A stretch of 64,000 nucleotides of DNA from Catajapyx aquilonaris. Taxonomy: Eukaryota. The position numbers and the translations under genes were made by a program. This document shows positions 1 through 64,000 of the stretch, piece after piece. Each line of letters starts with the position of its first letter. Positions within the stretch are counted from its first letter, which is position 1. Below the pieces are notes generated by a model that saw only the letters and a program-made list of their open reading frames with translations, was not told the origin of the DNA and did not search any database. The stretch spans positions 1 through 64,000 of the forward strand of contig KZ538374.1 of assembly GCA_000934665.2 (NCBI GenBank), written 5' to 3'.

Positions 1-98
1 GACGCAGGTGAAAGGATAGTTCCCCAGGCGGGGATCGAACCTGGGGCCTTTCACACAGCAAGCCGTGACGTTACCATCACGGCCACCACACCTCCCCT
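1..98 (-). mobile_element. tRNA-derived SINE head, cut by the window edge, same family as 21672
   Basis: Reverse complement has A box (GGTGGCCGTGATGG) and B box (GGTTCGATCCC) and continues into cctgcgtc as at 21672. Confidence 0.8.
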
Positions 99-350
99 AA
101 AATCTCGTATTATAAATATGAACAATACATAATTAGATATTTTCTGTACTTAATTTCAGTTGATACAACAGGCCGTAAGTACACTAGTGTCCTTTCCAGT
201 AATATAATTTGAGTCACGGAAACCGAACAATATCGCGTACGAATGACGAGGTTTGTTTCCAATAAATATTACAAATGTTTTACAGGCCGCCTATTAAGAA
301 TGTATACTGAACAAGATTTATGAATCATTTGTGACATTATTACACACTAA

Positions 351-498
351 GGGCCAGTTGCACCGACCTCAGTATATCTTAGAACCTCGGGTATATCAAG
401 AATTGCCATAGCAATCATTGTTGGTCAACAACGATTGCTATGGCAATTCTTGATATACCCGAGGTTCTAAGATAGACTGAGGTCGGTGCAACTGGCCC
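351..498. mobile_element. Hairpin MITE, PIF/Harbinger-like
   Basis: Near-perfect ~150-bp palindrome, GGGCCAGTTGCACC termini, TAA and TTA flanks. Confidence 0.8.
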
Positions 499-2207
499 TT
501 AAACAATGTTACCATGGTACGTAGAGCTAATTAAAACAAAATGACCATCAGCTAATATAGCTGCATATAGCTGGAAAAATTACATCTAAAATAAACCGCT
601 TAAATATCTTCTGGGAGTTGTCTATAATATATGCATGGTTAGGCAATGTTATGGGGAACACCTAGAGGCAAACAGCATACAGTATCGTGTGGCAATACAT
701 TCCCGTGTACTTTTATCCATGGGACCGCCCCGCAAACATCTGGTGGGTCGGAAAGGAGCAGAGCTAATTTACTCAACAGGTGAAATTTGCAATGTATTCT
801 CGGAAAGCCTGGTAAACACTATTCACTTGCTGCATGCAGTGCAAGCTGCCACTTTATTCAGTCGCTCGAGATCATACAAAATGGCATGTAATTATGATGG
901 CAAAATTTGGCACTGCTAACCTCTAATGCTGTGAAACGCCAGATAATAAGGTTAGCCAACATCATAAAAACCGATCGCTGTCATACTCGGGAAAAGACTA
1001 CAGCAGTTTGTCATAGACCGCATATAAAACTTTGCCTTCAAAAGTTTGCCGCACATATAACTACCGTACTCACCTACCGAAGCCGCAAAAATTCGGACAC
1101 CAGTTCACAACCGCCTTTGGGACACTTGTTGGTCAAAAGGAGCGCAATCACCAGGTGTCTGTCATGACAGTCACATTGATCGCAATCTGTCCCCTCATTC
1201 CACTTGACCACAATACATGCCCCCCCACCCTCCCTAGCAGGTCGTGTTCACACAGGCATGGTATCCAGCGCAGAAGTGGTGTATGTGCTGCTTGCTTGCT
1301 TGCCTGCCTGCCAGTATTGGGTTGTTACCGGCCTCTCCACCGGCTGGCTGCCTGCTTGCGCCCCGGATAGGCTATCCACGCGTCGAACCAACGCATGCCC
1401 GTCCGTCCGTACCGCTGAAAAGCGCAGAAACACTCGCGCATATGTACTACGGTACGAACTTGCACATTATCCGGACCATGTCACTTTTATCCAAATATGA
1501 CCTCCTCGGGTTAGAGCCCTATTACCTATTATACGACGGAATATGACATTTCATATGAGGGTCGGTACACATTGCGTATAATTGCGGATGGGGTCAAATG
1601 GGGTCAAGTCAGTCTGCATACAAATTTCTGGTTCCAGTTGCGACAACTCGATTTCAAAAACCCGCGAAAACCTAAGACTTATGTTTGGCGAACTCCACCC
1701 GACTGCAACTCATATATAGGTTTCCCCGTCAGACCCCCGTGACATTAGATCGGCATATCAGTAGTTAGGTGGGGTTCCGCTTAGCTTAGTTTCGGCGCTT
1801 GTTCCGTTCCTTTAGTTATTTTAACCAACAGGAGACACACAGCGAATCTGGTGGCGGAACACGACAGACCAAGACTCCGAAACCGTTAATTCAAAATCTA
1901 GTAGGTATGGTCCGTTCATTCCTTTTCACTGGGGCTTGTTCGTATCTATGTTCTCATCGTCCATTCTGAATAATAGTAATAATTTTCGCAGCAGTGTAGG
2001 GGTGTCGCTCCATACACAAATGGATCAGCGAGCGGGTGGGACTCTTAAAGATCCACCCGATAAGAGGGGAAGTTTCCAGACATGTATATGTACAGTATAC
2101 TGTATACACACACTCCTCGACCGTGGCGAACTCTAAGCCTCTTTCTAAATATCAGACATAACCTCACTAATTATGTGTTTTGTAAGTGGCAGGTAATGGG
2201 AAATGTG

Positions 2208-2407
2208 CCGTCAATTGGGGTGAGATTGTGCCAGAGCATTTTCTGGACAACAGTGCGCCCTACCGCAGGCTAATTTTACTCGTCATTGGACTCGTTGCCA
2301 TCCTTGACAATCTCTCAATGTAGTAAAACATTCCTAAATTATCTTGCTGCCAGTAGGGCGCACTGTTGTCCAAAAATGCTCTGGCACAATCTCACCCCAA
2401 TTGACGG
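2208..2407. mobile_element. Tc1/pogo-like MITE with ~55-bp TIRs
   Basis: CCGTCAATTGGGGTGAG... inverted at both ends, TA on the right flank. Confidence 0.8.
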
Positions 2408-2409
2408 TA

Positions 2410-2511
2410 TAAGAAAATCCACGCCAACTCTCCACCTGAATAAGTCAACGTGGGGATTAAACTCAGAGTTGCTACAGCTTGGCCTAAACCACTACACCAC
2501 CTTGCCGCCCC
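2410..2511 (-). mobile_element. Decayed tRNA-derived SINE head
   Basis: Reverse complement GGGGCGGCAAGGTGGTGTAGTGG...GAGTTTAATCCC (A and B boxes). Confidence 0.6.
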
Positions 2512-2695
2512 TTTGTAATGGCGAACTTTAATGCCTCTAACATCCTCCCTATGTTTTGTCAACTCTGCCAAACAGATATTAGGTTTACCGAGCTTTTCGA
2601 TTGTTTCTGAGCCAAGTGCTGTTATTTTCGCAATATTAACAGACTCTGTGTTTTATTAGGACGTATAGGCTTTAAAATGTCGTGATCGAGTAATA

Positions 2696-3395
2696 CAGGG
2701 TCATCGAAAAAGAATGTCCCAATTTTAAAACCCTATAACTCGAAAACTTGTAGACATATCTTAATGATTTAAATTTTTAAATGCTAAGAAAGGTTTAAAG
2801 TTTTTGTCTCACTTTAGTTTGTTTCGATATGAGCTTCATTTGTTGTTTAGAAAATAAAAAAGACGGTATTAGGTCTCGAGCCAAACCCGTTCAATGATTA
2901 TCTGGAGTTACCATTGCGATCCTATCCCGTAGGTGCTGGAGATGATGGGTCTTGACATATCACTTACATTGTTCTTGATGATGCAAATAAAAAGACGCCT
3001 CATCCATGAAACAAACCTACCACTCCCGTAGGAAAGTTTCATTTGTTCAGTCTCCCAATGTGGGAAATTTTGAATGAGAAGTTTCCCAATCAGAAGCCCA
3101 GATCTTACCCCAGTAGACATTTTTTTGTGGAGATAGGGCCTACATGTATGGTGAAAAGATCCGGAATCTCCAGCACCTACGGGATAGGATCACAATGGTG
3201 ACTTCAGACATGTCTGATCGGGTTAGGTTACCGATTACCGTATTTACATTTTTTCAGCTCATATCGAAGCAAACTTAGGTGAGACCAAAACTTTAGACAT
3301 TTCTTAGCATTTCAAAACTTAAATCATTTAGATATGTCTACAAGTTTTCGAGTTATAGGGTTTTTAATTTGGGACATTCTTTTTCGATGACCCTG
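2696..3395. mobile_element. Non-autonomous Tc1/mariner element with long TIRs
   Basis: TA-CAGGG...CCCTG-TA, arms over 200 bp, internal RSPDLTPVDIFLW transposase remnant at 3092-3130. Confidence 0.88.
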
Positions 3396-4993
3396 TACTG
3401 TACAGTACTTTGTGGTAGTAAGGGTTATGCAATAATTCTGAATTTTCCCTGCCTGCTCTCGGATGAAATAATATTATACCTTCCTTAATTATTATTGCTT
3501 CAGGCGTTTCCTTGGGCAAGTGGGGAAATTGGCAGCAATATATTCGAAACTGAACATTATATGATTTTTAAAGCAGAACTGTTCAGAATGGTCCGCTTTT
3601 GAACGGCTTGATTAGAGTTATTTCCGTGATTATAGGGAAGTATTCATCCTATAATGTAGAAGGCTGCATTATTCAGTTCCTTTCAGAATACTCTGCCTTT
3701 TACACTTTAATTACTGCTTTATGAGATTTGGCATATAATTGAGCAGCAATGAATTTCATACATCCATAGTGCCATTTTTTGGGGTTCAGCCTCTCTCAAT
3801 TATTTGGGCTACTTTGTAAAATATTATACTTTTCTGATACATTTGCCTAATGTTTCTTTCCTCCAGGGGGGTAACAACTAACAAGATTCTTGGGGGCCCA
3901 TGTGCAGAAAGGTACGCACTGGCCTCCTCCACTTCATCCTTCATCCTATACACATCTGAGCACAGTTGTATGATATACGTATATTTTCATCTTAGGATGC
4001 GATTGAGTGTAATACACTGGTTGCCACGAGAGCAAACTGCAGTTATAGATACGACATTTTTTTGACTCGAATTGTAATTCCAAGCGGAAACTCACTGTTT
4101 AATGATGTAATGCTGAACTTAGTTGTGAATTATGTTGTTTAAATTTTTCTTGGCACAATAAGCAAGTTGTCTCGATGGTCCGGCCATATACGAATACAAA
4201 ATCACTCTCCCACTCTGGTTGGAACTTTCTGATCTCTGCGTCCCCTTTTCTTCCATTCCTGCTAAGCATGGTCAAAATGGCAAATACCGGTCATTAATAA
4301 CCAGTTTGCATATTCTATGTACTAACTGTAAGGCACATACAGTGTGGGAGTAATGAGTGTGCGAAAATAAGGCCCGCGCATGCGATATAGAACTTCTGTT
4401 CTGGACCGAAGAAATTATTTCCATACTCTTCTACTGTAATTCCTAGTAAGGCCTTTCTTACATTGATGCAGGTTTTCCAGCAATTCTTTGAATACCCATC
4501 ATAATTTTGGAAAGCAAATCGAGTGACATGAGAATCACTAGAACCGTAAACACGAATGTTTTCTTTCTAATGTAAAGATGAAAGCGGTCCGGACAAAGGT
4601 CACCCCAATTGAGTATAGTCCTGCTAGAGAATAATTTCTTTATTTTCTCAACTATATTCACATTAGTAATATTGGAAGTGCGAGAAGAAATCCCACACGA
4701 ATGTGGAGAGAACCTCCAACTACTCCACCTAAACGAGAAGATGGTGCATGAGTATTGATTCATGTTCATTCTCGCTTCTATGTGGGTTTCATTACACTGC
4801 TTTAGAAAAATTACTTTCTGAAATGTACGAGTAAGTTACACATGGCCATTTTGGCGTCAATATAATTATGAGCAATGTTTTTATGCAATGGGACAGTGAT
4901 CTCGGACCTTTACATCCTTTGTATAGATGCCGTGGAATGGTGCTATAGACAAATAATTTTCATAATGCACCTAAAAAGTACCAGCATAACTAG

Positions 4994-5579
4994 ACTCATT
5001 CAAGGGAAGGTCACAGGGTGATAATGACGGATCTCGATGAAATTTAACATGCTAATACAGGACAATATATGATACCCAAAAATGAAATATTTCCTGCGGA
5101 GGCCCATATTTGCAAAAGTTATGACGTCTTAAATTTCCAAAAAAACCAGTTTCATTGAGTTCATAATGGGATTACATTAGCGACCACATATAAGACCACA
5201 TTGAAGTGTGTAATCAGTTTCTAAACTTTGTCTCATCGGAAAAAAGTCCTACATAACGGCTCTGTATCTCTTACGGTTTTAGGCTTTGATACCTGTCCAC
5301 AGACGGACAGACGGACAGAGCCGCTCTGTAGGACTTTTTTCCGATGAGAAAAAGTGTAGAAACTGATTACACACTTCAATGTCATTATATGTGGTCGCTA
5401 ATGTAATCCCATTATGAATGAAAATGTATCATTTTTGGAACTTTAAGACGTCATAACATTTGCAAATATGGGCCTCCGCACGAAATATTTCATTTTCCGG
5501 TATCATATATTGTCCTGTATTAGCATGTTAAATTTCATCAAGATCCGTCATTATCACCCCATGACCTTCCCTGGTGAGT
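4994..5579. mobile_element. ~585-bp foldback element
   Basis: Arms of ~270 bp are near-perfect inverted repeats around an (ACAGACGG)n core. Confidence 0.8.
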
Positions 5580-5811
5580 ATGGGATTGGTAAAGCATATG
5601 CTGCCTAAGATTCATTGCAATTATGTCGGAAAAAACGTGATGGATTACTCGTCGCTTCAGTCGCACATGCGCATCCCACTAATATTTAAAAGTTTACACT
5701 ATTGTGCACCAAGAGAACATTCGGAACCCCGGATTATTCATTGCCCAAGTGTACCAAACCAGTGTGTATCAGTAAACTACAAACTTGCCGAACTTTATCA
5801 CTGGTTTGAGT

Positions 5812-6054
5812 TCAACTAATGGGACGAATAATCCTAACGTGAAACGCGACTCCAAGCAGAATATTCGTCCTATCTATCAGACCTTCATCCAGAAAATTTC
5901 TTCTGAATCCCTCAGTCAAACCATTTACTTGGAGCAGAATTAATGGGCACTTACCATTAGCCTCTCCTCTAGACGACAGGCTTATGGAAATAAATCTCTC
6001 CCTAATTTTAAAACTTGGATGCAAACGCGAAGAACCTTTTCGTAACATGCACAT
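5812..6054 (-). pseudogene. Possible LINE endonuclease remnant
   Basis: ERFISISL...LILLQVNG...FLDE...ILLG resembles the APE-domain pattern, strongly degraded. Confidence 0.35.
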
Positions 6055-6196
6055 CTAACTTTCTACTGTAAAGATATTGAACATTGAAGTTTTCAATATG
6101 TTATAATGAGAACACTGCACGATCCAACTATCGTTTATCTCAGGCTGGGGGGGGGGGGGACAAAATAATGCAATAACTATCGAATACTTCCCGATT

Positions 6197-6376
6197 NNNN
6201 NNNNNNNNNNNNNNNNNNNNNNNNNNNNNNNNNNNNNNNNNNNNNNNNNNNNNNNNNNNNNNNNNNNNNNNNNNNNNNNNNNNNNNNNNNNNNNNNNNNN
6301 NNNNNNNNNNNNNNNNNNNNNNNNNNNNNNNNNNNNNNNNNNNNNNNNNNNNNNNNNNNNNNNNNNNNNNNNNNNN
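6197..6376. other. Assembly gap (180 N)
   Basis: N run. Confidence 1.
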
Positions 6377-6708
6377 GGGGGGGGGAGGACAAAGGTTTCT
6401 CCTTACTGGACCATATTCCTTCAGAGGTGGAAGTACCACTATACTGCCATCATCTGTGTGTATAGTCCCGAATAAAACTGAATGACTACCAAGGAAAGTA
6501 CTAAGTTTATCATTGTTACGTAAGTACTAGTAAATGTGGCAAGTTTGACTACTGTCCTCCCAGTATTTGTTAATGTAATAGGTCCTAACATAATAATAAA
6601 TGTTATGCTGCTTTTGTACACTGGCCAGGATATAATACAGTAATTATACATTGCAATTATCCCTGCCAGTTTAACTATTTATGCGCCTCTAAAATTAATT
6701 AAAAGTGC

Positions 6709-6997
6709 CATTTTAAAATTTTAAAACAAATTAAAAACAAAATTTTAAAACAAATTAAAAATGAAATTTTAAAACAAATTAAAAATGAAATTTTAAAACA
6801 AATTAAAAATGAAATTTTAAAATTTTAAAACAAATTAAAAACAAAATTTTAGAATTAAAAATTACATTTAAAACAAATTAAAAATTACATTGTAAAACAA
6901 ATTTAAAAATTACATTGTAAAACAAATTTAAAAATTACATTGTAAAACAAATTTAAAAATTACATTGTAAAACAAATTTAAAAATTACATTTTAAAA
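6709..6997 (+). repeat. AT-rich minisatellite, ~23-24-bp unit (AAAATTACATTGTAAAACAAATTT and variants)
   Basis: Tandem copies directly visible. Confidence 0.9.
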
Positions 6998-7727
6998 AAC
7001 CAATCGAAAATCATAGATAGTGCACCAAGACAACTTCAAGTTAAATCATCAAAGGCTTGTATTTTTTAAATATTATATCCACAAAAATTTATTGGTATTT
7101 ACCAAGTAGGTTGCACAAATTCGCCAGATCCATAGATTTTGCTCAAAGCTACAGCTGGCGCCGAATCTGTTGTAGTTTTTTAGTAACTGGGGAAGTAGAC
7201 TGCAGAACATTATTAAAAAGCTGCCTCCTGCTGTTTTACTTTAATTTCGATGCAATATGAATGAAAAATTTTCAAGATTCTGGACCAGTACCAAGCCCGC
7301 CAGAAACCCCAGGCGGAAGCTGCCGCGTTAAAAGGAAAAGTTGTCAAATATCCTGGCAAGAACTATTATTGAGGGTTCAGCGAACTTTCATTTTCAACCC
7401 TGAATTTCTGTGCAGGCAAATCCTTACAAATTGCTTCCTTCCTTTTGTTCAGGGTAAGTTTGACCCTGCACCATTCAGGCATTCTTTTTGTGATTGATGG
7501 AATATTTGTTCGAATAATGTAAACGTAATTTCAATGACGTATTAGGCATACATAATTATAGTGTTTGATGTTATATTATTAAAGTGAGGAAAATATATGT
7601 CCACAATGATCGACATTGTTAGGGACATTTCAATTTAAAAAACTGCGACTAATAATCAAAAATATACCCTATAGAGCTGGATGCAATGGGCTATGCCGTT
7701 ATGGTCAGGAAAAATCAGGAAACTATA

Positions 7728-8002
7728 CAGGGTGTTAATCCTAAGCGTGTTACCAGAAAAGGTGGTGGTAGAGGGCGCAGGTGTGAGCATTTTTGCATAA
7801 GGAACTAGGGGTCGGAAACGCACCCTCACCGAGTTACGCTCCTTTCGAGTTTGCGGCAGGCAGTGTGAAAGAGGCGTGCGGCACGCGGCGGAGTGACTCG
7901 GTGAGGGTGCGTTTCCGACCCCTAGTTCCTTATGCAAAAATGCTCACACCTACGCCCTCTACCACCACCTTTTCTGGTGACACGCTTAGGATGAACACCC
8001 TG
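7728..8002. mobile_element. Mariner-type hairpin MITE
   Basis: TA-CAGGGTG...CACCCTG-TA, ~105-bp arms. Confidence 0.9.
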
Positions 8003-10359
8003 TACATTTTTCTGGAACTTACTAACATAAGCCTCCTATACTTACACAATAGTTTACAAAATGCTTCAACGTACTGAATTACTTCTGTATAAAATACTGA
8101 TCAATAAATCCCCACTAATTGTCCTTCCCGCCCTCACTTCCCCAATCCTCTGCTTTATTCTTGGTATTTTTTGTCCAACTCTGGCAAAACGGCCCCATGA
8201 CTTTTTCCTCGCACCCGTCAGCTCTGCGTGGCTGCTTCAATCCGTCAATAGAACACTCTGTTCGCAATTGTTATTTCGGAACTATAGCGCTCCATGGTGG
8301 AGAAAACGCCCTTCGAAATACTCTGAGCGAGTCGAATGGTCTGTAAGTTGATTTAAACCTATAGTGTCCGGAAGAGAAAAACTCTACTGAAATGTTGGGA
8401 GACTTGCTTGAAGCTTTGTTCTTACTCTTCTCTGAAATGCACAGCTTACTATTCTCTACATACACAACGATAATAAAGAAGAAAAGGCACTTTATAATTT
8501 TTAAACTTATAACGTCCATAAGATACGATTTGTTTTTAATAGCAAACTTAGTACATAACTTAAACGCACTTTGAAACTCAATTTACGATGCATAATTATA
8601 TTCTACACGTCATACAGATAGACATAGGTATTCTACACAACACATAGACATGTTAAATGCGATTTTATCAGTACAAACGTTTAATAAAATTAACAACATA
8701 TTTTAATGCGCTAATTGTTTTAAAAGCAATTTTATGTGTAGTAGAGGCAGTTAGAGGTAGAAATAATTAATGAAGCGGCAGTCCATACCTAGGAGTTGAG
8801 TGCAGCAGTGATGGATCAGTGTCATGGATCATGACTGTGCGGCTAATAAAGGGTCATCTATAATAACTCTCTCATTTGCTTCAGGTAGAGCGATTATTTA
8901 GCATATTCTAAGACCAACGTACCATTTATGATTTTTGGCTATACACCACACGACACATAGGAGGGTGCATGAAAATAACATTTCAGAATTCTACGACCAT
9001 TGTAGGCCAAAGGATCCTCCAATACCAATACCCTTGAAGCAAATATTGGGAAATTACTCTCTCTCATAGTGACTGTATTTTTTCCAGCCACGTGAAAACC
9101 TATCTGTAAATACTAATATCCATGGTGGTCAATATGTCATACATAAAGGTGGGCAAAATGGGAGAAACACATAGCACCATCCGACTAGTTTTGCCTCGAT
9201 CAATGAGATTGTGCCAGGAGGGTTCTCTCTCTCTCTCCCTCTCTGCTTCTCCTTATTAGGCCTATATCCAAGGCGTTGTTGCGGGGGAAAAGGCAGCCAG
9301 AGATGTAATATCCGGTGGGAAAGGATGGGGCTCTCCTATTCCATGCTGGTGACAAGAGTGACTGGAGGCCATGACAGCTTGCTGATCGCAGAGAATGAGT
9401 CTGGATTGCTGAACGGAATGCTTGACGAGTGAGCCATCTTACACTACAGGCATATAGCAGACCAACACCTGTTGTTTAAAGTAGGAGGCAGCATAGTGCA
9501 TTATCCAGCCGACTCCTATTCCAGCAAAATATAGAGCAGATTAGATCTGGATAACCTGATAGTGTTTCAGTGTTCCTTGTTCGTATGGTAAATGTGAAGG
9601 AAACATTAGATTACTTTACTTCGGGTATTGTACCCACTAACCGAACCAAATTTTGCACTTAATTCAAAAATTAGTGATGTGAAAAAGGATTTTATAATTG
9701 ATGCAGAATTATCCTAACGATAGGAGCGCATAAGGAAAATGTGGGTCGTAACTCTCACTATTTTTTGCTAAATAACTACAACTACAACCTAGATTAGCCA
9801 AGGCGAGTAGCACATAGGTAATGAAGAACCGGATGAATTTGGCAATTTGGGACTCCAGTGTAAAATAACACTCCATATTCACTAGGCAGATCCGATGCGA
9901 AGTCTTACCTACAGCACTCCCATAATTGCTCATTCCCCTAGCCCTTTTCCCGAAAAATATTATTTTAACTGCACGCATTTACAGCCCTGTGGGTAACCTA
10001 CGCAATGTAGAATAGCAGAAAATGAGACAAGACAGATTTGCCTAGTTTGCAGATTTGAGTTGACGGTCCGCCATAAACAGGACGCAAATATTTGGCACAC
10101 ATTTGTGCTGATGATTCACGCCAGCAAACCACATTCCGCAACTTCAAAACGCGTCGCCAACCGCATAACCTCCCATGAAACTAGTTCCAGCTGCCCTGCA
10201 AATATTGTGAACACTTTGCAGTACTTAGGGGAAAAAATTTACTTTGGAACTCAAGTATTATGGCAATTACATTATCAGGCTACGCTTTTGTAACTGGAGA
10301 CCCCGCACTTTTACCTACTTTCCTAGGCGTGTATCCGCTGAAGGACAGGTGTGTATCCG

Positions 10360-10620
10360 CCGGGAAGGAAAGTTAAGTAGCTCATGGGGTAAGTTCAGCG
10401 TGCCCCTACCCCTGTCACATTCGGTCTCCCCATTAGCCGTGAGAGTGCGCCTTCCTTCGGAGGGGAGGTAATGCCGTCGCGTCGGTCCCGTGTGCTTGTG
10501 ACATTGCGCGAGTGGACGTTAAAGATCCCCAGAGTGGCCAAATTTCCAGGATGAGGACCACCCCCTGGCGTCGGTGTTGAGCCTAGCGGCAGAAATAGGC
10601 CGACGTTAAGCCCCCACTAA
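10360..10620 (+). mobile_element. SINE fragment with Nin/Deu-like central domain
   Basis: CCTTCGGAGGGGAGGTAA...GTGGACGTTAAAGATCCC...GACGTTAAGCCCC, matched from memory. Confidence 0.5.
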
Positions 10621-12864
10621 AGTATGGTTCAGGTTAGGTTAGTTTGTAGTAACATCTTTACCTTTGCTAAAGTGCTGATTGCATAAGCCATAGAGCCAGG
10701 GTATGATTGTCCGAAACATTTCTTTTGACATTCAGCACTTCACTGACGAAGTTCTTCAGCTTTCATTATCTTCCGGTCACTTGGTCATGTCCGGCGGGTT
10801 ATGTAACCTACACCTGAAGCTGGTAGGACCATTCAGGACATTCAGGAGGTAGCCTGATATTTTCGAAGTTCTTTGGGTTGCCCAAAGTCCACTGAGATGT
10901 GCTGCAGGCTATCGCTGCTCTTCTACTGCTGGCTTATTAACAGAGGGCTGCTCTCTGAATCTTCATAGCATGATTGCGACCCTCGTTTGCACTCTCAGAC
11001 CGCACTTGATCTCATTGCAGAAGATGCAGTCTCATTGTGTTGCAAGGGTTCTGTCAATATGGCTGTCACTTACACTTCTGTTGAATTTTATACGGGGCTG
11101 CTACGTAATAACTGCTAAATAGCGTAGTACAATGGATGAAAAAGTGCGTCTTTGTGAAGGATTTGGAATTGCCTGTGTTGTAGCCTACTATACCTACATT
11201 AATAAACTTTTGCTTTCACAAAAGACGATTCAAAAGGAGAGTCTGTTTTGTGCCGTTTTCTGAGAAGGCACGACCCATTCGATGAAGCACAATATGGCAT
11301 TTAAATTGTAAGTTTAATAGATCCATTAAACCATTTTAAAGGAAGCTCCAATTAGACTTAATATTATTAGCTAATATTTGATATAAGTAGGCTACTAAAG
11401 TAAGCTAGCCAGACGTGATATTTCTGGAAAAAAATACTGCATACCTCAATTTAGATGGTACATGGATGAAAATGTAGAAACACTAACATAACCATTTTGC
11501 ATGGCCATTGGAGTAAGTACCAGGCTTAACAATACTTTTGCATCAAAGGCATTGTACACGTACTCGTATACACGCCTTACATAATTTTTCTATATCGGTC
11601 TAGTACAAAATTCAGAGAAATGTGTGCATCAAAAAACTTGGTTTCATGCTGTATTTCAGTGAATTTCTGTACGTATGGAATAACCTCATTGGTAATATCA
11701 AGTAACTGTTGGTAATAGTCGTCGCTTTCCGTTACTGAGGACAACTTGTTATGACAATGGCAGATACACATATTTTCTTCTTTTTTTACAGAAGTCTTCG
11801 GAGGAGTTGTTGGTGATGACCCAGTGATGACCTATTCATTCGATTCAGTTTCATCAATGATATTGAATAAATATATTACTCTACTTTTTATGCAGCGACT
11901 TATTCTTCGAGGCAATACGCATAGATATACTCATCGTTATCTCCAGTATTTTTGTACAAAATATTTGGTTTCTTTCACTTGCTTTGTTGGCATTTTCAGA
12001 AATGCAATATATAACCCGTTGTTTTAATTATTATTCTTTTGCACCTATGCAAGTGTGATTGTCGTAAACCATTTGATAATAAAAATATTTAATCCCTTAG
12101 TTTCAGCAAAAAATGAATTAAAAATTATTATTAAACTCGCAAAAATTGGCCGCTCCTGTAAGACTACAAATACACATGATTAGCCTGGGTTGAGTGATCG
12201 ATAGTAAATCCGTAGCAGGTAGTCTATCCTTTTTATTTATTGTTTCTAGACAGATAGCTCAAGTTGCTTGGCTTCTCTCCACTCACTCAATCAATCAATC
12301 AATCAACATTGATGACAAGCACATTGCAGCGGTGTAGTCAACACCACAGCTTACCATTTCTGAGGTTTTGGGCACAGACATTCGATCCTCTGGTCAGGGG
12401 ACTTTCACACGTAGAAAGTGTTTCAAGAAGTTGTATCGTTTTGTTCGCGTGGGTTTCTAGAACAAAATTTGTTAAATTCACATATTAACAATTTGTTCAT
12501 TTTCCGTTAATTATTGTAAAGACTTTGTCAGAATGGTTCGTACTTTCTCGGTGTATTCTTCAGAGAAGTCACAAATCAACTAATTTTCGTAGCCTTTTGA
12601 GGAGGTACGAGAGGTGAGGTGAAATGAACAGAGGAAGAAATATTATAAGTCACACTCAATATTCTTAATGTTCTCCTGATAACACTTACCCACACTCTGG
12701 TCAATAACACTTGTATAGGTCTACATAAAAATGTTGATAACCATTGATATATGAAATAACTTCTGGAACTTGGTAAGAGGACGGTCTCAATTATGGAGAA
12801 AAGTCAGGGTTGAACTTTTCCCTAAATAGTACGTCCTTTTTATAGTTAAAGTGCCAGAAAACAA

Positions 12865-13145
12865 CCGAAGCAGGTTGGTGTAGTGGATATGGAGTCCGCC
12901 TGCTAATCGGGAGGCCCTGGGTTCGAATCCCGGGGCCGGGGGCACTAACCGTGGTTTCCCACGGTCCCCCCAGGAAGATTCCGGGATCCAGGAAAATTTA
13001 TTTCGTTTCCGCAAAAATAGGTCACAGCCGCTTCCTTCCGTCCCTATCCATGGCCCCACCCAGGTGCGAAGTAAGAGGCAGAAAAATCGAAGAAAACTGA
13101 CGGTGGTATGCCACCCCCATAAAAGGGCTCCGCCCTATCACGGGG

Positions 13146-13206
<61 letters not shown>
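12865..13206 (+). mobile_element. Full-length tRNA-derived SINE with (ATA)n tail
   Basis: A box TGGTGTAGTGG, B box GGTTCGAATCC, 17-bp TSD AAAGTG(C/A)CAGAAAACAA. Confidence 0.9.
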
Positions 13207-13209
<3 letters not shown>

Positions 13210-13899
13210 GTGACAGAAAACAATATTGGAAGAACCTTTTTTGGCATATTATATATTTTTAAAATCATTGTTAAGGCATAATATTGTGTATTCTCAATGC
13301 CATCTTAGAAGAAGGCAAAAAGCAGCTCATTTAGTGCAAGAAATCTGAAATAAATAGTAATTTTGGTGCTTCTAAATTTGCACCTGTGTGACGAGGTACC
13401 CCAAATAAGTCCCAATATGGTGGTTTTGTAAATATGATGTATTGTCCTTGTCAACAATCACAAAGTACACGGTTTGGTCGGTGGTCAAATAACAGCTTCA
13501 GGACTCTCCGGGTGCACAACCGCACCCCAAGGTGGTTGGTCTCTCTCTCTGCTCTCAAGCCCTCATCCAAGTGGCCCACATCCGTCTTATCAGTGCATAC
13601 AACAAATGGGGGGGTTCACACAAGTCAAAAGGAAATCCCATTACAACCTGCAGTACATTCCATCAATACTAACATGACAAACAGACCTTTCAACAGACAA
13701 TTCTCTCTCAAATGAGGTACTCTATGATGGTAGAAATCAGAACGTAACAACCACTTGACTCCATCGCATTTCCAGAAAAGTTATCTGAAACATCTCGCAA
13801 AGTTATACTACCAATGGTAATCTCATAGGCCCTATCTTATTTTTCATTTTAATACACTACATCACGTTTCTTACCAAAACAATATATTATAGTGCTATG

Positions 13900-14430
13900 C
13901 AGTAACGTATTAACAAATAGGCCTAGTAGGCACGTGCCTAGGGCGGCAAATTTTAGGAGACGGCAAAATAATGTCATGGAGGCGGAAAATTTTATTGAGG
14001 AGAAAATTTTGACCCGTGCGAAAATATGTAACACATGGCGTCACCATTCATGTGCCGCCCCAAGATGAATCACCCGATGCCCGAGACCAGTAAGGGCAAA
14101 AGTCGCTTGCACCCTTCCCCCTAGGACAGTGGGGAACTGTACAGGATCTACACGCGACTTTCGCCCTTACTGGTCTGGTCATCGGCCGATTCACCTTGGA
14201 GCGGCATAAAAGTGTAAACCCCAAGATGAAATTCACTGGATTTTGCTAAGTAGGCCTACTAACTTAGTAGGAGTATCCATGACCAAAATGTCCGTTAAAA
14301 AAAACGAGCTTTTTGGCCTTGAAATCTGCAAATTTCGAAATTTCCACAATCTCGGACCTAAAAACCAGCCAGGATGGGGGCGGCAGATAAGGCTGTGCCT
14401 AGGGGCGGCAAAAGCCTAAATACGTCACTG
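13900..14430. mobile_element. hAT-like MITE with an internal hairpin (14085-14175)
   Basis: CAGT(A/G)ACGTATT TIRs and subterminal GGCGGCA repeats. No clean TSD. Confidence 0.6.
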
Positions 14431-15042
14431 GTTTATGTTTACCGATGAAAAACTTTCAATAATAGAACCCATCCTGCGCATCCCTCTCTGCCTACCACCA
14501 CAAGATCGCTGCTAAAACAACCCTAAACCTTGCAAACAAAAAGAATCCTCACATCCCTCCCAATCCCTCAAACAACCAAGAGCTAATTACTGGCCAAGTA
14601 AGTGGCAGATTAAGGAGTAGAAAGTAAGACATATGATTCGGCAACATTGCCATCCAGCCAGCCTTACGGCCTGCCTGTCTAGGATGGTATAATATCGATT
14701 GATGTGAGCAGGCAGGCAATGTGGCAGGCAGGCAAGTGGTGGCTCTTCAGGTGGCGAGAGATCGCTCAAAATAAAGTGGCGAGGAAAGACATACACCACT
14801 GTCACTCTCGGATAATCACTCGGTGGTCTCCTACCAGTCATTATTTCAAGTCAGAAGTATGACCTTCCAGTATGTCCATCAGCAGATTCAGATCCATTGG
14901 GAATTATTATGCATGCATAGAGGCGTCGTTACTCCAACAGAATATGGATGTCCTACCACGTGTCGATGAATCAGCAAGGACGCCACGGTTACAACTGCGC
15001 CATCTTTAGGACTATCGCCATGATTTCAGGCATCGAGATTAA

Positions 15043-15761
15043 GGGGGCAGTACAGTCATCGACCTTTAAAAAATCCTTTTTTTAATAATAAAAAATCAAG
15101 CGTCTTTTCCTGCGTCGAACGCGGCAAACCGCGTCCCGAAATTCAAAAAATTGGCGCGTCGGTATCCGACGCCTGGCAACCTTGCCTGGCAACGACCTTC
15201 GTAATCTTTTAACTTTAAACGCGTTTTTCTCATCAGTTTGCCGGATTTGGACACTGTGGACATCGCCCAGGCCACAAAAATTTAGCTACGGACTTCCCAC
15301 TTCACCAGATTTATCCTCAAACATGGCGCTATCGTTCGACCTAAAAGAATAGCTATATTAGCCTGCTCGAACTACTTATATTTGTAACTTTAATAAATGT
15401 TTTTTCAAAACTGCTTAATTTTGTAGTTATCTTTCTGAAATCGTTAAAAAAATACTAATACTATTTCCAAAAGTATAATTCTAAGTCAAACGAAAACTAC
15501 ATGCTCAAGGAAGCCTGAGGTCCAATCTGACGGTTGTAGGTTGATCCCAGCGTCCTAAATCGTGCCCACAGTGGCGTGACGTCACGAGGTCCTGGAGGCC
15601 CTTCGACACACGAACGTGATTCGATTATAGGCGCTAATAGGTCTTTGACTTATGTACATTCATGAAAATGAAGTCCCAACTTCTTGTCTCTAGTAGTCTA
15701 TAGTGGTTGTTTTTTTTTGGCGATTTTTCACAAAACCCTTGATTTTGACTGTAGTGCCCCC
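15043..15761. mobile_element. Non-autonomous Kolobok-like DNA transposon
   Basis: TTAA on both flanks, TIR GGGGGCA(G/C)TACAGTCA. Confidence 0.8.
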
Positions 15762-17196
15762 TTAAGTTCGAAATTTTTCTAAATCATTTATGAAACACCA
15801 TGTTTGCCAGGAGTCACTGGGCATGCAATCTGCGTAAGTGACGCGGAATTTGTGCAATTATCTTTGGAGAGAGGGACCCTTTTTCTCGCCTTTTTTCCCG
15901 CCGGAAAAAAAGCGTTCACTTTGAACAATTCCGCCTCACTTTTCCTGAGTGGAGTGCTATAATACGGTGGTCATATGGTGTAGTGCGCTCTTGCACTTCT
16001 CTGCATATGGCCAAAATTGCCTCTCTCATCCATTCCAAAACGTCTTCATTGGTTCTCATCCGTGCAAAAATGAAATGTCGCAGCGTTTCATTTGTAAACG
16101 TTCGTCACACTGCGGTTATTTCCGTAATGGGAAGCCAAAAACAACTATGGTAATTTTTTTTTCGAATGTAACAAGGAATTTATGACTGGCAATGTATACG
16201 AGACCAGAAAGCTGGTCTGCAAAATTCAGGTTGTCATTAGATTTCAATTACTAGACAACTAAATTGCAATATGCAACATAAATCAATCTCGTTGTTTTAT
16301 TAAAATTACACATGCAAATTAACAATCTGTCCATAACAAGGAGAACCGAGCTCATTGGAAGGCATTATACAGCAACCATGCAGTTTTAATCGCCTTAATA
16401 TGTCCTTAGTAAAATACCATGTTCAAAACAAAATTAAAATGTGGAATATAAGCCGAGATTTTAGGACTTCACACATAGAACGGTATCTGCGTTGCATTAG
16501 GTGAAGAGTCACGCAGAGCAACTGAATCCTAATTTTCCGACGTTTGCCAGTGCTGAGTGAAACAGCCCATTCAGCTCTCCATCACCATACGTATGCATAT
16601 TGTAAGCTATATTGACGCTGGTAATCCGAGCTTGGCAGCATATTCGTATATGATCAAGTAATAATAACAGGTCAGGGAACATTCCGCTGAATATGATTAT
16701 GGGCTCCAGCGAATGGCCAAATGTCTGCAAGTAAAAAATATGCCGGCATATATCACAGGTAGGCGGCTGGATACCAGTGGTGAAGCGTAATAATATTAAC
16801 GTTATGATTCAAAACTATAGATTAAACAAGCCTGTGAAATTCTATGGTTAACGCTAACACCACGGGTGGAAGGGGATGGCAGGTCAAGTTAGGTGTCATG
16901 CTGCACATAAGTACGAAAAAAAGATACAAAAGCAACGGTATTTTGCATTCAAGCCCTTCATAGTCATATTTAATTCAATTTCACCGACAAGATGTAATGA
17001 GAAATCTATAATCCATTTACCCATGTCTATCCCAGCAAGCTTACAACGCTCAATCCAACCTCGAGGCAAGGTGTGAACTAATATGCTTGAACCAAAGCAA
17101 CAGTCTGATGGACGTCCTTTCAGCATTTTGAAAACAAGCTGTGGTTCCAGGAATCACCATTAGTATTCGGCACCGACTTTGCTATTCCCGCAATCG

Positions 17197-17237
17197 CTGC
17201 GGGGTTCTCAACCAAGGCTTGGTTGAGAACCCCGCAG
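17197..17237. repeat. Perfect 41-bp inverted repeat
   Basis: 20-bp arms with a 1-nt spacer. Confidence 0.95.
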
Positions 17238-17317
17238 AGGCAACAATCAAGATTTGAATCATGAATCTGGAGGTGATTGATACCTCCGAGAGTATACATC
17301 GGCAGCTAGCCACCATG

Positions 17318-17479
17318 CAGGGTGTTGCAAAATTGTTGTCCGTATAGGTTCACTGCAATATTCCAATTCAAAATTATCCCAGTTGATTTTGGTCATTAAC
17401 TGGCCCAAAATCAACAGTTTGTCTTGGAATATTGCAAGGATATGTCCCAGAGGAATTTCGCGAATTTTGCAACACCCGG
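17318..17479. mobile_element. Small mariner-type MITE
   Basis: GGGTGTTGCAAAATT TIRs. Confidence 0.6.
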
Positions 17480-19708
17480 CACGACACGTCGTACGTCTAC
17501 CTCAGTGTGATTCACACAGAGGACCATAGAAGGATGCAGTGGTCAAACAAATGATAGGTTTTGATGATGGAGATCAGAGTCGAGGATCCCTCCTGCGCCT
17601 GCTTGCCTGCCTCCCTCTCTGAACTACAACAATAGCTCATCACATTGTGCAAACTATGTCACCCCACGCCATCCATTATTCGCCAGCCCTCCCGTTTGTC
17701 AGGCTCAACTTTCCCGAGCGTTAGATAGAACGATGAAAATTAGGCTATTTATGGAAAGAACCATTTCCTGGCCTGTAACAACAGGTTTGGCGAATGACGA
17801 TTAGACACCCATCATTAATCACCAAGGGGGTAGCTAGGAGGGGGGAATGATAAAAAGAAAATTGCCATACCTCCCTGTCAAATGCCCCCGGTCTCAAGAC
17901 TAATGATCACTCCTCTGTTCTGTATGCACTCGACTGTTACCCCCAAAATCAAGGCTGACTCTAGGTGGGGGAAAAATGAAAGAGGATGATTTTTGGAATT
18001 TTGACGTTGATGCTGTAACATGTTGGAAGCACCGATAGAATGATGTAGCATCATGATCATGATCAACAGGGTTACAAAATATAGTATAGATTCATGGTTT
18101 GTGGGAGCCAACGGAAGAGATGCAAGTAAGTGGAGCAAGCTTCTGTATTGTATATCACTTTCCTTATACCATCCCCCAAAGCGAAGGTAGATTAGATTTC
18201 CGAACCTTGCATATTAGGGCCATCTCTATGTTACTAACCTATGTATGTACAACCCTGAAGTTACCTCTAGGGGTTAGGAGTGACGACCTGAGGTTTGGTC
18301 TCATATTTGTGGAGCTAAAAAGGTTCTACTGTATTTACCATCTGTAGAGAAGATAAATGATTCAGTATACGGATCATATTGTAGGAAACGTAGCTTGCCA
18401 TGTGTTGTGGGGCGTGGATTTTTTTGGCGAAAACAGGCAAATATGTATAACTAGAACTGACAGTATACAACTACATCAGTTGACACCGTAAAACATAATA
18501 TTTTTTCATTGTATAAGAATGAAAAAAGCATTGAGCCGGTTATATGAAAAATAGGGATATTGTAGGTCTATAGTAGTTGTTCCCAACCTTTTCGGGCCTT
18601 CGTATCTACTTAGCTCCGTATCCCTTGGGTAGCTAATATAAGTTGAACTTTATATTATACACTATTGAAAGCAAACATCAAATCAAAATCAAAACCCCTT
18701 GTAAAATATACGTATTTAACATAATCGAATGAATAAATGGACGGCTATTGGAGAAGTTAAATTAACATTTCATAAGCATAACACTTTCGTTTCGTCAGCA
18801 AAATAATGCATATAAATTATACCTCAGAAATAATGAAGCACTCATATAGCCAAATCGTCCCACCAATCGATACAACACAATGGCTTGGAATGCCAAAATG
18901 CAATCAAATAATCCCAATAGGATTCCAAGCACGGGAAATGGGGCAACTGTACTTATCAACAGTCATATGTTCCAAGGAAATTCTCCGAAACGGAAACACT
19001 TACACAGGGAGGTCCAATCATCAGAGTCACTACAGGAATTCGATCTTAGATTCACAGTCCGAAGAAAAACAGTAGGCCGCTCGTATAAGGCATCCCACAA
19101 CCACTGCACAGTAATGCTGCGAGTTCAGTCTCCAGCAGTCTTCATGACCTATCAGCACAGCTCGTAGCGTAGTTGTTGATGTTACGAGACAATACAATCG
19201 TAACACCTAGAGCTCAAATTGGCAGCTTAAGTTACGTGGTACTTAAGCGACGAGCTCAAGAAGGCGGGAAATTAGCTGTCCCATATCGGAATCTCCGCCG
19301 ACCTGGCTCCAGGCAGGAGTCAAAGTCAGGTTAGTCAACACCGTGGTCAACTCTCTCGATTAGAGGGAAGCACGGAGGGAAGTTACCACCCTAGAAGGCT
19401 ACGCGTAGACTTGGGAAATGGGGTTTACTCCCAGAACAGTACTTAAGGTAAGTCCGTGTGGTCAAATTCACCTGGTCCAAAAGTGCTACCCGCCTACACG
19501 TGACATGGAAACCCGTTGGCAGTTGCTATGTTAACCCGTTGCCATGGTAACTTGTTGCTATGGTTACCCCATTGCGTTGTCATGATACACATGGAGGTAG
19601 AAGGGAGGGGGTGGTGGAGGGGAAGGGAAATGGGATATAGCCTACCGATAAACTTTGCCTTTTATTTAGGTACAGTTATGAAAATTAATGATAATAATTA
19701 ATAATCCA

Positions 19709-19876
19709 CAGGGTGGTACTATCGGGTTCAAATACTTTTGGCCATTTTATCCTGGTCTTGAAGCAACCCTTCGCACAGACCCCAGGTTAATGAGGTGTGT
19801 GTGGGTGTGTGTGTGAAGGGTTGCTTCAAGACCAGGATAAAGTGGCCAAAAGTATTTGAACCCGATAGTATACCTG
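19709..19876. mobile_element. Hairpin MITE with (GT)n in the loop
   Basis: ~55-bp arms TACTATCGGGTTCAAATACTTTTGGCCA..., CAGG/CCTG-TA ends. Confidence 0.8.
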
Positions 19877-21671
19877 TACTGGTACTAGTATTCACGTGCA
19901 TGACAAAATTAAACATGATATGGGTCATTCCATACAAACTCATTCAGTTTTTAAACACCCTGTACATTGACAAATCTATTTTGGCTGGAAACTTTTCGCG
20001 CAATTTCAGAGCCTGTCTTCTTCGCAGAGTTGTTTGTTACGTACTGAAAGCGTGTGCCAAATTTTATCCAGAACGTGTCATTTGTTGCCTATGGCTTTTG
20101 TTTAAGACTGCTATTGGCCACTTAAAAGGTTTTCCATGTCTTATTATGAATCATCCTTCTCAGGTATATGATGCCAAAAATTTAAAAAACGGAGATGTTA
20201 GAGGATCGATTGCCCCATAGGGAGCGATAATTTTCATCCGCGGAGATTGTTTCTAATAATATCTGAAACAAAATCGAAAGACAATATTAACCTATAGACA
20301 GCTTCACGTGTAAAAATTCTATAATATGTTACAATTTTTCAATCTTTCACACTTTTTTATTTGAAATTGACATGAAACAGAGCAGCTTTTTTGTAGTCTT
20401 AGCTCCTCTATAGGAGGCCAAAACTTTAGCCTATTAATCCTAGGTCTTATGTTATTCCAATCAGTGATGTAATCAGTGCACTGAATTCAAATTGGTTAAT
20501 GCGCAGCAATCTCGGTGGTTGTGTCTAATACTATAATTACCTTACGAAATAAACCCGGAAGGAAATAAATAATTATAAAATTATTTTATACTGACATTTC
20601 CAAATCGCCATGATCGCTATTGCAGTGGAACTCACAAGAAAAAGAAACTTTCACTTCATTTTGACACCAGAAACAATAGCAAGGGCTGAAATATTAATCA
20701 CTTAATACAGTGCAATCGATCCTATATCACTTTCTTTAAGTAACGCATACTTTATCTTAATCAATTGTGATATTAACAACTACATCTGCGTAATCTCAAT
20801 AAGATCACGAGGGCTAATTAAGGCCAAAGTCTACAAATCATCTGTAGAAGATCAATTTGTAGACTATAAGGCTAAGTATTTCTGAAATCAGTGGTGCCAA
20901 ACCATTATAGCCTAAGTGGAACATTTTATTGTCCCAGTGTGTATTAAAAGCATGCTCTGGTGGAGTTTAAGACACATTGAGAGAAAATTAATGTTATTTG
21001 TTGTTATTAATGATATAAAAATTATAGGTATACCTATCAAGCAAATGCGATGATGGATGGCTTGCCAAAGATTAGTAACGTATAGGGAGGTGCTTATGCT
21101 TACGGATAAGAGTTCTGACCATGTGTACTGTGGTGTCTCAGGCCGGACTTGTAATACAGTATATCAAGCTAGAGTAGTGACACCAAATTTGCATGATGAC
21201 TGGTCTAGATTATCATACCATCTTATAGGAAGTTACGTAGTTATCATTTAACCAATCCACTTATATTCCATTTCACACAAATTTTTCTGAACATTATTTA
21301 TTTTATTACGTAGCGACAACTTAGGTGACTTAACTGCATCATCAGTGATGGGGGAAGGAATATGTAGGCCTAAGGGCTAGGTCAAATAGAGCTGAAGAGG
21401 AGGTGGAAGTTTACAGATTTTGGATGGAAAAAACTGACACATACAGGGTGTTTCACACTGTCCAACGAATATCCATAATAGCAAGATAATAGACAACAAG
21501 TAGGCCTACTTTAGACCAATGTACTTGTACGAGTGACATTACACATTTACATGGTGGGTCAATTTCAGATCACGCAATGGGTGTCAAGTCAGAATTATTG
21601 ATTTTTTTAAATACATGTGAAACCCAGATATAAAATATATAGTAGACCTTCTCATAATATGTTGCAATTAT

Positions 21672-22020
21672 GGGGAAGGCGCGGTGGCCGAGATGGTAAC
21701 GTCTCGGCTTTCTGAGCGGAAGGTTCCGGGTTCGATCCCCGCCCGGGATTTCCCCTCCGCCTGCGTCAGTGGGTCTAGACTCGCGCCTAAGAAGGCGTCT
21801 TCGCAACCTAGCCTTCTGGGGGACTGCACACGACCCATTTTCCGACATTGCACTTGCACATGTGTCCCCTCCCCCAAAATCCCTATCCTTACCCCATTTC
21901 CTTGCTTCCCTGCACGGAGAACGAAGAAAAAAAGTCTGTTAAACTAGAAAACCAATGGTGGTAGGCCACCCCCCTATAACGACTTACAGTTGTATCACGG
22001 GGTAAAATAAATGTAAAAAA
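21672..22020 (+). mobile_element. Full-length tRNA-derived SINE
   Basis: A and B boxes, A-rich tail, perfect 16-bp TSD AATATGTTGCAATTAT. Confidence 0.92.
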
Positions 22021-22419
22021 AATATGTTGCAATTATTACTTTTTCAAACTTCAACAGTTATTGAGATATTCATAATATTTTAAGTGGTAGGCCTAACAAA
22101 TATTACTTGTATGATACACTAACTTGAGCTGTTGGGAAACATTAGTTCAATCTAAATGAACTTTGTATGACAGAAATTTATTGTAATTCTGTTACCCCTT
22201 GAAATAATACTACAATCTCAATAATCAAATTTAATTTTGAGAATTGCATTCCAACATGTGAGTTCCATTACACCCATTGCCTGATCTTCTATGAAATCAC
22301 CCTATACTGTAAACAGTCTTTCTTACATTATGATGGCAAACGAAGCCAACCAATCATACCACATCAATAATATACGCGTATGATATAGAGAGGGTAGTGC
22401 ACAAATAAGACATTTATTG

Positions 22420-22543
22420 CCCGATTGCACCACTGAACCAAAATTACCGCTCCGATAGCTCCTAATGGATCGTTAGAACTTTTAACGTGTGCTAACGATC
22501 TGTTAGGAACTATCGAATCGATAATTTCGTTGGTGCAATCGGG
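22420..22543. mobile_element. Harbinger-like hairpin MITE
   Basis: CCCGATTGCACCA TIRs and an imperfect internal palindrome. Confidence 0.7.
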
Positions 22544-23854
22544 TATATTATGTCAACTAGGTACTTGTAGAACACGGACCTCAGTTGTGGGATATTCACT
22601 AGGGATTAGTGTATACCTTACACCACATAGATTACCCATTGAAAGTGAGCCATTTTTAAAATACTGCTAGGCGCATTTGTCTGACGTTATATAACACTGA
22701 GAAGTTGGTCTTTCTGTCTTTCCCATGGAGTTTCCCTATACATGAACGGGATCGGCATGTGGCGTAACCTATCGGGAAGTCGGGAAAATAGTTTAGCCTT
22801 GGTGGTTGGTGGGGTACACGAACTTCTCTAACAAAACTAGGAGGAGCAAGTAAAGTAATTCGTTCAATGATACCATCCATATTAATGCAAACGACCGGCA
22901 GAATATTATCCATCACGAGTAATTAACATTAGGTGTTATCGAAAGACGCTTGGAATAATCTATAGCGAGAACTATAGATAGCCTACAGTATACGCGAATG
23001 TAATTTATTCCTACTGTAATGTAAATAATGTCATTATGTAGAACTGACGAAAAGGAGTGATAAGAAACACTCTCACTTATTGTACTTGTATTTAGTGGAG
23101 AGCTCAAGTTAGCAATACAAAATGTTCCAGTAGTAAAGAACGAAGAGGTAGGCACTTCGAAAAACAGATCCTAAACCACCCAAAACCGGTGTGATTTCAG
23201 CAGAATTCGCCAGAAACAGTTTCAGGAATAAAACAGTGTATACCTTCAATGCAAGTGGCACACATGAACAGTCCCGATTATCCAACCAATAACTGCTGTT
23301 AGTAAATACCCAGAAATGCGAGGTGTATGTGATCATATGAGGTGCAGGGAAAGTGCCAGAAATTGCGAGGATTTGTAGACTGAGTTCCCTGCTTTGATAA
23401 GAATAATCTTAACTGCGAAACCGTATAGTGTAACAACTCAGCAGCAACAAGTACAAGTGTCTTTACAGTTCCGTGCCTTATCTTCTTTGTATGCAATGAA
23501 TTGCCTCGCTTTCCTTGGCTGATTGATGTCATGTTTTCTACTGTTTGGTTTTGAAAAGAAATAAGTGCACTAAAGCAACCGCAGTTTCTTGTTTGGTTGG
23601 TTCATGTACACTTCCTCCGAAGAGCCTTAGTTCATTGCCTCACTATTAGTAATGTGATATTGGTTCACAATATTGATAGCTAAACAGGTGTGATTTTTAA
23701 GAATTGTATGAAGCGTATGATGTCCGTATGAAACAGAGTTTCGGTATGGAGAATATGGTACAGTGAAACCTGCCTATAGTAACATAAGAGAAAATTGTTG
23801 AATGTAAATTTTTCTGTGTCTGCTAATAATTCTCAATATAATAATTTTGTACCG

Positions 23855-23992
23855 TTGGAGGAAAAGGGAGAACCATGAGAAAACCCACACAAGAACGGAG
23901 AGAACACATCAAAACATTTTCTACATGAGAATCTTCTGTCCTACCAGGGGATCGAACGTGGGACTTCCGAGTGCGAGTGCCGAGTGGTGTGA
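23855..23992 (-). mobile_element. SINE fragment, family of 54842
   Basis: Reverse complement has B box GTTCGATCCC and TTCTCTCCGT...GGGTTTTCTC...TTTCCTCC. Confidence 0.7.
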
Positions 23993-24932
23993 AAAATTAC
24001 ACCAATGTACCACCTCAAATTATTTACAATGCATTTTTATGTCGTGGAAAATTGTTTACTACGGAAAAATTCCGCGAAACGAAGCAATTCAACTAGACTC
24101 TATACAGATTTTACAATATACGGTGTAGTCCACCTATCCTCCCCCTTGAAGGACGCAATTTGTTTCGCCACAACAATCCGCAAAGCGAAAATCCGTGGAG
24201 TGACAACCCTATTTCCATATATTACATACACCCCCCAACAGCTGCCTATTACCACTCTAAATTCACAAAGAAGACAGTATAGAATAGTGTTTCAGATAAG
24301 TATAGAAACGACAAGTTCCTTTATGGATGTAATATGCGTCGGAGAGCCACATGACATTATTTCAGCAACGATGGATCCTCTAAAGTTACCTGACAAACCT
24401 TTCTATGTGTTCCTCACCTAAAAGTTCATAACGCTTACCTTACACCCACTCTCATCCCTCAGGAAGAACAACGCTCAATTACATTCACACCTGTACGCCA
24501 AAAACCACTAAAGTTCCCTATTATGATTTTTTGGGGGGAAAAGCCGTGATGAATATGTATGTATGTATGTAAATTTATAGCCGCGCTATTGGCCTAAAAC
24601 TGCATATTTTGAAATGGAACCAAAATGTGTCAACAATGCGCAAAAAAAAATATCGTGAATTTACTCTGAAACCAGTCTGAAACGTTTGGTACGCGGGTCC
24701 GGCATTCGTAATGTCACCTCCCATTACAACGCTCCGTTACGCTAAATTGACTCCTCCTCCCCGAGTTATAAGTGCGTAACGCACTTATGCAATGTGTTCA
24801 AAGAGCCCCCACGTATACATAACCATTATAAATAGGCTAAAATTGGCATCAAGTTGATGCACTCAATAAGCGTAGACATAATTCAATGAACATATTAAAA
24901 ACTAGCACTGTAAATAACTAATTTTTATCAGA

Positions 24933-24977
<45 letters not shown>

Positions 24978-24986
24978 GATCGATTG

Positions 24987-25068
<82 letters not shown>

Positions 25069-25321
25069 TTCTTCTTCTTCTTCTTCTTCTTCTTCCTACA
25101 ATAATAATAACAATAACAATAATAATAACAATAACAACAATAATAATAATAAGCTTATTGTTATTTTCTATACCCCGTTTTATACCCCGTTATTATTATT
25201 AAACTTATTATTATTAAGCTTATTGTTATTTTTTATACCCCGTTCTATACCCCGTTATTATTATTATTAAACTTATTATTATTAAACTTATTGCTATTTT
25301 CTATGCCCCGTTCTAGGGATT

Positions 25322-25369
<48 letters not shown>

Positions 25370-25417
25370 TTTGTTTGTTATTAAACATATCGTTATTTTC
25401 TATACCTCGTTCTAGGG

Positions 25418-25449
<32 letters not shown>

Positions 25450-25501
25450 TTATTATTATTATTATTAAACATGTTGTTATTTTCTATACCACGTTCTAGG
25501 G

Positions 25502-25589
<88 letters not shown>

Positions 25590-25590
25590 C
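24933..25590. repeat. Compound microsatellite (CAT)n-(ATT)n-(CTT)n-(AAT/AAC)n followed by repeated TATACCCCGTT units
   Basis: Directly visible. Confidence 0.95.
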
Positions 25591-28500
25591 CACATTATCG
25601 GGCAGGTTTCTCCGCATACATTGCCCACACCCCTATGATGGACGGCCTTCAAAAATTGCCCCCGAAAAAATCCAGCGTCTTAACGCAAGACGCGCATTTT
25701 GCAATTGCAACACCCAACATAGCCGAACCCCTCGACCTGAATTTGCGCACTTTTTTTTTCTCTTTCCTTTTTCTTAAACGCCGGTACTGTAATCTCTCTC
25801 TTTCCCTCCCCCTCCCCCTCCCCACCCCACCCCTCCACCATCCCCCGATTCCCCTCCCATCCCTCCAGCTCCTTCCACCTCGGCCACTTCCCATTGCTTT
25901 TCTTTGGTGCCACCTGTGCAGGTTACTGAGAGATTGTGGCGGGCCCTGAGTGGAGGCTAAGACAAGTTTGGTCGTACTCCTTGGAATTCGACCCCTGAAG
26001 GGAAGGCCCAGCTCGCGCGAGCTTTTCTCTCTTGGCATTCCCTCTCCGTCCGTCTGGTCAAAGGAAGAGGACGAGGATACGTGTAAGAACCTCAGGTGCA
26101 CAGTGTTGGAAAGGAAGGAAGCTGGATGTGATTGTTGTGGTGGAGGGTGACGTGTTGTGTGAGGTGGTGAAGACAACAACAACAAAGAGGTGGTAGAGCA
26201 GACGACAACAGCTAGGTGGTGGTGTGTCGTCAGGTTGCTCTTGCACAACTTAAAGGAGGATGGATGCTAGATTTGTGATGAGGTAAGGGATGATGGCTGG
26301 TGATTTCAACGCGAGTGTCATGTGGGTGACATCATGGTGTTGTAGGCAGGCGGTCAAATGTGTTTGTAGTATGGATGTGCTGTGGTGCGACGAGACGGAA
26401 TTATGGCTCGAAAGGTGATGCATGCTGTGACAAGTGACATTTGAATGAGGACTATTCTAACTTAGTGGGCCCAATAAAATAACAAAAAAAATCAACAGTA
26501 CTTGAATCAAGTTTTACTCTTTAAAAATTACAATCGTGCATTATTTATATGTTTACACGTTGTTTTATGGCACGGATTAGGCCTACAGCATGTGGTGTTG
26601 TAGCATGAATATAATCAATAATGTTAGTGTTGACCTACATGTTATGGGCTTGAGGTTAATTTAATTAGCAAATGTAAGCCTCTTAGCAAGTCACCTTGAA
26701 TTCATCAAATTGCTAATGTGTGATATGATGCGTTTCACACACTAGTAGCCTATTATAATGTCAATGATGACTGTGTTCTTGTCAGTAATACCCAAATAAT
26801 ATATTGGAAGTATTTATTTATTATTTATTGAGCCCCCTCCCGCGGATAAACCTAACCCTATATTTTGTAAGTTTTCAACATTATATACCCACGATTAGTT
26901 TAATTAACAAATTATGCGCATTAAGATATCAGCAAAAATATTAATAATGTAACAAGCAGGATAGTCGGCTGTCATGAAAATGCAGTACTGTAATGGAAAT
27001 ATGGTTTTAAATATATTTTAAAAATATTTAATGTTTTCAAACCGCGGATAACGGGGGGGCCATTGTACTGTACAGTACAATTTAGTGTTATTATGGGGAG
27101 GTGAGAGTTTTTTAAAGGCCCAAATAAAGTGCTTAAGGTTTGGCATCATTGTCTGATAGTAATTAGCTGACGCTACTCAGACATATGCCTGGAAATGATC
27201 AATTTCCAGAGCCAAAAATGTTGCAATTACTGAATGTCTATATATTAAACAGGAAGTAATGATTTTTGCTGTTTGAGCTTGAGTCCAGCAATAAACAGAC
27301 GTCTTCCAAGTAGTGCACAAAAAAATCTGATTATGTCATAGAATTCTTTAAAAATATCTGATTATTCAAAACCGAATTAATGCCATTACAAAAGTGTAGA
27401 TTGTTATTGATGTATTTATGTGCTCATCTAGATCAATGCAATTTCAAATCCAACCCATGAAAATCGGTGGTCAGGACTATTACAGTTACCATTGAACAGT
27501 GTACTTTACACCTTAGAGTGACTAATCCTAGAATCTGCGTAGTATGCGAGTGTGTAGGCGTATAAGTGTGACTTCAACGCGCTATATGCCAAGAACCCTC
27601 TAACGTAATTATGACCCCTAGAATTTGTTAGATTCCACTAGACATATATTGAAGCGGAGTGTAATTATGTGTTTGCTTAATTAAATCTAATTGCTTGTGT
27701 CACACTCTGCTTGGTAAACACCTTTGCATTTTATTCGCCTTCAAATTTTGCTTTATTTTCCTTCAAAATTTTCACGGTAGCCGATGTAATATTGTATGTC
27801 CAATAACTATGGCCCAAATGATGTTAGTGACTTCGACCACAATTAGGGCACGTATGAAACAGCAGTAAGACGAACCGGTTCCATGTGGACCAAAACAGTT
27901 GTATCAGCCATTGTTATGGAACACACCACCTGAACGTGATAAAATTCACAATTAATGAAACATATTCTACGATATTGATTCAGACAAATCTACACCAATA
28001 TTGGACCCACTTAAGCCCAAAATTTGAGATCAATTGATTAGAACCGGATCGGAAATGGTCAAGCTGGATGAGAATTACAATAAGCAAAGTAGGCTAGAGC
28101 AATTATGATGACTGGCAATGGGGGGCAGCAATAATCATGCCGTCAGTTTTTTTTTTTTTACGTTGAAAGCGGCATTATTGAGGTTAAGCTGCGACGACAC
28201 GTTTGCAGCAAAGTGAGTAAGAGTTGATTGTTGCAGCCAGCAAGATTCCCAAGCGCACTTCCCTTGAGGAAAAGGAGAAAACGCGTTTCTCTTATTGGAA
28301 CAGGATGTGCCATGGGCATCCAAGAGAAGGCCATCTTTTTTATTATTATTATTATTTTTTCCTCCTGTACCACCGTACACTTCCTCAATTTTTGCTAGAT
28401 ATTAGATGAAAAATTTGAAGTATAAAAAAATGGAATCAATTGCCCAATTGAACATTGCATAAAAAATTGCTGACATGGTCACCCCCATGTTGCCTTCGAT

Positions 28501-31500
28501 TATGGCCAATGCAATGGCGACACAATGGAGAAAACGGGCCATTGGAATGATGACGTGACACATTCCATTCACTTGCGGGGTCGGTTCAACGGCATATTTT
28601 GGTACTTGGAAGGTTTTTTTTTTGATGGATAATGAAGAAGGTATGTCTTATTTGGTATGCCCATCTCCGGATCAGCGGTCCGTAACCTCAAAACAGGAAT
28701 ATTTATTATAGTTCGGGTGGGTTGCGGTTTTTCTAAGACTTCCCGTGTGGAATTGCCAGTTTTTGGTGGTTTCCGGTCCATGGTGGTAAATTTTGGATGA
28801 AAAAAAAGGTTCTTTGACACCAGATGTTCGGAAGAAATATGGCGATTTCCGGGGTCTTTAAAAATTTTTTCCACCATAAAGAATTTAAGCAAATTTGACG
28901 ATTATCTTCAACCCATTTCCAACTCCTGATGCGATAACAAGAGAGATGAGACGGAATAGTGATGATGAGGTGGTGTAAGGAGTAGAATCGATATGATTTC
29001 AGATTGCCCTCTAGGGTGGGCAATTTGCATTGCTCCAGCGCAAATATTGGGCTAATTCCAAGGTCATACTATTGAGCTTTGGTCATTAGCATGCATTAAT
29101 TGAGAGGCGTTGCTCAAAAAAAAAATACCAGGGGAAAAATAATGTCCAGGACGAATTAGAAACCTTCTATAATTTGTCCCACGGATGTGTTTAGGGAGTT
29201 AAACGTGTATTTAAATTGAGAAATTATTGGCTCAATTTGCGGCGGTGTAAACATTAAGTGTCTATAAATATGGATTATTGTCAGGGGTCCTCTGGGTATT
29301 TTGATGGCGGCAAAATTACACATGAAATTAACGTGCTGCTTGTTTTCAAATCATGTGTTATACACACATAGGTATTTGGCTTAATCTCCAGTGCTTGACA
29401 TGCACGACAATTATGTATAAATAACACTTTAAAAATTTACTTCTCTATAACTTATACTGTAAACACGATGCATATTATGGGATTTGTTTTTTAAAAAAAT
29501 CTCGAGGCTAAACTGAATGCGAAGGCCAATGCTCTAGTGAAAAATAATGTCGGGCTGCATATCTAGAATGACGGAATCTTTAAAAAAATGGTCAGGCCTA
29601 TTACCGTACAAGCTTATCAGGAAGGTTGTCTATTCACAGAAAGTTTTGTCGCATGTATTTTTCCAGGAAATTGTCACACACAACGTTGGTTTCATGGGTT
29701 TCTTGTTTGAAGAAGATAGGTTCGAACAATCTCTTGTGGCTTTCTTTCATGGTTTTTTTTGTTTGTTTACGGATTTTGGTTAAACATATAAACCGGAGGT
29801 CGACAGTGAATAATTATGCTCTGATCCCTTTTGTGGCGCCGCATCGTACCATGCCGTCACAGCAATATTTCTTTTTCATTCTCCCAAAAAGCTATTAAAA
29901 AAGAAGGCCATGTACAGCAAAGCTCACCTTCTCATCCATTAAAAATTTATCACACATTTTTATAAACGTTGACGTGGTATCGTATCGGTAAAGGCATATA
30001 CACTGATCGAAAAATGTATGGTCAGCAAACACCGTTGTCACAACGGCCTGTGTCCCGTACAACACTGTCACGAATTCCAAAGACAGGTCATTGGACTTAA
30101 GAACTATCCTTGCGTGTCTTCCAGTGAAAAAAAAGGCCAACTTTGGCTACAATTCATAAAGTCGCGAGAGAAAGCTTGGTTTGTTATCCTCCTATGAGTA
30201 GCGCAGTTGTTGAGTGTGACGACCTGCAAACAGGAAGATGGCCAACCTATCCCCCATTCGATATGCAAATGAAGAGAGTGAGATAGGTCTAAAGAATGCA
30301 TCTCTGTGGTCTGGGGCACTCCCCAAGTTGGTGGGCGACTCAAGGACGAGGAAGGAATCCTTGCAACAATGCCAGTTTGATCTCAAGGCGATTTGGCCAG
30401 TAGGAATGCTTGTTTTTGCTATCAAATACCAAAGGAATGCTGGAACGCCATCAGTCAGAATGCACCCTTGTATGCAAGGCCATGATTAGTTTTGGGGGAA
30501 GTTCGGTACCAATTGATTGTACAAATGCAGCATTGAACAAGTCAGTGGAGTGAATAAGTTTTGTGGCAGAAAAAAGAGCACGAAGGAGAAAGAAGGAGGC
30601 GTAACAAAGTAGGTTTCTTGGTGAATGGGAAGTGGGTCATTCACATTTAAATCACTCAGCGGCCCTGACAGCCGACGCAACTACGTCGCCTGCTGGTTCA
30701 CCGACCCACATAACACCTTGTTTATTTACACCCTGCCAATATGTACTAGCATAACGGTATGATCAGTTCATTTTCTATTTCAACACGATCAATGTCATGG
30801 ATCGTTCATCTCGTGCAGAGTTCTGGGGTCGTCTCTGGCTTCGTCTCGGGTGGTATATCCACAGACTAAACCACCCGGGGGAGTTCACAAAACGACCAAG
30901 CACCGTTACTGCACTGCACTTGCACATCCCCTCCTGTCATCCTGCCCGTGGGCCCGGGCGCTTCGAATATGGCACCATGTATACTTCGATTGAAATAAAG
31001 GTCCGTGCAAATACCCTCTGGGTGAGCACTAACCCAGCAATTATTATTATTATTATTATTATGTCATGGATCGTCGCGCGGTAACAAGTTGACACGTACT
31101 TGCTGTAGGGCTTCGCGGTGCGAATGTGTCTATCGGAAGAATGTGGCACTTCCGGAATGATGCGAAGAACAACCGGTAGGCCTACATACTGTAATGTAGG
31201 GGAGACTAGGGTAGGGCCAGACATTTTCTTTTGAAGTGTAGGTGAGTGGATTTATTATACAACTTGTGTCTGCCCTACAGATAACACTACAAGTAAATTC
31301 AACTACTTCGAAACTTGGAGTCACCCATTTGTAATAATGGTCCAACTTTCTACTCGGTTTCGAGCAAGATGAACAGTGAACGTGATGAATGAAGGGGATA
31401 CATGACAGGACGTAACCAATTTTGTCCCACCTCTTGACATCCATCCTTGCGTCATTGTTGATCTAACCCGTCCCATTATCCCACTTGCCATGCACGAAGC

Positions 31501-34058
31501 AAAACGGCACGGACGGAACTAAAGTGTAGTCAAGCATGTGTTTCACTTCACGTATATAGGCTAGCAACACCATGTATTTGTAAAGAGGTGATAATTAGAG
31601 CAATGTGTCTAAATAATTATTTAAAAAATCAGTTGTTTGAACCATATTGTCAGTAACATCTGCATATATGTGGCTTAGTCTTGTAAGCACACTTGATATC
31701 AGTCGTCAGCTGGTGTTCATCGTGTAAGCATGTAATCAAAGTTGGGTAAAGCATGGAAAGCCAACTCTCCGCATTCCTGACGTGGGACTCAAGGTCCGTT
31801 ATAAATACAGGGCGGGCCTGGGGTCTACATTGCCCAACCAAATACTTCAATTTTGCCACCTTAAGAAGCAGACGAAATGGCGCGCTCTAATTGTTGCTTG
31901 TGTCGTAACAAAATGCCGATAAGTGATGAAGTAACTCAGCTGCAGTGGAGATGAGATGATATGTCTACACTGCGTATAAGGAGCCAGAAAGCGTGGAAGA
32001 ATAGGAGATATGATCTTTGGCTATTTGGATGTCCCTCCGAAATTTTCAGTAGCTTTCACTGTGAAAAAAAGCAATTTCTCCTAATGAAGAACACAATGGA
32101 TGGGCATTGTGAATAAGTGCTTGTATGCGTGTGTTGGTGTACCATAGGGGATTATTAACATTTTCAGATGTTATTGTTCATGACGTGGATGAACATCCTT
32201 GCACTGCATATTAGATTGCATCGTTATGGGAAATACGCGGATATCAGCTTTGCTTTCATTACAAGAAAAAAATAACCTGACCTGACGTAACCTGATGTCC
32301 TAACCCGCAGCATTTCGAAGCCAAGATTCCATGACACTCAATAGCTTTGTGCAAGTGCCTCGAAAAAGTATTGTTGTAATAATGGCAGAACAAGCGCGTT
32401 CACTCATCTTTACTAGTTATTTCCATTGTAGATTACCTGAGGTTAGCTGCATTGTAATTATGTGCTTGATATGCACATTAACACTGGGCAAAAAATCCAG
32501 GACACCCAATATATTTTGGTTTGTAATACTTTAATAATGCGGAACTGTACCGTGTGGGGATGTAACCCTCCCAGGACGTATGATACGGTAATTTTTAATA
32601 GCCAATTACCACAGCATCACTTTTGCAATTAGGTGGGGAATACACGATGCAAATTATTGAGACAATTTTGCATCCCAGATTTTTTTCATTGTGAATTATT
32701 AGAATTTCCATTTTGATGCTATATGTGGGATGTTTACTGGGGAATACCTGCAGGGGTCTGTGCCTGTCTCTTTGTCCCTAGGAAGTCATAGGGTGTGAAA
32801 ATGACGCAAGAGTTGGAGGTTCTGGATTAGAAGGAGAAATAGCTTATCATTTATGGCCTTGATTATGCGTGCTTTTAAAAGATTGCATGTCACGATGAAG
32901 GAGGTCGCCTTGTAAATGATTTAACACAATTGTGAGACGGTTCCGACAAATAATAACACCCAGAGGTTCTTCACTCTGCTTTATCACATCGGTCGTTGGT
33001 TTTGTAGGCCCTATGTACAAGGTGGTCAGTAACTCTCGGAACTGCGGTCCCTTGGCATATTCTGATTCCAAAATACTCTGTACCGGTATCATTATTAGAA
33101 TTGAGGCTTAATTACAGTTCACAGCGGATATTAAGTTTAGCTTATTGCTTATTGGCGGAATAGGGAATATCCTGTATATCACACCACAGGTACAGATCTG
33201 GCAACCCTGCTTGACGGATGATTTGCCTGAAGGATATTTCCAATACCGCCAGCGCTAACAGAATTAAAACTTAGTTTCCGCCACAACCCGTAATTAAGCC
33301 TCATCAATTCCAAAAATGATATAGCGTGTGGTCTTAAAATATAGGCCAAGGGATCACTCCACCTGGAGCGATTATAACTTTTTGTATTTAAAATGTTGTA
33401 TAAAAATTGCGCAATCAGAATTCCAGTGTACTCGAATATTAATTTATTTTCCTGCAATATTTCCAAAGATAGTCATCAAACGGAAAGAGAGTGCTTAAAG
33501 CCTATGCCACTTCCTTTCTCCAAAGTGTTAGGATGCAGGGAACTACATCAGATTGTTCCCTTGATGTCAGCAATGTTTGAAGGAACTCGTGGATTTCAGA
33601 AAAAAGCATTCTTTCTACCTAACGGAAGAGACTCGAAACGAATGGTATTATCGGTCAATTGTGTACTTAATCAGTATTCTGAATACAAACCTGGGGTGCA
33701 TAGCGGAATTATTAAAGAACGGGACTATACACTTAAGAGTAGATGATAGTATGGAAGATAGCCTTTGGTATGGCCTATATTTAAGGAACAGTGATACCTT
33801 ATTTATTTAAACTTGTTATAGATAGCTGTTTCTCTGTAAGTTACATGCTATATTGTATAGTTTTATTGGAAACTATTTTTATAAATTATTCAGTAGTTCA
33901 AATGCAGCAGAATAACTGGTTCCTACATTTTTCTTTACTATTAGTTAACGAACCTGACATAATTAAATTGTACAAATAAGCTGACCTCCAAATTTCTCTT
34001 TTCAGGTGCTCCAAAATGGCCATGACATTGTGACTTGAAGAAATCATCTGAAGACAAG

Positions 34059-34088
34059 ATGACCACCGGAAGACCCCACTTTGATAAG
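34059..34088 (+). CDS. Myo15: Myo15 short first coding exon ([10 protein letters not shown]); exon begins at 34006
   Basis: Acceptor ttttcag at 34005, ATG at 34059, donor AAG|gtaat in phase 0, matching the exon at 42984. Confidence 0.7.
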
Positions 34089-37000
34089 GTAATATTATTT
34101 TACTTAAAATGTTATATTAGGGGCGAATTAATCGTTACACTGCCATGTGGCATATTCAAATGAATAATACAACATGTTGTATTGTTCGCCTATACGATAT
34201 CGGGCATGCCTCATGACGTTTAATTTTTTTGTTATGCCAATATCTAGTCCGTTATTGGGTGAATGCACAATAACCGACAAAAACATTATGTTGCGTAAGA
34301 TTCCATACCGATAGTATCATGAATAGTCATTATATAAGTCACTGCCTACTAGCGTTTCTCCCTTAAACGCTACTATTCTACTTGCCATGTCCCGAATACC
34401 TCCTAAATATTTTGCTAATATAATATGTGGTTTGTAAAAATTCATGGAGAAATTCGATTCGATACGTCTGCTGTCTTGATGGGGAGAGTATTTTGTGCAG
34501 ATAATACAGCCGCCGACTATTTTGAAGGAAAAAAGTGCATCTTTGTCGTGATTTAACTTTGCCTTTTCGTAGTTGAAAGGGAAAACTCAAAAAGTGTTTT
34601 CAGGCACAAGGTCAAGTAGTTGCACATTTGTTACGAGCCATAGCGTGTGCATAATAAGCCTAGATGGGTTCCACTAGCGTGACAGTATCGTCGGCCTTTT
34701 TTCCCCTTGAGGAGACAGTGTTAGGAACAAATCTAAGGACATGAAGAAAGTGACCACGAAACAGCATCTATAGGGATTTGAGGTCTAGTTTGGATTTACC
34801 ACTGTACTGACTGAGAAAATGGATCGGAAGAGGGGCCCCAATTCATTAGTCTCCATGTTCTCCAGTTATGACTCGTTTTCCTGCTGTGATGTGGTGATAA
34901 CCAAATGTATACCATAAGGAAATGGACACCTTGCATTACTGAGTGACCGACTTCTTAAGGCAGTGGTAGCAAGTCATGCTGCTAAACTTTTTGCAAATGA
35001 TCACTGTCACATTAATGCTGAGGAATTGTCAGGTAGGAAGTCCTATTCGAAAATGGAGAGACGGAGATTCCTGTGGTAATGGGTGTTTCTAAAAGCACGC
35101 GTCGAAAGGTATCCTAGAACCAAGCTGTAGGCTGTAGGGCACCTACACAGTGGCCAAGACAGCGCCAACAACCTATGTAAACCACGAGCTGTCCGTCCCT
35201 CAAATTTGCATGGGCTGTGCCTCCTAGTATATCAGGGTACCTTTTATGGTACAATGTGATAGTTATCGTGAAGGTCTATGGGCGAGGAAGGGTTCGAAGG
35301 GAGTAGCTTTTTGGACTTATGTACCTTGTATATTTGTGTGATATTCTCTTTCAATGTGTACACCTACATAGTTATTTGTGAACAAAATAAAGACCTGACA
35401 ATAATAATGAAGTTTTAATTTTTAAATCACAGACGGCAGGCTGTACTTGTCAAGTGTTTAACGTGACTTTTTTGTGCTGTACAGCAACGATGGTCTATAT
35501 AGAACTATTGAGTAAGTTGAGCACGAGTAAGGAAATGAACTCGATTTCCTCACAACTGTACGTCGCGTCGCGTCGTGTCGTGATGTGGACATATCAGGGT
35601 TGAAATTATATAGTGCAAGGTCGAATTGCGAAAGAAACGCCATGAACAAAATTGTTGCTAGCATGCTGTCAGTTAATTGAATGGCCATGAGCTGTTCAGG
35701 AAATGCTGCAAATGATCTACATTATTTATCAATGTACCATGGTTACCAACCGAGGGGCAAGTCACTGAAGTCACTCGTACACCTTGGAGGAAGTCATAGG
35801 AAGTCATTTGTGGGGGAAATGGTGATAATTTTAAGTGTTTTATTCATTTTGAGAGTGTTGGAGAAAATTATCTGAATTCGTGATTTTACTGCATGGCAAA
35901 GTATACTGTTTTCAAATTGCACTTGCATGATATGATATTTGAGGTCACCCACGTCATTGCGAGAGCTGACCTTCCTAGGTCGTTACTCCGACCACGCGAG
36001 GTGACCTCAGTGTCGTGGTCCAAAAATACATCGGTTGCCCACAACTTACGATATTTATTAATATTAATATTTATTACAAGCCTCCTCCGAGGCCAACAAT
36101 AGGATTCCTAACAACCAACGTGATTCCTAACTAGCCAATCAACGGCCATCTAGTGAGGGATGTCTCAGATTCAGTAGTCCATATAGTGCATGATATTTTT
36201 TCGCCACTATAACATAACAGTACCTAGGAAGTCAGAGAAATTACTTAAAAACCTCCGGAAATCCTATAAGTGAGTCCCAAGATGTCCAGAAGTCATCTAG
36301 GAGTCCCAGGAGTCCGGCCAAGATTTCCCGATGTAAGGGATGACTTCCCTGACATCTGAAAATTTGGGACTGACTTTTTTAAAGGACTCCTAGATATAAA
36401 AGACTTCCGGAAGCCAGGGAAGTCAGGCAGATTTATACGAAGTCAGTCGTACTTCCTCCATAACAATAAGTTATTGAGGGATGTAATGCTCCTGGCATGA
36501 CCAGACACACGATAATAATTGGAAAAATAGATCAGTGTGCCAGCCACCTTCAGTGTACTAGCTGTATAGAGTTTTTTAAAAAATGACCTTGCTGTAATAA
36601 TTATTTCGCTGCCGCGATGCCGTGAGAAGTCTTCTTGAGGCCACTAGTGAACACATACGCCAAGAGATGTCGTGAGCATATGCTGTAGTAGCGCTAACAG
36701 GTGAGACGGAATACAGTACCATGTTGTGTAATACTGTACGGTAGTTGGGGACAGTGCCCTCGGCCTCCCCTACCATCTGAAGATTTATGTAGCTGCTTCA
36801 TGCGTCCCAGAGCGTGGAAAAAAGCGTCACGCATATGAATGTGTGTGTATGCTGCCATCCTGGAGCACTTCCACCTTCCAGGATGGATCTCCCCAAACAC
36901 ACTGATTCGGTACCATCGCCGGTGCAATTTGTAGGCGGCAGTACCTTCAGGCGCTTTGGGAATGTATAGGTTTCAGGTTGCCTTTTAGCACGTTGGATGG

Positions 37001-40000
37001 GATGGGTGGTGTTAATTTGAAAGAGGATTCCTCAGGGGTTGCTACCGTGCCATGCAGGATAGATTGCATCTGATTTGAAAATGGGCCGGTAGCACTAATT
37101 ATGTTTTCTCCCATGGTACGACACGTGCAATGATCTGTGCGCAACATTCAGGAAGTGTAGAGATTCATAATTTATTCGCTGTCAGTTTTCCATTTCTTCA
37201 GGTAGCCTATAGGTACCTAAGCGGTACATTTGTCAGTGTCGCGGTAATGCTCTTTGTATTGGGTTGAAATGACGCAATGTGTCCAATTTGCAATTTGGAA
37301 AATGCATGGACAGATAGTTAGCAAGTCGAAGATAAATTAGGAAATGCGTGTTAAATTAAGATTGATTGAGATTATATTACGTCACGGAACAAGCCTTCAA
37401 ATGAGAGTCTTATTGTACAATAATTTCACTGGTGTCGGGCACGCAGTCGAGTACGTAGGGCGTTTCAAAATCACACAAATATTGAGATTAATCCGTCCTT
37501 GTCAGAAACCGGAATACTGGGAAGGAGGGGAGAAAATCGCGCTTAGTTAATTTGGGATACAGTAGTACAAGGGCACACGTCAAGGAGCATTCCTCCTAAT
37601 TATGAAATTATAATTAGACTTATATACTCTTTTACCATGCTGTGCCACATGCTAATCTGCCGTTACAGACATGTTACGCATCTCATATGAGGGGTGTGGT
37701 GGAAAAAGGTGATAACCCTAATTTTGGTCATTTTTGACATAAACACCTAGCAACTATGTAAAAGACATGACAAACAGTTTGGTATAGGCCTACTCCATGT
37801 TCCCATATCATGCGCAAGACGGCCACACGGACTAGATCAAAACCAGTATTCCCTATGATTTGTTAAGAGAATTCAAACTTCAATTCGCTCTCCTGATAAA
37901 TTACACTGTTGTGGGTTCTCACCTTTTTCCACCAAACCCCTCATATTATGCAGAGATCATCTGCATGCTTCGAACGTCACTTTCATTCTTGTAAGAATAT
38001 ACAGTGCTGTATACTGTTCAGTCTCTCTGTTGCTGTACCTAAATTGTACCTCGAGGATTTATTTCACATTGCATTCAATGATACGTCGGCTTATTTATAA
38101 GGAGCCAGGAAGCCAGGATTTTCTGTCTTTACTAGCATGTAAACAAGTACAAGGTCAAATATTTGCCTACGATTATTTAGAAACTGGTTATATGGATGTG
38201 GATTTCACATGTAAGCCTACAATATATTGACCAATTTAAAAAAACTGAAAAGGTCAGTTGGTTTTTCCCTGGTGATCTGACCACAGCTGCCCCTCCCAGG
38301 TTTGTGAACCAGTGGTCTAAACAATTCGTCACATTTTGATAACAATCATTGTTCCATGCTTAGTACTGTTTATCCGCTACTTTCACGCGTAATCTTGTAA
38401 ATACATTGATTTCAATGTTAGCTGTCCAGGCTTATAGGGCAGGAAAAATCTGGTTCATTCTCTGCATGGATCACAGGTTGCCGATTCGTTGACATTGGTT
38501 CGCATTAATTTCCCCCTCATTATATCATGACGAAAGAGAAAATAAGGAGCGGCTCAAGCGTAAAATAAGTGAGGAATGTTTTCTGAAGAAGACTGTGGGG
38601 GGAAGTGGATGTTGCAGCTGCCATCATTGTTATTTATGCTTCACCGTGCGAAACGCTCCAAGTCTTGTCGTCTAGAAGTTAAAAGTTGTTTGGTTGAAGT
38701 CGTCTAAGCAATCTTTTCAGTCATACTGCATATTTTTGTCTATAATGCTAAGAGTGTGAATTAGATTATATAATAATAATAAAATGTCCCCAAATTGTGA
38801 TGTATATAGAATCTTTTCTGAGAGAAAGGATTTCCTACGTAGCCTACGTCATGTTATAAGGGCAGGGCATTAAACATTTTTTGGAAGACTAAGGTCAAGT
38901 AAGAAAAAAACTAGAGTCGCAGGACCATAAATTGTGTACCAATGTATCAGGGCGATTCCAGGAATCGTGCCCATATCAAGGTTAACGTTAAGTACATAAA
39001 AGTCATGGCGTTTCTGGCTCCAATTGCAATCCACCTCAATAATTTTACCTCCCAACAATGAAAAATAATAATTAAGAACTATTAAAATGATCATAGCACG
39101 TCTTTAAAATAGCAGTTTTTTTCACTGTGATTTGTTTAAAGGTTGTTTATCGGTTATACGTGTGTATAGGATATCCCGCACCTTATGGGGTGTAGGTATA
39201 TAAATAGCTTCTACACCACTTTCTTCACATATTTGTTTCATCCGGTATCTCAGGTAGGATGAGCAGAGACGGAAAAAAATGAATGATTTACTTGGCTGCA
39301 TTTAAGACATAACGTATAGCAAAAAATGCATCCGTGTTTTCCATCACAAAGTGGCACGAACTTATGGTCTTACAGCCACTTATTTTTCCCAAGCTCAATT
39401 TGTTACCTCGTTGTCCTACAGGGAATCGGGGTGCAAATAATCGTGACCCGAGTGATAAACACCAGAAACGGGACCTTATTGACTGCCGTCAGGTGTCACA
39501 TTAGCCGAGTAGTTTGCATATGCTATTAGCAACCTACCACCGGCTATTACCCTGTAGAGTTTTATGCCGAGAAATAGGAAGGAAGAAAACTTAGGTCAGA
39601 TGAGGGCACACGCATCGCGTTATGACTTACAGTGCCTAGGAGGAGGTGCAGCCGAGAGAAGAAGATCAGTCAGCGTGAAGGATGGTACGGTGGGGGCTCT
39701 CGGGTGGGGACATGATGGAATGTCTGAGGAAAGAAGAGGGCCCAAGCAGGAAAGACACGCCACTTGCACAAAGCGAGTCGGTGTTTCCGTGGCTGCCGCA
39801 AGCAACAGCCTGTTGCACCAAGTACCCATAGGCAGTAGGTACACTCCAGCTGCAGTGGCCAGTTCCCATCCATTTAGCTGTCATTCACCGCTCCATTTCA
39901 TCCCTCATCACATCCATTACCATTCTTCCTTGCAATGTGCTAGTCCATGCATGCAGTCAGCTTCAAACCTTCACCCTTGAGTGTGTAGCCCAAGTGTCGT

Positions 40001-43000
40001 ACTGTCTCAGGAATGTCCAGTGCCCGAGAAACATCCCGTCATCCATGTAGGAGACTGATGTGCAGTGAGATCGAAGATGCCTTTGGCAGACGCCTTCCAC
40101 AAGACATATCTCTGGAGTCCCCACTTGGGGGCAAGGATTGCGGTGACCGGTTTTGGGCTTAAGTTGCACAGGCGGTGGCAACCACAGTTGGACAAGGCTA
40201 ATCGCTCCCACTGCTGCTGCTGTGGTTGTCACCTGGGCCGCTCCTCCTCGATCAAGGTGGCCCGAGGCGTACTAGCACAGGACGACGTCATCCTATTCTC
40301 CCTAAACCGTAGACCGAGTGGTATGCACCGAAGACTACAGCAGCAGCAGTACAGAAGCACAGAGTTGTCTCGTGTCAACATGTTCAAGCGGAAGAAGACT
40401 GTTTCTAAGGGCGGAGAGGGCCGTGTTGTGGTGGACCAGGACATGAAGCTGATGCAGTTGCAGCGAAGGTCCGAAGAGCAGGCCACGGCTCCGGTACCAA
40501 GACGCAGGAAGAGTGTCCAGCAAGGGACGTACGTGGTGCGGAAAAGGTCCAATTCCGAAGCTCCAGCTGCTGGAGACGGAGAACCTAAGGCTCCCGCTGC
40601 GTTTCGGTACCGGCCCTTACCTGACCCACCTGTAGACAGTGCTGATGACCGTAGCGAAACAGTGTCATTATCGTCGGCCAAGCTGTATCGGAGTTCGTCT
40701 GCTGATAGTGTTCTCAGTGCGAACTCGAAGGTTCCGAATGTGGCTGTGAGTGCCAGTGATGGAGTGGTTCGGGCACTTAGTTTGGGGAGACTCTCCAGTC
40801 CTTTTGATATGGCCAGTCCCAGCAAAGAGAACAAACCTTATGTGCCGTCTGAAGTACGTATTATGTTTATTTGAAACATTTTATCAGTGTGTCAATTGTT
40901 GCTCGTGTGTAATACTGCCGAATCGTATGCTTACTGATGTTATACACCTTTTGGCATACACAGGAACGATACTCGAGATGCAAATCCGTTCTTAATAAAT
41001 AAGTCGCTAAGCATCGAAAAAGGCACGCCCATGGCACAAATGCACGGTACGATGGGATTGTCAGTGGACTGTCGTGATTTACAGGCCACTTCAGTAACCG
41101 CATACCCACCCGTACCTTGAGAGGATGGCCGTAAACTAACGCCATGTGGTCACCGCCCTGAGATGAAAGGCGGAAGAATTCGCTCTTTGAGAGGCAGTGT
41201 CACATATTATCAAAATATAGGACAGTTACTATAGGATAGGGTCACAACTCGTGGAAGTGTATTAGAAGTCCACCTTGGTATTTTTTCACTCCCCACAATA
41301 TTAGTATATTACTGACCCGCGATTCCGCCTAATAATTTTTTCCCCAAATAAAAATCGTTGGCACAGGAGGAATCCTAGTCCAAAAAACTAGCTTCAATAA
41401 TATTATAGTCCAAAGCAAAGATTCGATCTTTCACTACTTGTTTACATGGTAGTGAATATGAAAAATCCTGGTTTCCTGGCTTATTAGGAATTTTTAGAAC
41501 TAAATTGAATTCACCAGGCCATAGAGCATAGAAAAATGCTACTTATGGCCGGTTTCACCAAGCCCGGTTTTCATAAGAACCCCAGTTCTTTCGGAAAATC
41601 CCTGCAAATAGAATAGGGTTTTTCCGAAAGAATCGGGGTTTTATGAAAACCGGGCTTGGTGAAACCGGCCATTAGTGGTGTAAATAATTCAAACCCGACG
41701 AAATGGGACGTACAGTACCGGTACCGGATTTCTCGTGCCTGCGGACTAAATAATAGTATGATATAGTCCTACATGCTGTAAATATAATAATCGTAACATA
41801 ATTTAAATGCGACATATTATTTTCATAATATTCATAATTTTAACTTCGAATAGTTCTTGATTCCTCGTCTGTCACATGAATTACTCAACGTGTGTATCGT
41901 AAATTCTTCAAAGTGTGGTTCTATACGAGTAGACCACAAGGTTGAAAAATATTACGCTTCATTTGCGGCATTTTCAATTTTGTCTTTGAGCCCAGTGGAC
42001 ACGCGCGTTTGACATATTTGCTTGAAGCCTTGGAATTCTGAAAAATCAGGCATAAGTGGAATAATTTTCAGATATGACTGTTAAGTTTAATAATAATTGC
42101 ATTAGTCCGAATTCTGTTTCCAAATTTTATTCAAACATCTCTGCAGGAAATTGTACTTTCTGTATAGGAAACGATTGACTTGACCATCAAAATGCACGTG
42201 ACATGACACTTGTGCCTAACTCAGTTTTGTCAGAAATGTGACTGTTAATTTGGCATGTCAGGTCTTCATTTATTTATGCTAGATACTGCGGGAAATATAT
42301 GCCGCGTACTTGACATGCCTGGGCCGGTGGTACCGTAACTTCTCGCGTCACCTCTGTACTTTACGGCCAAGTGGTGATGGTCAGTCAATCTCTCACGTAA
42401 ACACGATACCGTAAATGGTGCTGTTACTGAAATATTTCGAAAATCTTAAATATGTATATGTAGAGAAGCAGGTTCCACTTGACTCGCTTTTTTTGTCCAC
42501 TTGTTACAACCCCTCCAAAAATTTACTACTCCGTACAGCTAGCATTGCCCATGGGTAGGTCGATCACAATGTAGTGTAACCTACACCGAGAGCCTGAAGC
42601 GTATCGGTGGTCCATTTATGTCCGTGTGCCCAATATGCAACCAGGCAACATTCGATGGCATGTGCAGTAAGTGAGTAAGGTTCCGGTCATTGATTCCAAC
42701 GGAACAGGCTAATGGCAATTCATCAGTGACCGTGTTAGCGCACTCTTATGACTAAGCAGTACATGCTACTTCAAAATCTATTATAATAAATTGCATGGAA
42801 AAGAGGTGGGGTATGAGAAACGGCATGGGAAAGAGGAATATGTCGATATAGGTAAGTGGGATAATGAAAGTCCCCTTCGTCCGACTATCTTTTCAGTGCA
42901 AATAATATTATATGGTACTGTACATAACAAGGATGTTCTGACTGGCGATTAGACACTACATTTGTGTATTTTAAATTTCATAGGGCGACCTAGTTTGGTT

Positions 43001-46000
43001 CGACCCAGGAATCGGCTATGTTCTACCAGGTGAAGTACAAGAGTTTCATCGAGCTGGCCAGGTCATCACCATCCAAGCTGTCATCGCTGGAAAGGTAAGC
43101 AGATTATGCATAGAATGGCAATTTTAAAAATGTGGTTTTGAAACGTATTTTGATTGAGTAGTAATATGCTTTCATGTATCAAATCAGGGACTATAGAAAG
43201 TACTATTTTTTCAGGCCCAAGTGTTTACACTTGACAATTTGTCAACTGTAAGGCGGAGACAAGACCTGGGCCAATATGGGGTAGAAGACATGATTCAGAT
43301 GCTGTAAGTCAATAATATATTTTTATATAGAATATACGGTATGTGTGTGTGTGGTGCATATATGTGGGGAGGAAAGGAGAGAAATGTTTTCATACAGGCT
43401 CTCGTGCATTATTTTCTCAAACTGCATGAGTTCTCGAAAAAAGATATTGTGAGGTAAGCTACAGGAGGCGGTCGGTAAATCACATTATTTGTGACTACCA
43501 TGTATTATTTCAAGGCTATGTAATCTGCCCATATGGCAATGAGGACAGGGATCGAGAGTAAGGACCCTAAGTGCATATTTTCCTACAGAAGAGCACCACC
43601 AGCTGCTGACCTAATTACTGCAAAGTAAAGTCATACCACAATCCACAAAGAACAAATAGTACGGTATCGGTACCTGAAATACCCCTGTACGACGACAGTA
43701 TGGGTTGTGCAGAGCAGAGCTTCCTAACAGTATCATAGATATGAATATCATTTACAAGTATTAACGACCTAGTTGCATGTTGTTCTTGCGGGCTCATGAT
43801 TCCCTCTATGAACAAACAGCAGTTCTTGTACTGTTCCAAATAGTGCAAGTATTCCGAGTGCCAATTTAAACCCGCAGCTCAAGAAGGACAAATTTAGCTG
43901 ATAGCTGATTGCCTCATGAATGCCTCGACCATGATGTATCGGAGTTTTTTATGTCGTTTGTTGGGACCGGGCATTGTTATGTTCCTGGTATATTACCATC
44001 CGTCAGTGTTAACCAATGACAAAATTTCTCAGCAATTTGTAACATTCATAGGAAAGGGCATAAATTGTGTGGGATAAGTCAAAATTAGCTTTTGTACAGT
44101 TCAGTGGGGGATGGCCTCTTTCACTTCCTCGATGTCGCTGAAGTTCTGAACTGCCAGGTGCTTCTTCATTGGTCCAAAGAGATGGTATACCATGGGTAAA
44201 ACCACCTCTTTGGACCAAAAAAGAAGCCCTAGCTTCTCAAGAACTCAGCCGCGACATCGAGGAAGTGAAAGAGATAATCCCACACTGGCTTCCCACCCAG
44301 TCGGACGCTTTTTTCTGCAATGGTATGGAAAAACGCGTGTCCTGATGGGACATATGCACCAAATTTTATGGCGACTATGTCTAAAATGAGAGAGAGACTT
44401 GCACTTTCATATGTATATCTCAGTTTCAGTTTCTCTAGTGAAACCTCTGAATTAAAAAATTACTCAATTACTTTTCGATTCTCCCTCGTTTAATGACAGT
44501 GTAGTGTACAGTGCTGGCCACATATCGAGGCAACCGCCAGCGACATTTTTCCGAAGCGGCAGAAGAAGGAATCGAAGATGAGCATGCTACAAGCCGGGCG
44601 AGCCAGATTCCTTCTTCTGCCGCTTGGGAAAAGTGTCGCTGGTGGTTGCCTCGATATATGGCCAGCACTGTACTATTCATTAAATATATCATCAACCACA
44701 AGTCCATAACCAGTCTACGCGCGTTCACGGGATAACTGCTAACTAGCTGCTATATTTAAACCGCCAAGTGATATACGGCTCCGAGTACAGATTTTCCTGG
44801 TTTTTGGTATTTCCTCCGGGAAAAGGTGATCCATACCATAGTATAATTTTTGCACCCTGGCTCTGACCTCTGAGAAATAGTGAGGCATTTCCTCACAGGA
44901 CACCCGACATTCCGAGGTGATATCGCGAGGCACGAATGCCCTCAAGGACGAAATAGACAGGTTCAATGTGACGCGGTGCAATCTTACCAGGCACCCCACG
45001 TTGGTATAGTGCCGTAGTGAATCAGAGTGGACCTAAGAATGTAACAAAGCTTATGGAAAATTAATGATGTTTGCAGACAGCACATTTTCCCAAAGAAACC
45101 GGGAAAATCCGACAATCAAATGTCCCGGTTTTATGAGCAGCCGATCGTATCGAAAATAGATATATCGTAATATAACAAATAAAAATCGATTATTACATAA
45201 CGCAGCATCGATATGCCAGTGTTCAAAAAACATCGATAACAAAGAATCGATATATCGATGTCAAAGTTAGCAGAAATAACGTCGTTGGTAGGGGTCCCTC
45301 TGGCTGGGAGTAATGGCGCACTCCTGTAATCCTGCGACTGGGAGGCCGGTGTCGAGGGATGCCTGAGGGGTAAAGTCCGACCCCAGGGGCCGTGACCGGT
45401 ATGGCACGCGTCCGCAAAGATGTGATGTATCAGCCCCAGATGGGTCCGGGAGGGGAAAAAACACAAAACCCCAAAAAAACCCAACTAAATTCAAGACAAG
45501 TAACAAGGAGATGAAGCAGGAAGAGGAGATCCCGGCGGGCTACCCCCCTCAGGCAGACCAGACACCAACTTTTTTCATTTTCTTCAAATTTTCGGATTGA
45601 AGTATGTTTCCTGATACACAGGACACATTCGTGGAATTTTGGGGGGTGTACGGAGATTTTTAATTAAAGGTGTGGTTTTGTACGGGGGCCAGTCACAGTC
45701 TGGAGGTGCTCTGGAGCCTTGGGACTGGGGACCGTGAAATTCCAGATGGAAGTGTGCACTATTACTGTTGCATGTGGTACTAATAATAATTACATAGTAA
45801 TTACACAACTTGGAAGTGCTTGTAGCCATTTCACTGTGATTGTCACGGAAGGGCTGCGTCATGTAGTTTATTATTGTAATGGCAATTGTGACAATGCTGT
45901 TACGATGCTGCCACACTGAAGAGAAATTAGTGCATATTCCCTAGTAATCTGCATCAAGCTGATGCCAATTTACAAGGAAAGTACTTGTGTACTGATGTAC

Positions 46001-49000
46001 TTTCTGCCACTGCCTTACCAGCATGTCCCACTTATTCTCAACTGTTCAATGGTTGGCCATTTGTGTCATGCCAACTACTTGGTGCTGACGGGATATACCA
46101 GGGCCCTACAATCAACCAGTGCCCTTTTTGTGGAAGGCTAATAGTTCTTGCTTTTCATGCCGCAGGGACTTGAACGAAGCATCACTGCTGTGGAATCTTA
46201 AAATACGCTACGACAAAGAACTGATTTATGTGAGTATCAAGAACCTTGTTCGTTGCTGGTAATGGATCAAGTAGCATAACTGACATTCCCTTTCAGACAT
46301 ACACTGGTAGCATTCTGGTTGCTGTCAATCCATATAAAATGTTTGACATCTATGGACTTGACATGGTGAAGAAGTACGAGGGGCAAATTTTAGGCACACT
46401 CCCACCGTAAGTGAAACGATATAAGATACCTCTGCAACGAAGTAAATTCAGTGCAGTTGATTCAAATTGTGCTGGAAATAGCTGTAGTCGTGGAGCCTTT
46501 TCGGTTATCATGAAACCAACATCTGTGAGTATGTTTATTATTTCATAGGCACCTTTTTGCTATTGGATCTGCGGCATATGGGAAAATGAGCAAAGACCAA
46601 GAAAACCAAGTGGTTGTCATCTCAGGAGAGAGTGGTGCTGGAAAGACAGAGAGTACGAAGCTTGTAATGCAGTACCTGGCGGCTGTTAATAAATCTCCAT
46701 CTAACCTCATCACGGAGCAGATCTTAGAAGCATCTCCATTACTTGAGAGTTTTGGCAATGCTAAGACTGGGAAGAATGACAATTCCTCCAGATTTGGCAA
46801 ATACTTGGAAGTTCATTTTAAAGAGTAAGTTAACACATATGCTGGCTGTGGTCTTATCATCGAGTATTCTCTTCAATATTGCTGGCATTTTTATTATTGC
46901 AGGGGAGTCATCACTGGAGCCAAGATTACAGAGTATCTCTTGGAAAAATCGAGAATAGTGACTCAAGCACCTGAGGAGCGAAATTACCATGTCTTTTATG
47001 AGATGCTCAAGGGTCTCCCTACAGATCAAAAGGAAAAATATGGTCTTCTCACCCCAGAAAAGTACTTCTACTTGAATCAGGTAATCACATCTTCAGAGCG
47101 TCAGAGAATTTTGAGATTACTGTTAGGCGTGTTTACGCTAGAGGTCAGATACATTGAATTACCATGATGTGTACGTTCAACTCAGCCATAGTGGAGATGA
47201 GTCAGAGTCGTGCCTACATCATTGTGACTGAATCTTCAGAGCACCTGTCTAGTGTAACTGTGCCTATAATAGTGCCTTGATTTTTGAAATACACAAACCA
47301 AGCATTTTGGATATGATATATTATGCAGGGAGGAAGCTGTGAAATTGAGGGAAAGTATGATGGTGAAGATTTCCAGGCACTAATGGCAGCCATGCAGGTC
47401 CTGGGATTCACTTCTGAAGAGCAAGACACCATCTTCAGGATATTATCATCAGGTGCTGTTTTATTGATTGAAATTTCTAAGCAATGTGCATATACTAAAA
47501 CCACATTTTCTTTGTTACAGTGCTCCACTTGGGCAATGTATATTTTCATCGAAAGGCTCTGAAGCATGGGCAAGAAGGAGTTGAAATAGGATCAGATGCT
47601 GAAATTAAGTGGTCAGGTCACCTACTTCAGCTCAGTGTTGATGGAATTCGCCGGGCCTTAACCACAAAAACAACTGTAAGAGTATCTTCAATTGGAGCCT
47701 TTTTGTGTGTACGCAAACTGTATGTTATTATCCATTGTTTCACTTTTTAGGAAGCTCGCAACGAACGTGTCGTAACGCCCTTGAATATTGACCAAGCACT
47801 GGATGCCAGAGATGCAATAGCAAAAGCTCTGTACAGTTCTCTGTTCACTTGGCTGGTTTCCAGAATTAACCAAATTGTCTGCAAGGCATCCAAAAAGACA
47901 TCCATTTCAATCCTGGACATTTTTGGCTTTGAGGATTTCAAGGTATCCCACAGTTATATTCAATGCTATAGAGATAGAAAATGATAACTTCTGCTACATG
48001 TCATTGTTGTATCCCATTGCAAGAATGTAACATGACTGTGTATTATGGCATTATAGGAAAACAGCTTTGAACAACTGTGCATAAATTATGCAAATGAGAA
48101 CTTGCAGTACTACTTCAATAAGCACATATTCAAACTGGAACAGCAAGAATACATCAAAGAGAAAATAGAGTGGCAAACAATTTCTTACCAGGTAAAGTCC
48201 TTGATTTTTTGTAGGCGGAGGCATTTTTGTTACTGAGGATTAAATTCACTACAGGATAATCAACCAGTCATCAGCTTGATTGCTCGGAAACCTGTTGGGG
48301 TGTTCCACCTACTGGATGATGAGTCCAACTTTCCAAAAGCCACTGACCTTTCTTTTTTGGAAAAGTGCCATTATAACCATGCCCTGAATGAACTGTATTC
48401 ACGGCCACGGCTTTCCAGTATGGAATTTGGCATAAGGCATTATGCAGGTCAGGTGTGGTACAATGTTGAGGGTTTCTTGGACAAGAACAGAGACACATTA
48501 CGACATGATGTTGTTGATTTGCTCATCAGCAGTAAAGTGACGGTAAGCAAGCCATTAGCTACTGATATGATGTGAATGGTTTATGCCAAAGTAATATGTT
48601 GGCTCCGCAGATGATTTCACGAATGTTCCAAAACATGCGAATTACTATTGAAGCATCGAAAACCATCAACAAGGCCAATGGACGTTTTGTGACAATGAAA
48701 CCAAGAACTCCCACTGTAGCTGCCAGATTTCATGACTCTCTTCAGCAACTTTTGGAATCCATGACTCAGTAAGTTTTATTGAATGTGACACATTACTTGT
48801 GGTCCATATCAATTACCAACATAGGGAAGTAGCACAGTAGTGTATTGGTAACACCTGAGCCTCCACCTCTGAGGTCCAAAGTTCAATCTACAGGTTAGAG
48901 AAAGGAGTTTTTCACATGGAAAGGCTTTCAAGAATTTATGTCATTGTTCACGTGGATTTTCTACGGATTCTCTTGTTTTCTTCCACTGCCAAAAAAACTT

Positions 49001-52000
49001 CTCTTCCCCTCTCATTCTCTCTTATGCCTCCAGGTCTTAGTTGTCTTGGTCCCCAATAAACCAAGCCAATAACTAATATTTTATTACTTTTCCTCTAGGT
49101 GCAATCCATGGTTTGTTCGCTGCATTAAGCCTAACAATGAGAAGGCACCAATGAAGTTGGACATGCCCATTGTACTGGAGCAGCTGCGATATGCTGGGAT
49201 GTTGGAAACTATTAGGATAAGGAAAATGGGTTATCCTATCCGCATGAAGTTCTTCCAATTTGTGGATAGGTATTGCTGCCTTTGCCGGGGTAGGATACCC
49301 AGAGGCTCTCCTGCCAGGTAACAACCATTTAATGGCAGTTTCATTTTTTAATGGCTGTGGGACCAGAGGGCACAATTTTATGACATGGATTGTGCCAGTA
49401 AAACTTGTCTTGGATATAATTATTGTTTTTTTAATAGGGAGATCTGCCGACTCATTCTGGAGTCAAACCCAAGCATTCAGGGCCATTATCAGCTGGGCAG
49501 TAACAAAGTATTCCTGAGGGAAAATCTGGAACAACAGCTGGAACAGGAGAGATTCCGATTACTAAATAATGCTGCTATTACCATTCAGAAGAATGTGAAG
49601 AAACACCTGGCACGCAAGCGCTATCAGGCCATGAAGAGGGGCACCCTGAAAATCCAAGCCAATGTTCGAGGCTGGATCCAAAGGAGAAAGTACAGCAAAG
49701 TTAGGACAGGAGTTGTCAAGGCCCAGGCAACTTATCGAATGAAGAGGCAGCTAAGAATTTACCAGGATATGAAGGTAAGCAGTGCTTTCCATGGTATGGA
49801 GTGTTAATTGGCATATGGAGTCAACACAGATTAAAGATTCCCTCAGTGTCATGCATATTCCTTAGCACATGAGCCCTAGGCCATACTGTGACAATAATAA
49901 ATTACTCTTAATATTATATTTTCTTTGCAGGAAGAGATGAAGAGACGCACAGAAGCTGAACGTGTTGCACGAGAACGAGCGAAAGTGAAGGCCCAAAGAG
50001 AAGAAGCTGAGAGAATTTCTAGAGCAGTTGCAGGTGTCAATCATCTGGAAATTCCTGCAGAACTGGCTTTCATTTTTAGCAAGATAGATGGTATGTTTCC
50101 AGCATAATTTATTAATGAAGGTGATAAAGTGTTACAATAGTGTAGCTCACTAGTGCATCAGAAATAGAAGTTTTTGAAACACAGTATGATAAGTCACTAA
50201 TGTTCATCGCTGAAAATATCACAGAAGCAAGTACTGTCACAAATGTGGAGAGTTATAAGGAAGGGAGCAGTCATTCCGCAAGATGGGCTCCAAAAATTAG
50301 GGAAAAATATCACTAATCCAAAGTATGCTGCCAGTTTTTAAATTTGATGATGCATAGGCAAATGAAGTTATGTTTAAGTTGTTATCTTTCTGGTAAGATA
50401 TAATAGTCAGCGATGCAGTATCCTCTCACCTGCAACACCTACCTGGGCTCCTGGGAACCTATCAGGAGATGGGCCAATCATATTGATGCATCTGCATGGT
50501 TGGAGGTAGAAATTTTGTGGCCATCCTTTGTCTGTTGGCATTACTTTGTGTGTGTGTTCATTGCATTTCTCTCAATTACTTCGTGAGGCTGTTTTGTCTA
50601 TTATTTTGCTGCTAAGATGGCTAAGGGTTGGCACTTTGCTAAACAAGCGTCTGGCTTGAATTTTATGCTTTTGTACATTGGTTGCTGTAATGGACAGCCT
50701 ATTTTAAATAAGTGATAATTTTTCTAATTTTTGGATTACTGAATGACCAAACCCTGCCTTTAAGAACATGTACAGTTGCGAGTGTAAAGATGTAGACAGT
50801 CTACCATCCACCTCTTTATAGGGATTTGCGGGCATAATATACCACATTTCTGCTGATGTAGATGTAAAACAAAATTATGAAATACCTGATTGACCTTGCT
50901 TCAAATTTTTGTGCTTCTGACTGTTTATGCACTCAAACTTCCTTGTACAGTGTTGGACATAAATCGAGGCATATTGCTAGCGACATTTTCCGAAGCGGCG
51001 GAAGAAGGAATCGAAGATAAGGATACTGCAAGACAGGCGAGCAAGATTCCTTCTTCTGCCACTTTGGAAAATGTCGCTGTCAGTATGCCTTGATTTATGT
51101 CCAACGTTGTACAGTAGCTAAAGTGTGATAAGAGAGCATTGTTCAGGTTAACTGCTGTGTATATCTTTGAATGGCTACTTAAAATTGCAGCAATTCTAGA
51201 TGCCCACCTACCCAAAGTGGTCACTTATGAATGGCTGTAAGTTCCAGTTGTGACAAGTCAAATAAGAGAATTTGGCATTGCATATGGATATTCACAATAC
51301 ATAATCAGACAGTTTCCCTGCATTTGAAATCATGTAACTGGGCCTGCCATCAGAGTTGTGTAATACAAATAAACAAAAAAAAATTCTTTCACTTTCAGAC
51401 TGGCAAGAAACTCACACTGAGAGGAATCTGGTCAAAGTTGTGGGACAAGTAGCAGAATTGAAAGAGAAAAACTTTCTTCCAAATGACATCGACTATCATG
51501 CATTCACCAAGTTTACAAATGTGTATTTCAAGGTACACTATTTAAGTTTGTGTGATTATATTGGGTTAACAAACTAGTGAATTAGACTTTTTTGTGCTGT
51601 TTCTTGTCACTAATCTACAGCCATAAAGAATTATGCCTTCATTATGTATCACTAGGGAGAGCTCTGATATTGCACTGTTAAGTTCACAGATTATTTGTAA
51701 ATCTGATGCAGTTATAAAACAATAGGAAAGAAATTTCAACACACATTCAGTAATAAGGATGCATGTAAAATACTAATTGAATTTTCATTTATATTTAGTC
51801 ACATATTTGGGGGATGAAACGAGAGCCAATCAAGACACCATTTCTTGCCAAGTCAAAGGACATTGACTATCAGGATTCATTGGCAATGTTCAAACTGATC
51901 CTCAGGTTTATGAATGACAATAATCTGAATGGAAAGAAGGAAATTGTCTTAGGAAATTACATAGTCAATAAGGTAAGAAAAAAAAACATACTTGGCAAGT

Positions 52001-55000
52001 ACTTGCTACTATTCATGAGGCATTTTACTTCAGGGTATCATCAATGAGAAGATGCGAGATGAACTCTTGTGCCAGCTCTGCAACCAGACATGGAAAAATG
52101 ACAACGAAGCCAATTGTGAACGAGGATGGTTACTCATGGCTAACTGTTTGTCTGTTTTTCCACCTTCCAAGACGTTGTACAAATACCTCCTCAAGTTTGT
52201 GTTGACATCTTTCTACCTTTTTTTGTCCTTTTTTAAAAATAAGTGTAGAAATCGACTGATTAGTTACATGACCTTACAGGTATGTGTCAGACCATGCATA
52301 TGACGGCTATAAAGCATTGTGCCAAAGAAAGCTTCTTCAGTCTGCTCAAATTGAAGCACAGTTGGCAAGGAACTACCCTCCCTGTTTGTTGGAGTGGAGA
52401 GCCAACAGGAAAAGAACAAACATGGCCCTAGAAGCGACTTTCGCAGATGGTAAATCACGTCAAGCTGCAGTTGAGTCATGGACAACAGGAGAGGAGTTTT
52501 CAGCTGTTATGGTGGAAGAAAGAGGCATTGCAGAGAGCTTTGGATGGACAGTGAGCCTAACAGAAGAGGAGAGCATGTATGAACTAAATGGATGTGATTA
52601 CGTCTTGGACCTTCTTTCTGAAATGGAACTACCACCTGCCTTCCCAGTGTGCAAGAACTTCTTCCTAGTTTCTAACTCCAAAGGTGATAAACAGAAACGG
52701 GTAAGTTATTAATTGTTGTGCCTTTGTTATGTGCATGGAATGCTTTTTCTGTATGATATGGGTTACATTACTGAAGTATTTTTGACTTCCATAATCTATG
52801 TATTCTGACACATCAATTTGTTATTCTTCTATCGTAATAGAAAATTAAGCAACTTTTGTAGCTGATAATAATCTTTTCATGAATTGGCATTGTGGCACCA
52901 TATGCCTTTGTAAGAAAGTTGAACCATATTAATTATATGGTTTCCTTCTACTCAATTATCCATAGTGGTTATAATTTTTTGCACTACACTGCTTATTTTT
53001 AAGCAGTTACTCTTGCACAGCTACAATTAGAGGTTGTCTAAAATGTTTGCTACTAATATTAGGCCAAATGGATTCATTCTTTTTAACTAATGCAGCAGGA
53101 TTTAATGTGTTCAACCATTGGTCTCGTGTATCACCGGGCCAGTAAAGGTCACTCACAACATCATAAGCTCAGGATGGTGGGAAAAGCACTTCATTTTGTG
53201 CTTAGGTTCCTTGAGATATTCTGAGACAAAATTATCCTAACTCATAAAAGACACTGTTGGCTTAATAATAATAAGCAGCTTAGTCCTAATCACCAAGCAC
53301 TATGGACATTTCAGTTGGTGCACGCACTATACAGGGTGAAGGGAAACTAGCGGATAATAATCACCAGGTAGACTGATAGTACTCGCAAAACTAATATAGG
53401 GATGTGCAATTAGTTTTGGCCAATGTTGTGAAGTAAAAGCGCACGGCGCTGTCAAAGTTTCGTGACGTCACAGTTCCGCCGTTCCGCCAGCTTCTAAGAA
53501 GCAAAAGTCAGTTCTAGGGCTTCCAGTCCCTTGCCTTGGTCTCCTAACAGGTCGTCCATGTGCAAAAAGCGATCAAATCCCGTCAGAGTAATAATCCGGG
53601 TACGACACCCATGCACTTAGTCGTTTTTGCCTCATATTCCACCATCTGGCCCTCTACACTTTAAGGGCGCTGTACACATTAACTACACAACAGAGCCAAA
53701 ACCTAATTGCACATCCCTATATTAGTTTTGCGAGTCCTATCGGTCTACCTGGCTATTGTCCGTGAGTTTCCCTTCACCCTGTAGATTATTGTGTTGAAAG
53801 AGTAGATTATGTAATGTGGGCCGAAATTGACTCTCTGAGTGACAGAGATTGGGAAGGAATATCATATGCAATATGAGCAAATTGGCTTAAAGATTCCAAT
53901 AGTGACCCTGTTGGATGCAGTCGTACACACTGGAAGGGATTTCTTATTAGAACTGCTTAATAGGCTGAGATTATTGATGAAAAGGCTGGGGTTCAGTGAA
54001 GTACTCTGTAGAGAAGAACAATTATTCTTAACCTAGTATATGACGCCTAATTTATTTTATTATGCAAAGCCACACAAGTTACTTGTAGATTAAGTAACTG
54101 TGTCATTATATTAATTTCTTCTCCTGGCACTGGTGCACCAAGACAGTGCAAGAAACTATTTGTAGTTTGCATGGCACTAGAGCTGTATCCCTGCACTTCT
54201 TATGCACTCAGGGTTTGGGTACCTATGCTGCCAACACTATCCCCCTGACGGTAGAAGTGCACGACTATCTGCCACCTGTAAGACGACCTACACAGCCACC
54301 ACCTGAACCACCCATACCTAAATTGGCAGTAAGTGGGTCAATGGATTTTGATGCATTGTTTTTGCACAAGCATGCCAAAAGTGTCACTGACAATGGAAGT
54401 TATACCCCATTCATGTGGATGCATATAATATGTTCTATTGAAAAGAAAAGAAAAGGGAAGTTGTAAATTATACACTGTACTCCCGATTATCCAGGCTAAT
54501 GAATGCATGGGTGTCGCCGGATAATAGGAAAACATGGATAATTGGGAAATGGTCCTATACTGTCAAAATGAGCTATTCCCTGGTTTTTAATGTACTACTG
54601 GACATAGTGTATGCTGTTTTAAGTAAGATTTAATCGAAATAATAAAGCGTACCATAGATTTTTAGTTTGTCTTCTAGAAAAAGTCTTACATATTTTTGTT
54701 TGCGAGACATGATACTGACATTTTCTGGACTTTTTTTTTTTTTTTTTTGCCGATGCACAGATAATCCGCACCTGGATAATCGGGAATAGAGCATATTACA
54801 GTTCAATTTTTCTTATCAGTGTTTGCATCACATGAAATTTTGGGCAACACGGTGGCTGAGTGGTTAGCGCCACAGCCTTCCACCTCTGAGGTCCTGAGTT
54901 TGATCACTGGGTCGGACGGAGGATACTTATGTGGATAGAGTTACGATGGGTTCTCTCCGTGTTCGCATGGGTTTTCTCGGAGTTCTCCCATTTCCTCCCA

Positions 55001-58000
55001 CAATCAAAATCCATCACAGCGCAGATTAAAGTCTGATATTTAAAAGATGATCCCCTAAGAGGCCCAAGGAGACCTATCACGGGGTATCCATTATTATTAT
55101 TATTGCATCACATATGCAAACTGCATGTGCATTTACATTAAAATCTTTTGTAAAGATATTGATTTCTCTTTCATGCATATGGCCCAGGTTGTGGCCTTCA
55201 TAACATTGTGTCAGCTGCAGTTATAGTGTAAAAATTGTTAAGTCCCAAGTGAAATGTTATTTGCAGTACTGGAGCTAACTAAAACACATTGAGGGAGAAA
55301 TTAAAAATTCTGCAATGAAATGCACATAGAGAATGAAAGAATTTATGAATATTCTTGAAGGCCAGTTGTATTAACACAAATTAAGGAGACAATTTTAGAT
55401 TATGTTGGAATATGTATTGTTCATGCCTTCACATAATCAGCGATTTTCCATAATTTGATTTCATAAAACTGGCCCTAAGTATCTGTGTGTTTCACCTGGC
55501 ACTCGAAATGTGCAGCGACTCTTCACTCAATATGAATCTCAAGTTTGGTCATAGTATTTTGTCATAGTATTTTGTGCAGTTGTTACTGCTGGGCTGGAGT
55601 TGTCAGGAGTAGTCTTTCAGAGTCAGTCTAAAAATATGGACCACTTTTATGTGAATAAATCTTATGTGATAGGTGACATAAGTATGTATTGCATTCCAGG
55701 TGCGCAAGATATCACATGAACCTGTGCTTCCAAAAGAACCATCCCCACATGCACCAAAGGAGAAACCAAGGTCTGCTTCTCGAGAAGAAGACTTTGGGCT
55801 TTCCAGAAAGTCTGCACTGAATGACAGATACTTTGAAGAAAAGAAGAAAGGAAGAAGTCGCAGCTTAGATAATTTGCTGGACGATTCAAAACCGAAGGTT
55901 GGGGTTGTTGTTGTTTTTGCTTTGTGTATCATAAAATGTTACCAAATATCACTTTGTCTTTGATAGGCTATTCCATCTGGTCTGCAAAACTTGGGTTTAT
56001 CTCACAGCAAGCTGAATGAACGATACCGTTCCATGGACAAAATAGAACCAACCCTTTCAGCTGTTCACAATCTTAATTATATGACCAGGGAGGAACTGAT
56101 GGAGGAGGCATTGGAAGCTGAAAATGAGTTGAGAAAGAAAGGAAAAGCTTGGAGTCCTTTTGGACTAAGTAAGAGCTCACTGAATGACAGGTGAGTCATC
56201 TTGAAGGTTAACATTTTAAATGTCGATTGTTTTCTAATTTGGAATGTAATGAGTATTTAATGTACATGCTTTATTCATCAATTGCATGGTAGTACAGAAC
56301 TTGTGTGAAGGTAATAAGAAGTATTTCATGGCTAATATAATGATAGGGGACACACTCATCAAACATGAATTCATTTCAAACAAAGTAAAAACTGTTTGCG
56401 ATCCAAGCACATTGTCCATAATGTACAGTTCAATAGAAAAGGACATGCATGAAATAGGTGTTATGCTACATTTTTATGCCACGAAAGAGTACAGTCTTGT
56501 TCAAAACAGGAAAACACTGAACAATAGGTAGGCCTCATCTTGTGGAATATCATGAAAAATTTTGTGGATTGAGTAAAGGGAAATGTTTGGAAAATTCTTT
56601 ATAAATCTACTGTGGGTGTCCAAAGTGAATTTACAGTAATGTAAAATATAGTGGAGAGTACGAGGATCCTGTAAGAGTGTAAGGAGCAGAGAGAACATTT
56701 TCATATTCATCGTATCAATAATTTGTTTTTTAATTGGAACCCTTTCGAATTATTACAAAGATTAGTCACATGCCTAATTAACCAAATTGTTATTGGAGGT
56801 TGCAAATTAGAGGTTTATAATTGGCCTTTGTAATTTCACCATTATATTGGTATGCATTGTCCTTCTCAGGTATTTTGTTCAGCCGAAGTTTGAAGCTCAT
56901 GGATCCAAGCAAGAAGACAATGCATCAGATAGCAGCAGTGACATCATTCCAAATCAGTCGCAAGTTTTGGAACAAAGCAATCGAAGGAGGACATCAGATG
57001 CATCAAGCAAGAGGCGAGTGTCAGCTGAGTACACTGGATTTAACAGGTGCAGTGGAAGGCATTTTTAATGCACCAAATGTATTGTAACAGACACTATTAC
57101 TTGACTTTTATTTCTAACATAAACATGTAATTATGTGGGAAAATTATATCCAGTCATGTTAGCCAAAGTAATGTCCTTGCTTAGTGACTAGGCACTATTA
57201 ATATAATGGAATACCATAAAACAATCTACACATGTCAGTCTTACAACGTATCACATTACTCTGGAAATAGCAGCATGCCAGCATAAAGGCTGTTGCACAA
57301 ACTCAGCATTCCGAGAGAGGGGCGTGTGGGCGTCCTGCTCATTGCACACAGAATGTCCACCTGGTTGGATGCCAGTGCAATGCCAGCACTCGGCCATTGC
57401 ATGCAACGTTTGTGAATAGCCCCACTCAAGTTTTTTGTGCTCCATGTGCCCCACTCTCGCAATGCCGTGTTTGTGAAGCATCCTTAATATGAGGTTGATC
57501 ATATAGCTTTCCTGGGTGGCTGGTATAATGTGGAGAAATTTTAGTAATTTCCGTCTTCCTTGAAACATGATTAAATTTTTAATTATGACTGATATTAAAT
57601 GTCTACAATAAACTTGTGGGGAACAGCAAAACAAATTGCATGTTACAAGTTGCATAAATGTGAATTCATGCTTGTTAATAATACTTGAACCTTGCTCAGA
57701 AAGTGGACAGGAGGGTCACTTTTTAACAGAAAAGTTAAGTGGTTTACAGGAGCATGGAGCCCTCACAAATGGTCATTGACTGAAGGAGGGAAAATTGGCA
57801 CATTTCTATACTCCTTCTCCTTGACCGCCTGGAAAGAAATTATTGTTTCCATGTGATATATTATTTGCTTATAAAATGTAGACAAAATTTTACTACACCA
57901 GCACACCGGTGTAGCCACCAGATGTACATTTTCTAAAATCTGGTCACCCCCTCCACCTTGCTGTTACTGTACTATTTCTTGGGTAATGTGGTGTTCAGTG

Positions 58001-59866
58001 AAAATTAACTTAATGTTGAGGAAATGATAGTAAACAACAGATTCAGTATCGTAATTACTGTATAACAATTTAAGATTGGTGTCCTGAAATTCATTTTGTG
58101 TCCTTTTCCACAGTCATGTGAATGGGCACATGAATGGTGCATGTCACAGTCCATCTCCAGATGCTCCTTCTGAAAGTCTAGCAGGAGGAAATGTGGACTT
58201 ATCTGAATTTGGCTATCCTAACATTGGTGAGAGAGCTGAGGATGAGAAGACCACATACAGTCATGGGCCTCCAAGGTAGGTAGCTCCTATGAGGGAGTGA
58301 CCATTATCATACTGAAAAATGATTTTATTTCCATCAGGTACATAAAAGCCCAAAATGCCAGCAAAAAATCAGCAGCAGGCAGTCACTCCAGTCGTGCATA
58401 TATTGAAACTCGTTATTCTGAGAAGTCTGAATATGGAGGAACCAAGTCATCTGCTTTGTCTGATACCAGCGAAGCACCATCTCTTGGTAATAATAAACAG
58501 TCATAGGCATTGCCAGTGCAAAATACTTAGTGTATCTTTTTCAGCCTCACATGTTAGGAGGGTACGAGTACCATCTCAAGCATCAGATGTGGACCAATTC
58601 TTGGATGACTTGTTTATGCCTGTCCTAGATGGCAACCTTGATGAACTTTCAGATGCTCGATCCCTTGCAGCCTCAATCAAAGGTGGTGGGGATAGGAATG
58701 ATAGGGAGGAACCTGTAGACTATAATGAATGGGATCCATCAGACTTGTAAGTGGTAACCATTTTCATCATGCCTTCTGGGTAAATAGAAAACCTTTGCAC
58801 AAAAGGCTACTTTGCAGGAGAGGGAAGAGACTGCTCAATTTTTGTAAAGCAAGCCATCACATAGAGATTTTGCCATGACATACACTGTATACCAGTACCC
58901 TTTTTTGTGCTAAGAATTATGAAACCAAAAATGTACATGGCAGGTTTTTAATTTACACTGTCAAAGTAAAGTACTAGTTGTGACATTTGTAACAAAAGTG
59001 CAGGTTATAAGTTAAATCATTAATGAAACTTTTTTTTTGCAGGGTTTCCATTGATATTAATGACTGCATTTCTGATCTCTGTGGAGAGTTATTTGTGGAT
59101 AGTGCCATTGCTAAGCTGACTCATGTTCAAGCCCTTGCTTCAGCCTTGAAAGGAGGTGGTAAAGGAATTGGAGGTGTAGAGGCCCAAGTAAGTATAATTT
59201 GCTGTTGCTGGATAATTTGCAATACAACTTTTCTTGAGGAAGACTAAAGCATGTTTCACAAATTCGCCGGATGGCTGAGCAGGCAGAAAGAGGGCGTTTG
59301 GGCGCAGGGCACCCGCTGAATTTGTGGGATCTCCCACCAGCTTTCCTCCTGGCACGGCAATTCTGGAGCTAGTGTCTCATTCGCTATTTTTCTGCCTGTG
59401 CCCTGCTACCGCCCAGTATCCGTCCTCTCACTTTTCGCTGAATTTGTGAAACACGCTTAAGGCTGCAAGTGCCTCTTACATGTACCATATACGCCAAATT
59501 GTTTCATACCCCCGGGGTATGAAACAATTTGTCGTATAGCACTATACCTAGGTATACGACAAATTGTTTCATACCCCGGGGGTATGAAACAATTTGGCGT
59601 ATATAGTACATATACAGTTCGAGAGTTTCCCAATACTCTTCCAGTTGGATAATATGAATAGTAGTGTCTTCTAATTGCAGACTATGTCGAGATAATTTAC
59701 TAATCTAAATAATTGCATTAATAATAATGTGTCATTTTGCAGGTGTCGCAAAATTCAGCAACTGGGCCATTTGGGTACACAGGTGTGAATTCTACTCCTG
59801 CAGTGTCGGGGATGGTTTCGCCACCTCCCATGATGATGCCTACAATTCCAATCTACACTCCTGGTG
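34059..59866 (+). CDS. Myo15: Unconventional myosin XV (Myo10A/Sisyphus-like), multi-exon, 3' end not found in window
   Basis: Exons join in frame at GT-AG junctions: [10 protein letters not shown]-terminus, P-loop GESGAGKT, switch [10 protein letters not shown], switch II DIFGFE, three IQ motifs, MyTH4 ([12 protein letters not shown]...RGWLLM). The [12 protein letters not shown] and [18 protein letters not shown] segments resemble arthropod myosin XV as I recall it. Confidence 0.93.
34817..34873 (+). pseudogene. Tc1/mariner transposase remnant
   Basis: [18 protein letters not shown] matches the WIGRGGPxxWPPRSPDLTP motif with a stop replacing W. Confidence 0.6.
39590..40200 (-). pseudogene. 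Decayed reverse transcriptase/RNase H (DIRS-like or hepadnavirus-like)
   Basis: [15 protein letters not shown], then a frameshifted VRHLGYTL and weak RNase H-like remnants. Confidence 0.5.
40380..40853 (+). CDS. Myo15: Myo15 alternative long N-terminal exon (158 aa, MFKRKK...PYVPSE)
   Basis: Part of the longest ORF in the track, CAAC-ATG start context, ends GAA|gtacgt in phase 0, compatible with the exon at 42984. An upstream in-frame ATG exists at 40323. Confidence 0.7.
41546..41671. mobile_element. PIF/Harbinger hairpin MITE
   Basis: TTA TSD on both sides, TGGCCGGTTTCACCAAGCCCGG TIRs. Confidence 0.88.
42984..43094 (+). CDS. Myo15: Myo15 exon (GDLVWFDPG...AVIAGK)
   Basis: tag| acceptor, |gtaagc donor, N-terminal SH3-like motif. 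Confidence 0.92.
43215..43303 (+). CDS. Myo15: Myo15 exon (AQVFTL...GVEDMIQM)
   Basis: GVEDM start of motor domain, canonical splice sites, phase 0/2. Confidence 0.92.
44102..44287. mobile_element. Hairpin MITE
   Basis: CAGTG ends, inverted TCTTTCACTTCCTCGATGTCGC and TTGGTCCAAAGAG blocks. Confidence 0.75.
44509..44670. mobile_element. 162-bp Tc1/mariner-type hairpin MITE, copy 1
   Basis: TA TSD, CAGTGCTGGCCA TIR, related copy at 50948. Confidence 0.9.
45144..45260. promoter_or_regulatory. Cluster of ATCGAT (DRE/BEAF-like) motifs upstream of the SRP-like RNA
   Basis: ATCGAT at 45185, 45207, 45232, 45246 and 45254, plus partial copies upstream. Confidence 0.45.
45303..45575 (+). ncRNA. 7SL/SRP-related Pol III RNA with Alu domain and helix 5 but a non-canonical S domain
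   Basis: 5' end GCTGGGAGTAATGGCGCACTCCTGTAATCCTGCGACTGGGAGGCC aligns with the metazoan 7SL Alu domain. 45348-45379 pairs with 45536-45566. A T6 run follows at 45570. Confidence 0.75.
45570..45575 (+). terminator. Pol III oligo-T terminator
   Basis: TTTTTT 3 nt after the closing strand of the long-range helix. Confidence 0.65.
46166..46229 (+). CDS. Myo15: Myo15 exon ([21 protein letters not shown])
   Basis: Myosin consensus segment, cag| and |gtgagt. Confidence 0.92.
46297..46406 (+). CDS. Myo15: Myo15 exon ([13 protein letters not shown]...GTLP)
   Basis: Myosin consensus segment, canonical splice sites. Confidence 0.93.
46549..46824 (+). CDS. Myo15: Myo15 exon with P-loop and switch I
   Basis: [12 protein letters not shown] and [10 protein letters not shown]. 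Confidence 0.95.
46903..47080 (+). CDS. Myo15: Myo15 exon (YLLEKSR...ERNYHVFY)
   Basis: Motor motifs, phases consistent with neighbours. Confidence 0.95.
47329..47452 (+). CDS. Myo15: Myo15 motor exon (GGSCEIEG...RILSS)
   Basis: In frame, phase 0/1, weak gtgctg donor. Confidence 0.9.
47521..47675 (+). CDS. Myo15: Myo15 motor exon (LHLGNV...LTTKTT)
   Basis: LHLGN motif, canonical sites. Confidence 0.92.
47751..47942 (+). CDS. Myo15: Myo15 exon with switch II
   Basis: RDAIAKALY and [10 protein letters not shown]. Confidence 0.95.
48057..48191 (+). CDS. Myo15: Myo15 exon, relay helix
   Basis: [16 protein letters not shown]...FKLEQQEY. Confidence 0.95.
48255..48542 (+). CDS. Myo15: Myo15 motor exon
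   Basis: [13 protein letters not shown] and HYAGQVWY...FLDKNRD. Confidence 0.95.
48611..48768 (+). CDS. Myo15: Myo15 exon, loop 2 region
   Basis: [20 protein letters not shown]. Confidence 0.92.
48825..49030 (+). mobile_element. Diverged SINE, family of 54842
   Basis: Shares CCACCTCTGAGGTCC and a decayed core. Confidence 0.6.
49099..49317 (+). CDS. Myo15: Myo15 exon ([10 protein letters not shown]...[14 protein letters not shown])
   Basis: SH1/SH2 helix motifs. Confidence 0.95.
49438..49774 (+). CDS. Myo15: Myo15 exon, converter and three IQ motifs
   Basis: [50 protein letters not shown]. Confidence 0.93.
49931..50090 (+). CDS. Myo15: Myo15 exon, charged helix and [12 protein letters not shown]
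   Basis: In frame, canonical sites. Confidence 0.9.
50948..51109. mobile_element. 162-bp hairpin MITE, copy 2
   Basis: TA TSD, collinear with 44509-44670. Confidence 0.9.
51399..51532 (+). CDS. Myo15: Myo15 exon ([15 protein letters not shown]...VYFK)
   Basis: Phase 1/0, consistent with neighbours. Confidence 0.9.
51799..51972 (+). CDS. Myo15: Myo15 exon, MyTH4 start
   Basis: REPIKTPFL...FKLILRFM. Confidence 0.92.
52034..52194 (+). CDS. Myo15: Myo15 exon, MyTH4 core
   Basis: [13 protein letters not shown]...[16 protein letters not shown]. Confidence 0.93.
52280..52700 (+). CDS. Myo15: Myo15 exon, MyTH4 end and FERM-like start
   Basis: [30 protein letters not shown]. Confidence 0.92.
53332..53781. 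mobile_element. Mariner-type MITE with ~90-bp TIRs
   Basis: TA-CAGGGTGAAGGGAAACT...AGTTTCCCTTCACCCTG-TA. Confidence 0.9.
54212..54328 (+). CDS. Myo15: Probable Myo15 proline-rich cassette exon (39 aa)
   Basis: cag| and |gtaagt, phase 0-0, encodes [19 protein letters not shown]. Confidence 0.7.
54472..54790. mobile_element. pogo/Tigger-like MITE
   Basis: TCCCGATTATCCAGG / CCTGGATAATCGGGA inverted ends. Confidence 0.65.
54842..55102 (+). mobile_element. tRNA-derived SINE with Meta/V-type core
   Basis: A box GGTGGCTGAGTGG, core GGGTTTTCTCGGAGTTCTCCCATTTCCTCCCAC, (ATT)n tail, flanking TTGCATCACAT duplication. Confidence 0.85.
55700..55897 (+). CDS. Myo15: Myo15 tail exon
   Basis: [14 protein letters not shown] and RSRSLDNLL, phase 0. 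Confidence 0.85.
55967..56190 (+). CDS. Myo15: Myo15 tail exon
   Basis: [12 protein letters not shown]...[10 protein letters not shown], |gtgagt donor. Confidence 0.85.
56870..57046 (+). CDS. Myo15: Myo15 tail exon
   Basis: Phase 2/2, completes the NDRYF motif across the junction. Confidence 0.78.
58114..58275 (+). CDS. Myo15: Myo15 tail exon
   Basis: Phase 2/2 open frame, canonical sites. Confidence 0.78.
58338..58486 (+). CDS. Myo15: Myo15 tail exon (YIKAQ...[13 protein letters not shown])
   Basis: In frame, canonical sites. Confidence 0.85.
58545..58746 (+). CDS. Myo15: Myo15 tail exon ([23 protein letters not shown])
   Basis: In frame, motif recalled from arthropod myosin XV. Confidence 0.88.
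59043..59187 (+). CDS. Myo15: Myo15 tail exon (VSIDINDC...ALKGGGKG)
   Basis: Phase 2/0, canonical sites. Confidence 0.8.
59248..59457. mobile_element. PIF/Harbinger MITE
   Basis: TAA TSD on both sides, AGC(A/G)TGTTTCACAAATTC TIRs. Confidence 0.85.
59480..59611. repeat. Palindrome made of two palindromes
   Basis: Four alternating copies of TATACG(C/A)CAAATTGTTTCATACCCC. Confidence 0.95.
59743..59866 (+). CDS. Myo15: Myo15 tail exon ([11 protein letters not shown]), last exon I could place
   Basis: ttttgcag| and |gtgagt, phase 0/1. Confidence 0.8.
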
Positions 59867-60025
59867 GTGAGTGCGAATGCCAATATTTTATAATAATTTT
59901 TTTCTCTCTGCACATTACAAGCACAGCAATGAACTGTTCATTGGTAAGGTCACAGTTAAACTGCAAGAAAATTACTATTGTAAATAGTTTCTTTGTGGCA
60001 CATTGATTTATTGTCATATCGTCGC

Positions 60026-60628
60026 TAGGCATCGGAAATCCGCTATGTGGAGACTTTGGCTGAATGAGGTTTATAGTGGAATGTGACGAAAACCGCCATG
60101 TGCATCTGCTGTGAAAACCCGCCAAGTGTGGCAACAGCCAGAAATGAGGAAAAAAGGACCATTATCTGACCATATACGCTATGTGGAGCAATTAGTTCAA
60201 AGAAATTCAGCTATGTGGTGCGTGTTACACATAGCGGATTTGTATAGAAGTGTATAGAAGATGACAAGTTCCTTTCTCTTAGCACCGTAATGATAAAAAT
60301 TATTTTAATGTCCAACTGAACTATGAGTTAATAATTGAAATAATAATATTTTATAATTATAATTATTTATCTGTCATGAACAAAATTCAGCTATGTGGGG
60401 CATGTGACTTGTTAAAATCCGCTATGTGTGATAATCACTAAGAAATGCGTATTATTTCCTGGAATTTCATATGAATTCTGTTTATTCTTAGTGCAATACA
60501 TGCATTATGAGAAACATGCCTTAATAAAAAAATCTGGATCACACACATGCCACTTCAAAGGTTTTAATTGGTTTTTTGTCCCTCCTGAAAAGTTGTCCTA
60601 CACCCACATAGAGGATTTCCGATGCCTA
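60026..60628. mobile_element. hAT-like non-autonomous element
   Basis: TAGGCATCGGAAATCC TIRs and internal GCTATGTG repeats. No TSD seen. Confidence 0.75.
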
Positions 60629-60840
60629 ACAACGTTATTTCATTAGTTTGAGGAGGGTTACATGTAGAGTGCATGTAGATGCACAGAATATACCATACTC
60701 AGTTGCATGTAGTGAACAAGGTAGTTAGAGAATAGCATGATGTGTATTTACAGGTTGATAGCATGCCATACCAGAGTGTGAGTGGCAGGGATTATTATTT
60801 ACTTTGGCTAAATCTATAATTGAATACATGGTGTCCCTGA

Positions 60841-60985
60841 TGGACTATTCTCATATCCACGGGAAGTGACCTGTCCAGCTGGAAGAAAGCCTATTTGTGA
60901 CCACCGAGTTCAACAATGTGTCTGGTTGCAAATAGGCTCGCTGCTGGCCAGACAAGTCAATTTTCATGAATATGAGAATAGGCCA
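60841..60985. mobile_element. Decayed Harbinger-like hairpin MITE
   Basis: TGG(A/C)CTATTCTCATAT TIRs. Confidence 0.65.
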
Positions 60986-61265
60986 TAAAGCTGCTGCAAG
61001 ATAATGCCAAATGAATTTTTTGCATCAATGTAAGATAGGATCTTGCTAAATGGTTTATGAATTAATGTTGAGGCCCCACTCAAGAAAAAATATGAGCACA
61101 GTACTGCATTCCATAAAAGGCATCTTATCTGACAAGTCATCGTTTCTTTTCAATGTATGGTCACTGCAAGCAAGGAGAAAAGTCTTCACTTTAAAATTGT
61201 CGTTATTTTAGTGTTCCCTCTGGTATCCCGTGGTCATGTCAGGCAACAAACATAAGTGAAATATA

Positions 61266-61521
61266 CAGGTTGTTCCAAGTAATATTAGTCCTTTTAGTTA
61301 TAGTAAATTTCACTCAAAGCTGTTATTTTTTTTGTAGCTTGTTGCACCCCTACACAGATGCCCTATTCTATAAAAACTGCTACATTCAACCACCTGGGAG
61401 AAATGGGGGACTTGGATTAGTGCACAACAAGCTACACAAAAAATAACTTCTTCCAAAACTTATCCAGTGTACCGGTATATTAATGATGACTGAAAATGAC
61501 CCACGAACTTGGAACACCCTG
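61266..61521. mobile_element. Mariner-type MITE
   Basis: TA-CAGG(T/G)TGTTCCAAGT TIRs with TA flanks. Confidence 0.75.
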
Positions 61522-62907
61522 TATAGTACTGTATATATCTTTGGGTATAGCAGAAGCTCAATCAGCAATAAAAAAACAAGAATAGTATGGACCCAAAATT
61601 GCATGACTGATTATTCTGCTTATAAGGTATTGTCTTCAATTGAGATGGAATGTTTTTTATGCATCCCTCTTTTGACACCTTTTTATTTGTTTAAATATGG
61701 GATAGCACCTTCTTCACCAAAAAAGCTACAAAGAACATACAATCAACACTATCCCACTATCCCTGTAAAAAATAATATCAGTTTCTCAGTACAGAGAGGA
61801 TAAGAGGTGGGTTCTCGGAATCCTGTAAGTTATAATGGGTCTATGCATTATGCGGAACTGGATACTCTTCTGTAATTGAGCAATTAGAATAAGAAGAAAA
61901 CATATTGCATTGTATAGGAATTTTAATATTTATTTTTAGCCAACAATTCGAAGCTCTGAGTGCTTATACTGCTCATTGGGGGGAAAAGGAGTGGGCACTT
62001 TCATGCGGGAGTGAGGCAAAATGGTTATGAACCAAAGCACTTGCCGTGGTTTACATGTTTCTGAGAATTCTCAGAAAAGGGTAGTAGCACTCTGGTTTGT
62101 GTATCTTGTAGTAAGGTACTTCATTTTCTCTGTTATATCCTTCATGTATTCTGCATCGTTTTGATGTGTAGTGCACCCCCTTGGAATGACTTCTTCTGGT
62201 GTGGCATCCAATTTAAACACCTCCCAAGAACCAAATGGAGTTGGAGCTTCATTGATGTTTGGGGCTTTCAACCCAGGTGTCCCAGCAAGCTCAGGTGCAG
62301 TGGTTTAAAGTGATATAAGCTATTTGGTTGTCTGCTGCCTACTTGGTAGCTCCATTCTAACTTTTTCATTAGTGCTTATGTTATTTTTCAAATCATGATA
62401 CCGTATGTTACTATTTATGATGGTCAAAAGTCCATTAAAAATCCATTTTATCTCTGCTACTTATTACATGGTCAGTAAGTTCATATATGTGATCACTGCC
62501 TTTACTTTTCATTCATGCGGAGGATTTTAGACATAGGCCATGTGAAACTGGTTTTTGTTAGAAGAATTATTCTTAGTAGTGATCCCTTAATGTGGTTACT
62601 GGTGCAGGTTGGTTATGAAATAGCATGAAAATGGTTTGGTCCAATGCAGGAGGATGACAGGTCAGGATAGGATGCATTCAGTACTGTATTTTCCCCTGCA
62701 CTCATAGGAACTGCACAAAAAAAAATCCCATATTTCTGTGCCTGAGGCTAACTCATTAAATTTCTTCTATCACATGAAAGATGCTCCAGTGAGAATGAAT
62801 GGTGTCTAGATTTTCTATGATAGTCATGCAACATTGACAAGGAATTAAGATGTGAGCCATATTTGACTAAAAATAATTATATTGTAGTAGCTTAAAGTAG
62901 GTGCCAA

Positions 62908-62999
62908 CCTCTGCTCCTCCAGACACCCTAAGCGATCTGATTGGTGGAACAGAGGGCAGGGGGACCAATCATATCACTTAGGGAATGGAGGGACAGAGG
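62908..62999. repeat. Imperfect hairpin, probable MITE relic
   Basis: CCTCTG...CCCTAAGCGATCTGATTGGT pairs with ACCAATCATATCACTTAGGG...CAGAGG. Confidence 0.65.
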
Positions 63000-64000
63000 G
63001 ATCAATAGAAAAACAGTTTTGAAACCCTACTGTGTATGGCTTAAACACACAGGTCGAAATATTTAGGACATAGATATCTTTTTGAGAAATTAGGCTGTGG
63101 TCACTGCACGTGTCTGCCATCTCTGTGTACTGTACCGTGCTGTGTTAAAGATGACTTTGTTGAGGTGGTATTTTTTAGCAGCATAGGCAAATACAGTGTG
63201 TTTCAGAATGAAGCTTACTTCCATATCAGTTGGCATGTTGCATACTGTCCTCTCTCAAGTTGGTACTCCTGTACTGTCAATTTTAGTTATCCAGAGGAAC
63301 TGATCGTGCATTCCTCCACCATGCATCTCCCCCATCTTTTTCCATTCCCTCCTCAGGGTACCAACAGGACTAGGAGGCATGTGCGACATTTCACGATGAT
63401 GTGAAATGCATTGTCCATGAACAATGTAACCTTATAATTTCAAAAGAAAAATCCTGATACTTTTCATTCATTGTCTTAATATTTTGCTCTACTTGTGATG
63501 AAATTATGTTTTCAATAAATGATAAATGGTGCTATTTGTGAGTAAAGGATGTGCAATGTTGAATTTTTTTTGCCATGATGAATGGGAGCCCCTGCATATG
63601 AGTGATATTCTAGGGTAGGACTACTCAAGTAATTTGTAACAACATCAAATATCTACGTTGTCCTTGTCAATAGAGGTCCAGAGCCTCTATGAATATTCAT
63701 TGTGGATGTCATAACACTGATTATCCCTGAAAAGTTGGCAGGGCAAAAATAAGACATCATATGCTCTTTATGTTCTGGGTCTTAGAAATTCAATCTGTGT
63801 AGGCTTTTATTGGAGTTCCCTGCTGATCCTGCTGGTCCTGCTTATTGCAATGCAGGGATTTCATAAACACCTTACTTTAACTCCAGCAAAAGGAAGGAAA
63901 GCCCATCTGCAAGAAGTGTTCACAAGAACTTGTATTGTGCTCCTTTTTAATGTGTGCCTGGAAGCTGTATGGACAAAGTTGTCTTTGGCACCAGATTAAA

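Follow-up and report, generated by a model that had tools for sequence, protein, structure and literature searches.

A 7SL-derived locus of Catajapyx aquilonaris with an intact Alu domain and proximal helix 5 and without canonical helices 6 and 8

What becomes of a 7SL gene copy that keeps its Alu domain and the base of helix 5 while its S domain is lost, and could such a copy still encode a working RNA? This question is raised by a unit on contig KZ538374.1 of Catajapyx aquilonaris, which is the sole copy within the 64-kb stretch of DNA that we analysed (the window) and sits in an intron of a myosin-XV-like gene (between the exons at 42984-43325 and 46158-46250), in sense orientation. A search with the 271-aa ORF at 40059-40874 of the same window gave no hit. 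An initial annotation had described it as a candidate RNA derived from 7SL, with an intact Alu domain and helix 5 and with the S domain replaced by an A-rich module. On our analysis two views compete: the unit may be a gene copy in decay, or it may be an invertebrate counterpart, of a rare sort, to the RNAs ancestral to Alu elements.

The origin of the unit from 7SL, as originally proposed, is well founded. The Rfam covariance model RF00017 (Metazoa_SRP) matches 45303-45568 on the forward strand with 38.3 bits and an E-value of 1.8e-8 when 501 bases are scanned, or 2.3e-6 when the whole 64-kb window is. With a gathering score of 70 bits, this match is visible only under an E-value threshold, a default Rfam scan of the window at the gathering score lists nothing, and the unit falls short of the threshold for a functional SRP RNA. 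The sub-threshold match is nevertheless above chance, as shown by shuffle tests of the Alu segment and of helix 5 (given below). The model aligns its positions 1-79 and 267-299 (112 positions) and skips 187 model positions, corresponding to 156 nt of the unit, in a local end that represents the S domain. This is the outcome that had been predicted for such a search, with the Alu domain and proximal helix 5 aligned and the S domain unaligned.

The Alu 5' domain was said to be intact, and it is. Helices 2-4, UGUAAU and the tertiary-loop residues expected of an SRP RNA all align with high posterior, and the similarity of this segment to the canonical 7SL of metagenome locus L001 beats that of 1000/1000 shuffles. 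Among seven segments tested against canonical 7SL, the Alu segment is the only one with significant similarity. L001 and L002, both canonical loci, have exactly the same helix 4 and helix-4 loop. Helix 3 consists of 6 bp (GGGAGU/ACUCCU) with an enlarged loop, and its pairs 4 and 6 depart from the consensus on both sides with pairing kept, in agreement with the earlier observation of a two-sided change. One of its pairs, U9-A18 in the unit, is C-G in both L001 and L002 and a mismatch in the decayed copy L003. Together with the start of helix 5, the Alu domain aligns to canonical 7SL loci with the at least 60% identity over at least 60 nt that defines the head of a SINE1.

All the helices listed in the initial annotation lie at the positions it gave. 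GGTGTC (45348-45353) pairs with GACACC (45561-45566), TGCCTGAGGGG (45360-45370) forms 11 perfect base pairs with CCCCTCAGGCA (45545-45555), and AGTCCG (45374-45379) pairs with CGGGCT (45536-45541) through one U.G, giving a helix 5 of 6+11+6 bp (about 23 bp) that joins the 5' and 3' ends as in SRP RNA. The duplex of the two ends has an energy of -47.9 kcal/mol, compared with -21.3 +/- 3.6 for shuffled partners, none of which is as good (0/1000). It also beats 1991/1991 random 31-mers drawn from the window, and its pair probabilities are 0.91-1.0. Arm A is closed by ACCC at 45380 and GGGT at 45442-45445, with a probability of only ~0.5 for the closing pairs, and the strands of arm B, CCGGGA (45446-45451) and TCCCGG (45530-45535), enclose exactly 78 nt. 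The minimum free energy of the whole molecule gives a z-score of only -1.92, with 10/200 shuffles folding as well, because the A-rich loop dilutes the signal. Coordinates of all features are collected in the table.

Table. Features of the 7SL-derived unit and its upstream flank (positions in the window)
Feature	Position	Strand	Basis
Whole 7SL-derived unit, predicted 5' end to end of T6	45303..45575	+	RF00017 match 45303-45568; likeness of paralogue contigs to the window ends on the upstream side exactly at 45302/45306
Alu 5' domain: helix 2, helix 3, UGUAAU, helix 4 and loop	45303..45347	+	RF00017 alignment, posterior '*'
Helix 5, 5' strand (segments 45348-53, 45360-70, 45374-79)	45348..45379	+	RF00017 alignment, duplex energy, pair probabilities
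Arm A: former 5' strand of distal helix 5 / helix 6, now self-folded; GUCCGCA 45410-45416	45380..45445	+	7-mer at canonical distance from 5' end
Arm B, 6-bp stem CCGGGA/UCCCGG closing the loop	45446..45535	+	pair probability 0.81-0.93
A/purine-rich module, 78 nt, without helix 8	45452..45529	+	composition; skipped by RF00017
Helix 5, 3' strand, including the CAGNCAGACC motif common to canonical 7SL of L001	45536..45566	+	RF00017 alignment, similarity, duplex energy
T6, Pol III terminator-type run	45570..45575	+	sequence; no run of at least 4 T inside the unit
TATA-like AAATAA, -29 to -24	45274..45279	+	sequence; similar words upstream of two paralogues
Cluster of five ATCGAT palindromes, -118 to -44	45185..45259	.	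5/13 ATCGAT sites of the 64-kb window within these 75 bp

The two halves of the S domain have fared differently, and the original statement that an A-rich module had replaced this domain holds for the 3' half only. What is missing there is the 3' strand of helix 6, helix 8 and the 3' strand of distal helix 5, and an unpaired A-rich stretch (A 42, G 17, C 14, U 5) is found instead, without significant similarity to the canonical S domain (878/1000 shuffles as good). The 5' half, on the other hand, has not been replaced, since it is still traceable through GUCCGCA, which lies at nt 108-114 of the unit and at nt 106-112 in canonical 7SL. No significant similarity to canonical 7SL was detected for the rest of arm A (785/1000 shuffles as good) or for arm B (797/1000). 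The unit thus lacks the S-domain features expected of an SRP RNA, namely helices 6 and 8 with their tetraloops, the SRP54-binding internal loops and distal helix 5. The reported absence of a canonical helix 8 is therefore upheld and extends to helix 6, neither of which can be aligned by RF00017 or by the segment similarity tests. A residual helix-8 homology, suggested by the collinear order CUAA...AGCAG...UCCCG seen by eye, was considered and rejected, as 711/1000 shuffles are as good as 45505-45540, and arm B and the A-rich part are likewise null.

The unit is not the only 7SL-type sequence of its organism, which bears out the possibility of a separate 7SL gene that had been raised at the outset. 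In DNA contigs from three runs of one sample, supplemented by a run from a second study (X5, whose kind is not on record), we found two or more further 7SL-type genes, along with another copy of the A-rich architecture. One contig (1221 nt) follows 45302-45354 with 4 differences before diverging, another (1126 nt) follows 45306-45363 with 7, and a third matches 45315-45367 with unlike letters replacing the 7SL 5' end. The second copy of the A-rich architecture is a 2123-nt contig that repeats 45398-45461 and continues into a shorter, related A-rich stretch; at 85% likeness it shows no match to the 3' strand of the unit. Homology among the paralogues begins at the RNA 5' end, each having its own upstream sequence, and together these contigs suggest a small family, some of whose members are damaged. 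The sole helix-5 variant seen, T>C at 45376, turns the U.G into a C-G pair. In X5, one contig equals 45473-45563 exactly and a 274-nt 7SL-type contig extends past the point where the window unit diverges. No X5 contig covers 45372-45415 or either flank, and these uncovered parts are not evidence. Left of 45456 and of 45473, where GGGG and CCCC stand in the window, X5 contigs instead have stretches of 16-18 A, for which no explanation as a library artefact was found. Scans of genome-contig and viral-contig collections for the unit gave 0 matches, and no orthologue with its architecture was found in collection scans, which either came back empty or gave no 7SL loci other than canonical and decayed ones.

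The signals for transcription are mixed. The T6 run proposed as terminator follows directly on helix 5 and is the first forward-strand run of four or more T. Words resembling the TATA-like box (TAAATA or AATA) occur at the same distance, about -30, upstream of two 7SL paralogues in the same genome; the box is not conserved at metagenome loci L001 and L003, and a comparison of four 7SL loci revealed no upstream conservation. The B-box-like site that had been put forward finds no support, as it has 2 mismatches to the consensus and 98 such sites occur in the window versus 95 expected by chance. The reported lack of retroposition marks is upheld: no target-site duplication, flanking direct repeat, A tail, SINE tail or similarity to the flanks was found at the unit. 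Short repeats, direct or inverted, that the unit shares with its downstream flank were also considered and dismissed, since dinucleotide shuffles did as well in 349, 463 and 104 of 500 cases.

The reading that we favour, and to which we give about an even chance of being correct, is that the unit is a DNA-duplicated 7SL paralogue that has lost its S domain, an unprocessed gene within a small and diverged 7SL family. In the SRP sense, the unit is most likely a relic. It shows homology to 7SL, loss of a part essential to the SRP and no marks of retroposition, as would be expected of an unprocessed pseudogene. Judging from the sequence, it may be transcribable by Pol III, in which case an RNA of ~270 nt would be made that could, given its intact Alu domain, bind SRP9/14. 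Such an RNA would be unable to assemble SRP19, SRP54 or SRP68/72, and would for that reason play no part in signal recognition. Decayed 7SL copies are also present in a related organism, as exemplified by L003, in which, as in the unit, an Alu domain is followed by sequence that departs from the model, with similar scores (36.6 and 38.3 bits). However, L003 has a broken helix-3 pair and no helix-5 3' partner (best duplex -18.5 kcal/mol), whereas the unit keeps both (-47.9). L003 was rejected as an orthologue of the unit's architecture, since beyond the Alu domain its score is 16 against a shuffle mean of 17.6 and there is no partner strand. Simple decay is at odds with the canonical Alu 5' domain and the integrity of all 23 listed helix-5 pairs next to a 5' half of the S domain that has lost most of a stretch hardly differing between canonical L001 and L002. 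Neutral decay should have broken helix 5 too, and the unevenness speaks against a free drift of what remains. Each of these signs (the two-sided changes in helix 3, T>C at 45376, the exact match in X5 and the uneven decay) fits constraint, and each can equally have been inherited from a functional diverged 7SL parent. A gene copy with a dead S domain explains the data at least as well as a functional RNA that binds SRP9/14.

That functional alternative deserves to be spelled out. The unit could be an exapted, selected Pol III RNA, analogous to BC200, scAlu or 4.5SH, in which the Alu domain and the helix-5 stalk would bind SRP9/14 and the single-stranded A-rich loop would serve as a new platform for protein or nucleic acid; we consider this possible though unlikely. 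It would account for an Alu domain and helix 5 preserved intact next to an unrecognisable S domain, for a helix 3 whose pairing was maintained through changes on both sides, for a TATA-like box and T6 with no internal T run, and for a 3' module that is unchanged in X5. Arm A and the first part of the A-rich module recur in the second copy, and the architecture therefore predates that duplication. Against this reading, the second copy shows no match to the 3' strand at 85% likeness, the pairing may be a legacy of a functional parent, the sequence upstream shows no conservation with other 7SL loci, B-box-like sites are about as frequent as expected by chance, and collection scans yielded no orthologue. 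The fuller proposition, that an arthropod 7SL copy independently gave rise to a stable Pol III RNA (an Alu domain on a helix-5 stalk with an A-rich cap) that binds SRP9/14 and not the S-domain proteins and is selected in a small family, we hold to be unlikely. Primate BC200 is one parallel in layout. It is a single-copy Pol III unit in which an internal A-rich region comes after a 5' part corresponding to the 7SL Alu domain; it descends from a retroposed Alu monomer, with a unique, unpaired 3' part. Our unit, a putative Pol III gene, shares the first two segments, but its 3' end is the original 7SL 3' strand, which pairs back on helix 5. At the other extreme, the idea that the unit is the ordinary, merely divergent SRP RNA of the species is hardly credible. 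RF00017 does align both ends over the full span 1-299, and the 5' end, helices 2-4, UGUAAU, proximal helix 5, the 3' CAGNCAGACC and the T-run terminator are all like those of metazoan SRP RNA. Nevertheless, the unit is shorter (266 nt vs 297 nt in L001), its S domain cannot be aligned, helices 6 and 8 and the 3' strand of distal helix 5 are missing, and helix 8 is impossible in an A-rich stretch with 5 U in 78 nt. Its 38.3 bits, below the gathering score, compare with 238.8 for a canonical gene with the same 20-mer, and fully canonical 7SL is what related organisms have. Other 7SL-type genes exist in the same organism, including the 274-nt contig of X5, and the unit is therefore not its ordinary 7SL, the explanation that the initial annotation had named as fatal to its own claim.

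Two further explanations concern how the unit spread and how it was assembled. The initial annotation had offered a 'master gene'; that the unit gave rise to, or belongs to, a young family of 7SL-derived retroposons of SINE1 type is very improbable. The retained 7SL part (112 positions, with 187 skipped) is almost that of all known 7SL-derived SINEs after a ~183-nt central deletion, as described in PMC13023118, another copy seems to be without the first 12 nt, as if truncated at the 5' end, and the unit has an internal A-rich tract. In particular, monomeric 7SL SINE heads (FLAM/pB1, hagfish SINE1-1_EBu, shrew-mole Urop) keep the same 7SL shell, with ~116 nt left after the deletion according to PMC13023118 and PMC7245038, close to the ~112 aligned positions in the unit. 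Here, however, the centre is filled with 156 nt (a degenerate S-domain half and the A-rich stretch) and not deleted, and a TATA-like box lies upstream of the unit itself. It has neither the tail (3' A or LINE-type) and target-site duplications nor the copy number of a SINE1. SINEBase asks for at least 100 copies, judged here from contig branching and not from a whole genome, and arm A is shared by only one other contig, variant contigs are few, the window holds a single copy, and contigs of the three DNA runs are unbranched over 44893-45344 and from 45398 to beyond 46100. It is also improbable that the assembled unit is partly chimeric, its full 5' end belonging to another copy and its body being, in that case, 5'-truncated and promoterless. 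Two near-identical copies have 45315 to about 45461 in common at the 31-mer level, at 45315 the sequence continues leftwards in two ways (into the 5' end seen in the window and into an unlike one), the two bodies differ at 45376, at 45428, by an AGG insertion after 45438 and in the A-rich tract, and no single contig runs from upstream of 45303 to beyond 45376. Read pairs, though, normally let assemblers resolve a repeat of 60-150 nt, the 5' end is spanned by a contig of 452 nt (44893-45344), 45315-45427 by one of 113 nt, and a 5575-nt contig carries 45398-46100 with zero differences. Even if the copies had been exchanged, a complete Alu domain would in one of them still run into the same arm A and the same beginning of the A-rich tract.

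The stakes differ between the two main readings. Among the papers searched, 7SL-derived SINEs are reported only from supraprimates, hagfish and one shrew mole (PMC10886601, PMC13023118 and PMC7245038), and a full-text literature search for an arthropod 7SL derivative found none described. If the unit were expressed and conserved, the step of keeping the Alu domain and dropping the S domain would occur in invertebrates too, and there would be a system in which to ask what an Alu-domain RNP does without retroposition. An Alu-domain RNA under selection here would extend 7SL-derived functional RNAs beyond vertebrates for the first time, and it would be a living intermediate of the kind from which Alu-type elements start. 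If the unit is only a decaying copy, annotators should not count a sub-threshold Rfam match of this sort as an SRP RNA gene, and the genome would still be shown to have a diverged 7SL multigene family.

Upstream of the unit, the cluster of ATCGAT palindromes may be an activator or an unrelated Pol II promoter motif. Short imperfect repeats are also present there.

The main finding is that the stretch 45303-45575 (+), hereafter the unit, is a 7SL derivative from an arthropod: its Alu shell is retained and its centre is filled, whereas the known 7SL-derived SINEs have the centre deleted. The initial annotation, which had described it by eye, agrees exactly with the letters of the window, and its observation as a whole is real and correctly described. 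Scanning the window at the default Rfam threshold gave no match to RF00017 or to any other family; when an E-value threshold is used instead, 45303-45568 gives a 38.3-bit match to Metazoa_SRP (RF00017), with E = 1.8e-8 for 501 bases and 2.3e-6 for the whole window, and this is the only 7SL-type match in the window. The alignment takes the form that had been forecast, Alu plus helix 5 and no S domain: RF00017 positions 1-79 and 267-299 (helices 2-4, UGUAAU and proximal helix 5) are aligned, and 187 positions are passed over as a local end spanning 156 nt. The first run of at least four T in the unit is T6 at 45570.

When seven segments of the unit were compared with a canonical 7SL from a metagenome (L001, 238.8 bits) against 1000 shuffles, only the Alu segment 45303-45347 stood above the shuffles (0/1000 as good). 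No such signal came from the helix-5 strands, arm A (45380-45445), arm B (45446-45535) or the A-rich part (157 to 878/1000 as good). Pairing of the two ends, as proposed in the initial annotation, far exceeds what chance would give: 45348-45379 and 45536-45566 form a duplex of -47.9 kcal/mol, compared with -21.3 +/- 3.6 kcal/mol for shuffled partners (0/1000 as good) and -30.1 kcal/mol for the strongest pairing among 1991 31-mers drawn at random from the window. Helix 5 has pair probabilities of 0.91-1.0, the arm B stem 0.81-0.93 and the closure of arm A ~0.5; for the molecule as a whole, the MFE z-score is only -1.92. Helix 3, which the initial annotation had set against the human GGCGC/GUGCC, has 6 bp; both pair 4 (A-U) and pair 6 (U-A) depart from the C-G of the Rfam consensus. 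Pair 6 is C-G in the canonical L001 and L002 and a G.A mismatch in the decayed L003. A T>C variant at 45376 in the run contigs turns a helix-5 U.G into C-G.

The claim that the S domain had been replaced holds for its 3' half, which is the A-rich stretch, but not wholly, since the 5' half is still traceable through GUCCGCA. This 7-mer occupies nt 108-114 in the unit and 106-112 in L001, a match in distance from the 5' end that we estimate is unlikely to be due to chance, and GGGAG comes next, roughly where the helix 6 loop would be. Together, these two landmarks indicate that the unit descends from a 7SL gene of full length. In the S domain, the 5' half has degenerated into the self-folded arm A, and the A-rich stretch stands for the 3' half. 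The absence of a canonical helix 8 is borne out by the composition of the loop 45452-45529 (A 42, G 17, C 14, U 5), which is unable to build one. By eye the A-rich part had looked collinear with helix 8, but this was no better than shuffles and was dropped.

The shell of the unit (112 RF00017 positions aligned, 187 skipped) is nearly the same as the part kept by every known 7SL-derived SINE, all known cases of which have a central deletion of ~183 nt according to PMC13023118. In PMC10886601, PMC7245038 and PMC13023118, such SINEs are reported from supraprimates, hagfish and a shrew mole only. The unit falls short of the at least 100 copies that SINEBase asks for (PMC3531059). We found no 7SL derivative from arthropods in searches of openly available full-text articles, nor in passages of PMC6327564, PMC3160391 and PMC4233971.

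Mapping of six myosin-XV-like proteins by tblastn placed exons across 42984-58708 (+), and the gene extends past both mapped ends. Because the unit lies between the exons 42984-43325 and 46158-46250, it is an intronic element with the same orientation as the gene. Arthropod proteins are the best named relatives of the host protein, so the arthropod assignment holds; among the six queries the Homarus protein comes closest, with up to 95% identity (one exon). Five of the 13 ATCGAT palindromes of the 64-kb window fall inside 75 bp (45185-45259, -118 to -44 from the 5' end), among short imperfect repeats just 5' of the unit. These palindromes are similar to the insect DRE motif in its core, and the cluster may have a role for the Pol III unit or for a Pol II start. 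Neither this cluster nor the TATA-like AAATAA is conserved upstream of the three metagenome loci. The site described as B-box-like is at chance level, with 98 matches in the window and 95 expected.

Features at and around the unit (offsets counted from 45303)
Feature	Position	Strand	Source	Remarks
AAATAA, TATA-like	-29 to -24	+		upstream of unit
452-nt contig	44893-45344		DNA runs
1221-nt contig	45302-45354		DNA runs	4 differences, then sequence unlike window
1126-nt contig	45306-45363		DNA runs	7 differences, then sequence unlike window
One contig	45315-45367		DNA runs	unlike letters where first 12 nt of RNA expected
Further contigs	45315/45325-45427		DNA runs
2123-nt contig	45398-45461		DNA runs	2 differences; AGG inserted after 45438
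5575-nt contig	45398 to beyond 46100		DNA runs	zero differences
Myosin-XV-like P-loop exon	46550-47080	+	tblastn mapping
Myosin-XV-like IQ motifs	49352-49807	+	tblastn mapping
Myosin-XV-like RA_2 domain	52272-52712	+	tblastn mapping

Contigs of public sequencing runs were placed on 44800-46100, including three DNA runs from one sample that is maybe the source of the assembly. The paralogue contigs show that homology begins at the RNA 5' end, each 7SL paralogue having its own upstream sequence with a TATA-like word at ~-30. They also show that the unit's architecture is present in two copies or more, one of them perhaps damaged; beyond its match, the 2123-nt contig continues into a related, shorter A-rich stretch. 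In X5, a run from a second study whose kind is not on record and whose uncovered parts carry no evidential weight, a 91-nt contig equals 45473-45563 and is joined on the left by two short feeder contigs, and a 274-nt contig shares 45325-45354 before continuing like the 1221-nt paralogue. This shows, as presence of sequence and not expression, that the unit's 3' module is unchanged in a second sample, which also contains a normal-length sequence of 7SL type. Directly left of 45456 and 45473, the feeder contigs have runs of 16-18 A in place of the window's GGGG and CCCC, and right of these runs the contigs are identical to the window through 45563; the junctions could reflect a different locus or a long A tract that is polymorphic.

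A 20-mer from the unit's Alu domain retrieved three metagenome loci: L001, a canonical 7SL; L002, a canonical 5' half ended by the contig edge; and L003, a decayed copy with the helix-3 pair broken and the helix-5 partner strand absent. The A-rich architecture is absent from all three, and scans of genome-contig and viral-contig collections for relatives of the unit gave zero matches. A tRNA gene lies 160-230 nt from the 7SL-type gene in L001 (1029-1138) and L003 (354-425), an adjacency that may reflect Pol III gene linkage in those organisms; the L001 match, being 110 nt long, probably contains an intron.

As to what the unit is, we give about even chances to a relic, a member of a diverged 7SL gene family that has lost the S domain. 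The Alu domain and helix 5 would then be intact because they were handed down from a functional parent, and this reading agrees with the damaged sister copies and with the decayed 7SL copies of a related organism. Exaptation, with selection on an Alu-domain RNP carrying an A-rich loop, is a more doubtful proposal; it is favored by the strongly uneven decay across the unit, the changes that preserve pairing and the duplicated architecture, and this functional reading, drawn from one sequence, is putative. SRP9/14 binds the Alu domain, SRP19 requires helices 6 and 8, SRP54 requires helix 8 and SRP68/72 require the distal loops of helix 5; since the parts needed by the last three are missing, an RNA from the unit could carry SRP9/14 alone.

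That the unit is an assembly chimera seems improbable; the assembled join of the full 5' end to its body is putative, because two copies share 45315 to about 45461 at the 31-mer level and no single contig connects that 5' end with this particular body. A SINE master gene is very unlikely: the flank contigs do not branch, which speaks against a high-copy repeat, the unit has no target-site duplication, as had been noted, and no similarity was found between the unit and its own flanks on either strand. We give hardly any credence to an ordinary 7SL; the unit is not the sole 7SL-type gene of the species, since the DNA runs contain other 7SL-type contigs.

Elsewhere in the window, a tRNA-Arg(TCT) gene at 21677-21753 (+) has a perfect B box (21729-21739). 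Perfect B-box consensus sites at 31-41 (-) and 12920-12930 (+), neither with an ARAGORN tRNA call, may be heads of tRNA-derived SINEs or tRNA pseudogenes. Four long hairpins, at 19718-19868 (+), 22438-22530 (-), 44106-44283 (+) and 59512-59578 (-), score 32-50 bits against assorted Rfam miRNA-precursor families, each under gathering, and are probably MITE-like foldbacks and not miRNA genes, since 19718-19868 is a near-perfect inverted repeat.
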